This document shows, piece after piece, positions 1 to 64,000 of a DNA stretch of 64,000 nucleotides. The DNA is taken from contig JBGQNR010000005.1 of assembly GCA_041501225.1 (NCBI GenBank), forward strand, positions 3,661 through 67,660. Direction: 5' to 3'. The position numbers and the translations under genes are program-made. Numbering within the stretch: position 1 is the stretch's first letter; every line of letters starts with the position of its first letter. Origin of the DNA: Acidobacteriota bacterium. Lineage in GTDB: Bacteria; Acidobacteriota; UBA6911. Below the pieces are notes generated by a model. That model had not been told where the DNA came from and made no database searches. It saw nothing but the letters and a program-made list of their open reading frames with translations.

Positions 1-90
1 TCGCAGGAGAAACTGGAGCGATTGGCGGAGCGGGCCGCTGAAGAATATCGCATTGGCAAGACTGAGAAAAAGGGGTTCGACGCGCTTTGA
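1..90 (+). CDS. 3' end of small antitoxin-like protein (partial; paralog of 2389..2607)
   Basis: In-frame translation SQEKLERLAERAAEEYRIGKTEKKGFDAL* matches the C-terminus of the product of 2389..2607 almost residue for residue. It runs off the left edge. Confidence 0.6.
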   Translation, partial: SQEKLERLAERAAEEYRIGKTEKKGFDAL

Positions 91-221
91 TATTCCATCT
101 CACTGCGGATTTCATTTCTTGCTTTCGAAAACTTCCAATCCGAATCCAGCGCCTGGCGCGCTTTCCTGGGGCATCGTGGGCTTCTTCACTTGAGCGCCGT
201 CTGCTATATTGCCCTACATGA
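87..221 (+). pseudogene. RelE/ParE-type toxin remnant
   Basis: A TTG frame overlapping the stop of 1..90 (TTGA) reads LIFHLTADFISCFRKLPIRIQRLA, the N-terminal pattern (TxxFxxxFxKLPxxIQ) of RelE/ParE-family toxins. Similarity is lost where the duplicated DUF433 cassette begins (~159). Confidence 0.3.
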
Positions 222-439
222 AGCTTGACGAACTGAAAGCGATTGTCCACTCCAACCCCGAAATCATGGGAGGCACGCCCGTTTTTGCAGGCACGCGCGT
301 CCCGCTACAGAACCTCATTGATTATTTGGAGGGCGGCGAATCCATCGAAGATTTTCTCGATGCCTTCCCGACAGTCAGACGAGAACAGGTCATCGCCGTG
401 ATCGAAGCCGGCAAACTCACGATGCTTAAAACCGTCTGA
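218..439 (+). CDS. DUF433 domain protein (antitoxin-like), copy 1
   Basis: MKLDELKAIVHSNPEIMGGTPVFAGTRVPLQNLIDYLEGGESIEDFLDAFPTV is the DUF433 signature (GGxPVFxGTRVP...L). It is a near-identical duplicate of 2094..2315. The ATG at 218 is conserved in both copies. Confidence 0.85.
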   Translation: MKLDELKAIVHSNPEIMGGTPVFAGTRVPLQNLIDYLEGGESIEDFLDAFPTVRREQVIAVIEAGKLTMLKTV

Positions 440-442
440 GTT

Positions 443-597
443 ATGCGCATCCTTATTGACGAGTGCCTTAACAAGTACGGATGTCCGAGGAATTGGTGGG
501 ACCGGAGCCAGTGGAGTTTACCCGGACTCAGTCGGTGAATTGCCATCGGCTGCTTCATTCGGAAGACCGCCGCGAGCAATTCCTTGAGGGTAGATAA
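443..597 (+). pseudogene. chimeric toxin remnant: DUF5615 (PIN-like) 5' end joined to a higB-like 3' fragment
   Basis: MRILIDECLN is a typical DUF5615 start placed right after DUF433, but the ORF stops after 31 codons. The downstream frames contain RSQWSL and NCHRLLHSEDRREQFLEGR*, which resemble the HigB C-terminus (GQxSIRINDQYRICFEW..VEIVDYH), directly upstream of higA 611..925. Confidence 0.35.
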
Positions 598-610
598 AAG
601 AGGTTGCAAT

Positions 611-925
611 ATGGTCCGTGTACCGACACATCGAGAGCCAACTCACCCAGGCGAAATGCTGGTCGAGGAGTTCCTCAAGCCCATGGGCCTGACCCAGCGC
701 GAGCTCGCCGATGGGATCCTGGTGCCCTACCAGAGGGTCAACGAGTTGGCGAGAAGACGGCGGGGAATCACGCCGAGCACTGCCCTGCGCCTCGCCAGGT
801 ATTTCGGCATGTCGCCTGACTTCTGGCTGAACCTGCAGCTTCGGTGGGATCTCTATCATGCCCGGGCGAAAGAAACCGAGGAACTGCGCAAGATCAAGCG
901 GGTCAAGTCGAGAAGCGCAGCCTGA
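611..925 (+). CDS. higA: HigA-family antitoxin (XRE-type HTH), no intact partner toxin
   Basis: HPGEMLVEEFLKPMGLTQRELADGILVPYQRVNELARRRRGITPSTALRLARYFGMSPDFWLNLQLRWDL is the canonical HigA/VapI motif set. The ATG at 611 is preferred over the TTG at 584. Confidence 0.85.
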   Translation: MVRVPTHREPTHPGEMLVEEFLKPMGLTQRELADGILVPYQRVNELARRRRGITPSTALRLARYFGMSPDFWLNLQLRWDLYHARAKETEELRKIKRVKSRSAA

Positions 926-954
926 CATTTGATCTTGAGCACCTGGCGCTGACG

Positions 955-1331
955 TTATGTCTCGCCCGCGTTCAGGTCGTCGGGGAGATGAGGCCGCACT
1001 CGTACTCGCCCGGGCTCCACCGTGACGAGCGCGCCTTTCAGGAGATCATCCCCGTAATGTCCGAGGGCCCGTTGGCACATGAGAGCCTGCTTCCGAACGG
1101 GGATGTCGACGAGCCGGACAATACCGGCATGTTTGGGCCCCAAGGCGACGGCAAGCTCGCCGAAATCCTTATCCAGTGTGATCAGCATGCAAGAATCCCG
1201 TCGAGCGCCTCGAGGATCTCCTCGTCGCCTGGATCCGCGGACCGGTCTCCTGCCCATGCCACCTCATGCCCGGCGGCCACGAGCTCGTCCCGCGTGCGTG
1301 GCGAGACGCATGTGTCGAGAAGTATCTTTAT
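955..1331 (-). pseudogene. DUF5615 (PIN-like/Mut7-C-like) toxin gene, frameshifted and lacking a canonical start
   Basis: The N-part frame reads IKILLDTCVSPRTRDELVAAGHEVAWAGDRSADPGDEEILEALDGILAC*. The C-part (track ORF 955..1257) reads SCMLITLDKDFGELAVALGPKHAGIVRL. The two halves of one DUF5615 protein are in different frames, with the shift near 1190-1200. There is no ATG/GTG/TTG at the expected start after the DUF433 stop. Confidence 0.6.
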
Positions 1332-1579
1332 GCTGGTCCATCGACCAGCGCCGGCTCAACACGTTCTTGTCCTACGATCCGTCGCGCACAGACAAGACAG
1401 GCCTGGATATCTTCCTTCTCGAGGAAGGGATAGAACTCGACGATTTCCCCTGGCGTATCACCGGCTGCGAGCATCCCAAGGATATGCTCGACAGCGATGC
1501 GTCTGCCACGAATAATTGGCTTGCCGCCGAAGATGGCGGGATTGATCGTTATGCGATCCAGCAGTTTCTGTTCGTCCAT
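1328..1579 (-). CDS. DUF433 domain protein (antitoxin-like), copy 3
   Basis: MDEQKLLDRITINPAIFGGKPIIRGRRIAVEHILGMLAAGDTPGEIVEFYPFLEKEDIQACL is the DUF433 signature. The internal ATG at 1579 was chosen because the upstream part of the track ORF has no similarity. Confidence 0.8.
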   Translation of the reverse strand: MDEQKLLDRITINPAIFGGKPIIRGRRIAVEHILGMLAAGDTPGEIVEFYPFLEKEDIQACLVCARRIVGQERVEPALVDGPA

Positions 1580-1772
1580 CGAAGGGCTCCTGGCGAATTG
1601 CGCCGAATTCCATATGCTGCAGGATACCGCAAGGCCGATGAAATTGCACCTCGGAGCGCATAATCCGGATGGCGCCTGACGGACGGCGCCCGCGCCTGCG
1701 CACGGTGTGGCAAATGGATCAGGGCCATATTGCGCCGCACCTGATTGCAGGTTATCCTTTGGGGACAGAGAT

Positions 1773-2003
1773 ATGATTAAAGAACACGATTGCGTGATCT
1801 TAACCCAGGATCTTGCGGACGAGGGCCTGGTGGCCGGCGACATTGGAACCGTCGTCCACATTCATCAGTCGGGCGCTGGCTATGAAGTAGAGTTCATGAC
1901 CCTGGCCGGAGAAACCCTCGCAGTGACAAACTTGCTGCCATCGCAGCTTCGCCCAATTGCCTGCCGTGATATAGTCCACGTCCGCGAGCTGACCCCAGCC
2001 TGA
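1773..2003 (+). CDS. DUF4926 domain protein
   Basis: MIKEHDCVILTQDLADEGLVAGDIGTVVHIHQSGAGYEVEFMTLAGETLAVTNLLPSQLRPI matches the DUF4926 pattern (DxVxLxxDLxxxGLxxGDxGTVVH....YEVEF.TL.GET.AV.TL). Confidence 0.7.
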   Translation: MIKEHDCVILTQDLADEGLVAGDIGTVVHIHQSGAGYEVEFMTLAGETLAVTNLLPSQLRPIACRDIVHVRELTPA

Positions 2004-2093
2004 AGAAATAGGAGACAGAAACACTCGACGCCATCTGTCGCTTTCGGGGGCATCATCGGCTTCTTAAACCGAGCGCCGTCTGCTATGCGGCAC

Positions 2094-2315
2094 ATGAAGC
2101 TTGACGAACTGAAAGGGATTGTCCATTCCGACCCCGAAATCATGGGGGGCACGCCCGTTTTTGTGGGCACACGCGTCCCGCTGCAGAACCTCATTGATTA
2201 TTTGGAGGGCGGCGAATCCATCGAAGATTTTCTCGATGCCTTCCCGACAGTCAAACGCGAGCAAGTCATCGCCGTGATCGAAGCCGGCAAACTCACGATG
2301 CTTAAAACCGTCTGA
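2094..2315 (+). CDS. DUF433 domain protein (antitoxin-like), copy 2
   Basis: Near-identical duplicate of 218..439. It is followed by MRILEAR*, a 7-codon stub of the DUF5615 partner. Confidence 0.85.
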   Translation: MKLDELKGIVHSDPEIMGGTPVFVGTRVPLQNLIDYLEGGESIEDFLDAFPTVKREQVIAVIEAGKLTMLKTV

Positions 2316-2388
2316 GTTATGCGCATCCTTGAAGCACGTTGACGGCACTTGCCGGTGCCAGTACGCTTTCCGCAGTGAGGTGTGGGCC

Positions 2389-2607
2389 ATGACAAAGTTA
2401 CTGGCGCGGGCATTCGAGAAGGCGGCCGAGCTTCATGAGGATTTGCAGGATCAGCTTGCCAGAGAATTGCTTGAGGAAATCGAGTGGGAATCTCGCTGGG
2501 ATGCCACTCTGGCAGGTTCACAGGAAAAACTGGAGCGGTTGGCGGAGCGTGCCGTTGAGGAATATCGCATGGGCAAGACTGAGAAAAAGGGGTTCGACGA
2601 GCTTTGA
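2389..2607 (+). CDS. small antitoxin-like protein (partner of RelE/ParE-type toxins)
   Basis: MTKLLARAFEKAAELHEDLQDQLARELLEEIEWESRWDATLAGSQEKLERLAERAVEEYRMGKTEKKGFDEL is a helical acidic protein of the type found upstream of RelE/ParE toxins. Only a 6-codon toxin stub (LISHLT) follows it. Confidence 0.6.
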   Translation: MTKLLARAFEKAAELHEDLQDQLARELLEEIEWESRWDATLAGSQEKLERLAERAVEEYRMGKTEKKGFDEL

Positions 2608-2632
2608 TATCCCATCTCACTAAGGAGTCCGC

Positions 2633-2827
2633 ATGCTAACCAAAACCAGGACGGACGTTCGAATTCCACGTGCTGAGTGGAACCGTCTCAAGAAGAATCC
2701 CTCCTTCAGGGATCTGGTCGAACTCCTTGAAGATCGGGACGACCTGCAGTCCGCCAAAAAGGTTCGTGGGAAGAGTTTGACTTTGACCCAGTACCTGGAA
2801 AAACGTGGCATACGAGATCGTCGTTAA
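2633..2827 (+). CDS. putative antitoxin overlapping a RelE/ParE remnant
   Basis: 64-aa ORF (MLTKTRTDVRIPRAEWNRLKKNPSFRDLVELLEDRDDLQSAKK...) whose 3' end overlaps the GTG start of a RelE/ParE-like frame. This is typical TA operon geometry. The family is not recognised. Confidence 0.5.
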   Translation: MLTKTRTDVRIPRAEWNRLKKNPSFRDLVELLEDRDDLQSAKKVRGKSLTLTQYLEKRGIRDRR

Positions 2828-2901
2828 ACCATCTGCTCAACGAGACCTCGATTCACTTCCGGAACGGGAAGTAGCGAGGATAGCTCTCCGTCTTGCATGG
2901 A
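2805..2901 (+). pseudogene. RelE/ParE-family toxin, N-terminal remnant only
   Basis: MAYEIVVKPSAQRDLDSLPEREVARIALRL is the standard RelE/ParE N-terminus. Similarity ends where the convergent higA (2902..3210) begins, and the rest of the track ORF is antisense to higA. Confidence 0.5.
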
Positions 2902-3210
2902 CTAGGCAGCCGTGCGGGGCAAGACCTCGCGCTCGATCCGCTCCTTCAGGGAATCCTCAGCCATTTCGAGGTCATACCGTGCTTGGAGATTAATCCACAT
3001 TTGCGCGGAGGTTCCAAAGTACCTTGCCAGCCGCAACGCGGTATCCGCAGTGATGCCCCGCTGGCCTTTGATAATGGCTCCAATGCGGTTCGCGGGCACC
3101 CGCAGCGACAGGGCCAAGGCGTTCACGGTCAGTCCAGCCTCAGTCAGAATTTCGTGTAACACCTGCCCCGGATGAATCGGCGCCAGCCGCTTGGTTTTCC
3201 TGCCCGCCAT
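2902..3210 (-). CDS. higA: HigA-family antitoxin
   Basis: IHPGQVLHEILTEAGLTVNALALSLRVPANRIGAIIKGQRGITADTALRLARYFGTSAQMWINLQARYDL. The ATG at 3210 lies 10 nt after the higB stop. Confidence 0.85.
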   Translation of the reverse strand: MAGRKTKRLAPIHPGQVLHEILTEAGLTVNALALSLRVPANRIGAIIKGQRGITADTALRLARYFGTSAQMWINLQARYDLEMAEDSLKERIEREVLPRTAA

Positions 3211-3220
3211 AATTTTTCTC

Positions 3221-3496
3221 CTAATGGTAGTCGACGATTTCGACGCTGTAGGCATCTCCGTCGCGCCACTCAAAACAGATGCGGTATTGATCGTTGATCC
3301 GAATGCTGCACTGTCCTTTCCGGCCACCCGCAAGCGCTTCGAGCCGTAAACCAGGCACTCTCAAGTCCTGCAGCGACGTAGCCGCATCGAGCAGCGCCAG
3401 ACGAATTCTTGCGGACTGTCCGATCGCGTGAAATTTCTTACTGAACCGGCGCTCCAGCAGCTTCCTCGTCTCCTTGTCCCTGCAAGACCGAATCAT
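3221..3496 (-). CDS. higB: HigB-family toxin (RelE fold), the only apparently intact toxin in the island
   Basis: MIRSCRDKETRKLLERRFSKKFHAIGQSARIRLALLDAATSLQDLRVPGLRLEALAGGRKGQCSIRINDQYRICFEWRDGDAYSVEIVDYH is a full-length match to the HigB (killer protein) pattern. Confidence 0.85.
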   Translation of the reverse strand: MIRSCRDKETRKLLERRFSKKFHAIGQSARIRLALLDAATSLQDLRVPGLRLEALAGGRKGQCSIRINDQYRICFEWRDGDAYSVEIVDYH

Positions 3497-3509
3497 ACGA
3501 TAACTGTAT

Positions 3510-3522
3510 TACGTTCAACGTA
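3510..3522. promoter_or_regulatory. candidate HigA operator palindrome
   Basis: Perfect 6-1-6 palindrome TACGTT-C-AACGTA lying 14-26 nt upstream of the higB ATG. Confidence 0.3.
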
Positions 3523-3885
3523 CAATAGCAACAAGGAAATACCCGGTCCGGGCCGGGTCAGCCTGGTGAATCGGCTGGAGGGATGTACCCGTGGAAGTGT
3601 ATGAATTTCTACAAAATGCTCTCGATCTCGGGCTGTCATCCATCAGCCCTCACGCTGAAGGGAACGCATCGGTCATCGATAGGATGTAGTCGGTTACCAG
3701 CCGGAAGGGCGAAAGAGCCTTCCTGAACGCGCTGTTGCCGCTAGGGCAGCCCCGCTAGAGGATTTACTACGCGCACAGCGCCGTAAGGAAATCATGAGCA
3801 GTCGACAAACCACAACGTATGACCGCAAACAGCAGGAAGGTTACCCGCTAAAATTAAAGGCCGTATTCTCTCGCCAGCCCGGTTC

Positions 3886-4035
3886 GTATCACTTACGTAC
3901 AAGTCCTTGCTATTTAGCCAAGAAAAGCAACAGCTCAACGCAGAGGGCGCGGAGGTCGCAGAGAAAGGTCATTCGCAAAAAGTTCTCTGCGAGCTTTGTG
4001 CCCTCTACGTTGAGGCTTTTCATCGCGGTTATGCC
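3886..4035 (-). mobile_element. MITE-like repeat family A, copy C (inverted relative to copies at 12744 and 16293)
   Basis: The reverse complement aligns along its length with 12744..12888, sharing blocks agaaaagcaa, caacgcagagggcgc.gag.tcgcagaga and ttctctgcga...ctacgttgag. It abuts the 5' break of the tldD fragment. Confidence 0.6.
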
Positions 4036-4049
4036 GACCCCTGTTCTTC

Positions 4050-4585
4050 GTGGCTGCTTTGGATGCACAACCAATTTTGATGACGAAGGCACCCCGATGA
4101 AAAGAAACGTGCTCATCGAAAAGGGCGTGCTCAAGTTGTTCATGACCGACATCCTGTCAGCCAGGCAGCTGAAGATGAAGCGCACCGGAAACGGCCGGCG
4201 CGAAAGCTTCCGTTTCCCGCCCATTCCGCGCATGACCAACACCTTCATCGATAAGGGAACCGACAAGCCGGAGGACATCCTCGCATCGACCAAAAAAGGC
4301 ATCTACGTGCAGAGCCTGAGCGGCGGGAGCGTCAATCCGACTACCGGCATGTTCAACTTCACCTGCCGTGAATCGTACCTGATCGAGGACGGGAAGAAGA
4401 CTAAGCCCGTCAAGGGAGCAACCCTGATCGGCAGCTGCATGGACATCATCTCGAACATCGACGCCGTGGGCAATGACCTGGATTATGGCCAAGCCATCTG
4501 CGGCAAGGGACAGAACGCCGAGGTGAACGCAGGCCAGCCGACGGTGCGCATTCGCGGCATCACCGCGGGCGGAACCCGGGCATGA
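4050..4585 (+). pseudogene. tldD: tldD, C-terminal ~175 codons only
   Basis: FDDEGTPMKRNVLIEKGVL...TGNGRRESFRFPPIPRMTNTFIDKGT...GIYVQSLSGGSVNPTTGMFNF...ICGKGQNAEVNAGQPTVRIRGITAGG is the TldD C-terminal region. The N-terminal two-thirds is missing, and the upstream part of the track ORF (3794..) runs through repeat family A. Confidence 0.7.
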
Positions 4586-4616
4586 GCGCCAGGCAATCGA
4601 GAGGGAGGAAATAATC

Positions 4617-5950
4617 ATGGACTACAAGGCATTATCCGAACAGCTGGTTCAAACCTGTTTAAAAAAAGGAGCCGACAGCGCCAAGGTTTTCGTCCAGACG
4701 GGGCGCCGCCTGAGCATAGAGGTGCGCAAGGGCGAGATCGAGACTGTGGAGGAAGCCTCCTCGCAGGGGATCGGCTTCCGGATTTTCACCCGGGGTAAAA
4801 TGGCCTTCGCAAGCTGCAACGATTCCTCAGAATCAGCCACCGCCAGCGCCATCGACAGTGCGGTCCGCTTTTGCCAGCAAACGACCCCCGATCCGAACAA
4901 CGTGCTCCCCGACGACAAAGGGATCACTGCGGTGGAGGGCCTCTACGACTCCAGGATCGCCCAGATCTCGATGGACAGGAAGATCGAGCTGGCCAAGACC
5001 GTCGAGAAGCTGGCCATGAAGGATAGCCGGATCACCAAGAGCGCAGGGTCCGGATATTCGGAATCGGAGGGCGAGATCTTCATCGCCAATTCCAACGGTT
5101 TGTCGAAGACCTATCAAGCATCGGCCTGCTCCCTTGGAGTTTCCGTGGTTGCAGAGAAGGAGACCAGAAATCTTCAGGGGATGAGTCCTGTTCGCGACGC
5201 TTCTTCGCCGACCGCAAAACACCCGAGGAAATCGCCGCCAAGGCGGCCCGCAAAGCTTACGAGCTGCTCGATCCGCGCATGGTTAAGAACCAAAGGGCAG
5301 CGGTAATCTTCGATCCTGATGTTGCCGGCTCCCTGCTGGGCGGCATCCTGGCAGCCGTGAGCGGGGAGCGTGTGCTCCAGGAAGCCAGTTTCCTCGGCAC
5401 CAGAATAAACAAGAACATCGCTTCGGCGCTGCTAACGATCATCGATGACGGCACGCGTGCCAAGGGCCTGGCGAGCCGGCCATTCGACGGCGAAGGGTGT
5501 CCGACCCAGAAGCGCACGATTATCGGCCAGGGCGTGTTGAAAGGGTTCATGTACAAAACGATCATTGCACGCAGAGCCGGGGTGAAAAGCACAGGCAACG
5601 CTTCACGAGGGGGCTTCACCAGCGTGCCGGGAATCGGGCCCAACAACTTTTACATGGCCGCGGGCAACTCCACACGCGCAGAAATAATCGCTGTCACGCA
5701 AAAGGGCCTGCTGCTGACCGAGGTCACCGGATACGGCATCAATCCGGTTAATGGAGATTTCAGCGGCGGCGCTTCCGGCTTCTGGATCGAAGCCGGAAAG
5801 ATCGCTTTCCCCGTCAAAGGGCTTACCATCGCCGGCCGAGCCGACGAGATGCTCAACGGCATCGACATGGTCGCCAACGACCTGGACATGAATCGCGGAA
5901 CAACAGCTCCGACATTCCGCATTCGCGAACTGCAGATTGGTGGGGAATAG
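4617..5950 (+). pseudogene. pmbA: pmbA (TldE) interrupted by a frameshift near 5150-5175
   Basis: Track ORFs 4617..5306 and 5279..5950 are the N and C halves of one PmbA/TldE protein. The second frame is open from about 5150 and reads ...GDQKSSGDESCSRRFFADRKTPEEIAAKAARKAYELLDPRMVKNQRAAVIFDP. It could instead be a sequencing error. Confidence 0.65.
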
Positions 5951-6056
5951 AAACAGAATAAAGAATATAGAATACAGAATTCAGAAGTTGGCTCACGGTG
6001 GAGAACCCGGATGCCGACTGTTACTCTGAATCCTGAATTCTGTATTCTGAGTTGTG
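5951..6056. repeat. word-built inverted repeat (GAATACAGAATTCAGAA words), probable bidirectional terminator
   Basis: Left arm 5951..5988 (aaacagaataaagaatatagaatacagaattcagaagt) pairs with right arm 6017..6056 (..ctgaatcctgaattctgtattctgag..). The core ctgaattctgtattct is a perfect 16-nt complement. It lies between convergent genes. Confidence 0.6.
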
Positions 6057-6064
6057 TCTTCCTC

Positions 6065-6487
6065 CTACTTGTGCATGTGCAGATGGGCCGAGATGATATC
6101 CCGTGCTGCCGGGCGGATTTCCTCCCAATGGGCTTTGGGCGATTTTTGAAGCACCACCATCGCTTTATCAATAGTCACTTCAATCACTCCGGGGATATCG
6201 AATAGTCCCTTGGCCAAGCCGTCGTCGGTAGCCGGGATGTCCTGCCGGTTGTGATATTTGTGCATTGATTCGGTCAGCTCGGTTTGCAGATAGAAATAAC
6301 AGGAGTTGGCTGTGGAAGATACTACCTCATTCAAAATGCCGTTCGAATTGACTTCCTTGGGAGGCACCTTGTCCTTGTCCCGAAATGTCACAAAGACAAA
6401 TGCACCCAGTCCTCCCAGTCCCAGGATGAAGCACAAAAAAAGGATCAGATTCTGTGCCTCATACCCTTGTAACGTTCCTTTGGCCAT
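6065..6487 (-). CDS. membrane-anchored protein with Nfu/NifU-N-like C-terminal domain
   Basis: N-terminal TM (NLILFLCFILGLGGLGAFVFVTF). The C-terminus LFDIPGVIEVTIDKAMVVLQKSPKAHWEEIRPAARDIISAHL resembles the Nfu_N scaffold domain (GV..V....dfitV.K....W..i). Confidence 0.45.
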   Translation of the reverse strand: MAKGTLQGYEAQNLILFLCFILGLGGLGAFVFVTFRDKDKVPPKEVNSNGILNEVVSSTANSCYFYLQTELTESMHKYHNRQDIPATDDGLAKGLFDIPGVIEVTIDKAMVVLQKSPKAHWEEIRPAARDIISAHLHMHK

Positions 6488-6862
6488 CCTCCTCCTTCAT
6501 TGAAAACCGACGCACGACAATAAGTGCTTAAAAATAGGGGACTTCAGCTCACCATTCAAGAGCCAAACGGATGCGATCCCCGCACCCCCGTTACTAACAC
6601 GCTCATCGCGTACCCTTATTTCACATTGAAATTCGCTAACATCTTCTCGCAGATGGGAAGCGGGTTCAAGATATGTGTGCTGTGCAGCCGTCAAACGGCA
6701 CTAATTTGTTGGGTGCGAAGCAAGGGATTAGCTTGGGAGGGCCAGGTTGGGATCGGGGCCATGCCGGGGCCTATGAATGCTTTGTCCTGCATTATCCTAT
6801 CGTAGTAGAATTCGAGTCAGAGGGTCACTACCCACATTGGTCCCCAAGGGAGAGGTGGAAAT

Positions 6863-7522
6863 ATGCCTGCGGAATCATCGGCTAAACGCAAGGAGCGTGT
6901 CCTCAAGATCCTAACCATCCTCAGGCAAACATATCCCGAGGCGCGTATAGCCCTGAACTTCAGTAACCCGCTGGAACTGCTCGTGGCAACGATTCTCTCG
7001 GCCCAGTGCACAGACAAACGCGTGAATATGGTGACCGAGTATCTGTTCAAGAAATACCGGACGGCGGCCGACTACGCTGCCGCCGACCCCAAGGTATTCG
7101 AAGAGGAAATCCGCTCGACAGGGTTTTATCATAACAAGACCAAGTCGGTGCTCGCGGCGGCGACAAGGATCGCGACAGAATTCGGGGGAAAGGTGCCCGA
7201 CAACATGGCAGACCTGCTCACGCTGCCGGGCGTGGCCCGCAAAACCGCCAATGTGGTGCTCGGCGGCGCCTTCGGCAAGAATGAAGGGATCGTTGTAGAC
7301 ACGCACGTAATCCGGCTGTCTCAGCGCCTCAAGCTCAGCCGGCACAAAGACAACGCCGGCGATAAAATCGAAAACGATCTCCTGGATTTGGTGCCGCGGA
7401 AGGACTGGACCGATTTCGGCAACATGCTCATCTTGCACGGCCGCACGATCTGCGAAGCGCGCCGCCCAAAATGCCCGGCCTGCCCTATTAACAACCTCTG
7501 CCCTTCGAGACAAAATCGGTGA
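6863..7522 (+). CDS. nth: endonuclease III
   Basis: PLELLVATILSAQCTDKRVN, the HhH motif LLTLPGVARKTANVVL, VDTHVIRLSQRL, and the C-terminal 4Fe-4S cluster CEARRPKCPACPINNLC. Confidence 0.9.
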   Translation: MPAESSAKRKERVLKILTILRQTYPEARIALNFSNPLELLVATILSAQCTDKRVNMVTEYLFKKYRTAADYAAADPKVFEEEIRSTGFYHNKTKSVLAAATRIATEFGGKVPDNMADLLTLPGVARKTANVVLGGAFGKNEGIVVDTHVIRLSQRLKLSRHKDNAGDKIENDLLDLVPRKDWTDFGNMLILHGRTICEARRPKCPACPINNLCPSRQNR

Positions 7523-7607
7523 CAGGCTACCATTTCCCCAATTCCATCGCGAAGTGTCTCTTGCGATTGCAGCCTGGAAATTGGTGAAATGGTAGCCTGT
7601 CACCGAT
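7515..7607. terminator. long perfect hairpin, bidirectional terminator between nth and the DinB-like gene
   Basis: atcggtgacaggctaccatttc (7515..7536) is the perfect complement of gaaatggtagcctgtcaccgat (7586..7607). A run of six T (7607..7612) follows the right arm. Confidence 0.7.
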
Positions 7608-7610
7608 TTT

Positions 7611-8114
7611 TTAAAAGTTTCCTTCGTCGGCGGAGGGGCCGTAGATCGAGGGGACGGGGACATCTTTGAGCCGGAGATACACGCTCAGCTGGCCTCGGTG
7701 GTGGATCAGGTGATTGAGCAGGAATGAGCGCAGTACACCCACCTTTGGAATGCTCAACAGCACCTGTTCCCCCTTTTTGAGAGCCCAGGATTCCATCATT
7801 TCCGCGTCGGATTTCGAGTCTATGGCCGCTCTCGCCTTGGCGATGCTCTGATCAAAAGCCGCGAGCAGCTCACCGGTTGTCGCATAACTGGGCCGCACAT
7901 GTTCCGGATTGGCAGCCATATCCACGAATGGAGCGTTGACGATACTTCCCACCCAGCCGGGGATCTCGATGATGTGCGCAGCCAAGTCCCCCATCGTCAT
8001 TGACTTGGCGTGCGGCTTCCACTGGGCGTCCGCCAGCGGCACGCGTTCGAGCATTTTTCGGGTTGTCGCCATTTCATGATCGTACTCAGCAAGCAAAAAA
8101 TCCTTGATTGCCAT
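7611..8114 (-). CDS. DinB-family (DinB_2-like) protein
   Basis: MAIKDFLLAEYDHEMATTRKMLERVP...MGDLAAHI...LNHLIHHRGQLSVYLRLKDVPVPSIYGPSADE shows the conserved His triad spacing of DinB/YfiT-like four-helix bundles. Confidence 0.75.
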   Translation of the reverse strand: MAIKDFLLAEYDHEMATTRKMLERVPLADAQWKPHAKSMTMGDLAAHIIEIPGWVGSIVNAPFVDMAANPEHVRPSYATTGELLAAFDQSIAKARAAIDSKSDAEMMESWALKKGEQVLLSIPKVGVLRSFLLNHLIHHRGQLSVYLRLKDVPVPSIYGPSADEGNF

Positions 8115-8166
8115 ATTCGTTCCTCCGGTTGACTATTGGATATCCGGTTCTGAACCCGGGTCTCGG

Positions 8167-9054
8167 TTATTTTCTGCCGCCACGCTGAGCGGCAGCTATG
8201 AATGGGGTGTCCCAGAGAGTGATCATGCTACCGCCGGCATCAACCGCGATCAGGCCGGCGGATGCGGCCGCCAGGGTTTCGATTTCCGCCATTACGGCCT
8301 GCCCCGCCGCCTCGAGCGATTTGCCGTCGTTCATCAGGTCGCATAATCGCTTGGCCGACAGCAGTACCATGATGCGCTCGCCCACACCCGTAAGCGAAAC
8401 CGCTGCTTTGGGCGTGCAATAGGTTCCTGCCCCGATGATCGGAGAATCCCCGACGCGGCCGGGATAGCACTGCCCGGTGCCCCCGGTGGACGTTCCGGCC
8501 GCCAGGCTGCCGCCGGCATCCAGGGCGACGCAACCCACGGTCCCGAGGCGTGGATGACCGTTTTTCCAATCTCTGCCCATCTGCTCGTAGTCGAGCTCCA
8601 GGCACGCCTGGGTCATGTGCTGTTGCCAGTAAGCGATTTTTTGCGGCGTGGCCACGACACCTGACTCATGGCCGAGCTTGAGCCCAAGCTGGGTAGCCTC
8701 GATGCCGCATAGCATGACGTGCGCGTCGCACTCGAGGATGTAGCGCGCCAGCCGGATCGGATTCTTGAGTCCGGGAACCTGGGCCACGGCACCTGCCCGC
8801 CCGTCGCTCGCCATGAGACTCGCATCCATCCGGGCCACGCCATCTGCCTGGAGATAGCTCCCTGTGCCGGCATTCAGCACCGGCTCGTCCTCGAGCCTGC
8901 GGATTGCGGCCTCCACTGCATCCAGCGCACTTCCCCCCGCTTCCAAGACCTTCCACCCCTCATCGGCGGCCCTGTTGCAAGCGGCTTCACGCAGTGCCTT
9001 TTCATCAGCAGAAACAGCGGCACAGCCACCATGCACGACCACAGTTGGCTTCAT
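8167..9054 (-). CDS. isoaspartyl peptidase / L-asparaginase (Ntn hydrolase)
   Basis: HGGCAAV...LNAGTGSYL...the autoproteolytic site GTVGCVALDAGGSLAAGTSTGG...GDSPIIGAGTY. Confidence 0.85.
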   Translation of the reverse strand: MKPTVVVHGGCAAVSADEKALREAACNRAADEGWKVLEAGGSALDAVEAAIRRLEDEPVLNAGTGSYLQADGVARMDASLMASDGRAGAVAQVPGLKNPIRLARYILECDAHVMLCGIEATQLGLKLGHESGVVATPQKIAYWQQHMTQACLELDYEQMGRDWKNGHPRLGTVGCVALDAGGSLAAGTSTGGTGQCYPGRVGDSPIIGAGTYCTPKAAVSLTGVGERIMVLLSAKRLCDLMNDGKSLEAAGQAVMAEIETLAAASAGLIAVDAGGSMITLWDTPFIAAAQRGGRK

Positions 9055-9133
9055 ACTTCATTCCCCCAAATCTCGGCTTACAGCCCCGATTGAGTGATGA
9101 GTTACGACTCATCACTCTCCCGGGGATTGCGGA

Positions 9134-11302
9134 TTACATCTCTATCAATCCTACCGCTTTTAATTGTTCAAGGTAGTTTAAGACGTCCTGGAGGTCGGTC
9201 TTCGTCTGATATTGGGCGTCGAGCATGTTCTTGATGTCGAGCGCGCTGTGCAGGCCGTTGATCAGCAGCTGCAGCTCGCCGGTATTCAGCCTGCCCTTGA
9301 TGGGGTATTTCGCACGCGCCGCGTCGTAGGCTTCCTTGATTTTGACTTCCACGGGAGTCGGAGTCGCGCCTGGCGCTGCGGGACCAGCGGGTGGCATATA
9401 ATATAGATATCCGCGCTGCCCCCTCTCCTTCACCCTGGCTGTAGGTTTGGGGATGATCTTGGCCGCCTGCTTCTCGAGGTCGGTCAGCTGGAGGACGAGG
9501 GCAGCGGCGTTGAGCCTCCGGGCCACCGCCTTCATGTGGTTTTCGAGGGCGTTGAATTCCGCCTTGCCGATGTCATCGATAGACTTCTGCATGGCAAGCA
9601 CGTAGTCGCCGACCGACTTCTTGTCCGCCGCCAGCTGATTGATGGTGGCAAGCGTATCCTTTTCATTGATGACCGCTGCCGAAATATATGCGCGGCCGGA
9701 CTTGTACGCTTCGGCAAAGTTCTCCGATGTCGCCTTATTCAGTTCCTCCAGACCACGCACCAGCTGGTGGCCCAGACGGCTCGTACCGTTGCTGGTGATC
9801 TCGCCGGCCATCTTCATCGCCATATGGTCGTCGGCGCTCGCGATGGTGTAAGCGGCGGCCGCCGCGATGATGGTCACCCGTTTCATCTGTGTGGCATCGG
9901 ACTTGTCGACATGGTCACCCGAGGTGTGATACCAGCGGTCGGGCCAGGCAATCATCATGATGCCCGGCACACCCACGCCCCAGTCGTTGAACACGGTGTG
10001 ATCGGAAGAGCCATAGTAGGTTTCGATGCTGTAAAGGAAAGGCTCATCGGCTCCGGTCGGCGCCACAATGCGACGCGTCTGCGCGGTAAAATTGCCGCGG
10101 TTCTGAAGGTGCTCCCGATCGGCCTCGCCGACATAACGATAGTAATTCTCCATCACATCGTTGATGTAGTGAGGATTGCCATATGTAGTGCGCATCAGGC
10201 AGAAGAAGGACTGGTTCTTGCTCAACCATTCACCGACCATGTCCAGGTTGATGTCGCACAGGGTCTTGGCCATGATCTCCTTGTGGTCTTTGGCCCAGGC
10301 GCCGGTACCCGACATCTCGGGACCCATGATGAAGCGGATGGTGCGCTTCGGGCGCGGGATGCGGTTCTCTTTGATCAGCGTGTTCAGCACCCGCGCCATC
10401 TCCATGAGGGCGGCGCAACCCGAAATGTCGTCGTTGCCCCCCTGCTTGACATAACCTTCGAACAAATGGGCGGAAAAGATGATCTCGTTTCCGTTCGGGT
10501 CGGTGCCGGGAATATAGGCGACCACATTCTGCATATCCGTGGGCACAGTTTCGGAGACAACCTGTGCGCGCACCTTGATTTTCTGACCGGCCAAAAGGCG
10601 CTTCTTCAGATAGTCGCCATCCCGCGGTGGGATCTGGAATCCAAATTTCATCGAATTTGTGGTCGCCGCACCGCCTCCTCTGCCGCCGATCGATGCCCAG
10701 TTGAGCTGCATCGGATCAAAGTAGGGGCGGCTGTTGCCGATTCCAATCACACCCACAACGCCGGTGCTACCCAATCCCCCCATCGATCCATCCGTGACCG
10801 CAATCTTGTCTTTCAGGTCTTTGCCCTGGCGATCTTCCGGTCTTCCCGAACCCACCCAAACCAGCTCACCCGTCACGTCGCATGTGACGCTGCCGGATGC
10901 GAGCATCGCCGTCATGTCAAAATAGGATGCCAATTTCTCATGGCCGGGTTCGACCTCCCATAGTTCGCCCTTGATGCCGTTCCATGCAGTTCCACCCGGA
11001 TAACGGGCCACTTCGGCGCCAGGAATGCCGTATTCCTTGAATTTGTCCAGGTAGTACTTGGTTTCGTGAAACATCGTGGACGGCCCATACTCTGACGCCG
11101 GGCGGATATGGTCGTAGCCGCCGGTCTCCATAATTGCGTGTATGGCGTTTTCCCCGGATGACTCACCGATGATTTCGTCCATAATGTTCGACGGCAGGAA
11201 CGTCCACTGCAGCCACGGCGTCATCTGCGCCAGAGCCATCACGCCGAGAAACAGGATCGTAACCAGCGACAGAAGAAGGGTTCGCTTTGCCATATGCATC
11301 AC
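9134..11302 (-). CDS. secreted M28-family metallopeptidase with long C-terminal helical extension
   Basis: Signal peptide MAKRTLLLSLVTILFLGVMALA. The M28 core is FSAHLFEGYVKQGGNDDISGCAALMEMARVL...FIMGPEMSGTGAW...GSSDHTVF. A 475-aa antisense ORF opposite it is a shadow. Confidence 0.8.
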   Translation of the reverse strand: MMHMAKRTLLLSLVTILFLGVMALAQMTPWLQWTFLPSNIMDEIIGESSGENAIHAIMETGGYDHIRPASEYGPSTMFHETKYYLDKFKEYGIPGAEVARYPGGTAWNGIKGELWEVEPGHEKLASYFDMTAMLASGSVTCDVTGELVWVGSGRPEDRQGKDLKDKIAVTDGSMGGLGSTGVVGVIGIGNSRPYFDPMQLNWASIGGRGGGAATTNSMKFGFQIPPRDGDYLKKRLLAGQKIKVRAQVVSETVPTDMQNVVAYIPGTDPNGNEIIFSAHLFEGYVKQGGNDDISGCAALMEMARVLNTLIKENRIPRPKRTIRFIMGPEMSGTGAWAKDHKEIMAKTLCDINLDMVGEWLSKNQSFFCLMRTTYGNPHYINDVMENYYRYVGEADREHLQNRGNFTAQTRRIVAPTGADEPFLYSIETYYGSSDHTVFNDWGVGVPGIMMIAWPDRWYHTSGDHVDKSDATQMKRVTIIAAAAAYTIASADDHMAMKMAGEITSNGTSRLGHQLVRGLEELNKATSENFAEAYKSGRAYISAAVINEKDTLATINQLAADKKSVGDYVLAMQKSIDDIGKAEFNALENHMKAVARRLNAAALVLQLTDLEKQAAKIIPKPTARVKERGQRGYLYYMPPAGPAAPGATPTPVEVKIKEAYDAARAKYPIKGRLNTGELQLLINGLHSALDIKNMLDAQYQTKTDLQDVLNYLEQLKAVGLIEM

Positions 11303-11473
11303 CTCATGACATCTTGGATGGGCTGTGCTATGTATGACCTTTAAAAGACGGCATAGTTTAATCGAATTCCATAATAATTGCGACGAAGACGTAATTAAAA
11401 TTTCATTTCAGGCAGGGGAGAAAGAGCCTGGCCACAAATGGCACGGCGCGGCCAAGCCGCAGACAAACAATCT

Positions 11474-11540
11474 CACCGTGAAGACCGCAAAGACCTCAAA
11501 GAATTGCAGTTATTCTTCTTCGCGGTCTTCGAGGTCTTGA
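11474..11540. repeat. word-built imperfect inverted repeat (GAAGACC/GCAAAGACC/TCAAAG words)
   Basis: caccgtgaagaccgcaaagacctcaaagaat / attcttcttcgcggtcttcgaggtcttga. The same words occur inside MITE family B (31975.., 32190.., 61200.., 61330..). Confidence 0.5.
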
Positions 11541-11570
11541 CCGTTCGATGTCTGCAAAGGAGGGGTGGCA

Positions 11571-12731
11571 ATGCGGGAAGAGCTGAGCGGTGAAGCGCTG
11601 GCGGCTTTGGTCGAGCGGGTCTTCAAGTTGCGGGCTTCTGACCGTGCGCTGGCGGTGCTGGTTGATTTGCCCGATCGCCTGCGTGGCGATAGTACCGAGT
11701 GGCGGGAGCGCCGCGAAATGGCTGCACAATGGGTGCGCAGGCTCCTTCCTTTCCAGCAGCGGTTGAGGCTCGAAGTTCATCTGTACCTGTATCGCAACGT
11801 GCGGACCAACAATGCCGATCTCCCGCGCGGCGCCTGGCTGCACGCTGAAGGGCCGTTGCCCGGAACCGCGGATGAACTTGATCCGCTAACAGAGCAGCCG
11901 TTCGCGGACATCTTTCGCGCGCACAGCGTTCTGATGGCCGTCACCGAACTCTCGGCTACTGCGCCCCTCAAACTCATGGCCAAGACCTTCGGATTCCGCG
12001 CCGCTACCATGCCCGGTTTCTCGCCGGCAATGATTCCTTCCCTGCGCCTTGACTATGAGGAGATCAATCACCGGGTCACCAGACTCAAGGAATGGCTCGA
12101 CCGCTCGGAGGGAGCCGACCTGGTCTTCCAGGTGGAAGCCGGCCCTGAGTGCAAGCTGTTCCTGGATCTGCGCCATCGGACCGGCCACGCCTCGGGCGGC
12201 CTGCTTCACGATCCCGGCACGGCGGGCAACCTACCTTCCGGCGAAGCCTACATCGTGCCGTATGAGGGGGAAATTACGGGCACTCCGAGCGCCTCAGCCG
12301 GACAGTTGCCGGTGCAGTTCGGCAGTGAAGTGGTCATTTATGACATCCGCGAGAACAACGCGGTAAAAGCCGGAGGCACGGGCGCAGCCGCGCGCCGCGA
12401 GGCGGATTACCTCGCGCGCGAACCTGCGTATGGAAATATCGCCGAACTGGGTCTCGGCGTGCTAGCGGACTTCGGCGTAAAACCCTGCGGGTCGCTCCTG
12501 TTGGATGAAAAGCTGGGTCTGCACATCGCCTTTGGACGCAGCGATCACTTCGGCGGCCGCGTGGGCGCTGCCCAATTCACCCGGCCTGAGGAGGTGGTGC
12601 ACATCGATCGCGTGTACCTGCCGTCCGTGCAACCCATGGTGCATGTGCGCCGCGTCGACCTGCGCGGACCGGGATTTGAAATCCCCTTGATGCGCGACGA
12701 CCATTTCATCATCGATTTCGGGATCTCTTAG
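11571..12731 (+). CDS. hypothetical protein (weak resemblance to M29/aminopeptidase-T-like enzymes)
   Basis: Long ORF with RBS aaggagggg 5 nt before the ATG at 11571. Motifs GEAYIVPYEGE and EKLGLHIAFGRSDHFGG are reminiscent of aminopeptidase T-like proteins, but I cannot confirm this. Confidence 0.55.
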   Translation: MREELSGEALAALVERVFKLRASDRALAVLVDLPDRLRGDSTEWRERREMAAQWVRRLLPFQQRLRLEVHLYLYRNVRTNNADLPRGAWLHAEGPLPGTADELDPLTEQPFADIFRAHSVLMAVTELSATAPLKLMAKTFGFRAATMPGFSPAMIPSLRLDYEEINHRVTRLKEWLDRSEGADLVFQVEAGPECKLFLDLRHRTGHASGGLLHDPGTAGNLPSGEAYIVPYEGEITGTPSASAGQLPVQFGSEVVIYDIRENNAVKAGGTGAAARREADYLAREPAYGNIAELGLGVLADFGVKPCGSLLLDEKLGLHIAFGRSDHFGGRVGAAQFTRPEEVVHIDRVYLPSVQPMVHVRRVDLRGPGFEIPLMRDDHFIIDFGIS

Positions 12732-12743
12732 ACAAACCACGAT

Positions 12744-12888
12744 GGAATATACGCAACCTAAAAATCTCAACGCAGAGGGCGCAGAGACCGCAGAGCACTT
12801 TTAGTTTTTGAATGACTTCTCTCTGCGACCTCCGCGTTGATCTTTTGCTTTTCTTTGCTTTACGCAAAGATTTATACGTAAGTAGTAC
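12744..12888 (+). mobile_element. MITE-like repeat family A, copy A
   Basis: ~145 bp aligning end to end with 16293..16429. It has an internal inverted repeat tcaacgcagagggcgcagagaccgcagag / ctctctgcgacctccgcgttga, then ttttgcttttctttgctttacgcaaagatttatacgtaagtagtac. Confidence 0.7.
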
Positions 12889-12923
12889 GAAACACACCAA
12901 AGAGGTTTGATATATTTACGAAC

Positions 12924-13706
12924 ATGATTCCTGTTGCATTGACGATCGCCGGGTCTGACCCATCGGGGGGCGCTGGGATTCAGGCCGACATCAAGACTTT
13001 TCATCAGCTTGGCGTTTACGCCACCAGCGTCCTGACGTTGGTGACCGTGCAAAACACGCAGAGCGTCAAAGCCGTGGAGGTGTTGTCCGCAGAGTTGGTG
13101 GGCGCCCAGCTTGAGGCCGTGATTGAAGATATTCCTCCGCAGGCCGCAAAAACCGGAGCTCTTGGCGATGATCGCATCATTTCTGAAATCGCGCGCCGCG
13201 CCTCCGCTTTCACCTTTCCGCTCGTCGTAGATCCCGTCATGATCAGCAAGCACGGGCTGCCTTTGATGACCGAGCGCGCTCGCGCAATCCTGGCGGCAGA
13301 GCTTCTCCCCCATGCATATCTGGTCACTCCCAATGTGCATGAAGCCTCGGTGCTCGCGGGCATGCCGATAAGGGATGTTTCCGACATGGAAGAGGCCGCA
13401 CGCCGCATCGTCAAGCTCGGCGCTGCAGCCGCTCTGGTGAAAGGAGGACACCTCGCAGGGGACGCTATCGATGTGCTCTTCTGGAAGGATGAGATGCGGC
13501 GTTTTTCATCCCCTCGCATCGAGACCCGGCACACCCATGGAACCGGGTGCACCTATTCCGCCGCCATCACCGCCGGACTGGCGCAGGGTCTGCCTTTGCT
13601 CCAAGCCATCGAAAGAGCCAAAAAATTCATTTTCCTGGCCATCCAGTCACACCCGGGCCTCGGCCATGGATGCGGTCCCGTCAACCATTTCATCGAAATT
13701 CGGTAA
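12924..13706 (+). CDS. thiD: hydroxymethylpyrimidine/phosphomethylpyrimidine kinase
   Basis: ALTIAGSDPSGGAGIQADIKTFHQLGVYATSVLTLVTVQNT...VVDPVMISKHG...HTHGTGCTYSAAITAGLAQG. Confidence 0.9.
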   Translation: MIPVALTIAGSDPSGGAGIQADIKTFHQLGVYATSVLTLVTVQNTQSVKAVEVLSAELVGAQLEAVIEDIPPQAAKTGALGDDRIISEIARRASAFTFPLVVDPVMISKHGLPLMTERARAILAAELLPHAYLVTPNVHEASVLAGMPIRDVSDMEEAARRIVKLGAAAALVKGGHLAGDAIDVLFWKDEMRRFSSPRIETRHTHGTGCTYSAAITAGLAQGLPLLQAIERAKKFIFLAIQSHPGLGHGCGPVNHFIEIR

Positions 13707-13735
13707 TATTGGCCTGTTTCGAGCAAGTGGATGGA

Positions 13736-13808
13736 ATTGACGATTTACGATTGACGAATGGAGTACCGTCGGATCCGCGTTAATCGTCAATCGTAAATAG
13801 TCAATCAT
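13736..13808. repeat. word-built inverted repeat (CAATCGT words)
   Basis: attgacgatttacgattgacgaat (13736..13759) versus ttaatcgtcaatcgtaaatagtcaatcat (13780..13808). Confidence 0.55.
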
Positions 13809-13891
13809 CCGGCGCGACTATCCCGAAATTCCCGAGTGAGTTCTGGTATTCTTATGCACTTTATGGATCAAGCATAAATCAGGAGCTTATC

Positions 13892-14737
13892 ATGGATGAT
13901 GCCAACTATCCGCCGAAGGACCTCGCACCTCATAAAGCGTATCAGAACCTGCGCTTCCTCAAGAGCAAGGATGCACGACTCATCAGGATCCTGAGCGAGT
14001 ATCTCGAACCTGCCGCGCGACTGAAATGGCAGCAGGTGGAAGATACCATCGTGTTTTTTGGTTCCGCCCGTTCGGTCCCTCTCGAAGAATCGCAGGCCCG
14101 TCTGGATCTTCTTAAGAAACAGCTCGACTCGGGTAAGGATCCGGGCCCGTCTCTGAAGGAGGAGATTTCCCGCGCCGAGCAGCGGGTCAAGATGTCGCGC
14201 TATTATGAAGATGCCGTCGTGCTCGCGCGGCTGGTAACCCAATGGTCCAGGACCTTAAGCAGCGGCCCGAAGCGCCTCATGGTCTGCTCCGGCGCCGGCC
14301 CGGGGATTATGGAAGCTGCAAATCGCGGCGCCAGCCAGGCCGGGGAGCAGTCGATAGGCTTTTCGATCAGCCTGCCCATGGAACAGCGCATTAATCCTTT
14401 TGTTCCACCCGAGCTGGCCTTCCAGTTCCACTACTTTTTCATGAGGAAATTCTGGTTCATTTACCTTGCCAAGGCGCTGGTGATTTTCCCAGGAGGATTC
14501 GGGACGCTGGACGAGGCTTTCGAGGTATTGACGCTGGTGCAGACCCAGAAAACTCGCAAGAGAATGCCGGTTCTGATGTACGGCTCCGAGTACTGGAACG
14601 AAGTCCTGAATTTTGATGCCATGGTTCGTTGGGGAACCATTGCGCACGACGATCTGTCCCTGATTCATCGCTCCAACGATCCCGAGGAAGCCTTCGCATA
14701 TCTGAAGACCGAATTGAGCAGGATTTGGAATCTGTAG
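13892..14737 (+). CDS. LOG-family / TIGR00730 Rossmann-fold nucleotide-binding protein
   Basis: [18 protein letters not shown]...and [21 protein letters not shown] are hallmark LOG-family motifs. Confidence 0.8.
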
Positions 14738-14748
14738 GAGGAGGAGAC

Positions 14749-14901
14749 GGAATTTAGAATCCAGAATACGGAATTCAGAATAAAAACAGCAGGGTGAACA
14801 TCAATACAGGTTGTTGCGAAGGGCAGATTTACTCCAGAGATTTGCTCCATCTTTTGACTCCTGCCTCCTGTATTCTCAATTCTGTATTCTGTATTCTTTC
14901 C
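14749..14901. repeat. word-built inverted repeat (GAATACAGAATTCAGAA words) with ~75-nt spacer
   Basis: ggaatttagaatccagaatacggaattcagaataaaaacag (14749..14789) versus ctcctgtattctcaattctgtattctgtattctttcc (14865..14901). It uses the same word set as 5951..6056. Confidence 0.55.
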
Positions 14902-14905
14902 AATT

Positions 14906-16246
14906 ATGAACAGCTTTCTTCTCGAGCGCCAATATCCGGAACCGCCGCCTTCGGCGAAGGACCATCGACACCCCACGGAGCGGGATTGCGACCGCATCTT
15001 GCACAGCTCTGCATTTCGCAGGCTCCAGGGCAAGACCCAGGTCTTTGGCATCGGCCAGGCGGATTTCTATCGCACTCGGTTAACGCACAGCATTGAAGCG
15101 GCTCAGCTCGCCCGCGCCATTGCCAACAACATGCTGGTGGAAGAGCCGGCGTTGGAAAGCTGCCTGACTTCCGAACTCGCAGAAGCGGTAGCCCTCGCGC
15201 ATGATCTCGGGCATCCGCCCTTCGGTCATGCGGGGGAAAGAACCCTGGATGCTTGCATGAGGGATGTCAGTGCGCGCGCCCGTCTGAAGGGCAAAGGAGC
15301 GCTGCGCTTCGAGGGCAACGCACAGACGTTCCATGTGCTGGTGGCCGCCGAGCCGAAATCGCCGGCCTTTCCTGGATTGAATCTGACGCGCGCGACCCTG
15401 GCGGGCGTCATGAAGTACCCCTATGAGCAGGACACCGGAAATGACAAGTTCATTTTCACTCTCGATGGGGAAACTGCCCGGTGGGCACTTCGCGATGGCG
15501 GATATCTGGTCACGGCGAAGCAGATGGATAAAGGATTGCAGCCGCAGACGTCCATTGTCTGCCAAATCCTGGATTGGGCCGACGATTGCGCTTACTCCAT
15601 TCACGACATCGAAGACGCGCTGCAAGCCCAATTTCTGCGGCCCGGGGATCTCACGGATGCCCGCTTCGCTCAGCGCGTGCTGCAGCATTATGAGGAAACC
15701 CGCGAAAGCGAAGCAGTTCCGCGGCTGGCCCTGAACGAAATCCGCGAGCAGCTGCGCGCGCTGAAGCGGCGCATACGCCCCCCGGAAAGCGGGGACGAGC
15801 GGGCCCATCGCAAGGAGGCGCTCCGGAACATTCTCAACGAACTGGTCACCGAGGTTACGGTGCGGCCGCGGTCCGGCGTGCAGCGATCCGACTACGCCTG
15901 GTCTCTGATCGTGCCGGTTGAATCCAGAATACTATCGGCTCTGTGCAAATCCGTCATTTGGGAAGCGGTGATCACCGATCCGCGCGTCGCGGCGATGACC
16001 ACCAAAGGGAAAGAGATCCTCCACGACTTGTTCTACCTGCTGGTTGGAGAACTGGTGGAGAAAAAGAGCGACGCGGTCTTCCCGCGCTACTATCGGCCGA
16101 TTATCGAGGAGTCGATGGGCAAAGGGGAGGTCGAAGCCGCGCGCGGCGTGTGCAACTTCCTGGCGCTATTGACCGACATGGATGCGCTGCGACTGCACGC
16201 TCTTCTGCGCGGCTCGAAGGCATCTTCCATTTTCGATCTGCTGTAA
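14906..16246 (+). CDS. dgt: dGTPase-like HD-domain triphosphohydrolase
   Basis: ERDCDRILHSSAFRRLQGKTQVF...FYRTRLTHSIEAAQLARAIA...LAHDLGHPPFGHAGE. Confidence 0.85.
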   Translation: MNSFLLERQYPEPPPSAKDHRHPTERDCDRILHSSAFRRLQGKTQVFGIGQADFYRTRLTHSIEAAQLARAIANNMLVEEPALESCLTSELAEAVALAHDLGHPPFGHAGERTLDACMRDVSARARLKGKGALRFEGNAQTFHVLVAAEPKSPAFPGLNLTRATLAGVMKYPYEQDTGNDKFIFTLDGETARWALRDGGYLVTAKQMDKGLQPQTSIVCQILDWADDCAYSIHDIEDALQAQFLRPGDLTDARFAQRVLQHYEETRESEAVPRLALNEIREQLRALKRRIRPPESGDERAHRKEALRNILNELVTEVTVRPRSGVQRSDYAWSLIVPVESRILSALCKSVIWEAVITDPRVAAMTTKGKEILHDLFYLLVGELVEKKSDAVFPRYYRPIIEESMGKGEVEAARGVCNFLALLTDMDALRLHALLRGSKASSIFDLL

Positions 16247-16292
16247 TCATGAATTGCTGTTCCTGTATCGCCAGCCACGAAGAACACGGTGC

Positions 16293-16429
16293 GGAATATG
16301 CGCAACCTAAAAGCCTTAACGCAGAGGCCGCAGAGGATTTTTTGCTTTTGAATGACTTTTCTCTGCGACCTCTGCGTTGATCTTTTGCTTTTCTTTGTTT
16401 TACCGCAAAGATTTGTACGCAAGTAGTAC
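16293..16429 (+). mobile_element. MITE-like repeat family A, copy B
   Basis: Aligns with 12744..12888: ggaatatgcgcaacctaaaagccttaacgcagaggccgcagagg...ctctgcgacctctgcgttgatcttttgcttttctttgttttaccgcaaagatttgtacgcaagtagtac. Confidence 0.7.
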
Positions 16430-16462
16430 CTATTTGTGATCTTCGTGACTGCTTTTGCATGA

Positions 16463-16840
16463 TCAGGCGAGCACGTCGAGGTCGCGCTGCCTGGTGGGCG
16501 GAGGATCATAAGGAGAGCGCGTTTTCTGCGCCGGTCCGGCATTCTGCGCATTTTCGGGATCGGAGTCCTCGGGCGCTGCTTTCCGCGCGCGGCTTTTGTA
16601 CCGGACCCGTTCAATCGTTTCCGGCAATCGCCGGAGAGAGTCCTCCGTTGAGACCGTCGGGTAGGCTCGAATGGCCGGGCGATCCGGCTCATCCGGCAAG
16701 CTTCTCGGCTTGGCTATGGAATCCGAGCCGTCGGGCGTTTGGCCGGCGGAACGTTTGACGGGTTGCGCGGCATTCGCAGGCGAGCGCGACAATGCCTGTG
16801 AAGGGGTTGCGTTTATCGCATCAGTAATGTTCAATGACAT
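16463..16840 (-). CDS. hypothetical low-complexity P/S/A/R-rich protein
   Basis: ATG with aagga 4 nt upstream and no recognisable domain. Competing overlapping ORFs look worse. Coding status is uncertain. Confidence 0.3.
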   Translation of the reverse strand: MSLNITDAINATPSQALSRSPANAAQPVKRSAGQTPDGSDSIAKPRSLPDEPDRPAIRAYPTVSTEDSLRRLPETIERVRYKSRARKAAPEDSDPENAQNAGPAQKTRSPYDPPPTRQRDLDVLA

Positions 16841-16965
16841 ACATCCTTCGGGTTCGACCGGACCAATCTCAATCAGCCAGAATTCTGGCAGGTCGGTGCC
16901 GAGGGGCAGGCGCTTCAGTGGGCATCCTATGTATCGGCAACACCCGGTTGCAGCATTATGAAAAG

Positions 16966-17040
16966 ATTGACGATTGACGATTTACCATGGAGAGGTGAGA
17001 GGTTTTTCAATCGTCAATCGTCAATCGTCAATCGTCAATA
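16966..17040. repeat. word-built inverted repeat (CAATCGT x5), same family as 21092..21155
   Basis: The left arm attgacgattgacgattt, spacer accatggagaggtgagaggttttt and right arm tcaatcgtcaatcgtcaatcgtcaatcgtcaata together parallel the 21092..21155 copy (spacer tccaatgaatggggataggttttt). Confidence 0.65.
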
Positions 17041-17053
17041 TCCTGGGGGAGCT

Positions 17054-17491
17054 ATGCCAGATTCGATCTTTGTGGAAGGGGGAGTATTGGTGCCGGGCGA
17101 TGCACTCGAGGTGCGGGCTGTGCGCGCCTCCGGCCCGGGTGGACAGAATGTCAACAAAGTCTCCACCAAGGTCGAGATGCATGTCGATCTCGACCGCATT
17201 CAGGGAATGGGGGCCGAAAGCCGGCAGCGATTGCTGCACCTGGTGGCAAAACGATTGGACAGCAGCGGCAGGCTGCTGGTGACCAGCCAACGGACGCGCG
17301 ATCAGCAGCGCAACCTGGACGATGCCCGGCGCAAGGTCCACGACTGGATCGTTCAGGCATTGATCAAACCGAAGAAGCGCGTCCCTACACAACCCAAACC
17401 GGTAAGCCGCGAGCGGCGTCTCGAAGCAAAAAAGCGTCACTCGGTGCGCAAGGCGAGCCGGCACATCCCAACCACGGAGATTGAGTACTGA
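17054..17491 (+). CDS. arfB: alternative ribosome-rescue factor ArfB (peptidyl-tRNA hydrolase, RF-1 domain)
   Basis: [19 protein letters not shown] (GGQ motif) plus a basic C-terminal tail [29 protein letters not shown]. The ATG at 17054 was chosen because the upstream 32 codons of the track ORF are the CAATCGT repeat. Confidence 0.85.
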
Positions 17492-17596
17492 GTGCTGCGT
17501 AGATGACAATCAAATCTTTGATTGGCACAGGCGGTTTGCATTTATAAGCTCCATTCACCACTCAGTATTCAGCACTCAGCACTCAGTACTGAGTAT
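17480..17596. repeat. word-built inverted repeat (CAGTACTGAGT/CAGCACT words)
   Basis: attgagtactgagtgctg (17480..17497, overlapping the arfB stop) versus cactcagtattcagcactcagcactcagtactgagtat (17559..17596). Confidence 0.55.
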
Positions 17597-17627
17597 GTGT
17601 TATGATCCGCGCGGAGGTATACAGACG

Positions 17628-18743
17628 ATGACGCAATCATTCCATCCACCACAGAGAATCCTGCTGGGACCGGGTCCGAGCAATGTTGAATCTCGTGTCC
17701 TGCAGGCTATGCTGGCGCCTCTTCTCGGCCATATGGATCCCGTGTATTTCGAGTGCATGAACGAGGTTCAATCCCTGCTGCGCGCAGTGTTCGAAACTGC
17801 AAACCGCGTGACCTTCGCGGTCCCCGGCACTGGAGGCGCAGGCATGGAAGCCTGTCTCGCCAATCTGATCGAAGCGGACGAAGAGATAGTCGTATGCGTC
17901 AACGGCTTCTTCGGACAGCGCATGGCCGACCTGGCGGCACGCTGGGGCGGCAAGGTTGTGCGGGTCGACGCGGATTGGGGCAAGCCGTTCGACATGCAGC
18001 GCGTTCGCGATGTGTATAGGAGCTCGAGCGCCCGCATCCTCGCCATGGTTCATGCCGAAACTTCCACGGGCATGCGCAATCCCATTGAGGAGCTGAAAAC
18101 GTTGCGGGATGTGCGGGATGCCATTCTGATCGTGGACTCTGTGACCTCACTCGGCGCCCACCCGGTCGGCATCGACCGCAACGGTATCGATGCCAGCTAT
18201 TCCTGCACCCAAAAAGGAATCGGCGCACCTCCGGGACTGGCACCCGTCACCTTCTCCGAACGCGCCCTGGAGAAGATGCGCACGCGCAAAAAACCGCCCA
18301 GAACCTGGTATCTCGACGTGCAGCTCCTCGACAAGTACTGGAACTCGGAGCGGGTGTACCATCACACCGCGCCGGCTTTGATGACCTACGCCATGCGTGA
18401 AGCGCTTGCCATCATTCTGGAGGAAGGGCTGCAGGTACGCTGGCGGCGGCACGAGAGCAACAGTAAGGCCTTCGTGGCCGGCATCGAAACCATGGGGCTG
18501 GAAATGCTGGTTGCGCCCGAGCATCGGCTCTGGTCACTGAATACCGTCAGGATCCCGCCCGGAGTCGATGATGCGCGCGTCCGCTCCCGCCTGCTCAATC
18601 AGCATAACATCGAGATCGGCAGCGGTCTCGGCTCCCTCAAGGGGCAAATCTGGCGCGTGGGCCTGATGGGGACAAACAGCACCGAGAACATCGTCCTGCT
18701 GCTGCTCTCCGCGCTGCGCAGCGTGCTCGCGCTCGAAGGGTAG
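17628..18743 (+). CDS. class-V aminotransferase (alanine-glyoxylate / serine-pyruvate aminotransferase family)
   Basis: [34 protein letters not shown]...[12 protein letters not shown]...HAETSTGM...[13 protein letters not shown] (PLP lysine). Confidence 0.85.
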
Positions 18744-18836
18744 CATGGCATTTAGTTGATATTCAGCGAGCAGACAAGCGTGCTCTGCGGCCTCTGCGCC
18801 CCCTGTTCCGAAAATAACTCGCCTAAAACTGCAAAA

Positions 18837-18887
18837 GCAGCCACGAATGACACGAACTTCTTATCCATTCGTGTCATTCGTGGCTGC
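18837..18887. terminator. perfect 20-bp hairpin, bidirectional terminator
   Basis: gcagccacgaatgacacgaa (18837..18856) and ttcgtgtcattcgtggctgc (18868..18887) are perfect complements, flanked by aaaa and ttaaaaa. It lies between convergent genes. Confidence 0.7.
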
Positions 18888-18931
18888 CTTAAAAAGGCCA
18901 TTAATTTTCATGCGCACGGGTGCGCGTCATG

Positions 18932-19978
18932 TCACTTGCGAATCACATCCAGCGCAACGATCATCCCATTTGAGAGGGCGGCCAGCGTGCGCCTCGCCTG
19001 CGCCGCGTCTGGCGCATTTGGATGCAACTCCAGGTAGCCATGCAGGTACTCCATAGCCTCGGCAAAGGCCCCTTCCCCTAGCGCAATTTGAGCGAGAAAC
19101 AATTGGGGCGCATCCGGAAAGGCCGGATCAAGTGCCAGCACACGCTTAAAGCGCTCCCGGGCCTGGGCGTAATCGTGCAGGTAGTAGTGGCTCAAGCCGA
19201 GCTGCGCATTGGCTATGGCATCGTCGGGCCCCAGCTTTAGGGCCTTTTTATTTGCCTCCAGCGCCTCCTGGTACCTCCCGATCGCCAGGAGGCTGCCGCC
19301 TAGATTCATCCATCCCACGTGGAAGTCGGGATCCAGCTCCGTAACCTTGGTAAAGCTCCGGATCGACTGCTCATAATCCCCGGCGCGATGGTAATAGGCG
19401 CCCAGATTGTTCCACGCATCGGCATAATCAGGGTAGATCTTGATCGCCTCCTTCAGGTGCTTGACCATCGCAGCCTCGTTACCATCGAGCTGATCCTTTT
19501 CCGACTGCTGCATATGCTGGCGGGCCTCTTTGGGAACCGCCAGCGCGCGTACGTTGACCTGGTGCAGGCCCGTGATTTGGGCGGCCGCCCTGGGTACCTT
19601 CACTTCCTTGGCGAATTGCATGTTCTGCGGATCAGCACCCGGCCTCAAATCGATCGATTCGACACTCCGGCGGCCCCCCTTCCCGGACAAATAGATTCGA
19701 TAAATGCCCGGCAACAGGTTCTTGAAATGAACAGTGTCCCCAACCATGCGCAAGGCCCGTCGCAAAGGCGCGCCCGCCGCATTGCATAGCTCGATCAGCC
19801 AGACAGAGCGCGGATGATCTTCCGGCATGCCCACAATCTTGCAGGTCAACTCAACCGCTGAAGCCGGCCGCTCCTTTTTCTGGGCAAACCCGGATTCGGT
19901 AACACCCCGGGACACAATAGTAATGATGACAAGGATCGCCCCCGTCACGAGGCGCACAGATAAGGGATGCTTCATCAC
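18932..19978 (-). CDS. secreted TPR-repeat protein
   Basis: Signal/TM MMKHPLSVRLVTGAILVIITIV. Several TPR units follow (AWNNLGAYYHRAGDYEQSIRSFTKVTELDPDF, GWMNLGGSLLAIGRYQEALEANKKALKLGPDD, ...). Confidence 0.8.
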   Translation of the reverse strand: MMKHPLSVRLVTGAILVIITIVSRGVTESGFAQKKERPASAVELTCKIVGMPEDHPRSVWLIELCNAAGAPLRRALRMVGDTVHFKNLLPGIYRIYLSGKGGRRSVESIDLRPGADPQNMQFAKEVKVPRAAAQITGLHQVNVRALAVPKEARQHMQQSEKDQLDGNEAAMVKHLKEAIKIYPDYADAWNNLGAYYHRAGDYEQSIRSFTKVTELDPDFHVGWMNLGGSLLAIGRYQEALEANKKALKLGPDDAIANAQLGLSHYYLHDYAQARERFKRVLALDPAFPDAPQLFLAQIALGEGAFAEAMEYLHGYLELHPNAPDAAQARRTLAALSNGMIVALDVIRK

Positions 19979-20191
19979 TGGATTACACCTCCGGCGAGTC
20001 AGCGCAAGGCTTCACTGACAATCTGGCAGCAGGGCTATGCAGATTGACTCATTGATTCCAGGTGCATTCCTGGGTGAGGCACTGTCGAGCGATGATCGGG
20101 GTAAACAGTGTCCAGGCAGGGATGACCTGGATGCCCCTAGCATATTTATTTGAAATTGGATTGCAACAACTTTTTCAGTTCAGGCGAAGAT

Positions 20192-21070
20192 CTATCGAAT
20201 CCAGAGCTTGACCACTTTCGGGCCGTTGCGGATAGTGAGAATATTGGTGGAACTCAGTCTTTTCAGGCTATCCCAGATGTTTTCGATGTCGAAACCCTTT
20301 TTGCGGAGCTCCGCTTTCGTGGGTTCGTCGAGCGCCAGAATGGCCAGCTGAGCAAAACTCATCGGAAAATTCATTTCAACGGTGGGCGGCTTGTTCTCGC
20401 CGTTTTCGAAGATCTGAATATAGAACATCTTGACGGTCGCATCTGTCTGCTTGGGCACGCCTTTGGTCTGTTTCGGCGATTCCGGCTGAGCCAGGGCTAC
20501 AGGATCGATCCGCAGCAGGGCGATCGAAGCGGGATTCACGAGATCTGGCTGCTTTTCTTTGGCCCGGATCTCTTTGAGAACGGGGACACACAAGGCGTTC
20601 AGCTCGCGATCCTTCAAGTAACTGCAACGGATGGCGGCAAAATATCGCACTTCCTTGGTCGGGTTTGCCAATGCCGCAATCAACCGGTTGCGATAGGCAG
20701 TTTTCCCCTGCTCGACAAGAGAGACCGCCAGATCCACGACGGCTTTCCCCGCTTCCGCGGCAAGGAAGGGTTCCTTGGAAAACTTCTGCAGGAACAGTTC
20801 GTAGGCCGGCAGCGCTTCCTCAGATTTGTTCTGCAACCGCAGGCAATAGGCGGAATGGAAATAGGCCTGAGGCAAAAGGCCGCTTTGAGGAAACTCGCGG
20901 ATCAGACGCTGGAAAACCTGGCGCGCTTCTTCCCATTTCTGCTCCATCATCAGGATCTTCGCCTGATTGAGCATCACCTGGTCCTTCGTCGCAACGGAGG
21001 CCCGGAGCATGCCCGCACCCAGCACGACTGCCGTAAGCAGAATCAGCATCCTCAATACCACACTCTTCAT
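20192..21070 (-). CDS. secreted helical-repeat protein, distal gene of the ECF sigma operon
   Basis: Signal peptide MKSVVLRMLILLTAVVLGAGMLRA, then TPR/HEAT-like helices. The ATG at 21070 was chosen because the upstream 16 codons are the CAATCGT repeat. Confidence 0.65.
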   Translation of the reverse strand: MKSVVLRMLILLTAVVLGAGMLRASVATKDQVMLNQAKILMMEQKWEEARQVFQRLIREFPQSGLLPQAYFHSAYCLRLQNKSEEALPAYELFLQKFSKEPFLAAEAGKAVVDLAVSLVEQGKTAYRNRLIAALANPTKEVRYFAAIRCSYLKDRELNALCVPVLKEIRAKEKQPDLVNPASIALLRIDPVALAQPESPKQTKGVPKQTDATVKMFYIQIFENGENKPPTVEMNFPMSFAQLAILALDEPTKAELRKKGFDIENIWDSLKRLSSTNILTIRNGPKVVKLWIR

Positions 21071-21091
21071 TGGCAACCCCCTGGAGGGAGT

Positions 21092-21252
21092 AACGATTGA
21101 CGATTGACGATTGTCCAATGAATGGGGATAGGTTTTTCAATCGTCAATCGTAATTCTTTGTTCATCCATCTCCCCATGTTTATCATCCTCACCATCCATT
21201 CTACGACTGCCGGTCCAATTAGAAGTTGCTTCTCAATCGTCAATCGTCAATC
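21092..21252. repeat. word-built inverted repeat (CAATCGT words) plus a third solo arm
   Basis: aacgattgacgattgacgattg (21092..21113) versus tcaatcgtcaatcgtaatt (21137..21155), with an additional tcaatcgtcaatcgtcaatc at 21233..21252. Confidence 0.6.
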
Positions 21253-21282
21253 CCAACCCCTCTACCGAAATCCCCCCATAAT

Positions 21283-22047
21283 CTACGAGATTCCTGATTG
21301 CATTAGATTAATGCGCAGCAACAGCTGATTGCTTTCGATGAATTGCTCCATGCTGTGGACCGCATCGCCGGTTTCACATTCCTGCGCCATCGACAGGCTG
21401 ACCAGGAAGCTTTCCAGTTCATCGCACAAGGCCTTGGCACGCGCCACATCGGGGACACGCAGTTCGGCATCAAGCATCTGCTTCTCCTGCAAGAGCTGGC
21501 GCGCGCGCGTGACTTCCGACGAAACGTCATATCGGTCGCTCACGCACGTTTTGTCGGCGCTGATAAAATCCAGCAGGAGGTCGTGGCATCCGGAGAGGTA
21601 TTGTGCCGTGGCCTCGCGTGCATAGGCGGTATGCATGCGGGCCAGAAACGCTTCGTTGCCCGCGGCCGCCAGGGCCGGCGCGGGTGCCGGCGGCGCGATC
21701 GCCTGGTAGCGCAGCGTCCAGATCAGTCCGATGGCGAGCGGGAGGATCGCAAGAGCAACACAGGCCCACTTGGCCAGGCTCAGGCCGGCCCAGCCGCGCT
21801 TTCCGTCCTGGAGCAGACCGGCGCGGCTGGCGAGCTTTTCGGGGAGGAGCTGCCATGTCAGATCCTGCTCCGGCGCGAACACTTCAGGATCAGCCAGCCA
21901 TGCCCGGATCCTGCCGATCTCATCAGCCTCCGCGCTGCAACCGGCACAGGCTGATAGATGCTCATCCACCTGGCGTTTCTCTTCCGACTCGAGCGCCCCA
22001 TCAACATAAAGGACGAGCTTTTCCCGGATCATTTCACAGCTAGTCAT
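21283..22047 (-). CDS. anti-sigma factor (zf-HC2 type) with one TM segment
   Basis: N-terminal CEMIREKLVLYVDGALESEEKRQVDEHLSACAGCSAEADEI (HxxxCxxC), a central TM WACVALAILPLAIGLIW, and an 8-nt overlap with the sigma gene. Confidence 0.8.
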   Translation of the reverse strand: MTSCEMIREKLVLYVDGALESEEKRQVDEHLSACAGCSAEADEIGRIRAWLADPEVFAPEQDLTWQLLPEKLASRAGLLQDGKRGWAGLSLAKWACVALAILPLAIGLIWTLRYQAIAPPAPAPALAAAGNEAFLARMHTAYAREATAQYLSGCHDLLLDFISADKTCVSDRYDVSSEVTRARQLLQEKQMLDAELRVPDVARAKALCDELESFLVSLSMAQECETGDAVHSMEQFIESNQLLLRINLMQSGIS

Positions 22048-22651
22048 AAATCAACGCTCCCTTCTGTGCGAGGAGCATACCTTTGAGCCCCATGATCGCC
22101 TTGTGAAGGTTGGATTTGACCGTGCCCAGGGGGCAGTCGAGCAGCGCGGCGATTTCCTCCAGCCTCATGTCGCCGAAAAATCTCAAGGAGACGACCTCGC
22201 GCTGCCGCGGCGGCAAGCGGCGCACGGCTGCCTCGAGCAGACGCCGTCGCTCGAGCTCGTGCATTTGGTCAATCGGGCCTCCTGCCGGGCTTACGGTCAC
22301 AGATTGTTGCGACGGCTTCTCCATTATTTCCTCCAGCGACGAGGTCCGCCCACGGTCGGATCTGCGATAACGATCGATGCTGGCATTGATGGCAATCCGG
22401 TAGAGCCAACCCGCGAATGAGAAGCGGTTTTCCCAGGTGTGGCGGGCGGTATAGACCTTGAGAAAGGTGTCTTGAAGCACTTCCATGGCATCTTCGGGAT
22501 TGCGCACATAGGTGCTGATGACCCGAAAGACCTTTTTCTGGTAGCGCCGGACGAGTTCCTGATACGCATACATGTCGCCTCGCTGGACCTGCTTCATCAG
22601 GTCGTCGGTCTCGCAAGAGGCGGGTTCGTCGGGAATTCCTTCTTGGGCCAT
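22040..22651 (-). CDS. ECF (group 4) sigma-70 factor
   Basis: Region 2 is YQELVRRYQKKVFRVISTYVRNPEDAMEVLQDTFLKVY...WLYRIAINASIDRYR. Region 4 is LPPRQREVVSLRFFGDMRLEEIAALLDCPLGTVKSNLHKA. Confidence 0.9.
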   Translation of the reverse strand: MAQEGIPDEPASCETDDLMKQVQRGDMYAYQELVRRYQKKVFRVISTYVRNPEDAMEVLQDTFLKVYTARHTWENRFSFAGWLYRIAINASIDRYRRSDRGRTSSLEEIMEKPSQQSVTVSPAGGPIDQMHELERRRLLEAAVRRLPPRQREVVSLRFFGDMRLEEIAALLDCPLGTVKSNLHKAIMGLKGMLLAQKGALIYD

Positions 22652-23165
22652 GGAGTTCAGCCGTTATGCCGGTCCGGTGGGTCCACCCACCGCAAATAGA
22701 GTGTCGAAAAGCACACGGTCTTGCCGGCCGGATCAGCCCACGCGGTCAGGCGCATGGGACAAGGATTCTAGGTTGGCAGCCATCGTATCTCCATGCCCAT
22801 TAGGAGCTGGAATTTCTTAGCCCGCATCTTCATCTACGCGGCCGGGTAACATAGGGTTCACTTCGTTCCCAGCACGCTAACCCTTTTTGGAAATCATGGC
22901 AAGCAGGATGCGATCTCTGCCTCGTTGGCAGCCTTATGAGATTGCTGTGGAAAACCTGTGGAAATTTCGTGAGACACTTGTGGTTTTCTAGGGCTTGATG
23001 CTTTGGCTGTGTCTTATTTCATTGCTTTGCAATATCTTACAGCCTTAAGATCCTGCACAGCCGACCCATGATCGTTAACCTTGGCTGTGAAAAACTGCCG
23101 GCGACAGATTTCACGGATCACGGATAGCGGCAGCAAGTTCAGGCTGCCGGCTTCAAGTAATTTGG

Positions 23166-23194
23166 TTGACACCGGCCTGGGTCATTCCTATCAT
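23166..23194 (+). promoter_or_regulatory. candidate sigma-70 promoter facing the glycan locus
   Basis: TTGACA (23166..23171), a 17-nt spacer, then TATCAT (23189..23194). It would give a ~450-nt leader ahead of the ATG at 23653. Confidence 0.4.
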
Positions 23195-23300
23195 GACAGT
23201 TCAGACTCGATCGGCGGGATTTCCTTCATCACTCTGACTTCGCTATGCTTGTGGCTCTGCATCGGGAGGGCGATGCACAATGGGCAGGTCGATCATGCAG

Positions 23301-23569
23301 CCCCTAGAGCGAATGGCACTTAGTTAAGCTTCAGCGAATGAGTTCAGGCAGGTACATCACCCTGAAAGGGTCAAACAGTGAAAGCCCAGGGCGCAAGCCC
23401 TGGGGAAATGGTGCAGTCCGAGTGAAGCCCTGTAAGGGCGGCACAGGCTGTTTCGCCCTTCCAGGGCTCTTTCACTCTTTGTTCCCGCATTCTCCCAGGG
23501 CTTGCGCCTTGAGCTGGCGCTGTTAAATCCCTTCGGGGTTTCTTAACTAAGTGCCATTCGCCCCTAGAG
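23301..23569. mobile_element. MITE with 19-bp terminal inverted repeats and 9-bp target-site duplication
   Basis: CCCCTAGAG (23301..23309) | cgaatggcacttagttaag (23310..23328) ... cttaactaagtgccattcg (23542..23560) | CCCCTAGAG (23561..23569). The 251-bp body has no transposase and contains GC-rich agcccagggcgcaagccctgggg and gcccttccagggc motifs. Confidence 0.75.
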
Positions 23570-23652
23570 CCGCAATCTACGGCGGGCGCCTTTTCCCGCC
23601 GCCGTGAGGGCATGTGGCTCCCTAGCCAGTACCTGGAGGCAGCCGGCAGAAG

Positions 23653-24717
23653 ATGTTGCCGATATCGATGCCAGTAATTCTCGCGTGCATTACCGTTGCC
23701 GCAACTTATTGTGGTGTCGCATTTTTCCGCTCTTGGGCGGTAAGGCGGCAAGTCCTCGATATCCCGAATGAACGCAGCTCTCACACCCGGCCGACACCAA
23801 GGGGCGGCGGTCTGGTCATTGTGGTCGTCACCTTGCTGGGCGGTTGGGTACTCGCCGCCGCCTCCGATCTCCGTTCTATGTGGCTGCCGTACCTGTCGTA
23901 TGCGACAGGGGCGCTTCTGGTCGCGGTGATCAGCTGGCTCGACGATTTGCGCCCACTCCCCAGCTCGATTCGGCTTGGCGTTCATTTGGGCGCAGCGGTC
24001 ATTGTGATTGGGGGTCTTGGCTACTGGCGCACTCTGGCTTTGCCTCTCGTCGGGTCGATCACGCTGGGATGGTGGGGGGCTCTCTTGACGGCCGTCTGGA
24101 TCGTGGGGCTTACCAATGCCTACAATTTCATGGATGGCACCGATGGAATCGCCGGCGTACAAGCACTGGTGGGCGGCCTTGGATGGGCGCTCTTGGGCTG
24201 GAAGACGGATCAATCGCTAGTGAGCGGCCTTGGTCTGGCTACGGCCGGCAGCAGCCTGGGATTCCTGTTCCACAACTGGCCGCCCGCGCGCATCTTCATG
24301 GGGGACGTGGGCAGCGCGTTTTTGGGTTACACGTTGGCGGTTTTGCCTGTGATGTATGGTTTTTTCAGCCAGCGCAGCCCTGGGGTTCCGGTAGTTGGAT
24401 TGCTGCTGGTCTGGCCCTTTGTGTTTGACACCTCTTTCACATTCATCCGGCGCCTGCGCAGGCGTGAAAACGTCTTCGTTTCGCACCGGTCCCATCTCTA
24501 CCAGCGCATGAGCACGGCCGAGACTGGCCATGCCCGGATTGCGCTATTATATTCGGGCCTGGCGCTGGCGGGAGGCCTCCTGGCACAAGTCTGGTCCGCA
24601 CGCGTGGTAGGCGGCGAGGTAAATTGCCTGCTTGCCCTGCCGGTCCTGTGTCTGGGATTATGGATATTTGTGGCAATTCATGAGCGCCGGCGGCAAGTGG
24701 CGCCAAATCGCGCCTAG
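23653..24717 (+). CDS. polyprenyl-phosphate HexNAc-1-phosphate transferase (WecA/WbpL/MraY family)
   Basis: Multi-TM protein with LDIPNERSSHTRPTPRGGG, NAYNFMDGTDGIAG and FHNWPPARIFMGDVGSAFLGY motifs. Confidence 0.85.
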   Translation: MLPISMPVILACITVAATYCGVAFFRSWAVRRQVLDIPNERSSHTRPTPRGGGLVIVVVTLLGGWVLAAASDLRSMWLPYLSYATGALLVAVISWLDDLRPLPSSIRLGVHLGAAVIVIGGLGYWRTLALPLVGSITLGWWGALLTAVWIVGLTNAYNFMDGTDGIAGVQALVGGLGWALLGWKTDQSLVSGLGLATAGSSLGFLFHNWPPARIFMGDVGSAFLGYTLAVLPVMYGFFSQRSPGVPVVGLLLVWPFVFDTSFTFIRRLRRRENVFVSHRSHLYQRMSTAETGHARIALLYSGLALAGGLLAQVWSARVVGGEVNCLLALPVLCLGLWIFVAIHERRRQVAPNRA

Positions 24718-24754
24718 TCACTTTCGAGCGGACCTGAGCGAGGGGAATTCTGAA

Positions 24755-26665
24755 GTGCGTTCGCGAATTTTGAAATATCGCAAGATCATCATCGCTCTCT
24801 CCCAGACTATACTGCTGGCACTTACCTATTACCTCAGCTTCCTGTTGCGCTTTGATTTCAATCTGAGCGCGCCATTCCCAGCGGTCTTCATCGAGACACT
24901 GCCCATCGTCCTCGCGATCAAGCTTGCAACCTTCGCCTATTTCCGGTTGTTCCGCGGCTGGTGGCGTTACGTCGGCATGAGCGACCTGTTCGACATCATC
25001 AAGGCTGCACTCACGAGCGCTTTATTGCTTGTGGGAGTCATCTACATCTCGCGGGGGTTGATTGGTTATCCGCGATCGGTTTTTATCATCGATGCCGTGC
25101 TCACGGTCGTGGTCATAGGCGGGATGCGGTTCGCGGTCCGCGCCTATACCGAGTCGGCGCAGCTGCAGATGGCCCAGGCAAATGCGCTGATTATCGGCGC
25201 CGGGCGCGCCGGCACCGCCATCGCGCGTGAACTCAAGAACAACAATGCCCTGGGGTATAACCTGGTCGGTTTCATAGATGATGATCCCGCCAAGAGGGGG
25301 GAGCGCATCCTTGGCGTCAGGGTTCTGGGCAAAACCGACGATCTGTTGCGGGTAGTGAATGAGCACGAAGTCTCCCAGATACTGATCGCCATGCCATTGG
25401 CCACCGGCAAGCAGATGCAACGGATCATCAATGCCTGCATCGAGTGCAAGGTTGATTTTAAGACGCTGCCAGCGCTGGGAGACGTTATTTCAGGATCCGT
25501 CTCGGTAGGCTTGCTGCGGCGGGTGAAAGTCGAAGACCTGCTAGTGCGAGAGCCGGTGCGCCTCGATTCAGCGAAGATCCGGCAGAAATTTCAGCAAAGG
25601 GTGGTTCTGATTACGGGCGCGGCCGGCTCCATTGGATCTGAGTTGGCCCGGCAGATCGCGCGCTTCGATCCGGAAAAGTTGGTGTTTTTCGACCGGTCGG
25701 AAACCGACCTTCACTGGCTAGACATCGAATTCGCCGAAAAGTTCCCGAAGCTGGCGCGCGTCCCCATTCTGGGGGATATACTGGACGTGAACCTGTTGCG
25801 GGAAGTCTTCTCGACCCACAGGCCGGCATCGGTATTCCACGCTGCAGCCTATAAGCATGTCCCCATGATGGAAAGGAACTGCTTCCAGGCGGTGACCAAC
25901 AATGTTTTCGGCACCTACAATGTTGCGCTGATCGCAGGACAGTGCGGGGTCGAGGACTTTGTCATGATTTCATCCGACAAGGCTGTCAACCCGTGCAACA
26001 TCATGGGCGTCAGCAAACGTGTGGCCGAAATCCTGATTCTCGGACAACAGGAGCGGTCCACCCATTTTGTCTCCGTGCGCTTCGGCAACGTGCTCGGCAG
26101 CCATGGAAGTGTAGTCCCTCTGTTTGAAAAGCAGATCGCCAGCCGCAAACCTGTTACGATTACCCACCCCGACGTCCGGCGCTACTTCATGACCATCCCG
26201 GAAGCCGCGCAGCTCGTGCTGCAAGCCTCCACCATGGGAAAGGGCGGGGAAATCTTCGTGCTGGACATGGGAGAACCCATGAAGATCGTGGATCTGGCGC
26301 GCGACCTGATCAAGCTTTCGGGATTGGAACCCGAGACGGACATCCCGATCGTCTTCACCGGCCTGCGCGCGGGAGAGAAGCTATACGAAGAGTTGAAGTT
26401 CGACATGGAAGGTCTGAAGCCGACTGCCCACGAAAAAATCCGCGTACTCGATGGTGGCATGTCCGATGCCGGACGGGTTCAAGCGTGGCTGGATGAGCTT
26501 GCCGCTATGGTCAGCGCCAAGAATGTTCATGGGCTTGTGACCAAACTAAAGGAAATCGTGCCCGAGTACACGCCGAGCCCGGAAATACTCGAACTTGCCA
26601 AATTGGATCGACACGACGGTTTCGTAGCCTACCAGCAGGCGCGGGCCAGTCTCAAACGCGATTAA
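24755..26665 (+). CDS. membrane-anchored nucleotide-sugar 4,6-dehydratase (WbpM/CapD/PglF family)
   Basis: N-terminal TMs, a first Rossmann IIGAGRAGTAIAREL, a second VLITGAAGSIGSEL, and YKHVPMME...SSDKAVNPCNIMGVSKR. The GTG at 24755 (RBS gagggg) is preferred to the overlapping ATGs at 24632/24680. Confidence 0.85.
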   Translation: MRSRILKYRKIIIALSQTILLALTYYLSFLLRFDFNLSAPFPAVFIETLPIVLAIKLATFAYFRLFRGWWRYVGMSDLFDIIKAALTSALLLVGVIYISRGLIGYPRSVFIIDAVLTVVVIGGMRFAVRAYTESAQLQMAQANALIIGAGRAGTAIARELKNNNALGYNLVGFIDDDPAKRGERILGVRVLGKTDDLLRVVNEHEVSQILIAMPLATGKQMQRIINACIECKVDFKTLPALGDVISGSVSVGLLRRVKVEDLLVREPVRLDSAKIRQKFQQRVVLITGAAGSIGSELARQIARFDPEKLVFFDRSETDLHWLDIEFAEKFPKLARVPILGDILDVNLLREVFSTHRPASVFHAAAYKHVPMMERNCFQAVTNNVFGTYNVALIAGQCGVEDFVMISSDKAVNPCNIMGVSKRVAEILILGQQERSTHFVSVRFGNVLGSHGSVVPLFEKQIASRKPVTITHPDVRRYFMTIPEAAQLVLQASTMGKGGEIFVLDMGEPMKIVDLARDLIKLSGLEPETDIPIVFTGLRAGEKLYEELKFDMEGLKPTAHEKIRVLDGGMSDAGRVQAWLDELAAMVSAKNVHGLVTKLKEIVPEYTPSPEILELAKLDRHDGFVAYQQARASLKRD

Positions 26666-26741
26666 ACCTAATCATGATTTACAGAATCTCTGCGGCCTCT
26701 GCGCCGGGATTTTTCTGACTCTTGATTTCGAGGGAGGAGTG

Positions 26742-27653
26742 ATGTTGAGGAGCCGAAGCCTTTATCGGAAGAGTGCCTTTGTTTTTGCATTGCTGATCGT
26801 TGCGGCAGCATTCAGCCAGGAAGCGCCCGAATACGGACCGCCGAACGGCACCCTGGTCATCGTCGGCGGCAACCTGAAAAATCAGGCGATCTACGACCGC
26901 TTTATCCAGCTCGCAGGCGGACCGGATGCCAATTTCGTGATCGTCCCCACCGCCGGCGGAAACAAAAACCCCGACGGGACTATTCGTGTATACAAAGAGG
27001 AAGACGTAGTCGCCCCCTGGAAAAAGCGCGGACTCAAGAACGTCACTATGCTGCACACGCATGACCCCAAGGTCGCCAATACCGAGGAGTTCGTACAGAA
27101 TTTGAGGAAGGCGAATGCCGTATGGTTCGATGGCGGCCGGCAATGGAACTGCGTCGACTCCTATGCCAACACGCTGACCTTCAAGGAATTTCACAAGGTG
27201 CTGGAGCGCGGAGGCGTGATTGCAGGCTCTTCCGCAGGCGCGACCATCCAGGGCGCCTATCTGGTGCGGGGAGCCATATCAGGTCCCGACGTCATGATGG
27301 CCCCCGAGCCGGAGCATCAGGCGGCATTCGGTTTTCTGCGCCGCTCAGCCATCGACCAGCACATCAACGCGCGGAACCGTTGGGATGATCTGATCCCGGT
27401 CATCAAGAAATTTCCTGACCTGCTCGGCATCGGGCTTTCGGAAGACACGGCGATCGTGGTCAAGGGGGACACCTTCGAGGTCATGGGCACCTGGAAAGTC
27501 GCAATTCACGACACTACCAGGCTCTACCAACCCTGGGAAAAACCCTATTACGTGCTCTCTGCCGGTGATGTTTACAACATGAAGACGCGCAAAATTGTCA
27601 AACTGGGCGACGGCACCCAGAGGCCGGCGCAACCGGCGAAGAAACACCCGTAG
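26742..27653 (+). CDS. secreted S51-family (cyanophycinase-like) peptidase / class-I glutamine-amidotransferase-like protein
   Basis: Signal peptide MLRSRSLYRKSAFVFALLIVAAAFS. Motifs LVIVGGN..., FVIVPTAGG, AVWFDGGRQW and GGVIAGSSAGATIQG (nucleophile Ser). Confidence 0.65.
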   Translation: MLRSRSLYRKSAFVFALLIVAAAFSQEAPEYGPPNGTLVIVGGNLKNQAIYDRFIQLAGGPDANFVIVPTAGGNKNPDGTIRVYKEEDVVAPWKKRGLKNVTMLHTHDPKVANTEEFVQNLRKANAVWFDGGRQWNCVDSYANTLTFKEFHKVLERGGVIAGSSAGATIQGAYLVRGAISGPDVMMAPEPEHQAAFGFLRRSAIDQHINARNRWDDLIPVIKKFPDLLGIGLSEDTAIVVKGDTFEVMGTWKVAIHDTTRLYQPWEKPYYVLSAGDVYNMKTRKIVKLGDGTQRPAQPAKKHP

Positions 27654-27664
27654 ACATCCTCGGG

Positions 27665-28690
27665 TTATCCCAGCGGCAGCGTTCCCAATGCGCGCATCCC
27701 GGTAATGGCCTCTCGCCACCCTGCCACCAGATCGAATTCCGGTGCGAAACCCAGTTCCATCCGGATGCGCTCGCTGCTGACGGCGACATCTTCCGTATAC
27801 TTTTTGAGCCTAGCTCCAAAGGCAGGCTTGCGCCCGATCAGTTGTGCGGCGCCATCGAGAGTGCCTGCCACGCATCGCGCCAATCCCAGCGGAACGGAAA
27901 CGGCGGGGGGCTTTCTCCCAAGGGCGAGACAGATAGCGGAGATGATCTCCCGGATGGTGTGGAATTGACCATCGGAGACGTTGAATATTTTCCCGGCAGC
28001 AACAGGATGGCCTACGGCCAACAACGCCGCGCGCGCGGCATCGTCGACGTAGAGGATTGTGCGGCGATTGGTGCCATCTCCAACGGGAATGAATCGTCCT
28101 TTCGCCAAAGCCTGCACCAGTTGCTGATAGTTGCCCTTGAGGCGCGCCCCATAAATGGCACCGCACCTCAATACGGTTCCGTTGACTTTGCCGGCGGCTG
28201 CGGAAGCGCCGAGTATGATCTTCTCAGCTTCTAGCTTGGTCATGGCATAAAACGTATCCGGCCGGGTTGGGCTGGCTTCAGACAAGATTTCTCCCCGCAG
28301 CCCGCCGTAAACCGAAATCGTGCTGAAATACACCACCCGTTTCGTCCCGGCCCGCGCCGCTGCCTCCATGATCGCAGCTGTTCCATCCACGTTGACGCGT
28401 TCATACTCCTTGCGCATGGATAAAGGCGGATCCAGCACGTGGAGCAGAGCCGCAAGGTGCACCACCGCATCCATACCTTTCATCGCGGACCTGACAGCCG
28501 TCACGTCCCTGATATCCCCGATGCGCACATCGACATCTTCGGGCATTAATCCTGCTGCAGGCGCTTCAAGGGAGAGAGTGCGCACACGACACCCTGCGGC
28601 ACGCAACACACGGACCACTCGCGGACCCACACACCCGGTCGAACCGGTCACGAGGACAGTTTCAGGGATAATCATCGCCTCATCTTGCAT
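27665..28690 (-). CDS. NAD-dependent sugar epimerase/dehydratase (SDR)
   Basis: VLVTGSTGCVGPRVVRVL Rossmann motif and a YAMTKLEAE catalytic YxxxK. Confidence 0.8.
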   Translation of the reverse strand: MQDEAMIIPETVLVTGSTGCVGPRVVRVLRAAGCRVRTLSLEAPAAGLMPEDVDVRIGDIRDVTAVRSAMKGMDAVVHLAALLHVLDPPLSMRKEYERVNVDGTAAIMEAAARAGTKRVVYFSTISVYGGLRGEILSEASPTRPDTFYAMTKLEAEKIILGASAAAGKVNGTVLRCGAIYGARLKGNYQQLVQALAKGRFIPVGDGTNRRTILYVDDAARAALLAVGHPVAAGKIFNVSDGQFHTIREIISAICLALGRKPPAVSVPLGLARCVAGTLDGAAQLIGRKPAFGARLKKYTEDVAVSSERIRMELGFAPEFDLVAGWREAITGMRALGTLPLG

Positions 28691-28794
28691 GCGCTCTCGC
28701 AGGGGGTCAAAAGCTCTCCTCTGAATGCCATTGATACGGAATGTGTCAAATCAATGCAATCCGTCGTTCGGGCGCAATTCTGGTCGATTTTTGT

Positions 28795-30741
28795 CTACGG
28801 CCTTTGAGCATCCGACCACGCCTGAAACATGAGAACAGCCCATAGAGCATGATCCGCTTTCCGTTTTCCGGCGAGATGGTCGGCCCATGCGCTCCGCACG
28901 GGTTCGGGTCTCAAGAACCCGCCTTCGCGCAAGCGCTTCTCCTGGAGCAGCTCTTCCGACCAATCACGCAAACTGCCCCGCAGCCAGGCTCCGAGGGGTA
29001 TGCCGAATCCCATTTTGGGTCTTTCGACCAGGTGTGGCGGAACATGCCGGCGAAGCACCTGGCGCAAAAGCCATTTGGATTTGCCGCTGCGCTGCTTGAA
29101 ACTCAAGGGGAGTTTCCAAGCCCACTCGGCAACCCGATGATCAAGCAGGGGGCTCCTGGCTTCGAGGCTGACGCCCATGCTGGCACGGTCCACCTTCACA
29201 AGGATGTCGTCGGGCAGATACGTTACGAGATCACAAAACATCATGCGCTCTGTGAAGTCAGGAAAACGCTCGCGCAAATCAGGGTCATCCAGAATGGTGT
29301 TTGGTTCCCTTCCATCGATCACCAGGTCGTTGGGATTCTTCCAGACACTCACCAGGCTGCGATAGAGGCCGTCCGGATTGGCAGCCGCCAGCAATGCCGC
29401 GAGCTTGTGCGCTTTATCGCCGGGAAGCGTCTGCCGCCAACGACCCGGCAGCAAGGGAGCCAAGCCTTGATAGATCAGGTCCCACATCCTTGTCGGAACG
29501 GCCTGGATGGCTTCGGCCGTGAGACGGCGGGCAGCCGGGGGCGACCGGCGCATGAGATTCCAGATCCGTTGCGCGATCATGTAGCGCGTGTATCCGCCGA
29601 ACAGCTCGTCTCCCCCGTCGCCGGAGAGACATACGGTCACATGTTTTCTCGCCATCCGGCAGACGAGAAACGTGGGAATCTGGGAGGAATCGGCAAACGG
29701 TTCGTCATAATACCGCGGCAGGTCCGGGATGACCTCTTGCGCCTGCTCGGGCGTCACATACAGTTCGGTATGTTCGGTGTGCAGATGCGCTGCGACGGCT
29801 TTCGCGGCCACCGCTTCGTTATACGCGGCTTCGCTGAAGCCAATGGTAAAGGTCCGGACGGGGCGCGTGCTGAGCTGCTGCATCAGCGCTACGACGACCG
29901 ATGAGTCGATGCCTCCGGAAAGCATGGCTCCTAAAGGAACATCAGAAATCATCCTGCGGCCGATCGCATCCAGCAGCAACGACTCCAGATCCCGTACGGC
30001 TTCCTTCTCATTAAGGTCGAGCCGGAGGCCCAATCCCTCTTGAGCTACTTTACCGGCATCCCAGTAAGAGCGGACTTCTGTCGGCTGCTCTGTTCGAACC
30101 AGGGCAATGTGGCCCGGAAGGAGTTTGCGGGCCGATTGATAGATCGAATAGGGCGCGGGCACATAGCCATAGCGCAGATAACCCGCAAGTGCGTCGCGAC
30201 TGATGGTGGCATCAAACGCCGGATGAGCGCGCAAGGCTTTGAGTTCCGAGGCGAATAGAAACACCCCACCCGCGTCGGCGTAGTAAAGCGGCTTTTTGCC
30301 CAGGCGGTCGCGGGCCAGGTAGAGGATGCGATCCACCCGATCCCAAAGGGCAATTGCAAACATGCCCCAGAGGCGCCTACAGGCCGATTCGACTCCCCAG
30401 AAGGCTGCAGCTTCGAGCAAAACCTCGGTGTCCGAAGTACTGCGGAAGCGCACTCCGTGCTTCTCCAGATCGGCGCGCAAATCGCGGAAGTTGTAAATCG
30501 CGCCGTTGAAGACGAGAACGAATCGCCCGTCAGCGGAAAGCATCGGCTGGTGGGCCGCTGCGGACAAATCGATGATGGCAAGGCGGCGGAAGCCAAATGC
30601 CAGTCCCGCCGGTGTATCCACCCAGAAACCGGCATCGTCGGGGCCGCGGTGCGCCAGCGTGTCTGCCATGCGCATGACCTGATCACGGAGAGTGTCCGTC
30701 GTCGTCACGGAGGGCTGCAGGAAACCAGTCAAGCCGCACAT
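28795..30741 (-). CDS. asparagine synthase (glutamine-hydrolysing)-family amidotransferase, copy 1
   Basis: The N-terminal nucleophile MCGLTGF, RGPDD, RLAIIDLS, and the PP-loop GAMLSGGIDSS are all present. Confidence 0.85.
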   Translation of the reverse strand: MCGLTGFLQPSVTTTDTLRDQVMRMADTLAHRGPDDAGFWVDTPAGLAFGFRRLAIIDLSAAAHQPMLSADGRFVLVFNGAIYNFRDLRADLEKHGVRFRSTSDTEVLLEAAAFWGVESACRRLWGMFAIALWDRVDRILYLARDRLGKKPLYYADAGGVFLFASELKALRAHPAFDATISRDALAGYLRYGYVPAPYSIYQSARKLLPGHIALVRTEQPTEVRSYWDAGKVAQEGLGLRLDLNEKEAVRDLESLLLDAIGRRMISDVPLGAMLSGGIDSSVVVALMQQLSTRPVRTFTIGFSEAAYNEAVAAKAVAAHLHTEHTELYVTPEQAQEVIPDLPRYYDEPFADSSQIPTFLVCRMARKHVTVCLSGDGGDELFGGYTRYMIAQRIWNLMRRSPPAARRLTAEAIQAVPTRMWDLIYQGLAPLLPGRWRQTLPGDKAHKLAALLAAANPDGLYRSLVSVWKNPNDLVIDGREPNTILDDPDLRERFPDFTERMMFCDLVTYLPDDILVKVDRASMGVSLEARSPLLDHRVAEWAWKLPLSFKQRSGKSKWLLRQVLRRHVPPHLVERPKMGFGIPLGAWLRGSLRDWSEELLQEKRLREGGFLRPEPVRSAWADHLAGKRKADHALWAVLMFQAWSDAQRP

Positions 30742-30765
30742 TGCAGGTATTCAACTCCTCAAACT

Positions 30766-31905
30766 TTACACGCCAAAGCGAGCGAAGAAATTCTCATATT
30801 CCCGCACGGAGCGTTCCATGGTGAAGTTCTGCAGCACCCGCTCGCGCGCGGCGCGGCCCAGAGCCAGTCTCTTTGCCGATCCCATGGCTATGGCGTGCAG
30901 AAGACCCTGAGCCAGAGCTTCCGGGTCCCCGCGCGGGACAATGATGCCTTCGTCTCCCAGAATCTGCCGCGTATCGCCGGCATCGGTAGCAACGCAGACT
31001 ACCCCACAGGCCATCGCCTCCACCACTGTGTTCGGAAATGCCTCGCTGCGGGAGGCGGAGCAGGCGATATCCAACGCCGCCGTAAAACGGGGAACGTCCC
31101 GGCGTTCCCCGAGCAAATGAACGCGGCCGGCAAGCTGCCTGTAATCCAGGGCAGCCGCAAGCTCCCGGTTATGGTTGTCCATACCCTTGCCGGCGAAGGC
31201 AAAGTGCACCGTATTGTCTGCCTGGGCCACGTGTTTTGCGGCTGCGATGAAATTGGCGTGGTCCTTCATGGGATCAAAGCGCGCCACCAGGCCGGCAAGA
31301 GTATCCTGCGACCGCAGGCCCAATTCACTTCGTACACAATCCCGGGCCTTGTCATCCGGTTTAAACTCCGAGGGATCGACGCCGTTTCTGATCAGCACCC
31401 ATGCGCGCGGCCGATAACCTATCTCCGCATGGAAAGATTTCCCTCGTTCTGAATTCACGATAACTGCAGACGGATAGCAAGAAAGCTTCGTGCCCAACCG
31501 GCGGATCCAGCCTGAAAGGGAGCGATACCTGGACATGTCCATGTCTGCGGCCCGCAAGTTCCACGCGATGTCGCGCACTCCGGCCAGTTTTCCCGCCATC
31601 AGGCCGAGCAAATCGGCATGGTAAAGCCACGTCATCAGAAGATCCGGCCGGTCCTGCCGCAACCAGCGAGTCAGCCTGACCAGTCCGGCAGGCGAAACAG
31701 CGCCGCGTTTCAACCCGAGCGAGCGGACCTCGACCCCCAGTTCCCTGATGCGCATCCCCACCGGCCCCGGTTCGAGCAGCGAGATCACGCTGCACTCGAA
31801 CCGCTCCCGGTTCAAAGCGGCAAGGAGCCGGAACAAAAACATTTCGGCTCCTCCGGTATCGAGGCTGGAAATGAGATGAAAGATTTTTCGCATGTCCGTC
31901 CGCAA
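30766..31905 (-). CDS. glycosyltransferase family 4 (GT-B)
   Basis: IFHLISSLDTGGAEMFLFRL at the N-terminus and the C-terminal SRSEAFPNTVVEAMACGVVCVATDAGD (EX7E-type motif). Confidence 0.8.
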   Translation of the reverse strand: MRTDMRKIFHLISSLDTGGAEMFLFRLLAALNRERFECSVISLLEPGPVGMRIRELGVEVRSLGLKRGAVSPAGLVRLTRWLRQDRPDLLMTWLYHADLLGLMAGKLAGVRDIAWNLRAADMDMSRYRSLSGWIRRLGTKLSCYPSAVIVNSERGKSFHAEIGYRPRAWVLIRNGVDPSEFKPDDKARDCVRSELGLRSQDTLAGLVARFDPMKDHANFIAAAKHVAQADNTVHFAFAGKGMDNHNRELAAALDYRQLAGRVHLLGERRDVPRFTAALDIACSASRSEAFPNTVVEAMACGVVCVATDAGDTRQILGDEGIIVPRGDPEALAQGLLHAIAMGSAKRLALGRAARERVLQNFTMERSVREYENFFARFGV

Positions 31906-31943
31906 AGTATATGGGAATTACGGGAACAGTCACCATAATTCAT

Positions 31944-32268
31944 GGAATGCGGACTGCGATTCAGACAGTGGAGAAGATCGCACCGCGAAGACCTCAAAGA
32001 CCGCAAAGAGGACAATGCGATTCTTCACTCCCGGGGGCCAACGCTTCGCGTTGCGCCATTCTCGGCCTTGAGCGGCGGAAAAGCCGATGAGTGCAGGCTG
32101 AAGAGCAAGAGTCGGCGCAGCTTTTCCGCCGTTCACGGCCGAGAATGACGGCCGAAGGCAGCCCCCGGGCGGGTCTGGGAGTCAGCTTTGCGGTCTCTGA
32201 GGTCTTCGCGGTGAAAAGATGATCGATTTCTACTTTCCATGCCCACTGTCTGAATCGCAGGGAATGCG
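31944..32268 (+). mobile_element. MITE family B, copy 1, with 18-bp TIRs and 8-bp target-site duplication
   Basis: GGAATGCG (31944..31951) ... ctgcgattcagacagtgg (31954..31971) ... ccactgtctgaatcgcag (32243..32260) | GGAATGCG (32261..32268). There is no ORF of transposase size. It lies in the divergent promoter region between 31905(-) and 32366(+). Confidence 0.8.
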
Positions 32269-32365
32269 AACCGTGGGTTGCGCTCCATGGGATTTTCGTG
32301 AATAATCCCTCTTCAGGATACCGTATCCCTGATACCCATGAATTTGGGGAAATGAGAGTTTGAGT

Positions 32366-33907
32366 ATGCCAAAAGAGGGATCTTTGCCTGCCCAGGTGAG
32401 TCTCGAACAGAGTCTCGACGCATACGAGTACGTGATTTCGAAGTTCGGGTATGAACCGGTCATACGCCCTGGCAGGATTGAGCTCCTCGGGTGGTCTTTG
32501 GATTATGCCTGTGGTCCGGCCCTGGCCACCTTCATCGACCAGATCCTCATCCGGCGTTTGAACGATTTATCTCCGGACAACGACCAGCCTGTCATCCTCG
32601 ACTGCGGCGCCAACATCGGTTTCAGTGTGCTCCATTACAAGCGCTGTTTTCCCCGGGCAAAAATTGTCGCCTTTGAACCTGATCCGCAGTTCGCGCCGCT
32701 GTTGAGGAGCAACCTCGCCCGCAATGGAGCCACCGATGTGGAAGTCGTCGAAGCTGCGGCCTGGATCCGGCAAGGCGAAGCCCGCTGGCTGTGTGAGGGA
32801 ATCGACGGCAGCAAAATCATTGCAGAGGGGCCGGCGACGCCCAACACGGTCGTCGTCCGAACGGTTGATCTGGCCGACTACCTTTCCGGTACGGTGGACC
32901 TGCTAAAGCTGGACATCGAGGGGGCCGAATATACGGTGCTCGACCATCTGCGCGACCGACTGCAAAGGGTCAAGAATCTCTTGATCGAATGTCACCTTGA
33001 CCAGACCAATGTTGCGCAATTCGGGAGGATGCTGGGTATCCTGGTCGCGGCCGGATTCAAGACCAGCGTGAATTCCTTTGGCCCGTGGCGAGACCTGATC
33101 CGTCAGGAACCCGTTGGCCCGAATCATTGGGAGCAATATTTGCTCGTCGCGGCATGGCGCAATCCCATTCCGCAGGTTGTTTCGGAGAATCCCTTGCTCC
33201 CCTATACGGGCGCACAGCCCAGCCTGGAAATGCGCATGCTGCGCGCCCAAGCATCGAATCTGGGCCAGGAACTTCGGACGGCACAAGCCCGGCCGAACCA
33301 GTTCCTGGCATTGCTGCGCGCTTTCCTGGCCAGCGGCGGAGAGACCCTGCAAATCCGCCGGCTCGAGACCCGCTTCGAAAAGAGTGATGGCCGCTGTTGG
33401 TTTTTGAATATTCCAGATCTCGAATCCATCGCGGACGACGAACAAAACCCGACACGTTCCACCCTATTGCTTTTCGAGGATCAAAACCCGCTGGGTTCTC
33501 CACACAGCCTGCATAAGGAAATCGTCAAACAGGGCGGCGGCCTCTATTCGCACTGGAAATCCGTTCTTTACTTATCCACCTCCGATGGTTCCGATCCTAA
33601 TACCAATGGACGGAAATATACCATCGTATTCGTCGAGAAAGAGTCCGGTGAAGGACGCCCCATACTCCGGGAACGCCTTGAGGCGCGCGAGCATTTGCTC
33701 AATCAGCTTGACGCCACTCTCACCGGACGGCAGGCCGGCCTGATTGAGCGCGAAAACGGTCTGGCGCAGCGCAACTTGATCTTGGCTGAACACGAGGCCG
33801 ACCTGGTGAAGCGCGAGTCGATCCTGGAAGATCGATTGCGCGAATATGAGGCGCGCTTGTTGGTGCGCATCGGGGCTTTCATCCGCCGGCGTTTTCGTAC
33901 CAATTGA
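32366..33907 (+). CDS. FkbM-family methyltransferase fused to recurrent module (B-type), coiled coil and basic amphipathic tail
   Basis: FkbM core ILDCGANIGFSVLHY...IVAFEPDP...LLKLDIEGAEYTVLDHL. The module is aa 342-424 of the track ORF. A heptad-like region ~33665..33868 reads ERLEAREHLLNQLDATLTGRQAGLIERENGLAQRNLILAEHEADLVKRESILEDRLREYEARL, followed by the tail RIGAFIRRRFRTN. Confidence 0.8.
   Translation: MPKEGSLPAQVSLEQSLDAYEYVISKFGYEPVIRPGRIELLGWSLDYACGPALATFIDQILIRRLNDLSPDNDQPVILDCGANIGFSVLHYKRCFPRAKIVAFEPDPQFAPLLRSNLARNGATDVEVVEAAAWIRQGEARWLCEGIDGSKIIAEGPATPNTVVVRTVDLADYLSGTVDLLKLDIEGAEYTVLDHLRDRLQRVKNLLIECHLDQTNVAQFGRMLGILVAAGFKTSVNSFGPWRDLIRQEPVGPNHWEQYLLVAAWRNPIPQVVSENPLLPYTGAQPSLEMRMLRAQASNLGQELRTAQARPNQFLALLRAFLASGGETLQIRRLETRFEKSDGRCWFLNIPDLESIADDEQNPTRSTLLLFEDQNPLGSPHSLHKEIVKQGGGLYSHWKSVLYLSTSDGSDPNTNGRKYTIVFVEKESGEGRPILRERLEAREHLLNQLDATLTGRQAGLIERENGLAQRNLILAEHEADLVKRESILEDRLREYEARLLVRIGAFIRRRFRTN
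33383..33631 (+). other. recurrent ~82-aa module, B-type copy (in FkbM methyltransferase)
   Basis: SDGRCWFLNIPDLESIADDEQNPTRSTLLLFEDQNPLGSPHSLHKEIVKQGGGLYSHWKSVLYLSTSDGSDPNTNGRKYTIVF. Confidence 0.7.
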
Positions 33908-33929
33908 TAATCATGAAATATAGTGACGG

Positions 33930-34030
33930 AAATAAGATTCCCAGCCCCGAAGGGGCGGAAAGATAATAGCCCCGGGCGTGAGCCCGGGGTTGTGAGCAGA
34001 TGAGGAAGGAGCCCTGAAGGGGCGACACAT
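33930..34030. repeat. partial copy related to the right half of the 23310..23560 MITE (opposite orientation)
   Basis: ccccgaaggggcgg...agccccgggcgtgagcccgggg...gagccctgaaggggcgacaca parallels the reverse complement of 23440..23540 (ccccgaaggga...aggcgcaagccctggg...gagccctggaagggcgaaaca). Confidence 0.45.
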
Positions 34031-34126
34031 CCATCCTCGGAATATCATCACCATAATATCTGATTCTAAATAGTTCGACAATTTCCGTCGATCGTCAGAT
34101 GCGTCCCGGAGAGTAAGGAATCAGGA

Positions 34127-36055
34127 ATGTGCGGAATATGCGGAATCTTATATTTTGATCAAGCCCGGCACGCACCAGAGGGCCTGGTGCATCAAATGAC
34201 CCGCGTTCTCCGCCACCGCGGCCCCGATGATGCCGGCGCCTGGATTAAAAACAACGTCGGCCTTGGCCAGGCGCGCCTTTCCATCATCGATCTCAGCCCG
34301 CTCGGGCGCCAGCCGATGTCCAATGAAGACGGGACCGTGTGGATCACCCTGAACGGTGAAATCTACAACTATCCGGAGCTCCATGAAGAGCTGATCAAAA
34401 AAGGGCACACGTTTCACTCGCGGACCGATACTGAAACCGTCATTCATTTGTGGGAAGAGGAAGGCGAACGTTGTGTCGAGCGTTTGCGCGGGATGTTCGC
34501 CTTCGCGATCTGGGATGACAGGCAGCAGACTCTTTTCCTCGCGCGTGATCGCGAGGGCAAAAAGCCGCTGTTTTACGCGCTCCTGAAGGATCGCCTCCTC
34601 TTCGGCTCCGAGATCAAAGCCATTCTCCAGGATGCAGAATTCAAGCCGGAGCCGGACCTCGAGGCAATCCATCATTACCTCGCGTACCAGTCGGTCCCTT
34701 CGCCCTACTGCGCATTTAAGGGCATCCGAAAGCTGCCGCCTGCACATTCCCTCTTGATCAAGAACGGACACGGGGCGCCTCGCCGATACTGGAAGCTGTC
34801 ATATCGCAATAAGCTGACGGTGAATGGCGATGGCGACCTGACCAGCCTCCAGAACGAGATTATTGAACGGCTCCGCGAAGCGATTCGAATTCGCTTGATG
34901 AGCGATGTGCCGCTCGGCGCGTTTCTCTCCGGGGGGATTGACTCATCCATCATTGTCGCGTTGATGGCGGGATTGATGGATCAGCCGGTCAAAACTTTTT
35001 CCATCGGTTTCACGTCGGATGAATATGACGAACGGCCGTTTGCACGCATGGTGGCCGAGCGTTACGGCACCGATCACCATGAATTTGTGGTCACTCCGGA
35101 CGCCCAGGCCATTTTCCCGGAGCTCGTCTGGCATTACAACGAACCTTTCGCCGATTCATCTGCTATCCCGACCTACTATGTCTCGAAACTCGCGCGCGAG
35201 TATGTCACCGTTGTCTTGACCGGCGATGGCGGCGATGAAAACTTCGCCGGCTATCCGCGCTACCAGAACCAGGGCGAATATGCCCTGCAGCCCGCCTTTC
35301 CATCCCTGTTTTCGCGCTTTGCTCGCCCGGACCAGGTGTTGCGATCCTTTGTGTTCAAGAACGACTGGCGCCGCTCATTTCGCCGCCTCAAAGCGCTTGA
35401 CCAGAAGCGGTTGCTCTATTATCTCCGGATCACCCACTTTCACGAAAATTATCAGACGCAACTGTATACGCCTGAATTCAGACGCCAACTCGGCGACATC
35501 TGTACCGTGGACCTGATGCTGGATAAATATCGTGATTCCGACGCGCGCGACTTCCTGGATGCGACCCTCGATGTGGACCTCGGGCTGTACCTGCCCGACA
35601 CTTTGATGGCCAAGACCGACATTGCGGCGATGGCGCACGCGCTCGAGCTCCGCGCCCCGATGCTCGACCACCATTTTCTCGAGTTCGTTGCGCGCATCCC
35701 CGCGAATTTGAAATTGAAGGACGGCACCGAGAGCAAGTTCATCTTCAAGAAGGCGGTGGAGCCTTACCTGCCGAAGGAAGTAATCTATCGAAAGAAGATG
35801 GGATTTGGCGTGCCCATCGACCACTGGTTCCGCCACGAGTTGAAGGAGATGGCTTACGACACGCTCCTCGACGCGCGCGCGATCGGCCGCGGGTACTTCC
35901 GTCGGGACTACATCGAGAGCATACTCAACCGCCACCAGTCCGGCGAGACGTGGCAGTACCTGATCTGGAACCTGCTCATGCTCGAACTGTGGCATTTGAT
36001 GTTCATCGACCAGACTATGCCGGTTCCGGCGGAACACGCGTTAACCATCCCATGA
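34127..36055 (+). CDS. asparagine synthase (glutamine-hydrolysing)-family amidotransferase, copy 2
   Basis: MCGICGI nucleophile, RGPDD, RLSIIDLS, and the PP-loop GAFLSGGIDSS. Its stop overlaps the next start (ATGA at 36052). Confidence 0.85.
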   Translation: MCGICGILYFDQARHAPEGLVHQMTRVLRHRGPDDAGAWIKNNVGLGQARLSIIDLSPLGRQPMSNEDGTVWITLNGEIYNYPELHEELIKKGHTFHSRTDTETVIHLWEEEGERCVERLRGMFAFAIWDDRQQTLFLARDREGKKPLFYALLKDRLLFGSEIKAILQDAEFKPEPDLEAIHHYLAYQSVPSPYCAFKGIRKLPPAHSLLIKNGHGAPRRYWKLSYRNKLTVNGDGDLTSLQNEIIERLREAIRIRLMSDVPLGAFLSGGIDSSIIVALMAGLMDQPVKTFSIGFTSDEYDERPFARMVAERYGTDHHEFVVTPDAQAIFPELVWHYNEPFADSSAIPTYYVSKLAREYVTVVLTGDGGDENFAGYPRYQNQGEYALQPAFPSLFSRFARPDQVLRSFVFKNDWRRSFRRLKALDQKRLLYYLRITHFHENYQTQLYTPEFRRQLGDICTVDLMLDKYRDSDARDFLDATLDVDLGLYLPDTLMAKTDIAAMAHALELRAPMLDHHFLEFVARIPANLKLKDGTESKFIFKKAVEPYLPKEVIYRKKMGFGVPIDHWFRHELKEMAYDTLLDARAIGRGYFRRDYIESILNRHQSGETWQYLIWNLLMLELWHLMFIDQTMPVPAEHALTIP

Positions 36056-37167
36056 AACCACGCGGAATGATGATCATCCACAACTTTCGTCCCGGCCAGG
36101 TCGGCGGCGCCGAGCTGCAGGCGGAACGCCTATCCGCGCAACTGGTCAAGCTGGGGCATGCGATGCAGATTCTCACCTGGCTTACAGTCCCGGATGCTCC
36201 GCTGGAAGAGACCTGCGAAGGCGTTCAAATTCACCGCGCCCCTTACCGCCTGCCTTACTGGGTCAAGCTTGACAATGCCAACACATTCCGTTACCTCGTA
36301 AAACGCCGGGGAACCTATGAAGTGCTGCACGCACACATGGCATTCGCCCATGCCGTCGTGGCTGTGGTCGTGGCGCGCTGTTTCCGCAAAAAGTGCATCA
36401 TCAAGATTGCGTGCACCGGCGAATATGGCGATCTTTGCACTTTCTCCAAATTCGAGTTGTTCGAAAAGGCATTGCGCATCCTGCACAGGGCCGATGCGGT
36501 TGTCGCGGTCAGCAGCGAAGTAGAACAGGAGTTGCTGCGCTATGGGTTTCCGGCGCAGCGCGTGGTGCGGATTTCCAACGGTGTCGACGCGGCCCATTTC
36601 CAGCGCACGGCACCATTCCCCGATCGCATGAAGATCCGTTTTATCCTGATCGGCCGGCGGCATCCGCAGAAGGGAATCGATACAACCTTGCACGCCGCAC
36701 GCAAGTTGAACCAGGATGGATTCGGCGGCCGCTTTGTTATCGATCTATACGGCATTGATTATCCGGAATATGACTATCGCGCAATGGCCCGGGAGTTGGG
36801 CGTGACGGATGCGGTGCGCTTTTTCCCATTCGAGAAAAATATCCTCGATGTGTATAACTCCGCTCACTGCTTTCTCCTCCCCAGCCGAGGGGAAGGGCTT
36901 TCCAACTCGTTGCTGGAGGCGATGGCGATGGGATTGCCGGTGGTGGCCACCTCGGTCAGCGGTACGCCGGATGTGATCGATGCTGGAGAGAACGGCATTC
37001 TCATTCCATCCGATTCTCCCGATATGCTTGCCGGCGCCATGTCACGCATCATCAGTAATCCGGAGTTGTCGCAACGGCTGGGACAGAACGCAAGACGGAA
37101 GGTTCAAAGCCATTTCTCCCTGGAGAGCGTGGCTTGCCGGTACTCGAAGCTATACGAAGCGCTGTAA
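36052..37167 (+). CDS. glycosyltransferase family 4 (GT-B)
   Basis: MMIIHNFRPGQVGGAELQAERL at the N-terminus and the C-terminal LPSRGEGLSNSLLEAMAMGLPVVATSVSG. Confidence 0.8.
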   Translation: MKPRGMMIIHNFRPGQVGGAELQAERLSAQLVKLGHAMQILTWLTVPDAPLEETCEGVQIHRAPYRLPYWVKLDNANTFRYLVKRRGTYEVLHAHMAFAHAVVAVVVARCFRKKCIIKIACTGEYGDLCTFSKFELFEKALRILHRADAVVAVSSEVEQELLRYGFPAQRVVRISNGVDAAHFQRTAPFPDRMKIRFILIGRRHPQKGIDTTLHAARKLNQDGFGGRFVIDLYGIDYPEYDYRAMARELGVTDAVRFFPFEKNILDVYNSAHCFLLPSRGEGLSNSLLEAMAMGLPVVATSVSGTPDVIDAGENGILIPSDSPDMLAGAMSRIISNPELSQRLGQNARRKVQSHFSLESVACRYSKLYEAL

Positions 37168-37257
37168 ACCGAGGAATTTTGCACTTGCAGGCAGGGAGAA
37201 TCCAGGTTTTAGCAAAAGCCGTGTTCTGAGACGGCTGTCAATTATGGGTGGGGCGTT

Positions 37258-37728
37258 ATGCCAAAACGACGGCTTGTTCATATCCGACACAACGGGGGGT
37301 ATGCCTATAGCGCTGTCACCCGGCGGCCAGGATTGAGTTCGCACCATCATCCTTCATCGGCATCAGTATTAGAGGATGACTTGTCCCTGCCGGGGCCAGC
37401 AAATGCATTACACGATGACATTCGCCATTTGGGTGGCGGCAGATATTCTTTCTGGCATGACGGCGTCTATTTCTCCACTTCGGACAACAGTGATCCACGC
37501 ATCAACGGAAAAACTTACGCTATTCTTTACACTTATGCCCTAGTCCCACGGATCGCCGCCCTGATCCACTATCCATGGCAGCGATGGGGAGTCCAAGTAC
37601 TAAGGCGCGCAACCTGGCTTTTCCGGGCTGACCGGCGGCAGCAGGCGCTCTGGGGGATATTCTATTGGGTGTGCTTTGCAATGGTATTGTCGCGCAAACG
37701 AAAAACGCGCGGCATAACTCTGGATTGA
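37258..37728 (+). CDS. small tail-anchored protein consisting of one recurrent module (A-type) plus C-terminal TM
   Basis: Module aa 11-92, then a hydrophobic ALWGIFYWVCFAMVL near the C-terminus followed by SRKRKTR. Confidence 0.6.
   Translation: MPKRRLVHIRHNGGYAYSAVTRRPGLSSHHHPSSASVLEDDLSLPGPANALHDDIRHLGGGRYSFWHDGVYFSTSDNSDPRINGKTYAILYTYALVPRIAALIHYPWQRWGVQVLRRATWLFRADRRQQALWGIFYWVCFAMVLSRKRKTRGITLD
37288..37533 (+). other. recurrent ~82-aa module, A-type copy (small tail-anchored protein)
   Basis: HNGGYAYSAVTRRPGLSSHHHPSSASVLEDDLSLPGPANALHDDIRHLGGGRYSFWHDGVYFSTSDNSDPRINGKTYAILYT. Confidence 0.7.
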
Positions 37729-37749
37729 TGGGCTAACCGCAAGGTCACC

Positions 37750-38697
37750 ATGGAATATATCCGTTGTCCTTTGTGTGAAGCTGATCGAACCAAGCTGGTC
37801 TTCCGCCGGAAAGACTTCATGCACAAGGTGTCGGAAGAGGAATTTTGCGTGGTCCGGTGCAAAAAGTGCGGACTCGTATACATCAATCCGCGCCCGAGTG
37901 AGGAGGAGATTCACGCCTTCTACCCGAAGGAGTTTTACACCGTCCATTTGAATGCCGAGACACTGCTGGAGGAGAAAAAAGGGCAGCTGGGTCTGAAGTA
38001 TCAGTATGTGAAGGACCTGCGGCCGGGAAGGTTGCTGGATGTGGGATGCATGAAAGGCGAGTTCATGTACTACATGCAACAGCGAGGGTGGAAGGTCCAG
38101 GGGATCGATTTTTCCACCAAACCGCCGAATGTTTTCGGCCTCGACATCTTTTATGGAGACCTGGAGGCAGCGGGATATGAGGAGAGTTCATTTGATCTGA
38201 TCACATTATGGGCCGTGCTTGAACATGTGTACCAACCACGGAAAATCTTGTCCGAGGTGCACAAATTACTGAAACCAAGTGGTATGACGATCGTGTTGGT
38301 CACCAATTTCCGCAGCCTGCCGGGGCGGTTTATGCGGCACGACGATATTCCCCGCCATACGACTCTGTTCACGAAACACACATTGACAAAAACCTTGCGA
38401 TCGTGCGGATTCAGACCGATGAGCTTCCATTTCAACTGCGACTTGTTTGGCGGCAACAACCGGGGCATGCTCAATTACCTGGTCAAGATCGCCGCCGGCG
38501 AACGCATTGGGGATATCGTGGCGCAAAACCGGCAGGTAGCGCGTTGGCACGAATTCTCCAGCCAGCTGCGTGGCCGGCCGTCCCCGTGGATGCTGAAGGT
38601 AGATGCCAAGGATCAATTATTGATGCCGCATCTGGATCGCTGGATGGACCGATTGCATTGCGGTTTCATAATGATCGCCAAGGCGACCAGGGATTGA
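37750..38697 (+). CDS. class I SAM-dependent methyltransferase with N-terminal Cys4 zinc-ribbon-like motif
   Basis: CPLCEADRT...VRCKKCGLVYINP, then LLDVGCMKGEF (motif I) and FDLITLWAVLEHVYQP. Confidence 0.8.
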   Translation: MEYIRCPLCEADRTKLVFRRKDFMHKVSEEEFCVVRCKKCGLVYINPRPSEEEIHAFYPKEFYTVHLNAETLLEEKKGQLGLKYQYVKDLRPGRLLDVGCMKGEFMYYMQQRGWKVQGIDFSTKPPNVFGLDIFYGDLEAAGYEESSFDLITLWAVLEHVYQPRKILSEVHKLLKPSGMTIVLVTNFRSLPGRFMRHDDIPRHTTLFTKHTLTKTLRSCGFRPMSFHFNCDLFGGNNRGMLNYLVKIAAGERIGDIVAQNRQVARWHEFSSQLRGRPSPWMLKVDAKDQLLMPHLDRWMDRLHCGFIMIAKATRD

Positions 38698-38805
38698 TCT
38701 CACCAGTTTCCGCTCCGCGATGATATAATAGTATGATTTTTGTCCCCGAATCTGCGGGGAGTGTCAGTTTTGCTGCGGCGCATCGACAGGAGCTCGGAAA
38801 AGCCA

Positions 38806-39858
38806 ATGCATATGGATTCCACAAACCCGGTGTGCCTGGTTTTGAAGAGGGATTGGAGTCTCGAAACCGCAGACGAAATCCGGAGTATTGATTTCTTTGA
38901 TCCGCTGTTCGGCGATTACCGCAAAACCGTCAATCCGGCCAGACCGGACATCTGTGGCCATACGCTCGTATTTCCCTCGGCGGGAGAATACTACCTTCGG
39001 ATCAACGAGACCCGCTTTGCTAAAGTATTGGTGATTCCCGCGGAGGAATGCCTGTCGAGCAGCGTCCTGAGGGTTTTTGATTTCTGCATCGCCAACATGT
39101 GTGCAACGGGGAAGGACGAAGAGCGTTATGCCGCCGACCCTCTCGCGACCGTCGCGGACTGGTTTCGCAACCGATCGCCCCTTACGCTCTATTGTTCCTC
39201 GGCCCATGAAGTCTTCAGGACGATCCTGGTTAATGTGTTTGCCCTACCGACACGCCGCGTGATGTTGCCGGGAACAGGACGAATTAACCGAAAAGTATAC
39301 CGGGTTATCCACCATGTCTTGGAGGTGTACTTGCCGGACCTCGGCAAGTGGGTGCTTTTTGATCTGCCCAATCGCTTTGTAATCCGGTGGCTGGATGCTT
39401 TCCAGATCGTTGACTTTGTGCGGCAGAACACATTGCAGACGCCTCTGGGCACGGGATATGTCAAATCGGAGGCCCTCACTTCGCTGGACATATACAACGG
39501 CGGTGTAATATCTCTCTTGCCGAAAGGCTACGATGGTAATGGGGACTTGGGGCAGGGATCGACGGATCTGAGCGGCCTTCCGGTTTCCTATAATTGGGTC
39601 AATATCTTCAAGTATTACTACGGCGGGGTGGCCTACTTGGGTGCTGACTCCAGAGTTTGCGAATGTGAACCACCCAATTTCTGGCCCTCCTGTGTATTTG
39701 CATCCAGGCATACCGATCTGAAACTACATCAGGTCACATTGAAGTGGATCGAAGGGAATGGATGCCGGGTTCAGGTTGTATCCCAGGAAGAACTCCAGAG
39801 GCGGCTGAACGGCGCATTCCGCGAAACAGTCGCTGCAAAGTCCTGGCTCGAAAAATGA
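38806..39858 (+). CDS. transglutaminase-like (Cys-His-Asp) superfamily protein
   Basis: LTLYCSSAHEVFRTILVNVFALPTRRVML...VIHHVLEVYLPDLGKWVLFDLPN fits the transglutaminase-core spacing (C....GxPxRxV ... HxWxEVY...xW..xD). The ATG at 38806 has aggag upstream. Confidence 0.5.
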   Translation: MHMDSTNPVCLVLKRDWSLETADEIRSIDFFDPLFGDYRKTVNPARPDICGHTLVFPSAGEYYLRINETRFAKVLVIPAEECLSSSVLRVFDFCIANMCATGKDEERYAADPLATVADWFRNRSPLTLYCSSAHEVFRTILVNVFALPTRRVMLPGTGRINRKVYRVIHHVLEVYLPDLGKWVLFDLPNRFVIRWLDAFQIVDFVRQNTLQTPLGTGYVKSEALTSLDIYNGGVISLLPKGYDGNGDLGQGSTDLSGLPVSYNWVNIFKYYYGGVAYLGADSRVCECEPPNFWPSCVFASRHTDLKLHQVTLKWIEGNGCRVQVVSQEELQRRLNGAFRETVAAKSWLEK

Positions 39859-39945
39859 AAAGGATCGTATGAGCCGGGGGTGCATGCCCGAGGTTACCTT
39901 CCTGCGCGACTAGCTTTCCGCTCTCGAAAGGGAGCGCCCGACTTT

Positions 39946-41130
39946 TCAGATTTCGTAACGGATGGAATAGGCCCTGCCGTTAGTGTTTGGATCGCTGTTG
40001 TCCGATGTGGAAAACAGCAATGCGTCATTCCAATGGCTGTATCGCCCATGACCGCCGCGGGAGATCCAATCATGCAGCGAATGAGCGTAGTCCAGCATCT
40101 GGCCATTCTCGAAGAGGCGCAGGGATGACTTCCTCTGATCGGAGACTGAATCGGCGATGGATTGGAGATGCGGCAGGGGAAAGGACCAGCACGAACCCGC
40201 CTGCCTTTGGAAGGGACCGGGCAGAGGTTCGGTCCTCCGATTCTTGAGTATGGCATCCCAGTAATTCCTTGCCGAAGCCGGTCTAAGGATGAATTCCGTA
40301 TTCCCCTCTCCCGTGTGCATGTCGAGCAGGTCGAGTTTGAGCCGTTCCGTGGCGAACCGGAGAAAATCGTACTCTTTGACAAATTCCATCGGCCACCCTC
40401 CCAGCCAATCCCGCATATCTGTCCAGATTTCCATGCCACGAGAAGCGATATAGGCCTTGGCTAGCCTGGGGAAGCCGATCAGATTTCGAAGGCAACGAAT
40501 CGGATTGGGGTGATGGACGTATGTCTTCCACATGTAGCGGTACTCCATCAGCGATTTTCCCCATCGTGAGGCTTGATTGTACTTTTTCTTGATCGACAGC
40601 CATTGCTCCGGGCTGGCCCCCCCCGAGAAGCTCCCGTTCTGATAGGAGGTATAGCTGTAGAGAGCCACAAAAAAAATGCCTTCCGGTTTCAATGGGATCC
40701 GGGCATTCTCTATGGCTTTCCACATGTCGCCCGTGTGATGCAGCACGCCCCAGGAATAAACGACGTCGGCCGGTGCCAGGGATTTCATGAAAGCGTCATC
40801 CAGCACCGAGCCCTGCAGGATGGTCCACTGGGGCGGATTGCCATGCATCTCCTTCAGGTAGCGCGAAGTGGCCACCGAATCGGGATCATAATCGAAGCTC
40901 AGGACGGAGGAGGCTCCCGACTGGAGAGCGGCCAGGGAATGCAACCCGCTGCCGCAGCCGATATCCAGGAAGGACATGTCCCTGAGATGCTCGCGGCGAA
41001 GGGTTCCTAGAAGCCTCGTCCTTGCGACTTCGAGCCGTTCCGGAGACAACTGGGATTGAATAAAGCGGCTCCAATTCTCGCCAAAACGATAACGCATCTC
41101 TTCATTCTGCATGCCGGGTTCCTCGATCAT
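39946..41130 (-). CDS. class I SAM-dependent methyltransferase with C-terminal recurrent module (B-type)
   Basis: FLDIGCGSGLHSLAALQSGA..VLSFDYDPDSV (motif I/II), GVLHHTGDMW, and DWLGGWPMEF. The last 85 aa are the module. The start is uncertain (41130 or 41112). Confidence 0.8.
   Translation of the reverse strand: MIEEPGMQNEEMRYRFGENWSRFIQSQLSPERLEVARTRLLGTLRREHLRDMSFLDIGCGSGLHSLAALQSGASSVLSFDYDPDSVATSRYLKEMHGNPPQWTILQGSVLDDAFMKSLAPADVVYSWGVLHHTGDMWKAIENARIPLKPEGIFFVALYSYTSYQNGSFSGGASPEQWLSIKKKYNQASRWGKSLMEYRYMWKTYVHHPNPIRCLRNLIGFPRLAKAYIASRGMEIWTDMRDWLGGWPMEFVKEYDFLRFATERLKLDLLDMHTGEGNTEFILRPASARNYWDAILKNRRTEPLPGPFQRQAGSCWSFPLPHLQSIADSVSDQRKSSLRLFENGQMLDYAHSLHDWISRGGHGRYSHWNDALLFSTSDNSDPNTNGRAYSIRYEI
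39949..40203 (-). other. recurrent ~82-aa module, B-type copy (C-terminus of methyltransferase)
   Basis: QAGSCWSFPLPHLQSIADSVSDQRKSSLRLFENGQMLDYAHSLHDWISRGGHGRYSHWNDALLFSTSDNSDPNTNGRAYSIRYEI*. Confidence 0.7.
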
Positions 41131-41225
41131 CCGCAGCACGGATGATGGATGCAATCGGCCCGAACCGCACCGTATCTGCCATCGGCCGGCAGCTTGGCCC
41201 TCGTGATGGGCGCGCGGAGAGCGGA

Positions 41226-42551
41226 TCAAACCAATGCCAACAGGATCTTTTCATAGCGCTCGACAAGAACATCCTTATCGTGGTTTTGCTTTACGTACTG
41301 CACAGCCTGACGGCTCAGGGCTTCGTACTCGGCGGAAGCCTCCATCAGGCGGCTCACGGCCTCTCTGAACTGTTGCAGGTTTCCCCCGCACACCAAGCCG
41401 CTGCCGTACTGGGATAGCATGGAGCCGGGATCCACCTGCAGGGAAATCGTCGGGACCCCATATTTGGCGGCTTGGAGGAAAGTGTTGGGAAACCCCTCGA
41501 AGACGGACGTATTGATGTGCAACCTGGCGTCTGCGAAATAGGATTCGATCCGGGAGAATGGGACCCGCTCCACCAGCGTGACGTTAGGGAGCCCTCGGAT
41601 CTGCTTGACGCACATTTCGTGTGTTGCCTGCACCGCCGGATTCATGATGACCACAAACTGATATTGCGGCAAAGCGCGCGCCAGATCCAAAACGAGGGAG
41701 GGTCGCTTGATCCGTTCATCGGATTTGCCGACCCACAGGATGGTGCGTGGCTGCGGGTTTCGTGGAAATCTGGGCTTCGTGTCGATCGGATTGGGAATGA
41801 CGTCGGCGCTCCGCTGGTACACGTCCCGGAGCATCGCAGCCTGGCGCTGATTTTGCACGATATGGGCAGCGGCTTTTTCGATGGAATACAGCTTCAATAC
41901 ATGGGGAACTCCATACATGTCCGATTGTTCGGGATGAAGCTTATATTCCGGAAAGTAATCAAAATCGGAACCGGACAGGAAAACAAACTTCCGGCCGCGT
42001 TCTGCGCAAAAAAATGCGACCTCCGCCGAAAACTGGGAGTTCCCGGGCACCATGTAGATGTCGGCGTTCACCCTGTCATAAATGGAGATCATTTCGGGAG
42101 TGATAACGTACGGGCCCACCTTTCCCTGAAGCGGCCCTGGGCCGACTGGACCCGCCGATCGCCGACGAATCAATCGCATCAGCCTTTCGTGTAGATGGGA
42201 CCGCTCCTGAGACTCGGATGCAGAAGTTTCCTCCGGAGGTTTTTCACGAACCGGGATGCCCCAGATTTGCCTTCCGGTCCAGGAATGGAACGTGATGCCG
42301 TCGATTTGTTCGATAGGATCCTGGCCGTGATCGCCCACGACAAGGGAAACCTTCAAGCGTCCGCGCCGCGCCAGTTCCCGCGCGATGACCGCGATTCGGA
42401 CCTCCCACCCCCCGAAATGGGTCTGGCAGTCCGGCTGAAACAGGGGATAGTTCCACGGGCTCGTGATGCAGAGATGCGGTTGTCGAGTCATGTGTGCCAT
42501 CCCAAGGAAGGTGGAGGAAACGAGACATCCATTGTCGTCGATGGTATGCAT
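41226..42551 (-). CDS. glycosyltransferase family 4-like, paralog of 61395..62828
   Basis: NYPLFQPDCQTHFGGWEVRIAVIARELARRG...ILWVGKSDERIKRP...NTSVFEGFPNTFLQAAKYGVPTISL. The start is uncertain: the track start at 42572 is TTG, with ATGs at 42551/42500/42491. Confidence 0.75.
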   Translation of the reverse strand: MHTIDDNGCLVSSTFLGMAHMTRQPHLCITSPWNYPLFQPDCQTHFGGWEVRIAVIARELARRGRLKVSLVVGDHGQDPIEQIDGITFHSWTGRQIWGIPVREKPPEETSASESQERSHLHERLMRLIRRRSAGPVGPGPLQGKVGPYVITPEMISIYDRVNADIYMVPGNSQFSAEVAFFCAERGRKFVFLSGSDFDYFPEYKLHPEQSDMYGVPHVLKLYSIEKAAAHIVQNQRQAAMLRDVYQRSADVIPNPIDTKPRFPRNPQPRTILWVGKSDERIKRPSLVLDLARALPQYQFVVIMNPAVQATHEMCVKQIRGLPNVTLVERVPFSRIESYFADARLHINTSVFEGFPNTFLQAAKYGVPTISLQVDPGSMLSQYGSGLVCGGNLQQFREAVSRLMEASAEYEALSRQAVQYVKQNHDKDVLVERYEKILLALV

Positions 42552-42643
42552 GGATTTGGAATCCGGCGCCAACCGAATCGAATCCTATCTTCGACTCAAC
42601 TCTACCTCCAACCGGCAAGGATGCGCTTTGTACATGTCACTGT

Positions 42644-43351
42644 TTAATGGCTACGACGGGAAGGGCCGTGATCGTCGGTACGGTTGGAGAAGCGCTCTCC
42701 GAGAATCGTGGTGACCAGCTGGGCGGCGGCCCGCATTTTCGGTACTTTGACTGCGCCGCCGACTCTGGGAGGCTCATCTCCCGGGATCTCCACAATTCTC
42801 AGCCCTTTCTTCACCGCCCGTAACAAGAGGATCTGTCCCCAAGTGCGAAGGTTATTGTCGATCTTCAGATCCTCGATGACATCCCTCTTAAAGGCAAGAT
42901 AGGTGTACAGGAAGTCGGTGAATCGAAACATCCGGCCGAAAAACAGGTTTGCCATGCCATTGAATACACGGTTTCCCATGCCAGTGAAAAAGGTGTCGTC
43001 GTAACTTTTCGCGCCATAGCCGTACCGGGTGACATTGACAATGTCGTATCCCTCCCGGATCTTCTGGACCATCATGGGGATTCGGTCCGGGAGAAAGCTG
43101 CCGTCGGGCGCATAAATAATGACCACATCGCCTGAAACCTTTCGGACGGCTTCGTTCAGAGCTCCGCCCACCCCCTTCTGAGTCTGCACAAAAAGGGGGT
43201 AACCGTTTTCGCGGGCATATTCGATAGTGCCATCGGTGGACCCCCCATCCACGATGATGAGCTCCTCGTACCATTCCTTTTCGATAAGTGGCATGGTCGC
43301 GCGCATTCCCGCGATTTCGTTGATCTCGAAGACAATGATCGATATCTTCAT
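42644..43351 (-). CDS. glycosyltransferase family 2 (polyprenyl-phosphate sugar synthase-like, soluble)
   Basis: MKISIIVFEINE...ELIIVDGGSTDGT...VVIIYAPDGSFLPDRIP has the typical GT2 DxD/DGS architecture of DPM1/GtrB/ArnC-like enzymes. Confidence 0.75.
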   Translation of the reverse strand: MKISIIVFEINEIAGMRATMPLIEKEWYEELIIVDGGSTDGTIEYARENGYPLFVQTQKGVGGALNEAVRKVSGDVVIIYAPDGSFLPDRIPMMVQKIREGYDIVNVTRYGYGAKSYDDTFFTGMGNRVFNGMANLFFGRMFRFTDFLYTYLAFKRDVIEDLKIDNNLRTWGQILLLRAVKKGLRIVEIPGDEPPRVGGAVKVPKMRAAAQLVTTILGERFSNRTDDHGPSRRSH

Positions 43352-43393
43352 TTCACCACCAGCCGATTAGTTAATTTCTGATTTGCGAAGCCA

Positions 43394-44374
43394 TCACTTC
43401 CCGGGCGCCCAGACTATATATGAGTAGGGATCGTCGTATAGATTGCCGAACATCTGCCTGTGGATCTTCAAGATCCGGATGGCTCCCCTGGACTCCAGCT
43501 CCTGCAGGCTTGCGAGATATCCGCGCAGGTAATTGCGCCTCCTGTGATATAGCCATGCCAGATAATCTACGAGGTCCTCGGGGTTGTACAGTTCGAAAAT
43601 GCCGACCACGTCGATGCAGATTTGCGGCTTTTTCCTCAGGAGGAAATCGAGGAACTTTTCGTGCTCCACCCCCAGCTGTTCCAGAGCCCCGAATGTGAAA
43701 ACTGCACTTCCCGGGCTGAACCCCAGCGTCTCGTCGGGATCGAAGAAATTGAACCGGCCCCCGCGAATCTTCATTCCGAACTGGCTTCCGATCAGTTGGA
43801 GAATCCTTTCCGAGGAGTAGGCCCAATCGAAACCATACAGGGACTTCTCAGGGTAAAGTGAGGCGAGGTGAACGAGATTGTGGCCGGTTCCGCACCCGAA
43901 TTCATACACCGATTCGAATTCACGGAAGTATTCTTTGAAGAGCCACTCCCGGAATATCTGGGTGTACTTGTACACAAAGTCGCATTGCGCCGGCAACACG
44001 TATTCACGGTTCAACCGGATCGGGACGTTACTCTTGTAGTACTTGGGGATAAGCTTGCTGAGATCGAAATTGGCCCCGACAAACTCCTCCAGATTCTGTT
44101 TCCACCCGTCTTCCCAATCTCCTTTCCGGTGATCCCCGGCATTCTTGAGATCGGGCGCGTGGATTCGTTTCAGAATTTGCAATATCAGCTGGTCCCGATC
44201 GCTGCCTTGGATAATGCCGTATCCCGGATCGATAGCGTCGATCAGAAAACCGGCACTTTGGCGGATTTTTTCTTCCGTCGTTCCGAAGAGCGCAGCGAAA
44301 TCCTCGTCCTTCAGTTGGCGGCGTTCAGTTGTCACTTGATTCATGGAATTTTGCATGGGCATGGGGATTATCAA
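43394..44374 (-). CDS. SAM-dependent methyltransferase (class I core in the C-terminal half)
   Basis: VYEFGCGTGHNLVHLASLYPEKSLYGFDWAYSS (motif I) and AVFTFGALEQLG. The track start is TTG, and the ATGs at codons 5/7/11 are alternatives. Confidence 0.7.
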   Translation of the reverse strand: MIIPMPMQNSMNQVTTERRQLKDEDFAALFGTTEEKIRQSAGFLIDAIDPGYGIIQGSDRDQLILQILKRIHAPDLKNAGDHRKGDWEDGWKQNLEEFVGANFDLSKLIPKYYKSNVPIRLNREYVLPAQCDFVYKYTQIFREWLFKEYFREFESVYEFGCGTGHNLVHLASLYPEKSLYGFDWAYSSERILQLIGSQFGMKIRGGRFNFFDPDETLGFSPGSAVFTFGALEQLGVEHEKFLDFLLRKKPQICIDVVGIFELYNPEDLVDYLAWLYHRRRNYLRGYLASLQELESRGAIRILKIHRQMFGNLYDDPYSYIVWAPGK

Positions 44375-44375
44375 A

Positions 44376-45503
44376 TCAAGGGGTCCAATCTACGAAGGTC
44401 CGCAGAATTCGCGCCAACATGGTGAGGCGAGTCTGCTCTCCGGCGATCAACCGGGAGAGTTGCCGAATGCTGGTTTCGTGATGTTCGCAGACATCATCGG
44501 GGAAAAGGAACGGGCCAAAGGCATGCTCGAACATGGACAGGATCTCCGCCCAAAAAATGAATTCGTTCCGCGCGCCGGTATCCGCACGCAGTCTGGCATA
44601 GTCCGCTTTGACGGCATGAGCGAGGAGATAGCACAAAGTCAGGCTGTCGAGCACGGTGATGTTCTCTTCCGGAACGCCGCGTTTCCGTAGACTCTCAGGG
44701 GATTCGCCTCCAGGGTGCGGGCTGGCAATATATTGGGTGCCGGGATTACAAACCCGATCCACTGGAATAGCCGCCAGGGTTCCATCGGCATGCAGAATGT
44801 GATCGAGCAGGAGGACGAGTCGAGGATCCGCTACGACTGAGGCGTGACTGTGGTTGGCATCCCGGATTCCAACAATGTGTCTGCCTATGGCTTTGAGGGT
44901 ATGCGCGCATGCGTTTGCGCTGAGCGAGGCCGTCCTGGGCGCCTCCAGAATTCCGTACGCCAGTTTATATTTGTGATGAAAGTGCAGCATAAAACCATGC
45001 GCCAGAATGGTCTCTACCGCGACGCGAATCGCTAAATGCACGATGCCGCCGCGTTCCACGGGATCAAAATCATGAATGGCGACGGTCCCCCCGGGGCGAA
45101 GGAAGGGTGCCCAGGCGTTCCAATCTCCAACCACACCATCCAGCGTATGATCCCCATCTATGAAAAGGAAATCGATGGGAGGCGCAGAACTAAGGCCCCA
45201 TGTTTCGGCGAAGGCTCTGGATGGCTGGGCAATGCTGATGACCCCTGTCCCTTCAAGGGTCGCAAGCGCTTCGCGGGAGGGGGAGACGTCGACCGTGTAG
45301 ATTTGAATCCGCCTGCCTTCAACGGCGCGATGCATAAGCCAGGCGCTGCCGCCGTCGGCAGTGCCGATTTCGACAATCGTGCCACCGTCGGGAACGGATG
45401 CCGCGACACCGGACAAGATTTCATACTCCTCTTTCCACAGTTGGGTCTGAGGAATTTTGTGATCGATCAAGAAGTGCTCCCACGACAAGGATGGAAAGGG
45501 CAT
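44376..45503 (-). CDS. class I methyltransferase (Methyltransf_24/CmcI-like) with C-terminal extension
   Basis: TIVEIGTADGGSAWLMHRA...IYTVDVSPS...IDFLFIDGDHTLDGVVGDWNAWAPFLRPGGTVAIHDF. Confidence 0.75.
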   Translation of the reverse strand: MPFPSLSWEHFLIDHKIPQTQLWKEEYEILSGVAASVPDGGTIVEIGTADGGSAWLMHRAVEGRRIQIYTVDVSPSREALATLEGTGVISIAQPSRAFAETWGLSSAPPIDFLFIDGDHTLDGVVGDWNAWAPFLRPGGTVAIHDFDPVERGGIVHLAIRVAVETILAHGFMLHFHHKYKLAYGILEAPRTASLSANACAHTLKAIGRHIVGIRDANHSHASVVADPRLVLLLDHILHADGTLAAIPVDRVCNPGTQYIASPHPGGESPESLRKRGVPEENITVLDSLTLCYLLAHAVKADYARLRADTGARNEFIFWAEILSMFEHAFGPFLFPDDVCEHHETSIRQLSRLIAGEQTRLTMLARILRTFVDWTP

Positions 45504-45524
45504 ACCTCCATCGGCAGTGTAAAA

Positions 45525-46499
45525 TTACGAGAGGCTCTTGGCCTTTGGGTCATAGAAAATCTGGTTTTGATACGTCGTCCGGATTCTATCCAGTTCGTTG
45601 GCGGTTAAGGCAGATAATCCCACAGCGGAAGAATTCTCTATGACTTCCGTGCAGGACATCATTCCCGGAATGACCGTCGAGACGCCCTCTTCTGCCAGAC
45701 AAAACTGCAGGGCCAATTGGACGAGAGTTCGATTCGTGCCCGCGTTGAGAGGATTGAATAGTTCCGGAGCCCGAGCCCAACGCCGCAGCTGCTCGCGGGG
45801 CCAATTAGCCCGGTGGTCGCACCCCTTGAATTCCTCATCGCCCGTGAGCTTGCCGGAAAGGTATCCGAAACAAAGGGGCGTCCTCGCAACGACGCCGACC
45901 TTTTTTTTCCGGCAAATATCGAACAGCCCGCAGTCGATAGCCCGATGGTCGATCAAATTGAAGTTCACCTGCACCGCGCCAAAGCCATACTTCTCCATGG
46001 CGATCAGGGCATCCGCCGGGGAACGCGCAGAAATACCGTAGGCGCGAATTTTCCCCGCCTGTCGCAGGCATTGCAGCGTGTCTATTATCTCGTCCCAATT
46101 GGGTAGGTCGATCTGAGGGCTGTGCAATTGATAAAGATCGACACAGTCGGTCCGGAGACGCCGCAGGCTGGCATCGATTCCGCTGCCAATTTTGGCTCGG
46201 GAGAAATCCTGAGGCATGTAAAAGCCACTGTGTGGGAGCGTACCTACTTTCGTGGCAAGGACTACCTTATCGCGGCATTTGAGGAAAACCTCGCCGAGGA
46301 TTTCTTCGCTGTGGCCGTTGCCGTACAGGTCCGAGGTGTCGAAAAACGTGATCCCGAGTTCGAATGCATGACGCAGTGCACGACAAGACTCGTCGTCATT
46401 CACCGGTCCATAGGAATCGCCGCCCAGGCCCCAGGTGCCAAAACCGATCTCGGAAACTACTAAGCCGGTGCGGCCGAGTTCACGGTACTTCATTTCCAT
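45525..46499 (-). CDS. aldo/keto reductase
   Basis: MKYRELGRTGLVVSEIGFGTWGLGG...FFDTSDLYGNGHSEEILG...VDLYQLHSP. Confidence 0.85.
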   Translation of the reverse strand: MEMKYRELGRTGLVVSEIGFGTWGLGGDSYGPVNDDESCRALRHAFELGITFFDTSDLYGNGHSEEILGEVFLKCRDKVVLATKVGTLPHSGFYMPQDFSRAKIGSGIDASLRRLRTDCVDLYQLHSPQIDLPNWDEIIDTLQCLRQAGKIRAYGISARSPADALIAMEKYGFGAVQVNFNLIDHRAIDCGLFDICRKKKVGVVARTPLCFGYLSGKLTGDEEFKGCDHRANWPREQLRRWARAPELFNPLNAGTNRTLVQLALQFCLAEEGVSTVIPGMMSCTEVIENSSAVGLSALTANELDRIRTTYQNQIFYDPKAKSLS

Positions 46500-46532
46500 G
46501 CTGCCTCCACGATTCTCCCCGATCCTGCGTTT

Positions 46533-47477
46533 TCAGAGACGGATGTTCCCCTTTTTGCCATAGTTATCACAGAACCAGCGAATGGTACTCTCTAATCCAA
46601 TCCGAAACGGCGTGTACCTAAACCTGGAGCGTTCGATGAAACGGGAATTGTCGGTGCTCTTCTTCTGAATGCCTCCGGGTTTGGAACTGTCGAATACAAT
46701 GCGGTCGGGTGAGATGCAGAGAATCTCTGCGATCATCCAGGCCGTTTCCTTGACGGAGTGTTCCTCGACGGATCCCACGTGCAGAATCTGCGGGTCATCA
46801 TAATGATCGAGGCACCAGAGATAGGCCCGCGCCATATCTTTTGCATAGGTGTACTCACGCACCGGCGAGCCATCTCCCCAGATGACGATGGGTTCATTCG
46901 ATTGGCGGCTTTCGCAAAACCGACGGATCAATGCTGCCACCATGACCGATTCTTCGGGCCGAAAGTTGGCTCGTTCTCCAAAAATGCCGTTGGAAACCAG
47001 GCCGATCACGTTCATCCCGTACTCGGTGCGGTAGGCCCGGATGCTTGGCTCAATCAGCCTCTTGGCAAAAGAGTAGCTATAATTCGATTCGTGCGGCGGG
47101 CCATCATGAATATATTCTTCCCGGATTGGATTGGGGGCGTCGACTGGGTACATCCCGGTAGAAAGCGTCAGGATGCATTTGGCCACACAATGCAGTCGGG
47201 CGGCTTCCAGAACATTGAGGTTCATCAAGACGTTGTCGCGGAGCAGGGTCGCCGGATGTTTTTGGCTGTATTGAATGCCCCCTGCCAGCGCCGCGGTGTG
47301 AATTATCGCATCCGGGCGGAAACGATCGACAAGTCCCACCGTGTCATCCAGCCGGGTCAGATCACAATCTCGGGAGCCGACAAACAGGAACTCCCCGCCG
47401 GGATATTTCCCCGAGACTGCCTGGATGGCGCTTCCCAACAGCCCGGTGCCGCCGGTAACGAGGATTTTATGATACAT
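46533..47477 (-). CDS. NAD(P)-dependent epimerase/reductase, GDP-L-fucose-synthase-like (SDR)
   Basis: KILVTGGTGLLGSAI, then a short N-terminal Rossmann domain followed by NYSYSFAKR (YxxxK) and ALIRRF. Confidence 0.7.
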   Translation of the reverse strand: MYHKILVTGGTGLLGSAIQAVSGKYPGGEFLFVGSRDCDLTRLDDTVGLVDRFRPDAIIHTAALAGGIQYSQKHPATLLRDNVLMNLNVLEAARLHCVAKCILTLSTGMYPVDAPNPIREEYIHDGPPHESNYSYSFAKRLIEPSIRAYRTEYGMNVIGLVSNGIFGERANFRPEESVMVAALIRRFCESRQSNEPIVIWGDGSPVREYTYAKDMARAYLWCLDHYDDPQILHVGSVEEHSVKETAWMIAEILCISPDRIVFDSSKPGGIQKKSTDNSRFIERSRFRYTPFRIGLESTIRWFCDNYGKKGNIRL

Positions 47478-47486
47478 ACTCGATGA

Positions 47487-48452
47487 TCATCCCTTTGGAG
47501 AGACCGCCGGAAAGATGAATTTCGGTTTGTCTTTGATTTCGTCATAATGTGCCGAATACCAGTTCACGGTCCGCTGGATTCCTTCCGCCAGATCCTGGTT
47601 CAGACACATTTTATATTTCTCCGCGAGCCTGGTCGTGTTCAGGAATTTTGACTGCACGCCGACATAACGCTGGGTATTGAAGAAAAGTTGGCTTTGGAAA
47701 TCGGCGGCTTTCCCGATCGCGAGCGCCAAGTCCCGGATCGATGTGCCTTTCCCGGGAGCCAGATTGAGGATCTCACGATCCAGGCGCGGAATCAGGTCGA
47801 GCAAGGCACGGACAAAATCCTTCACGTATAGGAATTCGCGTATTTGCGATCCATCCCCCCAGATTTCCACCATCGGCAGATGCTCCCGCGTGGCGCGAAC
47901 GAATTTGGCGACGAGGGCGCCACACACATGGGCGGTATCCGCGTGAAAATCGTCGTGTTCGCCAAAGAGAGTCGGCGGGATGATATAACTCCCGTTCATG
48001 CCGAACTGGTCATTGTAGGCCAGGATGCCGGTGTATAGGAGGCGCTTGGTGAATGCATAGGAATAGACGCTCCCGTGAATCTCTCCGTCCAGGAAGCTGG
48101 CTTCTCGCAAGTCGTCCAGTCGGCTGGGGTAGGCGCAGGAGGATCCCATGGCAATTAATTTCGCCTGGGGAGAAAATCTCCTCCATGCCTCCAGCACATG
48201 GGTGTGAATCAAGCTGTTGATGCGGAACTGCTCTGCCGTATGTTTCGCCGGGAAATCTCCGGCAGCCTGAAAACAGGCGAGGTGGAGTATGACTTCCGCA
48301 CCGTCATTCTGCGCAAACACAGCGTCGGCCTGCTCTCGGATCGTCAAGTCGAATTGACTTTTTGAGAATACAACAAAGTCGGCCTTTCGACTCTCCAGCT
48401 CTTCCTGGAGGTGCCTGCCGATGAAACCAGTTCCGCCTGTCACAAGGATCAT
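47487..48452 (-). CDS. NAD(P)-dependent epimerase/reductase, GDP-L-fucose-synthase-like (SDR), second copy
   Basis: MILVTGGTGFIGRHL, SSCAYP, VYSYAFTKR and ALVAKF. The start overlaps the upstream stop (ATGA at 48449..48452). Confidence 0.7.
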   Translation of the reverse strand: MILVTGGTGFIGRHLQEELESRKADFVVFSKSQFDLTIREQADAVFAQNDGAEVILHLACFQAAGDFPAKHTAEQFRINSLIHTHVLEAWRRFSPQAKLIAMGSSCAYPSRLDDLREASFLDGEIHGSVYSYAFTKRLLYTGILAYNDQFGMNGSYIIPPTLFGEHDDFHADTAHVCGALVAKFVRATREHLPMVEIWGDGSQIREFLYVKDFVRALLDLIPRLDREILNLAPGKGTSIRDLALAIGKAADFQSQLFFNTQRYVGVQSKFLNTTRLAEKYKMCLNQDLAEGIQRTVNWYSAHYDEIKDKPKFIFPAVSPKG

Positions 48453-49453
48453 GGTGCCAGCATCTCTTTGATTTTTGCCGCGATTTTTGCAGTGGATGGA
48501 TAGAAACACTTTTCTAAAACACCGCTAGCCGGCATCGAACATTCGGGAAAGGTGAAGCGCCGGACGGGTGCCTTCAGGTATGGGAAGGCCTTTTCGGCGG
48601 CCAACGCACAAACTTCCGCGGCAAAGCCGCACATCGGGAAATCATAGTCCACGACCAAGAGACGCCCGGTCTTTTTTATCGAGTCGATGATCAATCCGTC
48701 GTCGAGAGGTTTCAGCGTTTGCGGATCGATCACCTCCACATCCAGTCCATGCTCTTCGCAGGCATTGAAGGCGTCGATGGCGGCGATGGAGGTAGCCACC
48801 ACCGTCAACCGCTTCCCCTGTCGCATCACAAGCCCCTTCCCTAGAGGCAGCGTGTACATTTCCGGGGGCACATGGCCGGTGTTTTTGTACAGCCATCGGT
48901 GTTCGATGAAAATTACCGGGTAATCATCCTGGATCGAGGCGAGAAACAATCCTTTCACATTGTAGGGAGTGGAAGGCATCACGACTTTGAGACCCGGAAT
49001 GTGGGCGAACAGAGATTGCATGGAGCCGGAATGCTGAGCGCCTGATCCCCATCCCCGGCCGATAACGGCCCGAATCACAAGCGGTACCTTGACTTGACCC
49101 TGGGTCATGTAGCGCCATTTCGCGATGTAGTTCACGATCTGGTCCATGGTGAGCATCATGAAGTCGACGCGCAATTGAATAAAGATCGGGCGCATGCCCG
49201 ACAGTGCAGCGCCGAGCGCGACGCCGGTCATCGCGTTTTCCGATATCGGCGTGCCGATGATTCTGTCCGGATAGGACATGTTGTGCATGCTGCCGAAAAC
49301 GCCAAATTTATCGTTGGCGTCCAGGCCGATGGCGAACACGGATGGATCGAGAACCATCGCCTGGTCGATCGCTTCTCGGATGGAATCCTTGAAGCTGAGG
49401 ATCCGGTCGCCGTCGACTAGGTTCTGGCATTGAGGAATTCTGCTCCAGGGCAT
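48449..49453 (-). CDS. TPP-dependent 2-oxoacid dehydrogenase E1 component, beta subunit-like
   Basis: SFKDSIREAIDQAMVLDPSVFAIGLD...RIIGTPISENAMTGVALGAALSGMRPI...PLVIRAVIGRGWGSGAQHS is the transketolase pyrimidine-binding plus C-terminal domain pattern. Confidence 0.8.
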   Translation of the reverse strand: MPWSRIPQCQNLVDGDRILSFKDSIREAIDQAMVLDPSVFAIGLDANDKFGVFGSMHNMSYPDRIIGTPISENAMTGVALGAALSGMRPIFIQLRVDFMMLTMDQIVNYIAKWRYMTQGQVKVPLVIRAVIGRGWGSGAQHSGSMQSLFAHIPGLKVVMPSTPYNVKGLFLASIQDDYPVIFIEHRWLYKNTGHVPPEMYTLPLGKGLVMRQGKRLTVVATSIAAIDAFNACEEHGLDVEVIDPQTLKPLDDGLIIDSIKKTGRLLVVDYDFPMCGFAAEVCALAAEKAFPYLKAPVRRFTFPECSMPASGVLEKCFYPSTAKIAAKIKEMLAP

Positions 49454-49454
49454 C

Positions 49455-50408
49455 TTACACCTCCCTCACGAGATCGGATTCGTTCGGGAAAGGGCTGTTC
49501 AGTGAAAACTCGATGGCCTCATCAATCTCCGCCTCCACCGCAGCGATCATTTCCTGAATCTCGTCGGAAGAGACGATTTGATTCTCCCGCAGCGTGTCTT
49601 CGAGCTTTTTGATAGGGCAATCACGTGCCCGATCGACGGGATTATATGCTAAGTCATCCACTTCCACCCCTTGGTGCTTCATCCAACGTTTGGTCGTACA
49701 TCGCAAAAACATCGGGGCCCGGTTTGATCGGACGTAATCCGTCGCCTGCGCGGCGGCATGGTAGACCGATAGAACGTCCGTGCCGTCAGCGCACGCGACG
49801 GGCATGAATTGGCGGGCGACGTTTTCGATTTCCACGAAAAGGTGTTCCGACTTGGGCATGACATTCGAGAGGGCATTGTCTTCGCACACCAGGAGAACGG
49901 GGACCCGTTTGAGTGCCGCGAAATTGATGCTCTCCCAGAATACGCCGGCATCCATAGCCCCATCGCCGAAGCAGGAGACCGAAATCCAGTCGGATCCTGT
50001 GAGCTTAGCGGCCAGAGCCGATCCAACCCCCAGGGCAATGCTACCACCAACGATCGAAGAGCTGCCCAGCATGCCGTTCGGCACGTCCACGAGGTGCATG
50101 GACCCCCCATACCCGCGCGCGCACCCTGTGGTTCTGCCGTATAGTTCCGCCACCAGCTTCTTCATATCCATCCCTTTTGCCAGGGCGGGGCCGTGGGAGC
50201 GGTGCCCGAAGAAGATTTTGTCGGCCGTAGCCAAGTGGGCACAAACGCCAACGGGAACCGCTTCCTGCCCAATGTGCAGATGGACCGGAGTCACCATCAC
50301 GTCCGTCGGGTAGATCGTTATGATTCTCTCTTGGAGCTGGCGGATCTCCCGCATTTTCCGCAGCAACCGGAGGGAGATGTCACGCGGAGGGATCGTGGGA
50401 TGTTGCAT
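49455..50408 (-). CDS. TPP-dependent 2-oxoacid dehydrogenase E1 component, alpha subunit-like
   Basis: HLHIGQEAVPVGV...GYGGSMHL...SCFGDGAMDAGVFWESINFAALKRVPVLLVCEDN is the TPP-binding GDG..N motif. Confidence 0.8.
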   Translation of the reverse strand: MQHPTIPPRDISLRLLRKMREIRQLQERIITIYPTDVMVTPVHLHIGQEAVPVGVCAHLATADKIFFGHRSHGPALAKGMDMKKLVAELYGRTTGCARGYGGSMHLVDVPNGMLGSSSIVGGSIALGVGSALAAKLTGSDWISVSCFGDGAMDAGVFWESINFAALKRVPVLLVCEDNALSNVMPKSEHLFVEIENVARQFMPVACADGTDVLSVYHAAAQATDYVRSNRAPMFLRCTTKRWMKHQGVEVDDLAYNPVDRARDCPIKKLEDTLRENQIVSSDEIQEMIAAVEAEIDEAIEFSLNSPFPNESDLVREV

Positions 50409-50427
50409 ATTGCATTCGCCTTATTCA

Positions 50428-51519
50428 CTAGGTTGTGCCGCATTCTTTCGTTTGCAGCCGGATAGCGAGATCGGACTCACGGAACGCTTCAATCGGACGG
50501 TTTTCCCTGTCCTTTTCCTCGACGGAATAGTCCTGTTCCGGGTCGAAGAAAATGATCTGGCTGCCGGAGAACGAGATGCAGAAGGGTACATATAGCAGTT
50601 TAGACAAACGTTCCCGCACCGCAACCTGGCAGGAAGGAGGCACGAAAAGAAGCATGAATCCGCCACCTCCGGCTCCGGTCAATTTCCCGCCGATCGCTCC
50701 GGCGGAACGGGCTTGCTGATACAGCGTATCCACGTCACCATTGGAAACCTGATCGCTGAGGCTTCGTTTCGTCTCCCAGCTTTCATGGAGGAGTTTACCA
50801 AACAAGGAAATATCCTGCCCGCTGCTGATGACGGAAAGTCCTTCATCCACCATATCCCGCAGGATGCGCAGTTGGCGCTTCCGTTTCTCGATTTCCCGTG
50901 TGTACGTGTGTGCGACTTCTGCGGCGGTGCGTGTAATACCCGTATAAAACAACATCAGGTAAGATTCCAGTTCCCGGAGGCGCTCCTTGGTGATGGTGAC
51001 CGGTTTGATGGAGATTTCTCCATTCTGCAGAAATTCGATATGGTTGAGCCCGCCGTAGGCAGCAATGACCTGATCCTGGGATCCTACGTTTTCCCTCATG
51101 ACTTCCTGTTCGATATAGATGCTCTCCAGCGCAAGCTTCCGCTTGCCCGGCATCTGCCCCTGGAGCGCATAAAGAGCGTGCAATAGCCCTACGGTGAACG
51201 AGGAACTCGATCCCATGCCGCTGCGCGCGGGCAGATCGCCCTGGTGATGGATTTCGATTCCGCGCTCAATCTTTAGATACTTCAATATGCCCCGCACGGC
51301 CGGGTGAAGAATCTCTTCCAGAGACATGCAGTTCTCAATTTTCGACCAGACCACACGATACCTGTATTCGAAAAACGGCGGCAAATGTCGACAGGTCAGG
51401 TAAGCGTATTTGTCGATGGAACAAGCCAGAACGGCACCGCCGTGATCACGATACCAGACCGGGTAATCCGTTCCGCCACCGAAGAATGAAATACGATAGG
51501 GTGTTCTACTGATGATCAT
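50428..51519 (-). CDS. GHMP-family sugar kinase (HddA / heptose-7-phosphate-kinase-like)
   Basis: IISRTPYRISFFGGGTDYP...GDLPARSGMGSSSSFTVGLLHAL...GKLTGAGGGGFMLLF. The ATG at 51519 has RBS aggaaagga. Confidence 0.8.
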   Translation of the reverse strand: MIISRTPYRISFFGGGTDYPVWYRDHGGAVLACSIDKYAYLTCRHLPPFFEYRYRVVWSKIENCMSLEEILHPAVRGILKYLKIERGIEIHHQGDLPARSGMGSSSSFTVGLLHALYALQGQMPGKRKLALESIYIEQEVMRENVGSQDQVIAAYGGLNHIEFLQNGEISIKPVTITKERLRELESYLMLFYTGITRTAAEVAHTYTREIEKRKRQLRILRDMVDEGLSVISSGQDISLFGKLLHESWETKRSLSDQVSNGDVDTLYQQARSAGAIGGKLTGAGGGGFMLLFVPPSCQVAVRERLSKLLYVPFCISFSGSQIIFFDPEQDYSVEEKDRENRPIEAFRESDLAIRLQTKECGTT

Positions 51520-51643
51520 AATTCCTTTCCTTTGCACGCGGTACTCGTGATGGTACATGTGCGTTTGATACCTGACACTGCTGTCCGGGGTATGAGCGAT
51601 CTACGGGATCCCACCGGCGACCAAAGACTCCCTGATACGGAAC

Positions 51644-52363
51644 TCAATCGCAAGCCAAAAACCCGGGAGCCATGCCATAGGTATCCGGCGTGCCGATATC
51701 AAGAAACCGGACGAAACTCCGATATCCATAAAATGCCCGTCCGATCCACGAGGGAAATATGTCGCGTTCGATCGACAGGGGAACATGAGCCGGCATGGCT
51801 TCGATCCAGGATCTTGCAATCAAGTACACGCCGGCATTAATCCATCCCGGTCCGCCCTCGTTCTTTTCGCGGAATGACTGGATCGCTCCCACAGCATCCA
51901 CTAGGACTTGCCCGTAGCGGCTCACATCGTCAACCTCCGCCAGGAGCAAGGAAGCGCCCGCGTTCCGCTCGAGATGCCATGCCCAGAAGGCGACGAAATC
52001 CGCTTTGGCGATCGAATCGCCGTTCATGACCAGAACGTATCGGGATTGGATCCTCGCCAGTGCATGACGCAGAGCTCCTGCGGTTCCCAATGGGGTAGGC
52101 TCTTGGGAATACAACAACTGCCGGCCAGCATATGTGTCCCCCAGCACGGCGCGCACCTGATCTCCGCGATACCCGGTACAGAGTACAATGCGGGTAATCC
52201 CGGCTGTGGCTACCTGGTCCAGAAGATAAGTCAGAAACGGCTTTTGATTTACCTCTGCGAGCACCTTGGGGCGGTCCGCGACCGCCGAGCGCAAACGAGT
52301 TCCCAATCCGCCCACCAGAATTACCGCCGTCGCGTCCGACAAATTTTCCGCAGTTTTACACAT
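51644..52363 (-). CDS. sugar-1-phosphate nucleotidyltransferase (HddC/GMP-like)
   Basis: AVILVGGLGTRLRSAVADRPKVLAEV..KPFL is the N-terminal G-x-G-T-R-L signature. There is an 8-nt overlap with the upstream gene. Confidence 0.8.
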   Translation of the reverse strand: MCKTAENLSDATAVILVGGLGTRLRSAVADRPKVLAEVNQKPFLTYLLDQVATAGITRIVLCTGYRGDQVRAVLGDTYAGRQLLYSQEPTPLGTAGALRHALARIQSRYVLVMNGDSIAKADFVAFWAWHLERNAGASLLLAEVDDVSRYGQVLVDAVGAIQSFREKNEGGPGWINAGVYLIARSWIEAMPAHVPLSIERDIFPSWIGRAFYGYRSFVRFLDIGTPDTYGMAPGFLACD

Positions 52364-53297
52364 TTTTGAACGGCGCCCGCCCCAGCATCCGGTACCCCTT
52401 GAGGAGTTCTTGAATCCCGACATCCAACGAACGGCGCGCCTGGAAGCCAGCTTCCTTCAATCGCCGATTGGACACGATGTAATCGCGTTTGTCGGGATCA
52501 CTTCCCACGGGAGCGAAGTGTATATAAAATCGGGGCACGTATTCCTTGACTTTCAAAGCGAGCTCTTCTTTCGAGAGATTGGCCTCGTCGAGCCCCAGAT
52601 TGTAAGGGCGACCGACCATTTCTGAAGAATGCGCAATGCAATGGAGGAAGCAGTCTGCCACGTCACGAATGTGGATGTAGTTGCGTTTGGCGTCTTTTTC
52701 GAAAATGACGATGTATCCATCGGTCACGGATGCGTAGACAAAATGATTTACCAACAGGTCGAGCCTCATCCGGGGAGACATTCCGAAAACCGTGGCCAGT
52801 CGCAGCGTCACGGTGTTCGGACTGTCCAATAGTTCTTTTTCTGCCTGGACTTTGGTTTGGCCGTAAAGCGAGATGGGCTCGAGCGAGGTATCCTCCGTGC
52901 AAAACCTGTCACCCGATTGGGTGCCGTAGCCGCTATTGGTGTTCGGGTATATGACCAGCTGTTGCGGGCTACGCAATCGATTGACGAGCCGAACCGCTTC
53001 GAGGTTGATCGATCGCGCCATCCAGGGATCTCGATCGCAGGCCGGTGCGCCGACGAGGGCCGCCAAGGGGATGATGACATCGGCATTCTTGATGCACCGG
53101 CTCATCAAAGATTCGTCGCGGGCATCTCCGAATACAAAATCAAAACCCGGCTGCGCACAATGTTGGAAAAGCGTATGCTGCGAGTAGTAGAGGTTGTCGA
53201 CCACCGTGACCTGATGGCCTGCCTGGAGCAGGTGTTCGCATAAAATGGAACCCAGGTATCCTGCGCCGCCTGTGATCAAAACTCGCAAATCCATCAT
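52356..53297 (-). CDS. NAD-dependent sugar epimerase/dehydratase (SDR)
   Basis: VLITGGAGYLGSILCEHLL and the catalytic YxxxK LYGQTKVQAE. Confidence 0.8.
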   Translation of the reverse strand: MMDLRVLITGGAGYLGSILCEHLLQAGHQVTVVDNLYYSQHTLFQHCAQPGFDFVFGDARDESLMSRCIKNADVIIPLAALVGAPACDRDPWMARSINLEAVRLVNRLRSPQQLVIYPNTNSGYGTQSGDRFCTEDTSLEPISLYGQTKVQAEKELLDSPNTVTLRLATVFGMSPRMRLDLLVNHFVYASVTDGYIVIFEKDAKRNYIHIRDVADCFLHCIAHSSEMVGRPYNLGLDEANLSKEELALKVKEYVPRFYIHFAPVGSDPDKRDYIVSNRRLKEAGFQARRSLDVGIQELLKGYRMLGRAPFKNV

Positions 53298-53475
53298 TCA
53301 CTCCATCGCGTCATTCGACTGCAATGACGCATGCCTCCAAAATGCGATAGTTTTCCGCAATATCTCACAGAAGAAGGCATATTGCAATCACCACAAGGAG
53401 CCCTTCGCCTGCGGGATCCCTATTGGGAAAGGTTGATTCGCACCTGCCGCGGTTCGCATCGCAAGTTGCTGTTCC

Positions 53476-56301
53476 TCAATGGCTTCCAGCCCCTCTTAGC
53501 CCGATCCCTGGGCGACAAGAGAGGCGGTGGTTGATTCGCAATGCTATCTCCCAAAGCAGGAGAAACGCCGCGACGACGGCCAGAAACTCGGAGGCTTTGA
53601 CCATCCTGGGGATCGGCGCGGCGAAAAGCGCCGTAAGTCCGACGTGGGCCAGATGAGCGAGGATCATGACCGCTGCGGCATAGCCGCACCGCCCACGCAG
53701 CCAAAGCGCAGCGAGGAAGCAAAGACCATAGAGAAAATACGGATCGAGGAAACCACAACGGAACCTGGCTCCGCTAGGCTGGGTAAGCCCCAATACCCAG
53801 AACCTGATGCCAAAACTCAGATAATCCAGCCGCCGGGTGGCCAGGATTGGAGTGGCAATCTTCATCAAGAATTCGGCCGGCTTCGGGTGGCCGGCGATCA
53901 TGGGCAGCGCCACCTTATATAGATTGTTGTTGATGTAGTACACGTACCGGCAGTATTCATCCCCTTTACACATCTCATCTACGCTCCGGTGCTCCATCTC
54001 TCGGCGTGCGAGCGCAGACTGCAACCATTGACGCGACTCCTCATCCGGCATCAACCCGACATCCTGCGGCTGAGCGACCTGCAGGGCATAGGTGATACGG
54101 TACTGGTACTGAAGATTCTCCTGGGCCGCCCCTAATTGGCCGGTCTTGATCATGCCGTAAATATCCGGGATGGTTGCCAACGCGATCAGCGGCAGGATGG
54201 AGAGCAGGGCCCAGCGCCAGTAGGTTCTCCAATTGACAAACAACGCCCAAAGAATCATGGCGACCAGAAACAGGAACGTATAACCGGCGGCCTGGCGAGT
54301 AAGATAAATGGCGCCGCACAGCAGACCGGCGAGGGGCAGCATGCTCTTCCGTGCATTCCAAAGGAACAGGAGGAATACGGACATCAGAAGCAACACCAGG
54401 GTCTGCACCAGGTCTTCGGTCAGGATCAGATTCAATTCCTGTGCGGTAAAGAAAAGAAAGTCATATAAAAAAAGGAAGAGAATCGCGGGGAGAGGTGACC
54501 TCAGAAGGGTCATCAAGAACCAGCAGCTGACGAGGCCTGCCGCGAGCAACAAAAAAATCTGCACGCGTCCCACCCGAAGCAAGGGATCGCCAGGGTCGGT
54601 AATCGCGATATTCACCGGATGGACCTTGGCCCACGCCGCGGGATCAAAACCGCTCCCGAGCGTGACCAGCTTGATGAACCATGGGTACAAAGGCTGCCGT
54701 GGAGAACCCACATAATACCCGAAATAGTAACTTGCAGAATCGGGTGCCGTGCAACAGGCGTCCCACGCGGAAAGGGGCGCCTCCGTGCGACACCACTGCG
54801 CTGGGTTCGGGGCGACGGCGGTCAGAAGATAGTAGGCGACAACGAGCGCAGCAAAATGAGGTGCAAGGTACTTCTTCGGACAGAGTGCCCCGAATTTTTT
54901 TCGCAACAGCCATGCCAGCAGTACATTCAGCGGGACGATAACCCGCCAAAGAGTTCCATGCAGCAAGGACAGGGAAGAGAAGGCACGGGATAAAGCGATG
55001 ACGACTATCGGAAATGCTGCGCACAACACGACCGCCCATACCACTTTGGGAGTCCATAGGGACTCTAGCGAAATCCGTCGCTTCCTCATCAGCAAAACTG
55101 TAGAGGAGGTCGCCAAACCACAAAACAAAACCGTCAGAGCGTACAGGACATAAGCGGGCAGCCTGCCTACCATGCGCGGGTAACGCATCTCATACCGACG
55201 ACCGTTCATCCGAGGGTCGGCATTATCCGAGGCCGAAAAATAAACACACTCGTGCCAGAACGAATAGCGCCCTTTTCCGAGGGTACGAATGTCGTCGTGC
55301 AAGGCATTGGCCGGGCCTGCCAGGGGTGTGCCGTCCTCCAATAATTGTGCCGGGGAGGGGCCCTTGTGGGAACTCAACAGGGGATCATGGGTAGGAGCCA
55401 TGTAGGCGAAGCCATGTTCCGCCTGGATGCCGGCGATGACGCCCGAACCCCAATAGGGAGTCAATCTCCCCAAGCGATTCAGATAAATCAGGAGGGATAA
55501 ACTCAACAGAAGCAAAGAAGCCGGCCAAAGTATCCGCGGAGAGATTGTTACTTGCTCTGCCAATTGCAGGAATGCCTTCGGCACGAACGCCAAAATGGCT
55601 GCCACTCGGGCACGCCGATTCGCAGGGGACGCAACACGTTCGGGCCAGAGGCGGCGCAAACCCTCCCTTTTCCTCCATGCGATGCGCAGGGCGAGGAGCG
55701 CGACCCCAAAGACGGCGATGAATGTGATGCCGTACAGTATGCGAGCCGAACCATCATCCAGAGAGCGCGGGAAGGAGATTTCGTACTTTCTGCCATTGGT
55801 GCGGGGGTCCGTATTGTCGGAGGTGGCGAAATAGACGAAATCGTGCCAAAAGGAGTAGCGGCCCCGGCCCGACCTCCGTATGTCGTCATGCAGAGAATTC
55901 CCGCCTCCCGGCAGAGGGGACCCGTTCTCGAGGATTCGGGCCGGGGAAGGTCTCTCATGCGAACTCAATTCCGGCAAATGCGTGGGCGCCACATAGGCGA
56001 AACCGCGCTCCGGCTGAAAGCTATCCAATGTGGTCTGTTTCCACAGAACGGTCAACTTTCCCACGTGGCTCTCATACACCACGTAGGATGTCGTGCTTAA
56101 GAGGGCCACCAACAATACGTAACCCACGAACAGTGCCGTCCGCCAACGCTTCCCAATTACCAATGCAACCTCATTCTTGATTCCGAATCGACGGCATGGC
56201 CTACTTCCATGCAGCACAGCTGCCAAATCCGTGCCGGGAAGTGCCTCAGGCAGGGCCTGCCCCTGAGACGCCGGTGCCAGGTATTTATGGAACAGAACCA
56301 A
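53476..56301 (-). CDS. large polytopic membrane protein carrying two recurrent modules (A-type); possible GT-C-like enzyme
   Basis: 941-aa ORF. One TM precedes module 1, 2-3 TMs separate the two modules, and 12 or more hydrophobic segments follow module 2. There is no ATG near the 5' end: the track start is TTG, and a TTG at 56163 with gagg upstream is an alternative. Confidence 0.75.
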   Translation of the reverse strand: MVLFHKYLAPASQGQALPEALPGTDLAAVLHGSRPCRRFGIKNEVALVIGKRWRTALFVGYVLLVALLSTTSYVVYESHVGKLTVLWKQTTLDSFQPERGFAYVAPTHLPELSSHERPSPARILENGSPLPGGGNSLHDDIRRSGRGRYSFWHDFVYFATSDNTDPRTNGRKYEISFPRSLDDGSARILYGITFIAVFGVALLALRIAWRKREGLRRLWPERVASPANRRARVAAILAFVPKAFLQLAEQVTISPRILWPASLLLLSLSLLIYLNRLGRLTPYWGSGVIAGIQAEHGFAYMAPTHDPLLSSHKGPSPAQLLEDGTPLAGPANALHDDIRTLGKGRYSFWHECVYFSASDNADPRMNGRRYEMRYPRMVGRLPAYVLYALTVLFCGLATSSTVLLMRKRRISLESLWTPKVVWAVVLCAAFPIVVIALSRAFSSLSLLHGTLWRVIVPLNVLLAWLLRKKFGALCPKKYLAPHFAALVVAYYLLTAVAPNPAQWCRTEAPLSAWDACCTAPDSASYYFGYYVGSPRQPLYPWFIKLVTLGSGFDPAAWAKVHPVNIAITDPGDPLLRVGRVQIFLLLAAGLVSCWFLMTLLRSPLPAILFLFLYDFLFFTAQELNLILTEDLVQTLVLLLMSVFLLFLWNARKSMLPLAGLLCGAIYLTRQAAGYTFLFLVAMILWALFVNWRTYWRWALLSILPLIALATIPDIYGMIKTGQLGAAQENLQYQYRITYALQVAQPQDVGLMPDEESRQWLQSALARREMEHRSVDEMCKGDEYCRYVYYINNNLYKVALPMIAGHPKPAEFLMKIATPILATRRLDYLSFGIRFWVLGLTQPSGARFRCGFLDPYFLYGLCFLAALWLRGRCGYAAAVMILAHLAHVGLTALFAAPIPRMVKASEFLAVVAAFLLLWEIALRINHRLSCRPGIGLRGAGSH
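55177..55422 (-). other. recurrent ~82-aa module, A-type copy 2 of the membrane protein
   Basis: AEHGFAYMAPTHDPLLSSHKGPSPAQLLEDGTPLAGPANALHDDIRTLGKGRYSFWHECVYFSASDNADPRMNGRRYEMRYP. Confidence 0.7.
55768..56013 (-). other. recurrent ~82-aa module, A-type copy 1 of the membrane protein
   Basis: PERGFAYVAPTHLPELSSHERPSPARILENGSPLPGGGNSLHDDIRRSGRGRYSFWHDFVYFATSDNTDPRTNGRKYEISFP. Confidence 0.7.
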
Positions 56302-56435
56302 TTCTCAGAATGTTCTTTGAATGTTCAAGAAATAAACATCACTCCGCCTGAAAGCCAGACTTATTTGTCCCCATATCTCCGGATTTGCCGTCGTGACAGA
56401 ATGGAAATCCCAGTTAGAGGCATGTTTTCCATCGT

Positions 56436-57647
56436 TTACGGCCGTTCCACGGTAAACCGACCGCCGATATGTTTCAGATGTGCGGGATCCAGGTTCTGGT
56501 ATCTAGAACCGTTAGCTTGGCGAAGCCGTGGTATAAAATCGGACAAGTACGCGTCGTCGGCAGTACAACTTGATGTGAATTCACGTACACGGAATCCCGC
56601 GAGCTGAAACATCTCATGATAATCCGAAGGGCGATATCGATTGCCGCATTCGCCATGTTTCTCGATAAACTGCTTGGCGAATTCCTGATCGCCCATAAGC
56701 AAAAACTCGAGGGGTTTGGAGAAATCATTGTGATCGCGAAAATCTACTTGATGATAGCCTAGGGCGGCGCGCTTAGAAACGCGCGCCATTTGACGAAATG
56801 CGGAGAGTGGATCAAACAAATGCTCCAGTACCGCAATGGAAAATATGATGTCCATAGTCGCATCAGGTATGCCTTCAAGTTTCTCCAATGACGTGGCGAA
56901 GCACTGAATGCTCAGGGGATCATACCCTTTTTGTCCCAGAATTTTATCTAGCGGGGCCAGATCGACTGATGAAAACGTAGCCCTAATCCGCTCGCGAAGA
57001 AGTGAGTAGAATCTTGGATGATAGGCCTCGTCCCAAGGCGCCAGAAAGCGGTCGCTCACCGTCACGTGGGCACCCATGCATGCCATCAGGAGTGGGCTGC
57101 CGAAATTGATGCCTGGCCCAATCTCGAGCACGGTCTTCCCAACTAAGGTGCGGCTTCCTTCGGGGAGCCATCGAACTAAGTTCTGGCCTATTTCCATCGC
57201 GTATGCGACATCCTTGTCTATAGCTTCGGGAGAAAAATTGCGCATGGATAGGTTTACCGGCTTATTTTCGGTAGGAAGAGAATTGTGAGTCAGACTATTT
57301 TTCATCTCACGGGCCTTCCGGAAACACCATGCAATAGGGGTCAATAGCTTCGGCGGGAAGGCGATCTCATACCTCCGACCATTTGTGCGCGGGTCGGTAT
57401 TATCCGAAGCCGAAAAATAAACCGCATCGTGCCAAAAGGAGAATCGCCCTTCCCCAAGGTTGCGAATGTTGTCGTGCAAGTCATTTCCGGGTCCAGAAAG
57501 CGGAACACCATCTTCCAACACATGCGCCGGGGATGGCACCCGGTGTGAGCTCAATTCGGGTCGACAGGTCCCTGCAATATAGGCAAACCCCCTCTCGGGC
57601 CTGATTTCCGCCAACAGGGCATGTCGCCAAGGCCCGTATCGCTTCAT
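56436..57647 (-). CDS. recurrent module (A-type, N-terminal) fused to class I SAM-dependent methyltransferase
   Basis: Module aa 17-98, then VLEIGPGINFGSPLLMACMGAHVTVSD (motif I) and IIFSIAVLEHLFDP. Confidence 0.8.
   Translation of the reverse strand: MKRYGPWRHALLAEIRPERGFAYIAGTCRPELSSHRVPSPAHVLEDGVPLSGPGNDLHDNIRNLGEGRFSFWHDAVYFSASDNTDPRTNGRRYEIAFPPKLLTPIAWCFRKAREMKNSLTHNSLPTENKPVNLSMRNFSPEAIDKDVAYAMEIGQNLVRWLPEGSRTLVGKTVLEIGPGINFGSPLLMACMGAHVTVSDRFLAPWDEAYHPRFYSLLRERIRATFSSVDLAPLDKILGQKGYDPLSIQCFATSLEKLEGIPDATMDIIFSIAVLEHLFDPLSAFRQMARVSKRAALGYHQVDFRDHNDFSKPLEFLLMGDQEFAKQFIEKHGECGNRYRPSDYHEMFQLAGFRVREFTSSCTADDAYLSDFIPRLRQANGSRYQNLDPAHLKHIGGRFTVERP
57354..57599 (-). other. recurrent ~82-aa module, A-type copy (N-terminus of methyltransferase)
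   Basis: PERGFAYIAGTCRPELSSHRVPSPAHVLEDGVPLSGPGNDLHDNIRNLGEGRFSFWHDAVYFSASDNTDPRTNGRRYEIAFP. Confidence 0.7.
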
Positions 57648-57697
57648 GGCTTTTCTCTCAGGCTGCGCGTTAGACTGCCTCCACTCAACGGAAACAA

Positions 57698-57805
57698 CCT
57701 AGCAATGCAAAACTCTTCGTCAGACACTTTATGCATGAAGTCTCGTCGGCGAAAAACGGGTTTTGTTCGGTCTGCCTCACAAAGAGGACAGCGGATATGC
57801 TCCAT
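57698..57805 (-). pseudogene. 5' remnant of a methyltransferase paralogous to 37750..38697
   Basis: MEHIRCPLCEADRTKPVFRRRDFMHKVSDEEFCIAR versus MEYIRCPLCEADRTKLVFRRKDFMHKVSEEEFCVVR gives 30 of 36 identical by hand count. Similarity then stops. Confidence 0.7.
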
Positions 57806-57828
57806 GCCCGGCTCATGTACCTTCGAAA

Positions 57829-58533
57829 TCATGCCTGAACATCGTAGGGGCAAACAAAATCTTGGGGATTTATTTTCTGATGCGCGACCATGTACAACAC
57901 GTTCGGCACGGAAAGCTGGGCTCTCAGGTGGACGAAGATTTTTTCCCGGATATCCTCGTGTTTCAGTCCGTCAAAAGTGATGTACATTTTCGGTCGGGAC
58001 CCACCGGCCTCATCCAGCGCATCGCGCACAAAGTGAAATGCCTCGGCTAATAATCGATACCCATTCGCTTCCGCAACGCCTCTGAATATCATCGGGTTAA
58101 AATTGTAGTAACCATGCTCAAACCATGAAATCGGCGCAACATGAATGATCGTACCGCCGACGCACGTCAACTCGTGAAGATTGCGAAACGCCGTCCCAAT
58201 ATCAAAAATATGCTCTATGGTTCCTGCATCCAGGACCGTCCTGGCGGCTGCAATCCACGGCTTCGGCAGCGGCTGCCCAAAATCAAGAGCCAGATCGGCC
58301 TTCCCGTTGAGATCGCAATCGCGATAATCCGCAACGGCATAGCGGTCCAGGAACAGACTCCGCGCGGTCATTTCCCTGGCCAGATGTCTATGGCCATTTT
58401 GTGCGGCAAAATCAAGGATCTTATCCTTCGTCTCGTGAATCTCCTGAGACCCCAGGACGAAAAGCGGAGACTGGATAGCTTTTTGTGCGTAGCACAGGTC
58501 ATAAAACGGAAGATGAGAGAAACCTATTCCCAT
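57829..58533 (-). CDS. methyltransferase-like protein immediately downstream of wzt
   Basis: VLDAGTIEHIFD and GGTIIHVAPISW resemble the post-motif-I/II region of class I methyltransferases. The start codon abuts the wzt stop (TGAATG). No clear GxGxG motif was seen, so the assignment is tentative. Confidence 0.55.
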   Translation of the reverse strand: MGIGFSHLPFYDLCYAQKAIQSPLFVLGSQEIHETKDKILDFAAQNGHRHLAREMTARSLFLDRYAVADYRDCDLNGKADLALDFGQPLPKPWIAAARTVLDAGTIEHIFDIGTAFRNLHELTCVGGTIIHVAPISWFEHGYYNFNPMIFRGVAEANGYRLLAEAFHFVRDALDEAGGSRPKMYITFDGLKHEDIREKIFVHLRAQLSVPNVLYMVAHQKINPQDFVCPYDVQA

Positions 58534-60246
58534 TCACTTCTCCGGCTGAAGCCCTGCCTGGAAGTCAGCCCGGGATGATGCCAGCAGACGCTCTTCAATG
58601 GGCTGCGCATTCAAATCTACGATGGAAGTGGTAAAAATCTCATTGTTCCTGCCAACTTCAAACTGCAATCCATCATATTGGAGGTCGTACTGGACATTAT
58701 CCTCGGCATAAGGATCGGCGGCTGCAGAGGTCAGGAAGTATATCTCATTGGTGAGCCACATGGTCACCTTCATGGCGGCTTCCACAAGGTCTCCCTTATA
58801 TTGCTTCCGGATCGTGGATTTTTGAAGTCGTGTGCTCGTCCCGAACATGTCCACGCCTTTGCGGTCTCGTATCACGAAGCCGAAAACCGTTCCTTCCACA
58901 TCCTCATAATACAGCACCCGCATAAACAGGGTACAATGCGCGCCCGACGTCAATATTACGGCAGGATTTCCGTCCTCATCGAGGATTCCGGATTCAAGGA
59001 TCTCGGCCTTGCCGTTCCCCATGCGCGCCAGTCGAGGGCTGGACAATTCCATCGGTTGGGATCTCCCTAATCGGTCCAGCGCGCGTCGGCGCAGAGTCTC
59101 TCTATCCGGATCCTGGATCATCCCCGGAGATGGCTGGGAAATGGGACGTACAACCTCACGCCGAAGACTATAAACGCGGCCATTAGATCTTGGATCGCTG
59201 TTGTCGCTGGTTGAAAAGAGCAGCGCTTTTTCCCAGTGGGAATATCCTCCTCTGCCATGTTTGCGGATCAGGTCATGCGTGTAATGAGCCGGGCGCAGTG
59301 GCTTGTCATCTTCATACAGCACAAAACGGGATCGCTGCGGATTCTCTGACGAATCGCTATGTACTGCATGGCCGGTCAGGTCGATCCACCAGGCATGGCC
59401 GCCCTCATGCTTGATCTTGCCTGCATCCAGGATAATTTCGGATTCCCCCTCCAGGGCTTCTTCCACTGCAGGAGCCGTTATTGAGGTTACTCTTTTCTCT
59501 CCCGCATCGCTGGCGAAGAGCATTTTGTAATACACCTTGCTGATGCGCTGGGGCTCGCCCTGATCGGCAATCTGCCCGCCCTCTAATAGGACGGCATGGT
59601 CACAGAAGGTGCTGATGGTATTGCTGTCGTGCGAAACCAGCAGGATCGTCCGGCCGACATTTCTGAACTCTTCGATCTTGCCGAAGGACTTGCGCTGGAA
59701 TTTGGCGTCCCCGACCGACAAGGCTTCGTCGATGATCAGGATGTCGGGATCGACGCATACCGCGGTGCTGAAGGTCAACCGGGCCTGCATACCCGTGGAA
59801 TAGGTCTTGAAGGGCTGGTCAATAAAGTCCTCGAGCTCGCTGAACCGGATGATCCAATCCATTTTGTCCAGGATTTCCTCGCGGCTCAATCCGACCATAA
59901 GCCCGCCGAGGTAGATGTTTTCCCGGCCGCTGTATTCGCTGTGAAAGCCGGTGCCGAGTTCCAGAATGGAAGAAACCCGGCCCTGGACCGCAACTCCACC
60001 GGCAGTGTAATCGAGCGTTCCGGTGATAATTTTGAGCAGCGTGCTCTTCCCCGCGCCGTTGCGCCCCATGATGCCCACAACCTGCCCCCGGCCCACTTCG
60101 AGGGACACGTTTTTCAGAGCCCAGAAAGGCTTGTATCTCGGCTTGCCGGTACACAGTTCCCAGAACATGTCCGCCGGCCTGGCGTAGATCTTGAACATCT
60201 TGGAGAGACTGGAAACGCGGATCGCAATCCCGTCGGCACCATTCAT
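58534..60246 (-). CDS. wzt: O-antigen/glycan ABC exporter ATP-binding protein Wzt with inserted recurrent module (B-type) and C-terminal Wzt_C-like domain
   Basis: Walker A GRNGAGKSTLLK, signature YSTGMQARL, Walker B ILIIDEALSVGD, and H-loop LVSHD. The module is at 59155..59406, and a beta-rich Wzt_C-like region lies at ~58645..59028 (GKAEILESGILDEDGNP...SGAHCTLFMRVLY...). The ATG at 60246 overlaps the wzm stop (ATGA). Confidence 0.85.
   Translation of the reverse strand: MNGADGIAIRVSSLSKMFKIYARPADMFWELCTGKPRYKPFWALKNVSLEVGRGQVVGIMGRNGAGKSTLLKIITGTLDYTAGGVAVQGRVSSILELGTGFHSEYSGRENIYLGGLMVGLSREEILDKMDWIIRFSELEDFIDQPFKTYSTGMQARLTFSTAVCVDPDILIIDEALSVGDAKFQRKSFGKIEEFRNVGRTILLVSHDSNTISTFCDHAVLLEGGQIADQGEPQRISKVYYKMLFASDAGEKRVTSITAPAVEEALEGESEIILDAGKIKHEGGHAWWIDLTGHAVHSDSSENPQRSRFVLYEDDKPLRPAHYTHDLIRKHGRGGYSHWEKALLFSTSDNSDPRSNGRVYSLRREVVRPISQPSPGMIQDPDRETLRRRALDRLGRSQPMELSSPRLARMGNGKAEILESGILDEDGNPAVILTSGAHCTLFMRVLYYEDVEGTVFGFVIRDRKGVDMFGTSTRLQKSTIRKQYKGDLVEAAMKVTMWLTNEIYFLTSAAADPYAEDNVQYDLQYDGLQFEVGRNNEIFTTSIVDLNAQPIEERLLASSRADFQAGLQPEK
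59155..59406 (-). other. recurrent ~82-aa module, B-type copy (inside Wzt)
   Basis: EGGHAWWIDLTGHAVHSDSSENPQRSRFVLYEDDKPLRPAHYTHDLIRKHGRGGYSHWEKALLFSTSDNSDPRSNGRVYSLRRE. Confidence 0.7.
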
Positions 60247-61079
60247 AGCACGTTCCCGAACATCACCTTCATTTTGCGAAACACACGATATCCCAGGACG
60301 AAAACGAAGAGGCTCGTCCCAACGAATGCCGCCCACGACCACGGGTGAACAAACCGCCCGAAATACAGAATATCCTGATAACACCAGACCATATAGCTGA
60401 AGGGATTGACGAAGAGGACGACGCGCACGGCCGTGGGCACGGATTCGGGCAGATACAGGATCGGCAGAATGAAAAACGCGACGGAGCAAAAGACCTGGAC
60501 AAAGTCTTTCACGTCACGAAAGTAGGCGCCCACGGATGAAAGCAGATAACTTGCGCCGATCATTGCCAACGCCTGCACCAGGAAAAGCAACGGCAGCAAA
60601 GCAAAAGTCCAAAGCAATTTGTGATAGGTGAAGAGATTGTATGCGGTCAGGAGCGCCAGGAAGATGATCTGAGTCGCAAGCGTGGCGATCACACCCTTGA
60701 CCGGAAGGACCTCGATCGGAAAGATCACCTGCTTGACCAGGTTGGCGTTCGCGACAATCACCGTCCCGGATTTCGTCATGCTCTCCTGGAATGCCAGCCA
60801 TGGGATCAGGCCGGCAAGCATGTACGATGTGTAGTTGAGCGGCATATCCAAGGTGCCGCCTACGCGCGTTCGAAAAACATACGCAAATATAAAAACGTAG
60901 ATCAGGATCAGGGCGAGCGGGTGGCCGATGGCCCAGAACGTCCCGAAGAACTGGCCGGAATAGCGCTCGCCGATCTCGCGCTTCGCCAACTCCAGAGTCA
61001 GGCGGCGGTGCCGGGTGAGCAGCGCAATCAGCTCATGAAATGCCTGCAAATTGGCCTTGAGATTCAATGCCGAAACCAT
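60243..61079 (-). CDS. wzm: ABC-2 type glycan exporter permease Wzm
   Basis: ~278 aa with six hydrophobic segments (FWAIGHPLALILIYVFIF, YMLAGLIPWLAF, ...) and translational coupling to wzt. The ATG at 61079 was chosen because the upstream 64 codons of the track ORF run through MITE family B. Confidence 0.85.
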   Translation of the reverse strand: MVSALNLKANLQAFHELIALLTRHRRLTLELAKREIGERYSGQFFGTFWAIGHPLALILIYVFIFAYVFRTRVGGTLDMPLNYTSYMLAGLIPWLAFQESMTKSGTVIVANANLVKQVIFPIEVLPVKGVIATLATQIIFLALLTAYNLFTYHKLLWTFALLPLLFLVQALAMIGASYLLSSVGAYFRDVKDFVQVFCSVAFFILPILYLPESVPTAVRVVLFVNPFSYMVWCYQDILYFGRFVHPWSWAAFVGTSLFVFVLGYRVFRKMKVMFGNVL

Positions 61080-61142
61080 AGGTCGTCCGGAACGTGGAAA
61101 ATCCAATGATAAGGGAGATCGCCGGAGAACGCAAAGACTGAT

Positions 61143-61393
61143 CCGAGGACCCTGCGATTCAGACAGTGGGCATGGAAAGTAGAAATCGATTATCTTTTCA
61201 CCGCGAAGACCACAAAGACCGCAAAGCTGACTCCCAGGCCCGCCCGGGGGCTGCCTTCGGCCGCCGCTCACGGCCGAGAATGGCGCAACGCGAAGCGTTG
61301 GCCCCCGGGTGTGAAGAATCGAATTCGCCTCTTTGCGGTCTTTGAGGTCTTCCCGGTTCGGTGTTTTCCTCTGTCTGAATTACAGCCGAGGAC
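61143..61393 (-). mobile_element. MITE family B, copy 2 (inverted relative to copy 1), with its own 8-bp target-site duplication
   Basis: CCGAGGAC (61143..61150) . ctgcgattcagacagtgg (61152..61169) ... cctctgtctgaattacag (61368..61385) | CCGAGGAC (61386..61393). The body aligns with the reverse complement of 31954..32260 but lacks an ~80-bp internal duplication present there. Confidence 0.8.
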
Positions 61394-61394
61394 G

Positions 61395-62828
61395 CTACAG
61401 GTTCAGCAGCGCCTCGCGATATTTCGGCACCAGGATATCCTTGTCGTGATATCGCGCAAGATAAGCCCTGCAGCAGTCGCTGGCATGGAGGTACCGGCTC
61501 CGGTCCGACATGAGCAGCGAAACTTCGCGCTCCAGCCGGTCAAAATCACCGTCGCAAACCGCGCCACATCCATGCCGGGCAAGCATGCCGTCGGGATCGA
61601 CCATCAGGCTGACCACGGGCACGCCGTATTTCATTGCCTGCAGGAAGGTGTTGGGAAAGCCTTCGAACGCCGACGTGTTCACAAAAAGAGCCGCCTCCGC
61701 AAAATACTTCTCGACCCGGTCAAAGGGGACATACGTCAGAACCTTCAAGCGTGAGAGATCCCTGCTCTTCTCGAGAATGCGCCTATGAACGCTGTCGACT
61801 GCAAGGTTCATGATCATCAGATACTCGTATTCGGGCTTCCTGTGCGCGAGATCGACGAACAGCTCCGGCTGCTTGATCAGATCATCGGATTTGCCCACCC
61901 ACAAGATCTTTCCGGTCGCGGAACTCCTCGGGAAACGCGGAGTAAGATCAACCGGATTGGGAATGATGATCGTATCCCGCCCGAAATAGGTCCTGGCTAA
62001 CTCCGCCTGCCTCCCGGTCTGGACAAAAATCAGATCCGCGTTCTTGACGGTGTATACCAGCAAAAAACCCAGCGAGCCGTACATATCCGTCGAATTCGTT
62101 TCCGCATCATGGGCGGCAATGAAATCGTGGTCGGATGCGCTCAGCATCACATACTTTCTGCCGCGCTTCCGGCAATAGTACGCAAGCGCCGCAGCCAGGT
62201 CGTGATTCCCATGGGTGAGGTAAATGTCAGCCCCGACCTCGTCGTAGATTCTCACATCCGCCAGCCGGATCGCGTGTGACTGAATGCTTCCAAAGAGACT
62301 CTCCTCGCGCAAGAAAGCTGCGGTTCGATGCCTGAAGGACGCAAGCGCGGCGGAAAGGGGCCGCAACCTCCGGACGAGGCTGACCACGAACCGGGGTGAA
62401 TGCGATTTGATCCGAAGCCTGGTCTGATGCCATCTTAAAGAGAGCCTGGGGCTGCCGGTCACCAGGGAAACGCCTGCCTGAGCCTGAGCTGCCACAGCAG
62501 CATCTGTCATGTCCGTCGCTGATTGAGGCTGCACAAGTGCGTTGACCGAGACATGGTCGGCACGGATCGGGCAATACTTTCCGGACCAGGAATGCAGAGT
62601 CACGCCGTCGCGCACTTCGAGCTTTGGCTGGCCGTGGTCGAAAACCACAAGGTGGACATCCAGGTCCGGGTACTTCGCCAATTCCCGGGCGATCAGGGAA
62701 ATGCGCACTTCCGATCCCCCGAAAGGGCTGATGCATGCCGGATTGAAAAGAGGGTAGCTGTATAGGCTGACCGCGCAGATCCTGAGCTTCCGTTCTTTGG
62801 ATGCCGCCGCGGGAGATTGTCCGCTCAT
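61395..62828 (-). CDS. glycosyltransferase family 4-like, paralog of 41226..42551
   Basis: SYPLFNPACISPFGGSEVRISLIARELAK...ILWVGKSDDLIKQP...NTSAFEGFPNTFLQAMKYGVPVVSL. It has a longer variable insert after the first Rossmann unit. Confidence 0.75.
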   Translation of the reverse strand: MSGQSPAAASKERKLRICAVSLYSYPLFNPACISPFGGSEVRISLIARELAKYPDLDVHLVVFDHGQPKLEVRDGVTLHSWSGKYCPIRADHVSVNALVQPQSATDMTDAAVAAQAQAGVSLVTGSPRLSLRWHQTRLRIKSHSPRFVVSLVRRLRPLSAALASFRHRTAAFLREESLFGSIQSHAIRLADVRIYDEVGADIYLTHGNHDLAAALAYYCRKRGRKYVMLSASDHDFIAAHDAETNSTDMYGSLGFLLVYTVKNADLIFVQTGRQAELARTYFGRDTIIIPNPVDLTPRFPRSSATGKILWVGKSDDLIKQPELFVDLAHRKPEYEYLMIMNLAVDSVHRRILEKSRDLSRLKVLTYVPFDRVEKYFAEAALFVNTSAFEGFPNTFLQAMKYGVPVVSLMVDPDGMLARHGCGAVCDGDFDRLEREVSLLMSDRSRYLHASDCCRAYLARYHDKDILVPKYREALLNL

Positions 62829-62834
62829 CTTGGA

Positions 62835-63257
62835 TTACTTTCCTTGTGAGTACATTTCAAGAAGCTTTCCTTCCCTGCATCCGTTCCCAGCGGGCCTCCC
62901 GGCGCGGCGGTGGAACAGATATTCCATGTTGGCCTCGCCGGTTTTCATCGCCATCATTTCCAACCCGGTCCTCACGGCCCACTCCTTCACATCCTTCCGC
63001 CTGGCAAACTCCATCGGCCATCCGCCAAGCCAGTCAACCACATCTGTATAAAACGACATTCCTCGAGTCATGCTACGGTGCCCAAACCTTCGCATAAAAT
63101 GTCTGGGGCCCCTGGCGAAACCAACCACGGCCGATCCCAGGATGTAGCCCAATTCAATGGCGCGCTTGCCCGCCCAGCCGGTGCGATTTTACCGACGCTT
63201 GACCTTGAGCCAGAATTCCGCGGAGGGGCGGACACGAATGAAAAATAATATCCTCAT
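62835..63257 (-). pseudogene. 3' remnant of a methyltransferase paralogous to 39946..41130, with in-frame TAA
   Basis: The frame reads MRILFFIRVRPSAEFWLKVKRR*NRTGWAGKRAIELGYILGS...RGMSFYTDVVDWLGGWPMEFARRKDV...GEANMEYLFHRR. Compare GIFFVAL...ASPEQWLSIKKKYNQASRWGKSLME...RGMEIWTDMRDWLGGWPMEFVKEYD...GEGNTEFILRP. The stop is at 63189..63191, and both the methyltransferase core and the module are absent. Confidence 0.6.
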
Positions 63258-63381
63258 GATACTCATGAACGTTGAATGTTACAGCGGCAACCCTTATCCG
63301 AAAAAACAAAAAGCACATTTTTATTAGCGTTGCCAGTCCATTCCGATATCATTGTATTCCGCCGCAAAGCAAAATCGTGAA

Positions 63382-64000
63382 ATGGACCAGCAAGAGCCTA
63401 TGGGGAGCCGACCACGGATACTTTATGTCATTAATGTCGACTGGTTCTTTCTGTCTCATCGTCTGCCGATCGCCAGAGCTGCCCGGGATGAAGGCGCGGA
63501 AGTGCTGATAGCCGCAGCAGATACAGGACGCGGGGATGAGATCCGTGCCGAAGGCTTCCGTTTTCTCCCGATCCCTCTGTCCCGCTCCGGGACGAACCTG
63601 ATTGCCGAGCTGCGCACGCTCTGGTGTCTTGTGAAGATCTATCGGGAGGTAAAGCCGGACCTGCTCCACCATTCAACGATCAAGCCGGTTATTTATGGGT
63701 CGCTGGCTGCGCGCATGCGGGGAATCCGGCCGGTGATCAACACCATCAGCGGATTCGGTTACTCTCTCTCCGAAGGACCGCACACCCACGTGTTGCGCCC
63801 CCTCAGCAGAACCCTGTATCGACTGGCCCTTCGATCTTCCCACACCCTCACCGTATTTCAAAACCCTGATGATAGACGAGACTTTGTCCGTCTGGGTTTG
63901 GTGCGTCAAGATCAGACCACCCTTGTGAGGGGATCGGGCGTGGATTGCGCGCGATTCCGTGCCACTCCGCAGGTGGAGGGGGATCCGAGTGTCATTTTTG
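63382..64000 (+). CDS. glycosyltransferase family 4 (GT-B), 5' part; continues beyond the window (not in the ORF track)
   Basis: Open frame from the ATG at 63382 (second ATG at 63400) to the window end. It reads MDQQEPMGSRPRILYVINVDWFFLSHRLPIARAARDEGAEVLIAAADTGRGDEIRAEGFRFLPIPLSRSGTNLIAELRTLWCLVKIYREVKPDLLHHSTIKPVIYGSLAARMRGIRPVINTISGFGY..., a typical N-terminal half of GT4 enzymes from polysaccharide loci. Confidence 0.75.
   Translation, partial: MDQQEPMGSRPRILYVINVDWFFLSHRLPIARAARDEGAEVLIAAADTGRGDEIRAEGFRFLPIPLSRSGTNLIAELRTLWCLVKIYREVKPDLLHHSTIKPVIYGSLAARMRGIRPVINTISGFGYSLSEGPHTHVLRPLSRTLYRLALRSSHTLTVFQNPDDRRDFVRLGLVRQDQTTLVRGSGVDCARFRATPQVEGDPSVIF

Follow-up and report, generated by a model that had tools for sequence, protein, structure and literature searches.

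A Wzt exporter ATPase with an additional module between its nucleotide-binding and Wzt_C domains

The Wzm/Wzt pair and the domains of Wzt

The window (the whole stretch of DNA analysed: 64,000 nucleotides of contig JBGQNR010000005.1, Acidobacteriota bacterium, assembly GCA_041501225.1) holds a polysaccharide gene cluster with glycosyltransferases, methyltransferases, and sugar-nucleotide genes. The export genes of this cluster are:

58534..60246, minus strand: coding sequence of Wzt, 570 aa plus stop codon (from the ORF list; N-terminus MNGADG)
60243..61076, minus strand: Wzm, the ABC-2 permease partner of Wzt (Pfam ABC2_membrane, E 1.1e-11)

Wzm lies directly upstream of Wzt as an adjacent, co-transcribed ABC-2 permease, and the ATG of Wzt overlaps the Wzm stop codon in the sequence ATGA. 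On identical contigs Wzm is called with 278 aa; its 5' end is provisional, and a start of the open reading frame is possible as far upstream as 61271. The entry P0008 in public collections is the same protein as the 570-aa Wzt of the window. This protein is best explained as the ATPase of a Wzm/Wzt system that exports a heavily tailored, lipid-linked polysaccharide, probably a methylated one. From its N- to its C-terminus, Wzt is divided as follows:

59509..60246, minus strand: nucleotide-binding domain, aa 1-246 (ABC_tran, alignment to residues 2-240 of 8dku, motifs)
59446..59508, minus strand: linker 1, aa 247-267, predicted to be disordered, its length varying among homologues
59155..59445, minus strand: inserted module of the B subtype, aa 268-364, a folded domain in the model (profile match 59161..59415)
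59110..59154, minus strand: linker 2, aa 365-379, predicted to be disordered
59071..59109, minus strand: conserved helix, aa 380-392 (R..LRR.AL..LG), a helix in the model
58579..59025, minus strand: Wzt_C carbohydrate-binding domain, aa 408-556 (PF14524, alignment to the carbohydrate-binding domain of 8dku, model)

The nucleotide-binding domain (NBD) and the cap-binding Wzt_C domain of this protein are the canonical ones, and in both an earlier note, made from the sequence alone, had read the protein correctly. It had placed standard ABC motifs in the first 245 or so residues: Pfam ABC_tran matches aa 44-176 (E 4.7e-22), and Walker A, signature, Walker B, and H-loop are all present in the NBD, as befits a Wzt, with Walker A GRNGAGKST at aa 61-69, the signature YSTGMQARL at aa 149-157, the motif ILIIDEALSVGD at aa 169-180, and LVSHD at aa 203-207. 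The AF2 model of Wzt is confident over aa 7-244 of this domain. The note had also seen a Wzt_C-like C-terminus at ca. 58645..59028, and suggested a profile search, which gives Pfam Wzt_C (PF14524) at aa 408-544 (58615..59025) with an E-value of 1e-25 and 90.8 bits against a cut-off of 30.4. This region is beta-rich and confident in the model, and aligns with residues 254-324 of the carbohydrate-binding domain (CBD) of Aquifex aeolicus Wzt.

In place of a short direct linker, about 160 residues separate the NBD from Wzt_C; this long spacing is a variant feature, and no ground to exclude the protein from the Wzt family. The extra module that had been proposed here at 59155..59406 agrees well with the profile match and the folded region listed above. 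Both linkers fall below a pLDDT of 50 (aa 247-266 and aa 366-378, respectively), with gap-rich, unconserved columns for linker 1 and variable columns for linker 2 in alignment A3. Between these low-confidence stretches the model places an independently folding domain: a small alpha/beta module of about 90 to 95 aa, predicted to consist mostly of beta-strands with two short helices, that reaches a pLDDT of 96.1 and a pTM of 0.85 when modelled alone. In the helix that follows linker 2, A389 and L390 are invariant and R386 and L393 nearly so; the same motif occurs in P0073, P0085, and P0069, which are module-less relatives with a long linker. A degenerate second Wzt_C was discarded as an identity for the insert, given an hhalign probability of 0.9% over 19 columns; the Pfam scan found no Wzt_C match in aa 247-407.

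A module stands at the same position in 70 of the 120 best Wzt homologues (45-70% identity), all from uncultured lineages, and eleven of its residues are invariant in 64 module-bearing Wzt: S306, E312, H321, G331, G333, S336, W338, F344, S345, P352, and Y359. Judged from these homologues, the three-part Wzt also exists outside this genome. An origin as a frameshift or gene-fusion artefact was rejected as well, in view of the unbroken reading frame and the occurrence of the architecture in 70 independent clusters. The distribution of the module across the Wzt tree is patchy, and a Wzt from a Maridesulfovibrio MAG has the same domain order with a divergent Wzt_C. The three module-less relatives just mentioned (503-509 aa) share the NBD, the helix before the CBD, and Wzt_C with our protein (P0073 and P0085 at about 52% identity over 96% of its length), and have about 100 aa of acidic, proline-rich, low-complexity sequence where the module would be. 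Since such close relatives manage with an acidic linker instead, the module is dispensable for transport as such.

A module shared with tailoring enzymes

The module recurs in the window far above chance: it was found seven times in six open reading frames, with per-domain E-values of 1e-28 to 3e-57, and in two subtypes, A and B, of which the Wzt copy is the longer B type. This matches the earlier description of a recurrent module with subtypes and a B-type copy in Wzt. The other six copies are:

57354..57605, minus strand: A subtype, at the N-terminus of the methyltransferase 56436..57647, the rest of which is Pfam Methyltransf_23/11
55768..56019, minus strand: A subtype, copy 1 of the 941-aa membrane protein 53476..56301, between TM1 and TM2
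55177..55428, minus strand: A subtype, copy 2 of the same membrane protein, between TM3 and TM4
39952..40212, minus strand: B subtype, at the C-terminus of the methyltransferase 39946..41229 (Pfam Methyltransf_12/11)
37282..37533, plus strand: A subtype, in the small stand-alone protein 37258..37728
33374..33634, plus strand: B subtype, in the FkbM-type methyltransferase 32360..33907 (Pfam Methyltransf_21, TIGR01444)

No TM-like segments were found in Wzt or in the module-bearing methyltransferases, and the stand-alone protein has neither a Pfam family nor a TM-like segment. By prediction, the 941-aa membrane protein and its relatives expose their modules outside the cytoplasm: among 96 modules flanked by TM helices, lysine and arginine are richer on the side away from the module in 71 and poorer there in 14 (p 6e-11). 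Some other proteins of the family have hydrophobic, signal-like N-termini. The module family would thus be placed on both sides of the membrane, its extracytoplasmic placing being a prediction from sequence.

At large, the family comprises at least 4,236 clusters at 50% identity. This size comes from an exhaustive profile search; a word-indexed search with the insert alone returned seven small proteins and missed the query protein itself. Up to six copies stand in tandem in one protein, and the module is fused to radical-SAM/SPASM enzymes, GT1 and GT4 glycosyltransferases, several methyltransferase families, a sulfotransferase, and beta-helix/PKD proteins. Proteins from Klosneuvirinae (giant-virus) MAGs carry copies as well; their annotations are glycosyltransferase, amidotransferase, radical-SAM protein, and methyltransferase. 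In loci of the module without a module-bearing Wzt, Wzm or Wzt is found within 10 kb in 22 of 64, and two or more modules in 41 of 64. The family is conserved to an unusual degree, with a mean column identity of 51% in alignment A1 and invariant S, E, H, W, and D residues. Pfam-A 2025 and NCBIfam 20.0 hold no family over the module in the six proteins of the window, nor one common to 56 multi-module proteins. Foldseek of the module against the PDB gave no match at E <=1e-3 (best query-normalised TM 0.41), the module profile found none among PDB sequences at E up to 1, and our search of the literature for the motif or for extra Wzt domains turned up nothing relevant. A PilZ-like site for c-di-GMP, to which a D-x-S motif had drawn attention, was dismissed by reasoning: the spacing does not fit, and the module is also extracytoplasmic.

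The possible role of the module in Wzt

Our preferred reading, to which we assign a probability of about 0.45, is that the module in Wzt is a putative second, flexibly tethered substrate-recognition domain. It would recognize a feature of the polymer or of its lipid-linked precursor, and would give each transporter dimer two more binding sites on flexible tethers. Such sites could capture the finished, modified chain and hold it by the transporter before it engages Wzt_C and the NBD groove; alternatively, they could check, at the same stage, a second feature beyond the terminal cap. In the enzymes of the locus, the module would serve to place catalytic domains on that polymer. Tandem arrays and attachment to many glycan-active enzymes are the behaviour of a binding module, the presence of Wzm or Wzt in 22 of the 64 module loci without a module-bearing Wzt links the family to this pathway, and the three-part architecture is kept in most of the best homologues together with its invariant module residues. 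As modules are predicted on both faces of the membrane, a glycan or its lipid-linked form fits better as ligand than a cytoplasmic protein partner. Against this reading stand a module fold that matches no known carbohydrate-binding module, and the acidic linker that replaces the module in close Wzt relatives. In addition, glycan-specific domains such as Wzt_C are highly variable; the unusually high conservation of the module speaks less for recognition of a glycan that varies, and more for a structural role, a bound metal, or a ligand of a generic kind.

That exporter and sugar-modifying enzymes share the module suggests a putative common way of recognizing the polymer. Taken further, the module may be a common "reader" domain, without a relative among solved structures, for one class of ABC-exported, heavily tailored polysaccharides, with Wzt proofreading two features; this wider proposal is speculative and, in our view, somewhat doubtful. 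The same domain would then sit on cytoplasmic tailoring enzymes, on the exporter ATPase, and on extracytoplasmic membrane enzymes, so that the steps of synthesis, modification, export, and processing after export would each be directed to the polymer by a single shared domain; Wzt would read an internal or lipid-proximal mark through its module and the terminal cap through Wzt_C.

The earlier note had suggested a second recognition or docking step, of which recognition remains the best reading and docking is weakened by topology and by our survey of loci. If modules bound each other or a common scaffold, the copy in Wzt could tether the cytoplasmic methyltransferases and so couple tailoring or termination to export, and the module common to Wzt and three methyltransferases of the window would be accounted for; tandem arrays, too, could mean self-association. 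Co-occurrence among loci, which were chosen in biased ways, is frequent and not obligatory either way. Seven of nine loci with a module-bearing Wzt contain additional modules within 10 kb, in L004 and L005/L009 the product of the gene directly downstream of Wzt has a module at its C-terminus, and three loci of close module-less Wzt hold 0, 1, and 0 modules. Yet module-bearing enzymes also flank module-less Wzt (in L011, L013, L016, L068, and L080), and in L003 and L008 the module-bearing Wzt has no further module within 10 kb; module-to-module pairing is therefore not obligatory. The Wzt modules, moreover, are closer to other Wzt modules (identity about 0.51) than to modules of their own locus (0.33-0.46), and many modules are predicted to be extracytoplasmic or stand behind signal-like N-termini, out of reach of Wzt. 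This holds for both copies of the 941-aa protein, which on the predicted topology cannot meet the cytoplasmic Wzt; the recruitment of this membrane protein to the exporter, as once envisaged, is contradicted by it. On balance, we consider docking unlikely. A spacer or regulatory insert that has no external ligand, and tunes the motion of the Wzt_C dimer against the NBDs and its coupling to the ATPase, or stabilises the linker, is a less likely proposition again. It would suit the patchy presence of the module on the Wzt tree and the long tether with its conserved helix, which this Wzt subfamily has with or without the module. It also recalls the A. aeolicus exporter (PMC9445017), whose CBD dimer shifts as one rigid unit and touches the helices of the hinge and the H-loop, and whose short linker alters its conformation. 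A mechanical role specific to Wzt nevertheless fails to explain why the domain recurs, invariant residues included, in thousands of unrelated enzymes, secreted proteins, and tandem arrays; nor does it sit well with eleven residues that are invariant over 64 divergent Wzt.

A ligand in the membrane itself, be it undecaprenyl (pyro)phosphate or phospholipid head groups, by which the module would keep soluble enzymes on the membrane and the polymer's reducing end at the exporter, seems to us quite improbable. Such a ligand would be present on both membrane faces and would be generic, as the high conservation suggests; soluble methyltransferases must have some means of reaching the membrane, for which WbdD uses a C-terminal membrane-binding region, and in membrane proteins the module is set directly between TM helices. 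Against it, Wzm already holds Wzt at the membrane, the soluble six-copy tandems and the beta-helix/PKD fusions look like polymer binders, and the module motif has no amphipathic or basic patch.

Wzt exporters are currently modelled with two domains, one a motor and one that binds the cap; a third one, conserved and held on a long flexible tether, could add a step in substrate selection or in the coupling of tailoring enzymes. Appended to many glycan-modifying enzymes, the module represents a large uncharacterised family outside Pfam, NCBIfam, and the PDB, and definition of its ligand would annotate thousands of proteins. Although the three-part Wzt is seen in uncultured lineages only, the function of the module is directly testable, because the family is also present in cultured bacteria: Azospirillum, Bradyrhizobium, Pedobacter, and Magnetospirillum.

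Comparison with known exporters and binding modules

The best PDB matches of Wzt are the A. aeolicus Wzt, both by sequence (E 2e-78) and by Foldseek (E 4e-36, 8dku_A). On the O-antigen-bound structure 8dku_A the model superposes with its NBD and CBD (target-normalised TM 0.81); the superposition spans 534 columns against a target of 395 residues, so that the insert loops out. The A. aeolicus WzmWzt system (7k2t, 8dku; PMC9445017) has the NBD, the Wzt_C domain, and the adjacent Wzm in common with this locus. In contrast, its linker between NBD and CBD comprises 9 residues (241-249; PMC9445017), where our protein has about 160, among them those of an additional folded domain and of a conserved helix. 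When 8dku (404 aa) is aligned to Wzt residues 8-246 and 410-481, no more than about 13 of the 8dku residues fall between the two segments; the insert is thus absent from the structurally characterised Wzt, as the earlier note had expected of characterised Wzt.

The TagH/TarH ATPases of teichoic-acid exporters (PRK13545) have a related NBD, and some members carry extra C-terminal parts. The NCBIfam model PRK13545 aligns with the NBD of our Wzt alone (aa 9-243; 200.9 bits, well below the cut-off of 538 and short of full length) and the extension is dissimilar, so that a TagH-like C-terminal extension was dropped as an identity for the insert. Carbohydrate-binding modules in general resemble the module in their small size, a mostly beta fold (predicted in our case), tandem repeats, presence in secreted proteins, and attachment to many different glycan-active catalytic domains. 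The module differs from them in that it bears no likeness in sequence or fold to solved structures, is also cytoplasmic, and is unusually conserved.

In Escherichia coli O9a/O8 and Raoultella/Klebsiella O12, the C-terminal domains of Wzt bind the cap, and WbdD is the terminator (PMC3482155, PMC9445017). By analogy with A. aeolicus Wzt, the CBD of our Wzt should bind a terminal cap, which may be methylated; as in the E. coli and Raoultella/Klebsiella systems, the presence of a C-terminal binding domain implies an export that would depend on termination. The ABC-transporter-dependent pathway, with methyltransferases and a kinase-like gene, is common to these systems and to the locus described here. 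Their Wzt, however, are two-domain proteins, and in the literature searched we found no domain shared between their terminators and the transporter; in the Acidobacteriota locus, Wzt is a three-part protein, and its extra module is common to the exporter and several tailoring enzymes.

An extra domain in the window Wzt

The window Wzt is a canonical ATPase of a Wzm/Wzt polysaccharide exporter. The ORF list carries it as a 651-aa frame with a TTG start (58534..60489, (-) strand); the actual start is the ATG at 60246 (MNGADG...), which forms an ATGA overlap with the stop codon of the ABC-2 permease gene upstream and gives a 570-aa product identical to a public protein (P0008). That upstream gene is Wzm (Pfam ABC2_membrane). 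Pfam places ABC_tran at aa 44-176 (E 4.7e-22), and all four ABC motifs read by the earlier note are present (aa 61-69, 149-157, 169-180 and 203-207). The C-terminal carbohydrate-binding domain (CBD) that it had proposed is likewise confirmed by a Wzt_C match at aa 408-544 (E 1e-25; 90.8 bits, cut-off 30.4).

Between these parts the protein bears an extra, conserved, independently folding domain on flexible tethers, here called the module. In a sequence search the best relative among solved structures was the A. aeolicus Wzt, residues 2-240 and 254-324 of which pair with aa 8-246 and 410-481, respectively. The linker from the nucleotide-binding domain (NBD) to the CBD comprises residues 241-249 in A. 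aeolicus Wzt (PMC9445017) and about 160 residues in the window Wzt, which bears out the claimed insertion. The full-length protein was modelled by AlphaFold2 with 64 homologues (mean pLDDT 82), as follows.

Domains in the model of the window Wzt
aa 7-244: NBD, confident
aa 247-266: linker 1, pLDDT below 50
aa 268-364: module, folded
aa 366-378: linker 2, pLDDT below 50
aa 380-392: helix, confident
aa 407-556: Wzt_C, beta-rich, confident

A Foldseek search of this model against the PDB returned full-length A. aeolicus Wzt chains at the top (E about 1e-36). The superposition on 8dku_A (target-normalised TM-score 0.81, 534 alignment columns against a 395-residue target) shows that in the model the NBD and Wzt_C are placed relative to each other as usual, with the insert looping out. 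A second Wzt_C as the identity of the insert was rejected (profile-profile probability of module versus Wzt_C, 0.9%).

Iterative searching of the window, translated in six frames, found seven module copies in six ORFs (domain E 1e-28 to 3e-57).

Module-bearing ORFs in the window
58534..60246, (-): Wzt
56436..57647: methyltransferase, module at the N-terminus
39946..41229: methyltransferase, module at the C-terminus
32360..33907: FkbM-type methyltransferase
37258..37728, (+): 156-aa stand-alone protein
53476..56301, (-): 941-aa polytopic membrane protein, two modules

The stand-alone protein, flanked by GT4 and methyltransferase genes, is mostly one A-type module and lacks a TM-like segment. 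The two subtypes, A and B, are separated by a six-residue indel, and an alignment of 16 copies has twelve invariant columns (consensus ...S.L.L.EDG.PLGP.H..H..IR..G.GRYSHW...LYFSTSDNSDP..NGR.Y.). Modelled alone, the module forms five short strands and two short helices (pLDDT 96.1, pTM 0.85). Neither Pfam nor NCBIfam has a family that matches it, and the PDB gave no sequence match (E up to 1) and no fold match (best Foldseek E 0.3, query-normalised TM at most 0.41); searches of the literature on its motif and on additional Wzt domains found nothing.

Distribution of the three-part Wzt and of the module family

The module occupies the equivalent position in 70 of the 120 best Wzt homologues (549-605 aa when complete, 45-70% identity), and eleven of its residues are invariant in 64 of these 70. 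A conserved helix, R..IR..AL.KLGL, sits before their Wzt_C. Where named, the sources are MAGs of Thermoanaerobaculia, Chloroflexi/Anaerolineales, Bacteroidales and a 'delta proteobacterium'; in the Wzt of a Maridesulfovibrio MAG the domains come in the identical order, and its module and Wzt_C are more divergent. Only six loci with a three-part Wzt occur in the species-level set (one genome for each of 185,579 species), in which the module itself is present in many MAGs as well as in cultured strains of Bradyrhizobium, Azospirillum, Pedobacter and Magnetospirillum. The closest module-less relatives have this helix too, and in the place of the module they have about 100 aa of acidic, low-complexity sequence. 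In a neighbour-joining tree built on the NBD and CBD together, clades without the module are nested within groups that have it, and Wzt modules share a mean identity of about 0.51 with each other versus 0.33-0.46 with non-Wzt modules of the same locus. On the simplest history, the module would have been inserted once, long ago, when the tether was already long, and then lost repeatedly. The locus of one module-less relative, L087, also encodes a stand-alone 199-aa Wzt_C-domain protein (6542..7141) adjoining B12-binding radical-SAM and radical-SAM/SPASM genes; such a protein would amount to a cap-binding domain detached from the transporter.

The module family is large and unannotated; on either side of the membrane it is tied to glycan-tailoring enzymes and to polysaccharide loci of the ABC-transporter type. 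An exhaustive profile-based search of 1.84 billion cluster representatives yielded 4,236 proteins with an E cut-off of 1e-3, of which 3,273 also pass 1e-10; tandem copies number up to six in some of them. Pfam analysis of 56 multi-copy members revealed Radical_SAM with SPASM, GT1/GT4 glycosyltransferases, nucleotidyltransferase, sulfotransferase, several SAM-methyltransferase families including TylF, and beta-helix, PKD and BNR domains. In 22 of the 64 module loci that lack a module-bearing Wzt, Wzm or Wzt lies no more than 10 kb away; at least two modules are present in 41 of these loci. Six to eight modules per 20 kb are found in L036 (a Caulobacterales MAG) and in L056 and L078 (Azospirillum), with neither Wzm nor Wzt inside the fetched stretches; both Azospirillum loci come from cultured strains, which could serve as experimental systems. 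Protein models from Klosneuvirinae (giant-virus) MAGs also contain the module (TM 0.79-0.97, 28-46% identity), namely BFVD A0A3G5ADE5, A0A3G5AEI9, A0A3G5A2W3, A0A3G5AAL9 and A0A3G5A4X5 of Hyperionvirus and Harvfovirus. Four of these five are annotated (galacturonosyltransferase-like, amidotransferase, radical-SAM protein and class I methyltransferase) and the fifth is uncharacterised; they represent either true viral glycan machinery or bacterial contamination of the assemblies.

The 941-aa protein, for which no Pfam or NCBIfam family was found, begins with two TM-module-TM hairpins and resembles other membrane proteins of 850-1,370 aa, a common class with two to five such units at the N-terminus. 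Across 96 TM-flanked modules in 49 proteins, K/R is enriched on the non-module side (71 cases versus 14, Wilcoxon p 6e-11), so that by the positive-inside rule these modules are predicted to be extracytoplasmic. The 941-aa protein may be a post-export glycan-modifying enzyme. Some other family members have signal-like hydrophobic N-termini, whereas the Wzt and the three module-bearing window methyltransferases have no TM-like segment; the module therefore appears to be used in both compartments.

The surrounding polysaccharide cluster

The region from 24.6 to 62.8 kb is a single large polysaccharide cluster, with genes for GT4 and GT2 glycosyltransferases, epimerases, dehydratases, a GHMP kinase, a nucleotidyltransferase and a split transketolase-like E1. 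A methyltransferase domain is present in at least six of the encoded proteins, and a further one has a weak match to methyltransferases.

Further features of the cluster
28795..30741, (-): AsnB-like glutamine amidotransferase / asparagine synthase
34127..36055, (+): AsnB-like glutamine amidotransferase / asparagine synthase
45525..53297, (-): unusual sugar-pathway block
57829..58533, (-): 234-aa ORF directly 3' of the Wzt stop codon

AsnB-like genes also adjoin Wzt of this subfamily in loci L004, L005, L085, L086 and L087; together with the amidotransferase-annotated giant-virus protein, the AsnB-like genes hint at amidated sugars in this glycan class. The sugar-pathway block comprises an aldo-keto reductase, two epimerase/dehydratases, the E1 (alpha and beta subunits), the kinase, the nucleotidyltransferase and another epimerase, and its aldo-keto reductase, Methyltransf_24 and GT2 portion is syntenic in L003. 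The 234-aa ORF matched no family even at E of 1, and gives a loosely methyltransferase-like impression; L003 has a 232-aa gene in the equivalent place behind its module-bearing Wzt.

Possible roles of the module

Our preferred reading, tentative at a probability of about 0.45, is that the module recognises a feature of the polymer or of its lipid-linked precursor; in Wzt it would supply added tethered binding sites acting before or alongside cap recognition by Wzt_C. The main caveats are that the module has no similarity to known binding modules, and that its high conservation is easier to reconcile with a generic ligand, or with a structural metal site, than with the reading of variable glycans.

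The earlier note had also suggested docking; in the form in which like modules tether tailoring enzymes to the exporter, we consider this unlikely. In its favour, the product of the gene directly downstream of the module-bearing Wzt ends in a C-terminal module in L004 and L005/L009, further modules lie within 10 kb in seven of nine loci with a module-bearing Wzt, and three close module-less Wzt loci have 0, 1 and 0 modules. Against it, L003 and L008 have no other module within 10 kb of their module-bearing Wzt, one to five modules flank a module-less Wzt in L011, L013, L016, L068 and L080, and the membrane-protein modules are predicted on the opposite side of the membrane. The locus samples on both sides of this comparison were selected with bias and reach only 10 kb each side (the window's own modules span 26 kb), and the counts are therefore indicative only. 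A purely mechanical or regulatory insert seems somewhat less probable still, and binding to the lipid carrier or membrane surface is the least probable of these alternatives.

Whatever its role, the uncharacterised module family is experimentally accessible in cultured bacteria, and the finding would be of value for domain annotation and for those who specialise in polysaccharide export. The three-part Wzt is recurrent in nature, yet none of the curated libraries, solved structures or papers searched describes it. It does not overturn the current model: the transporter is of a known kind, and what is new is the inserted domain.
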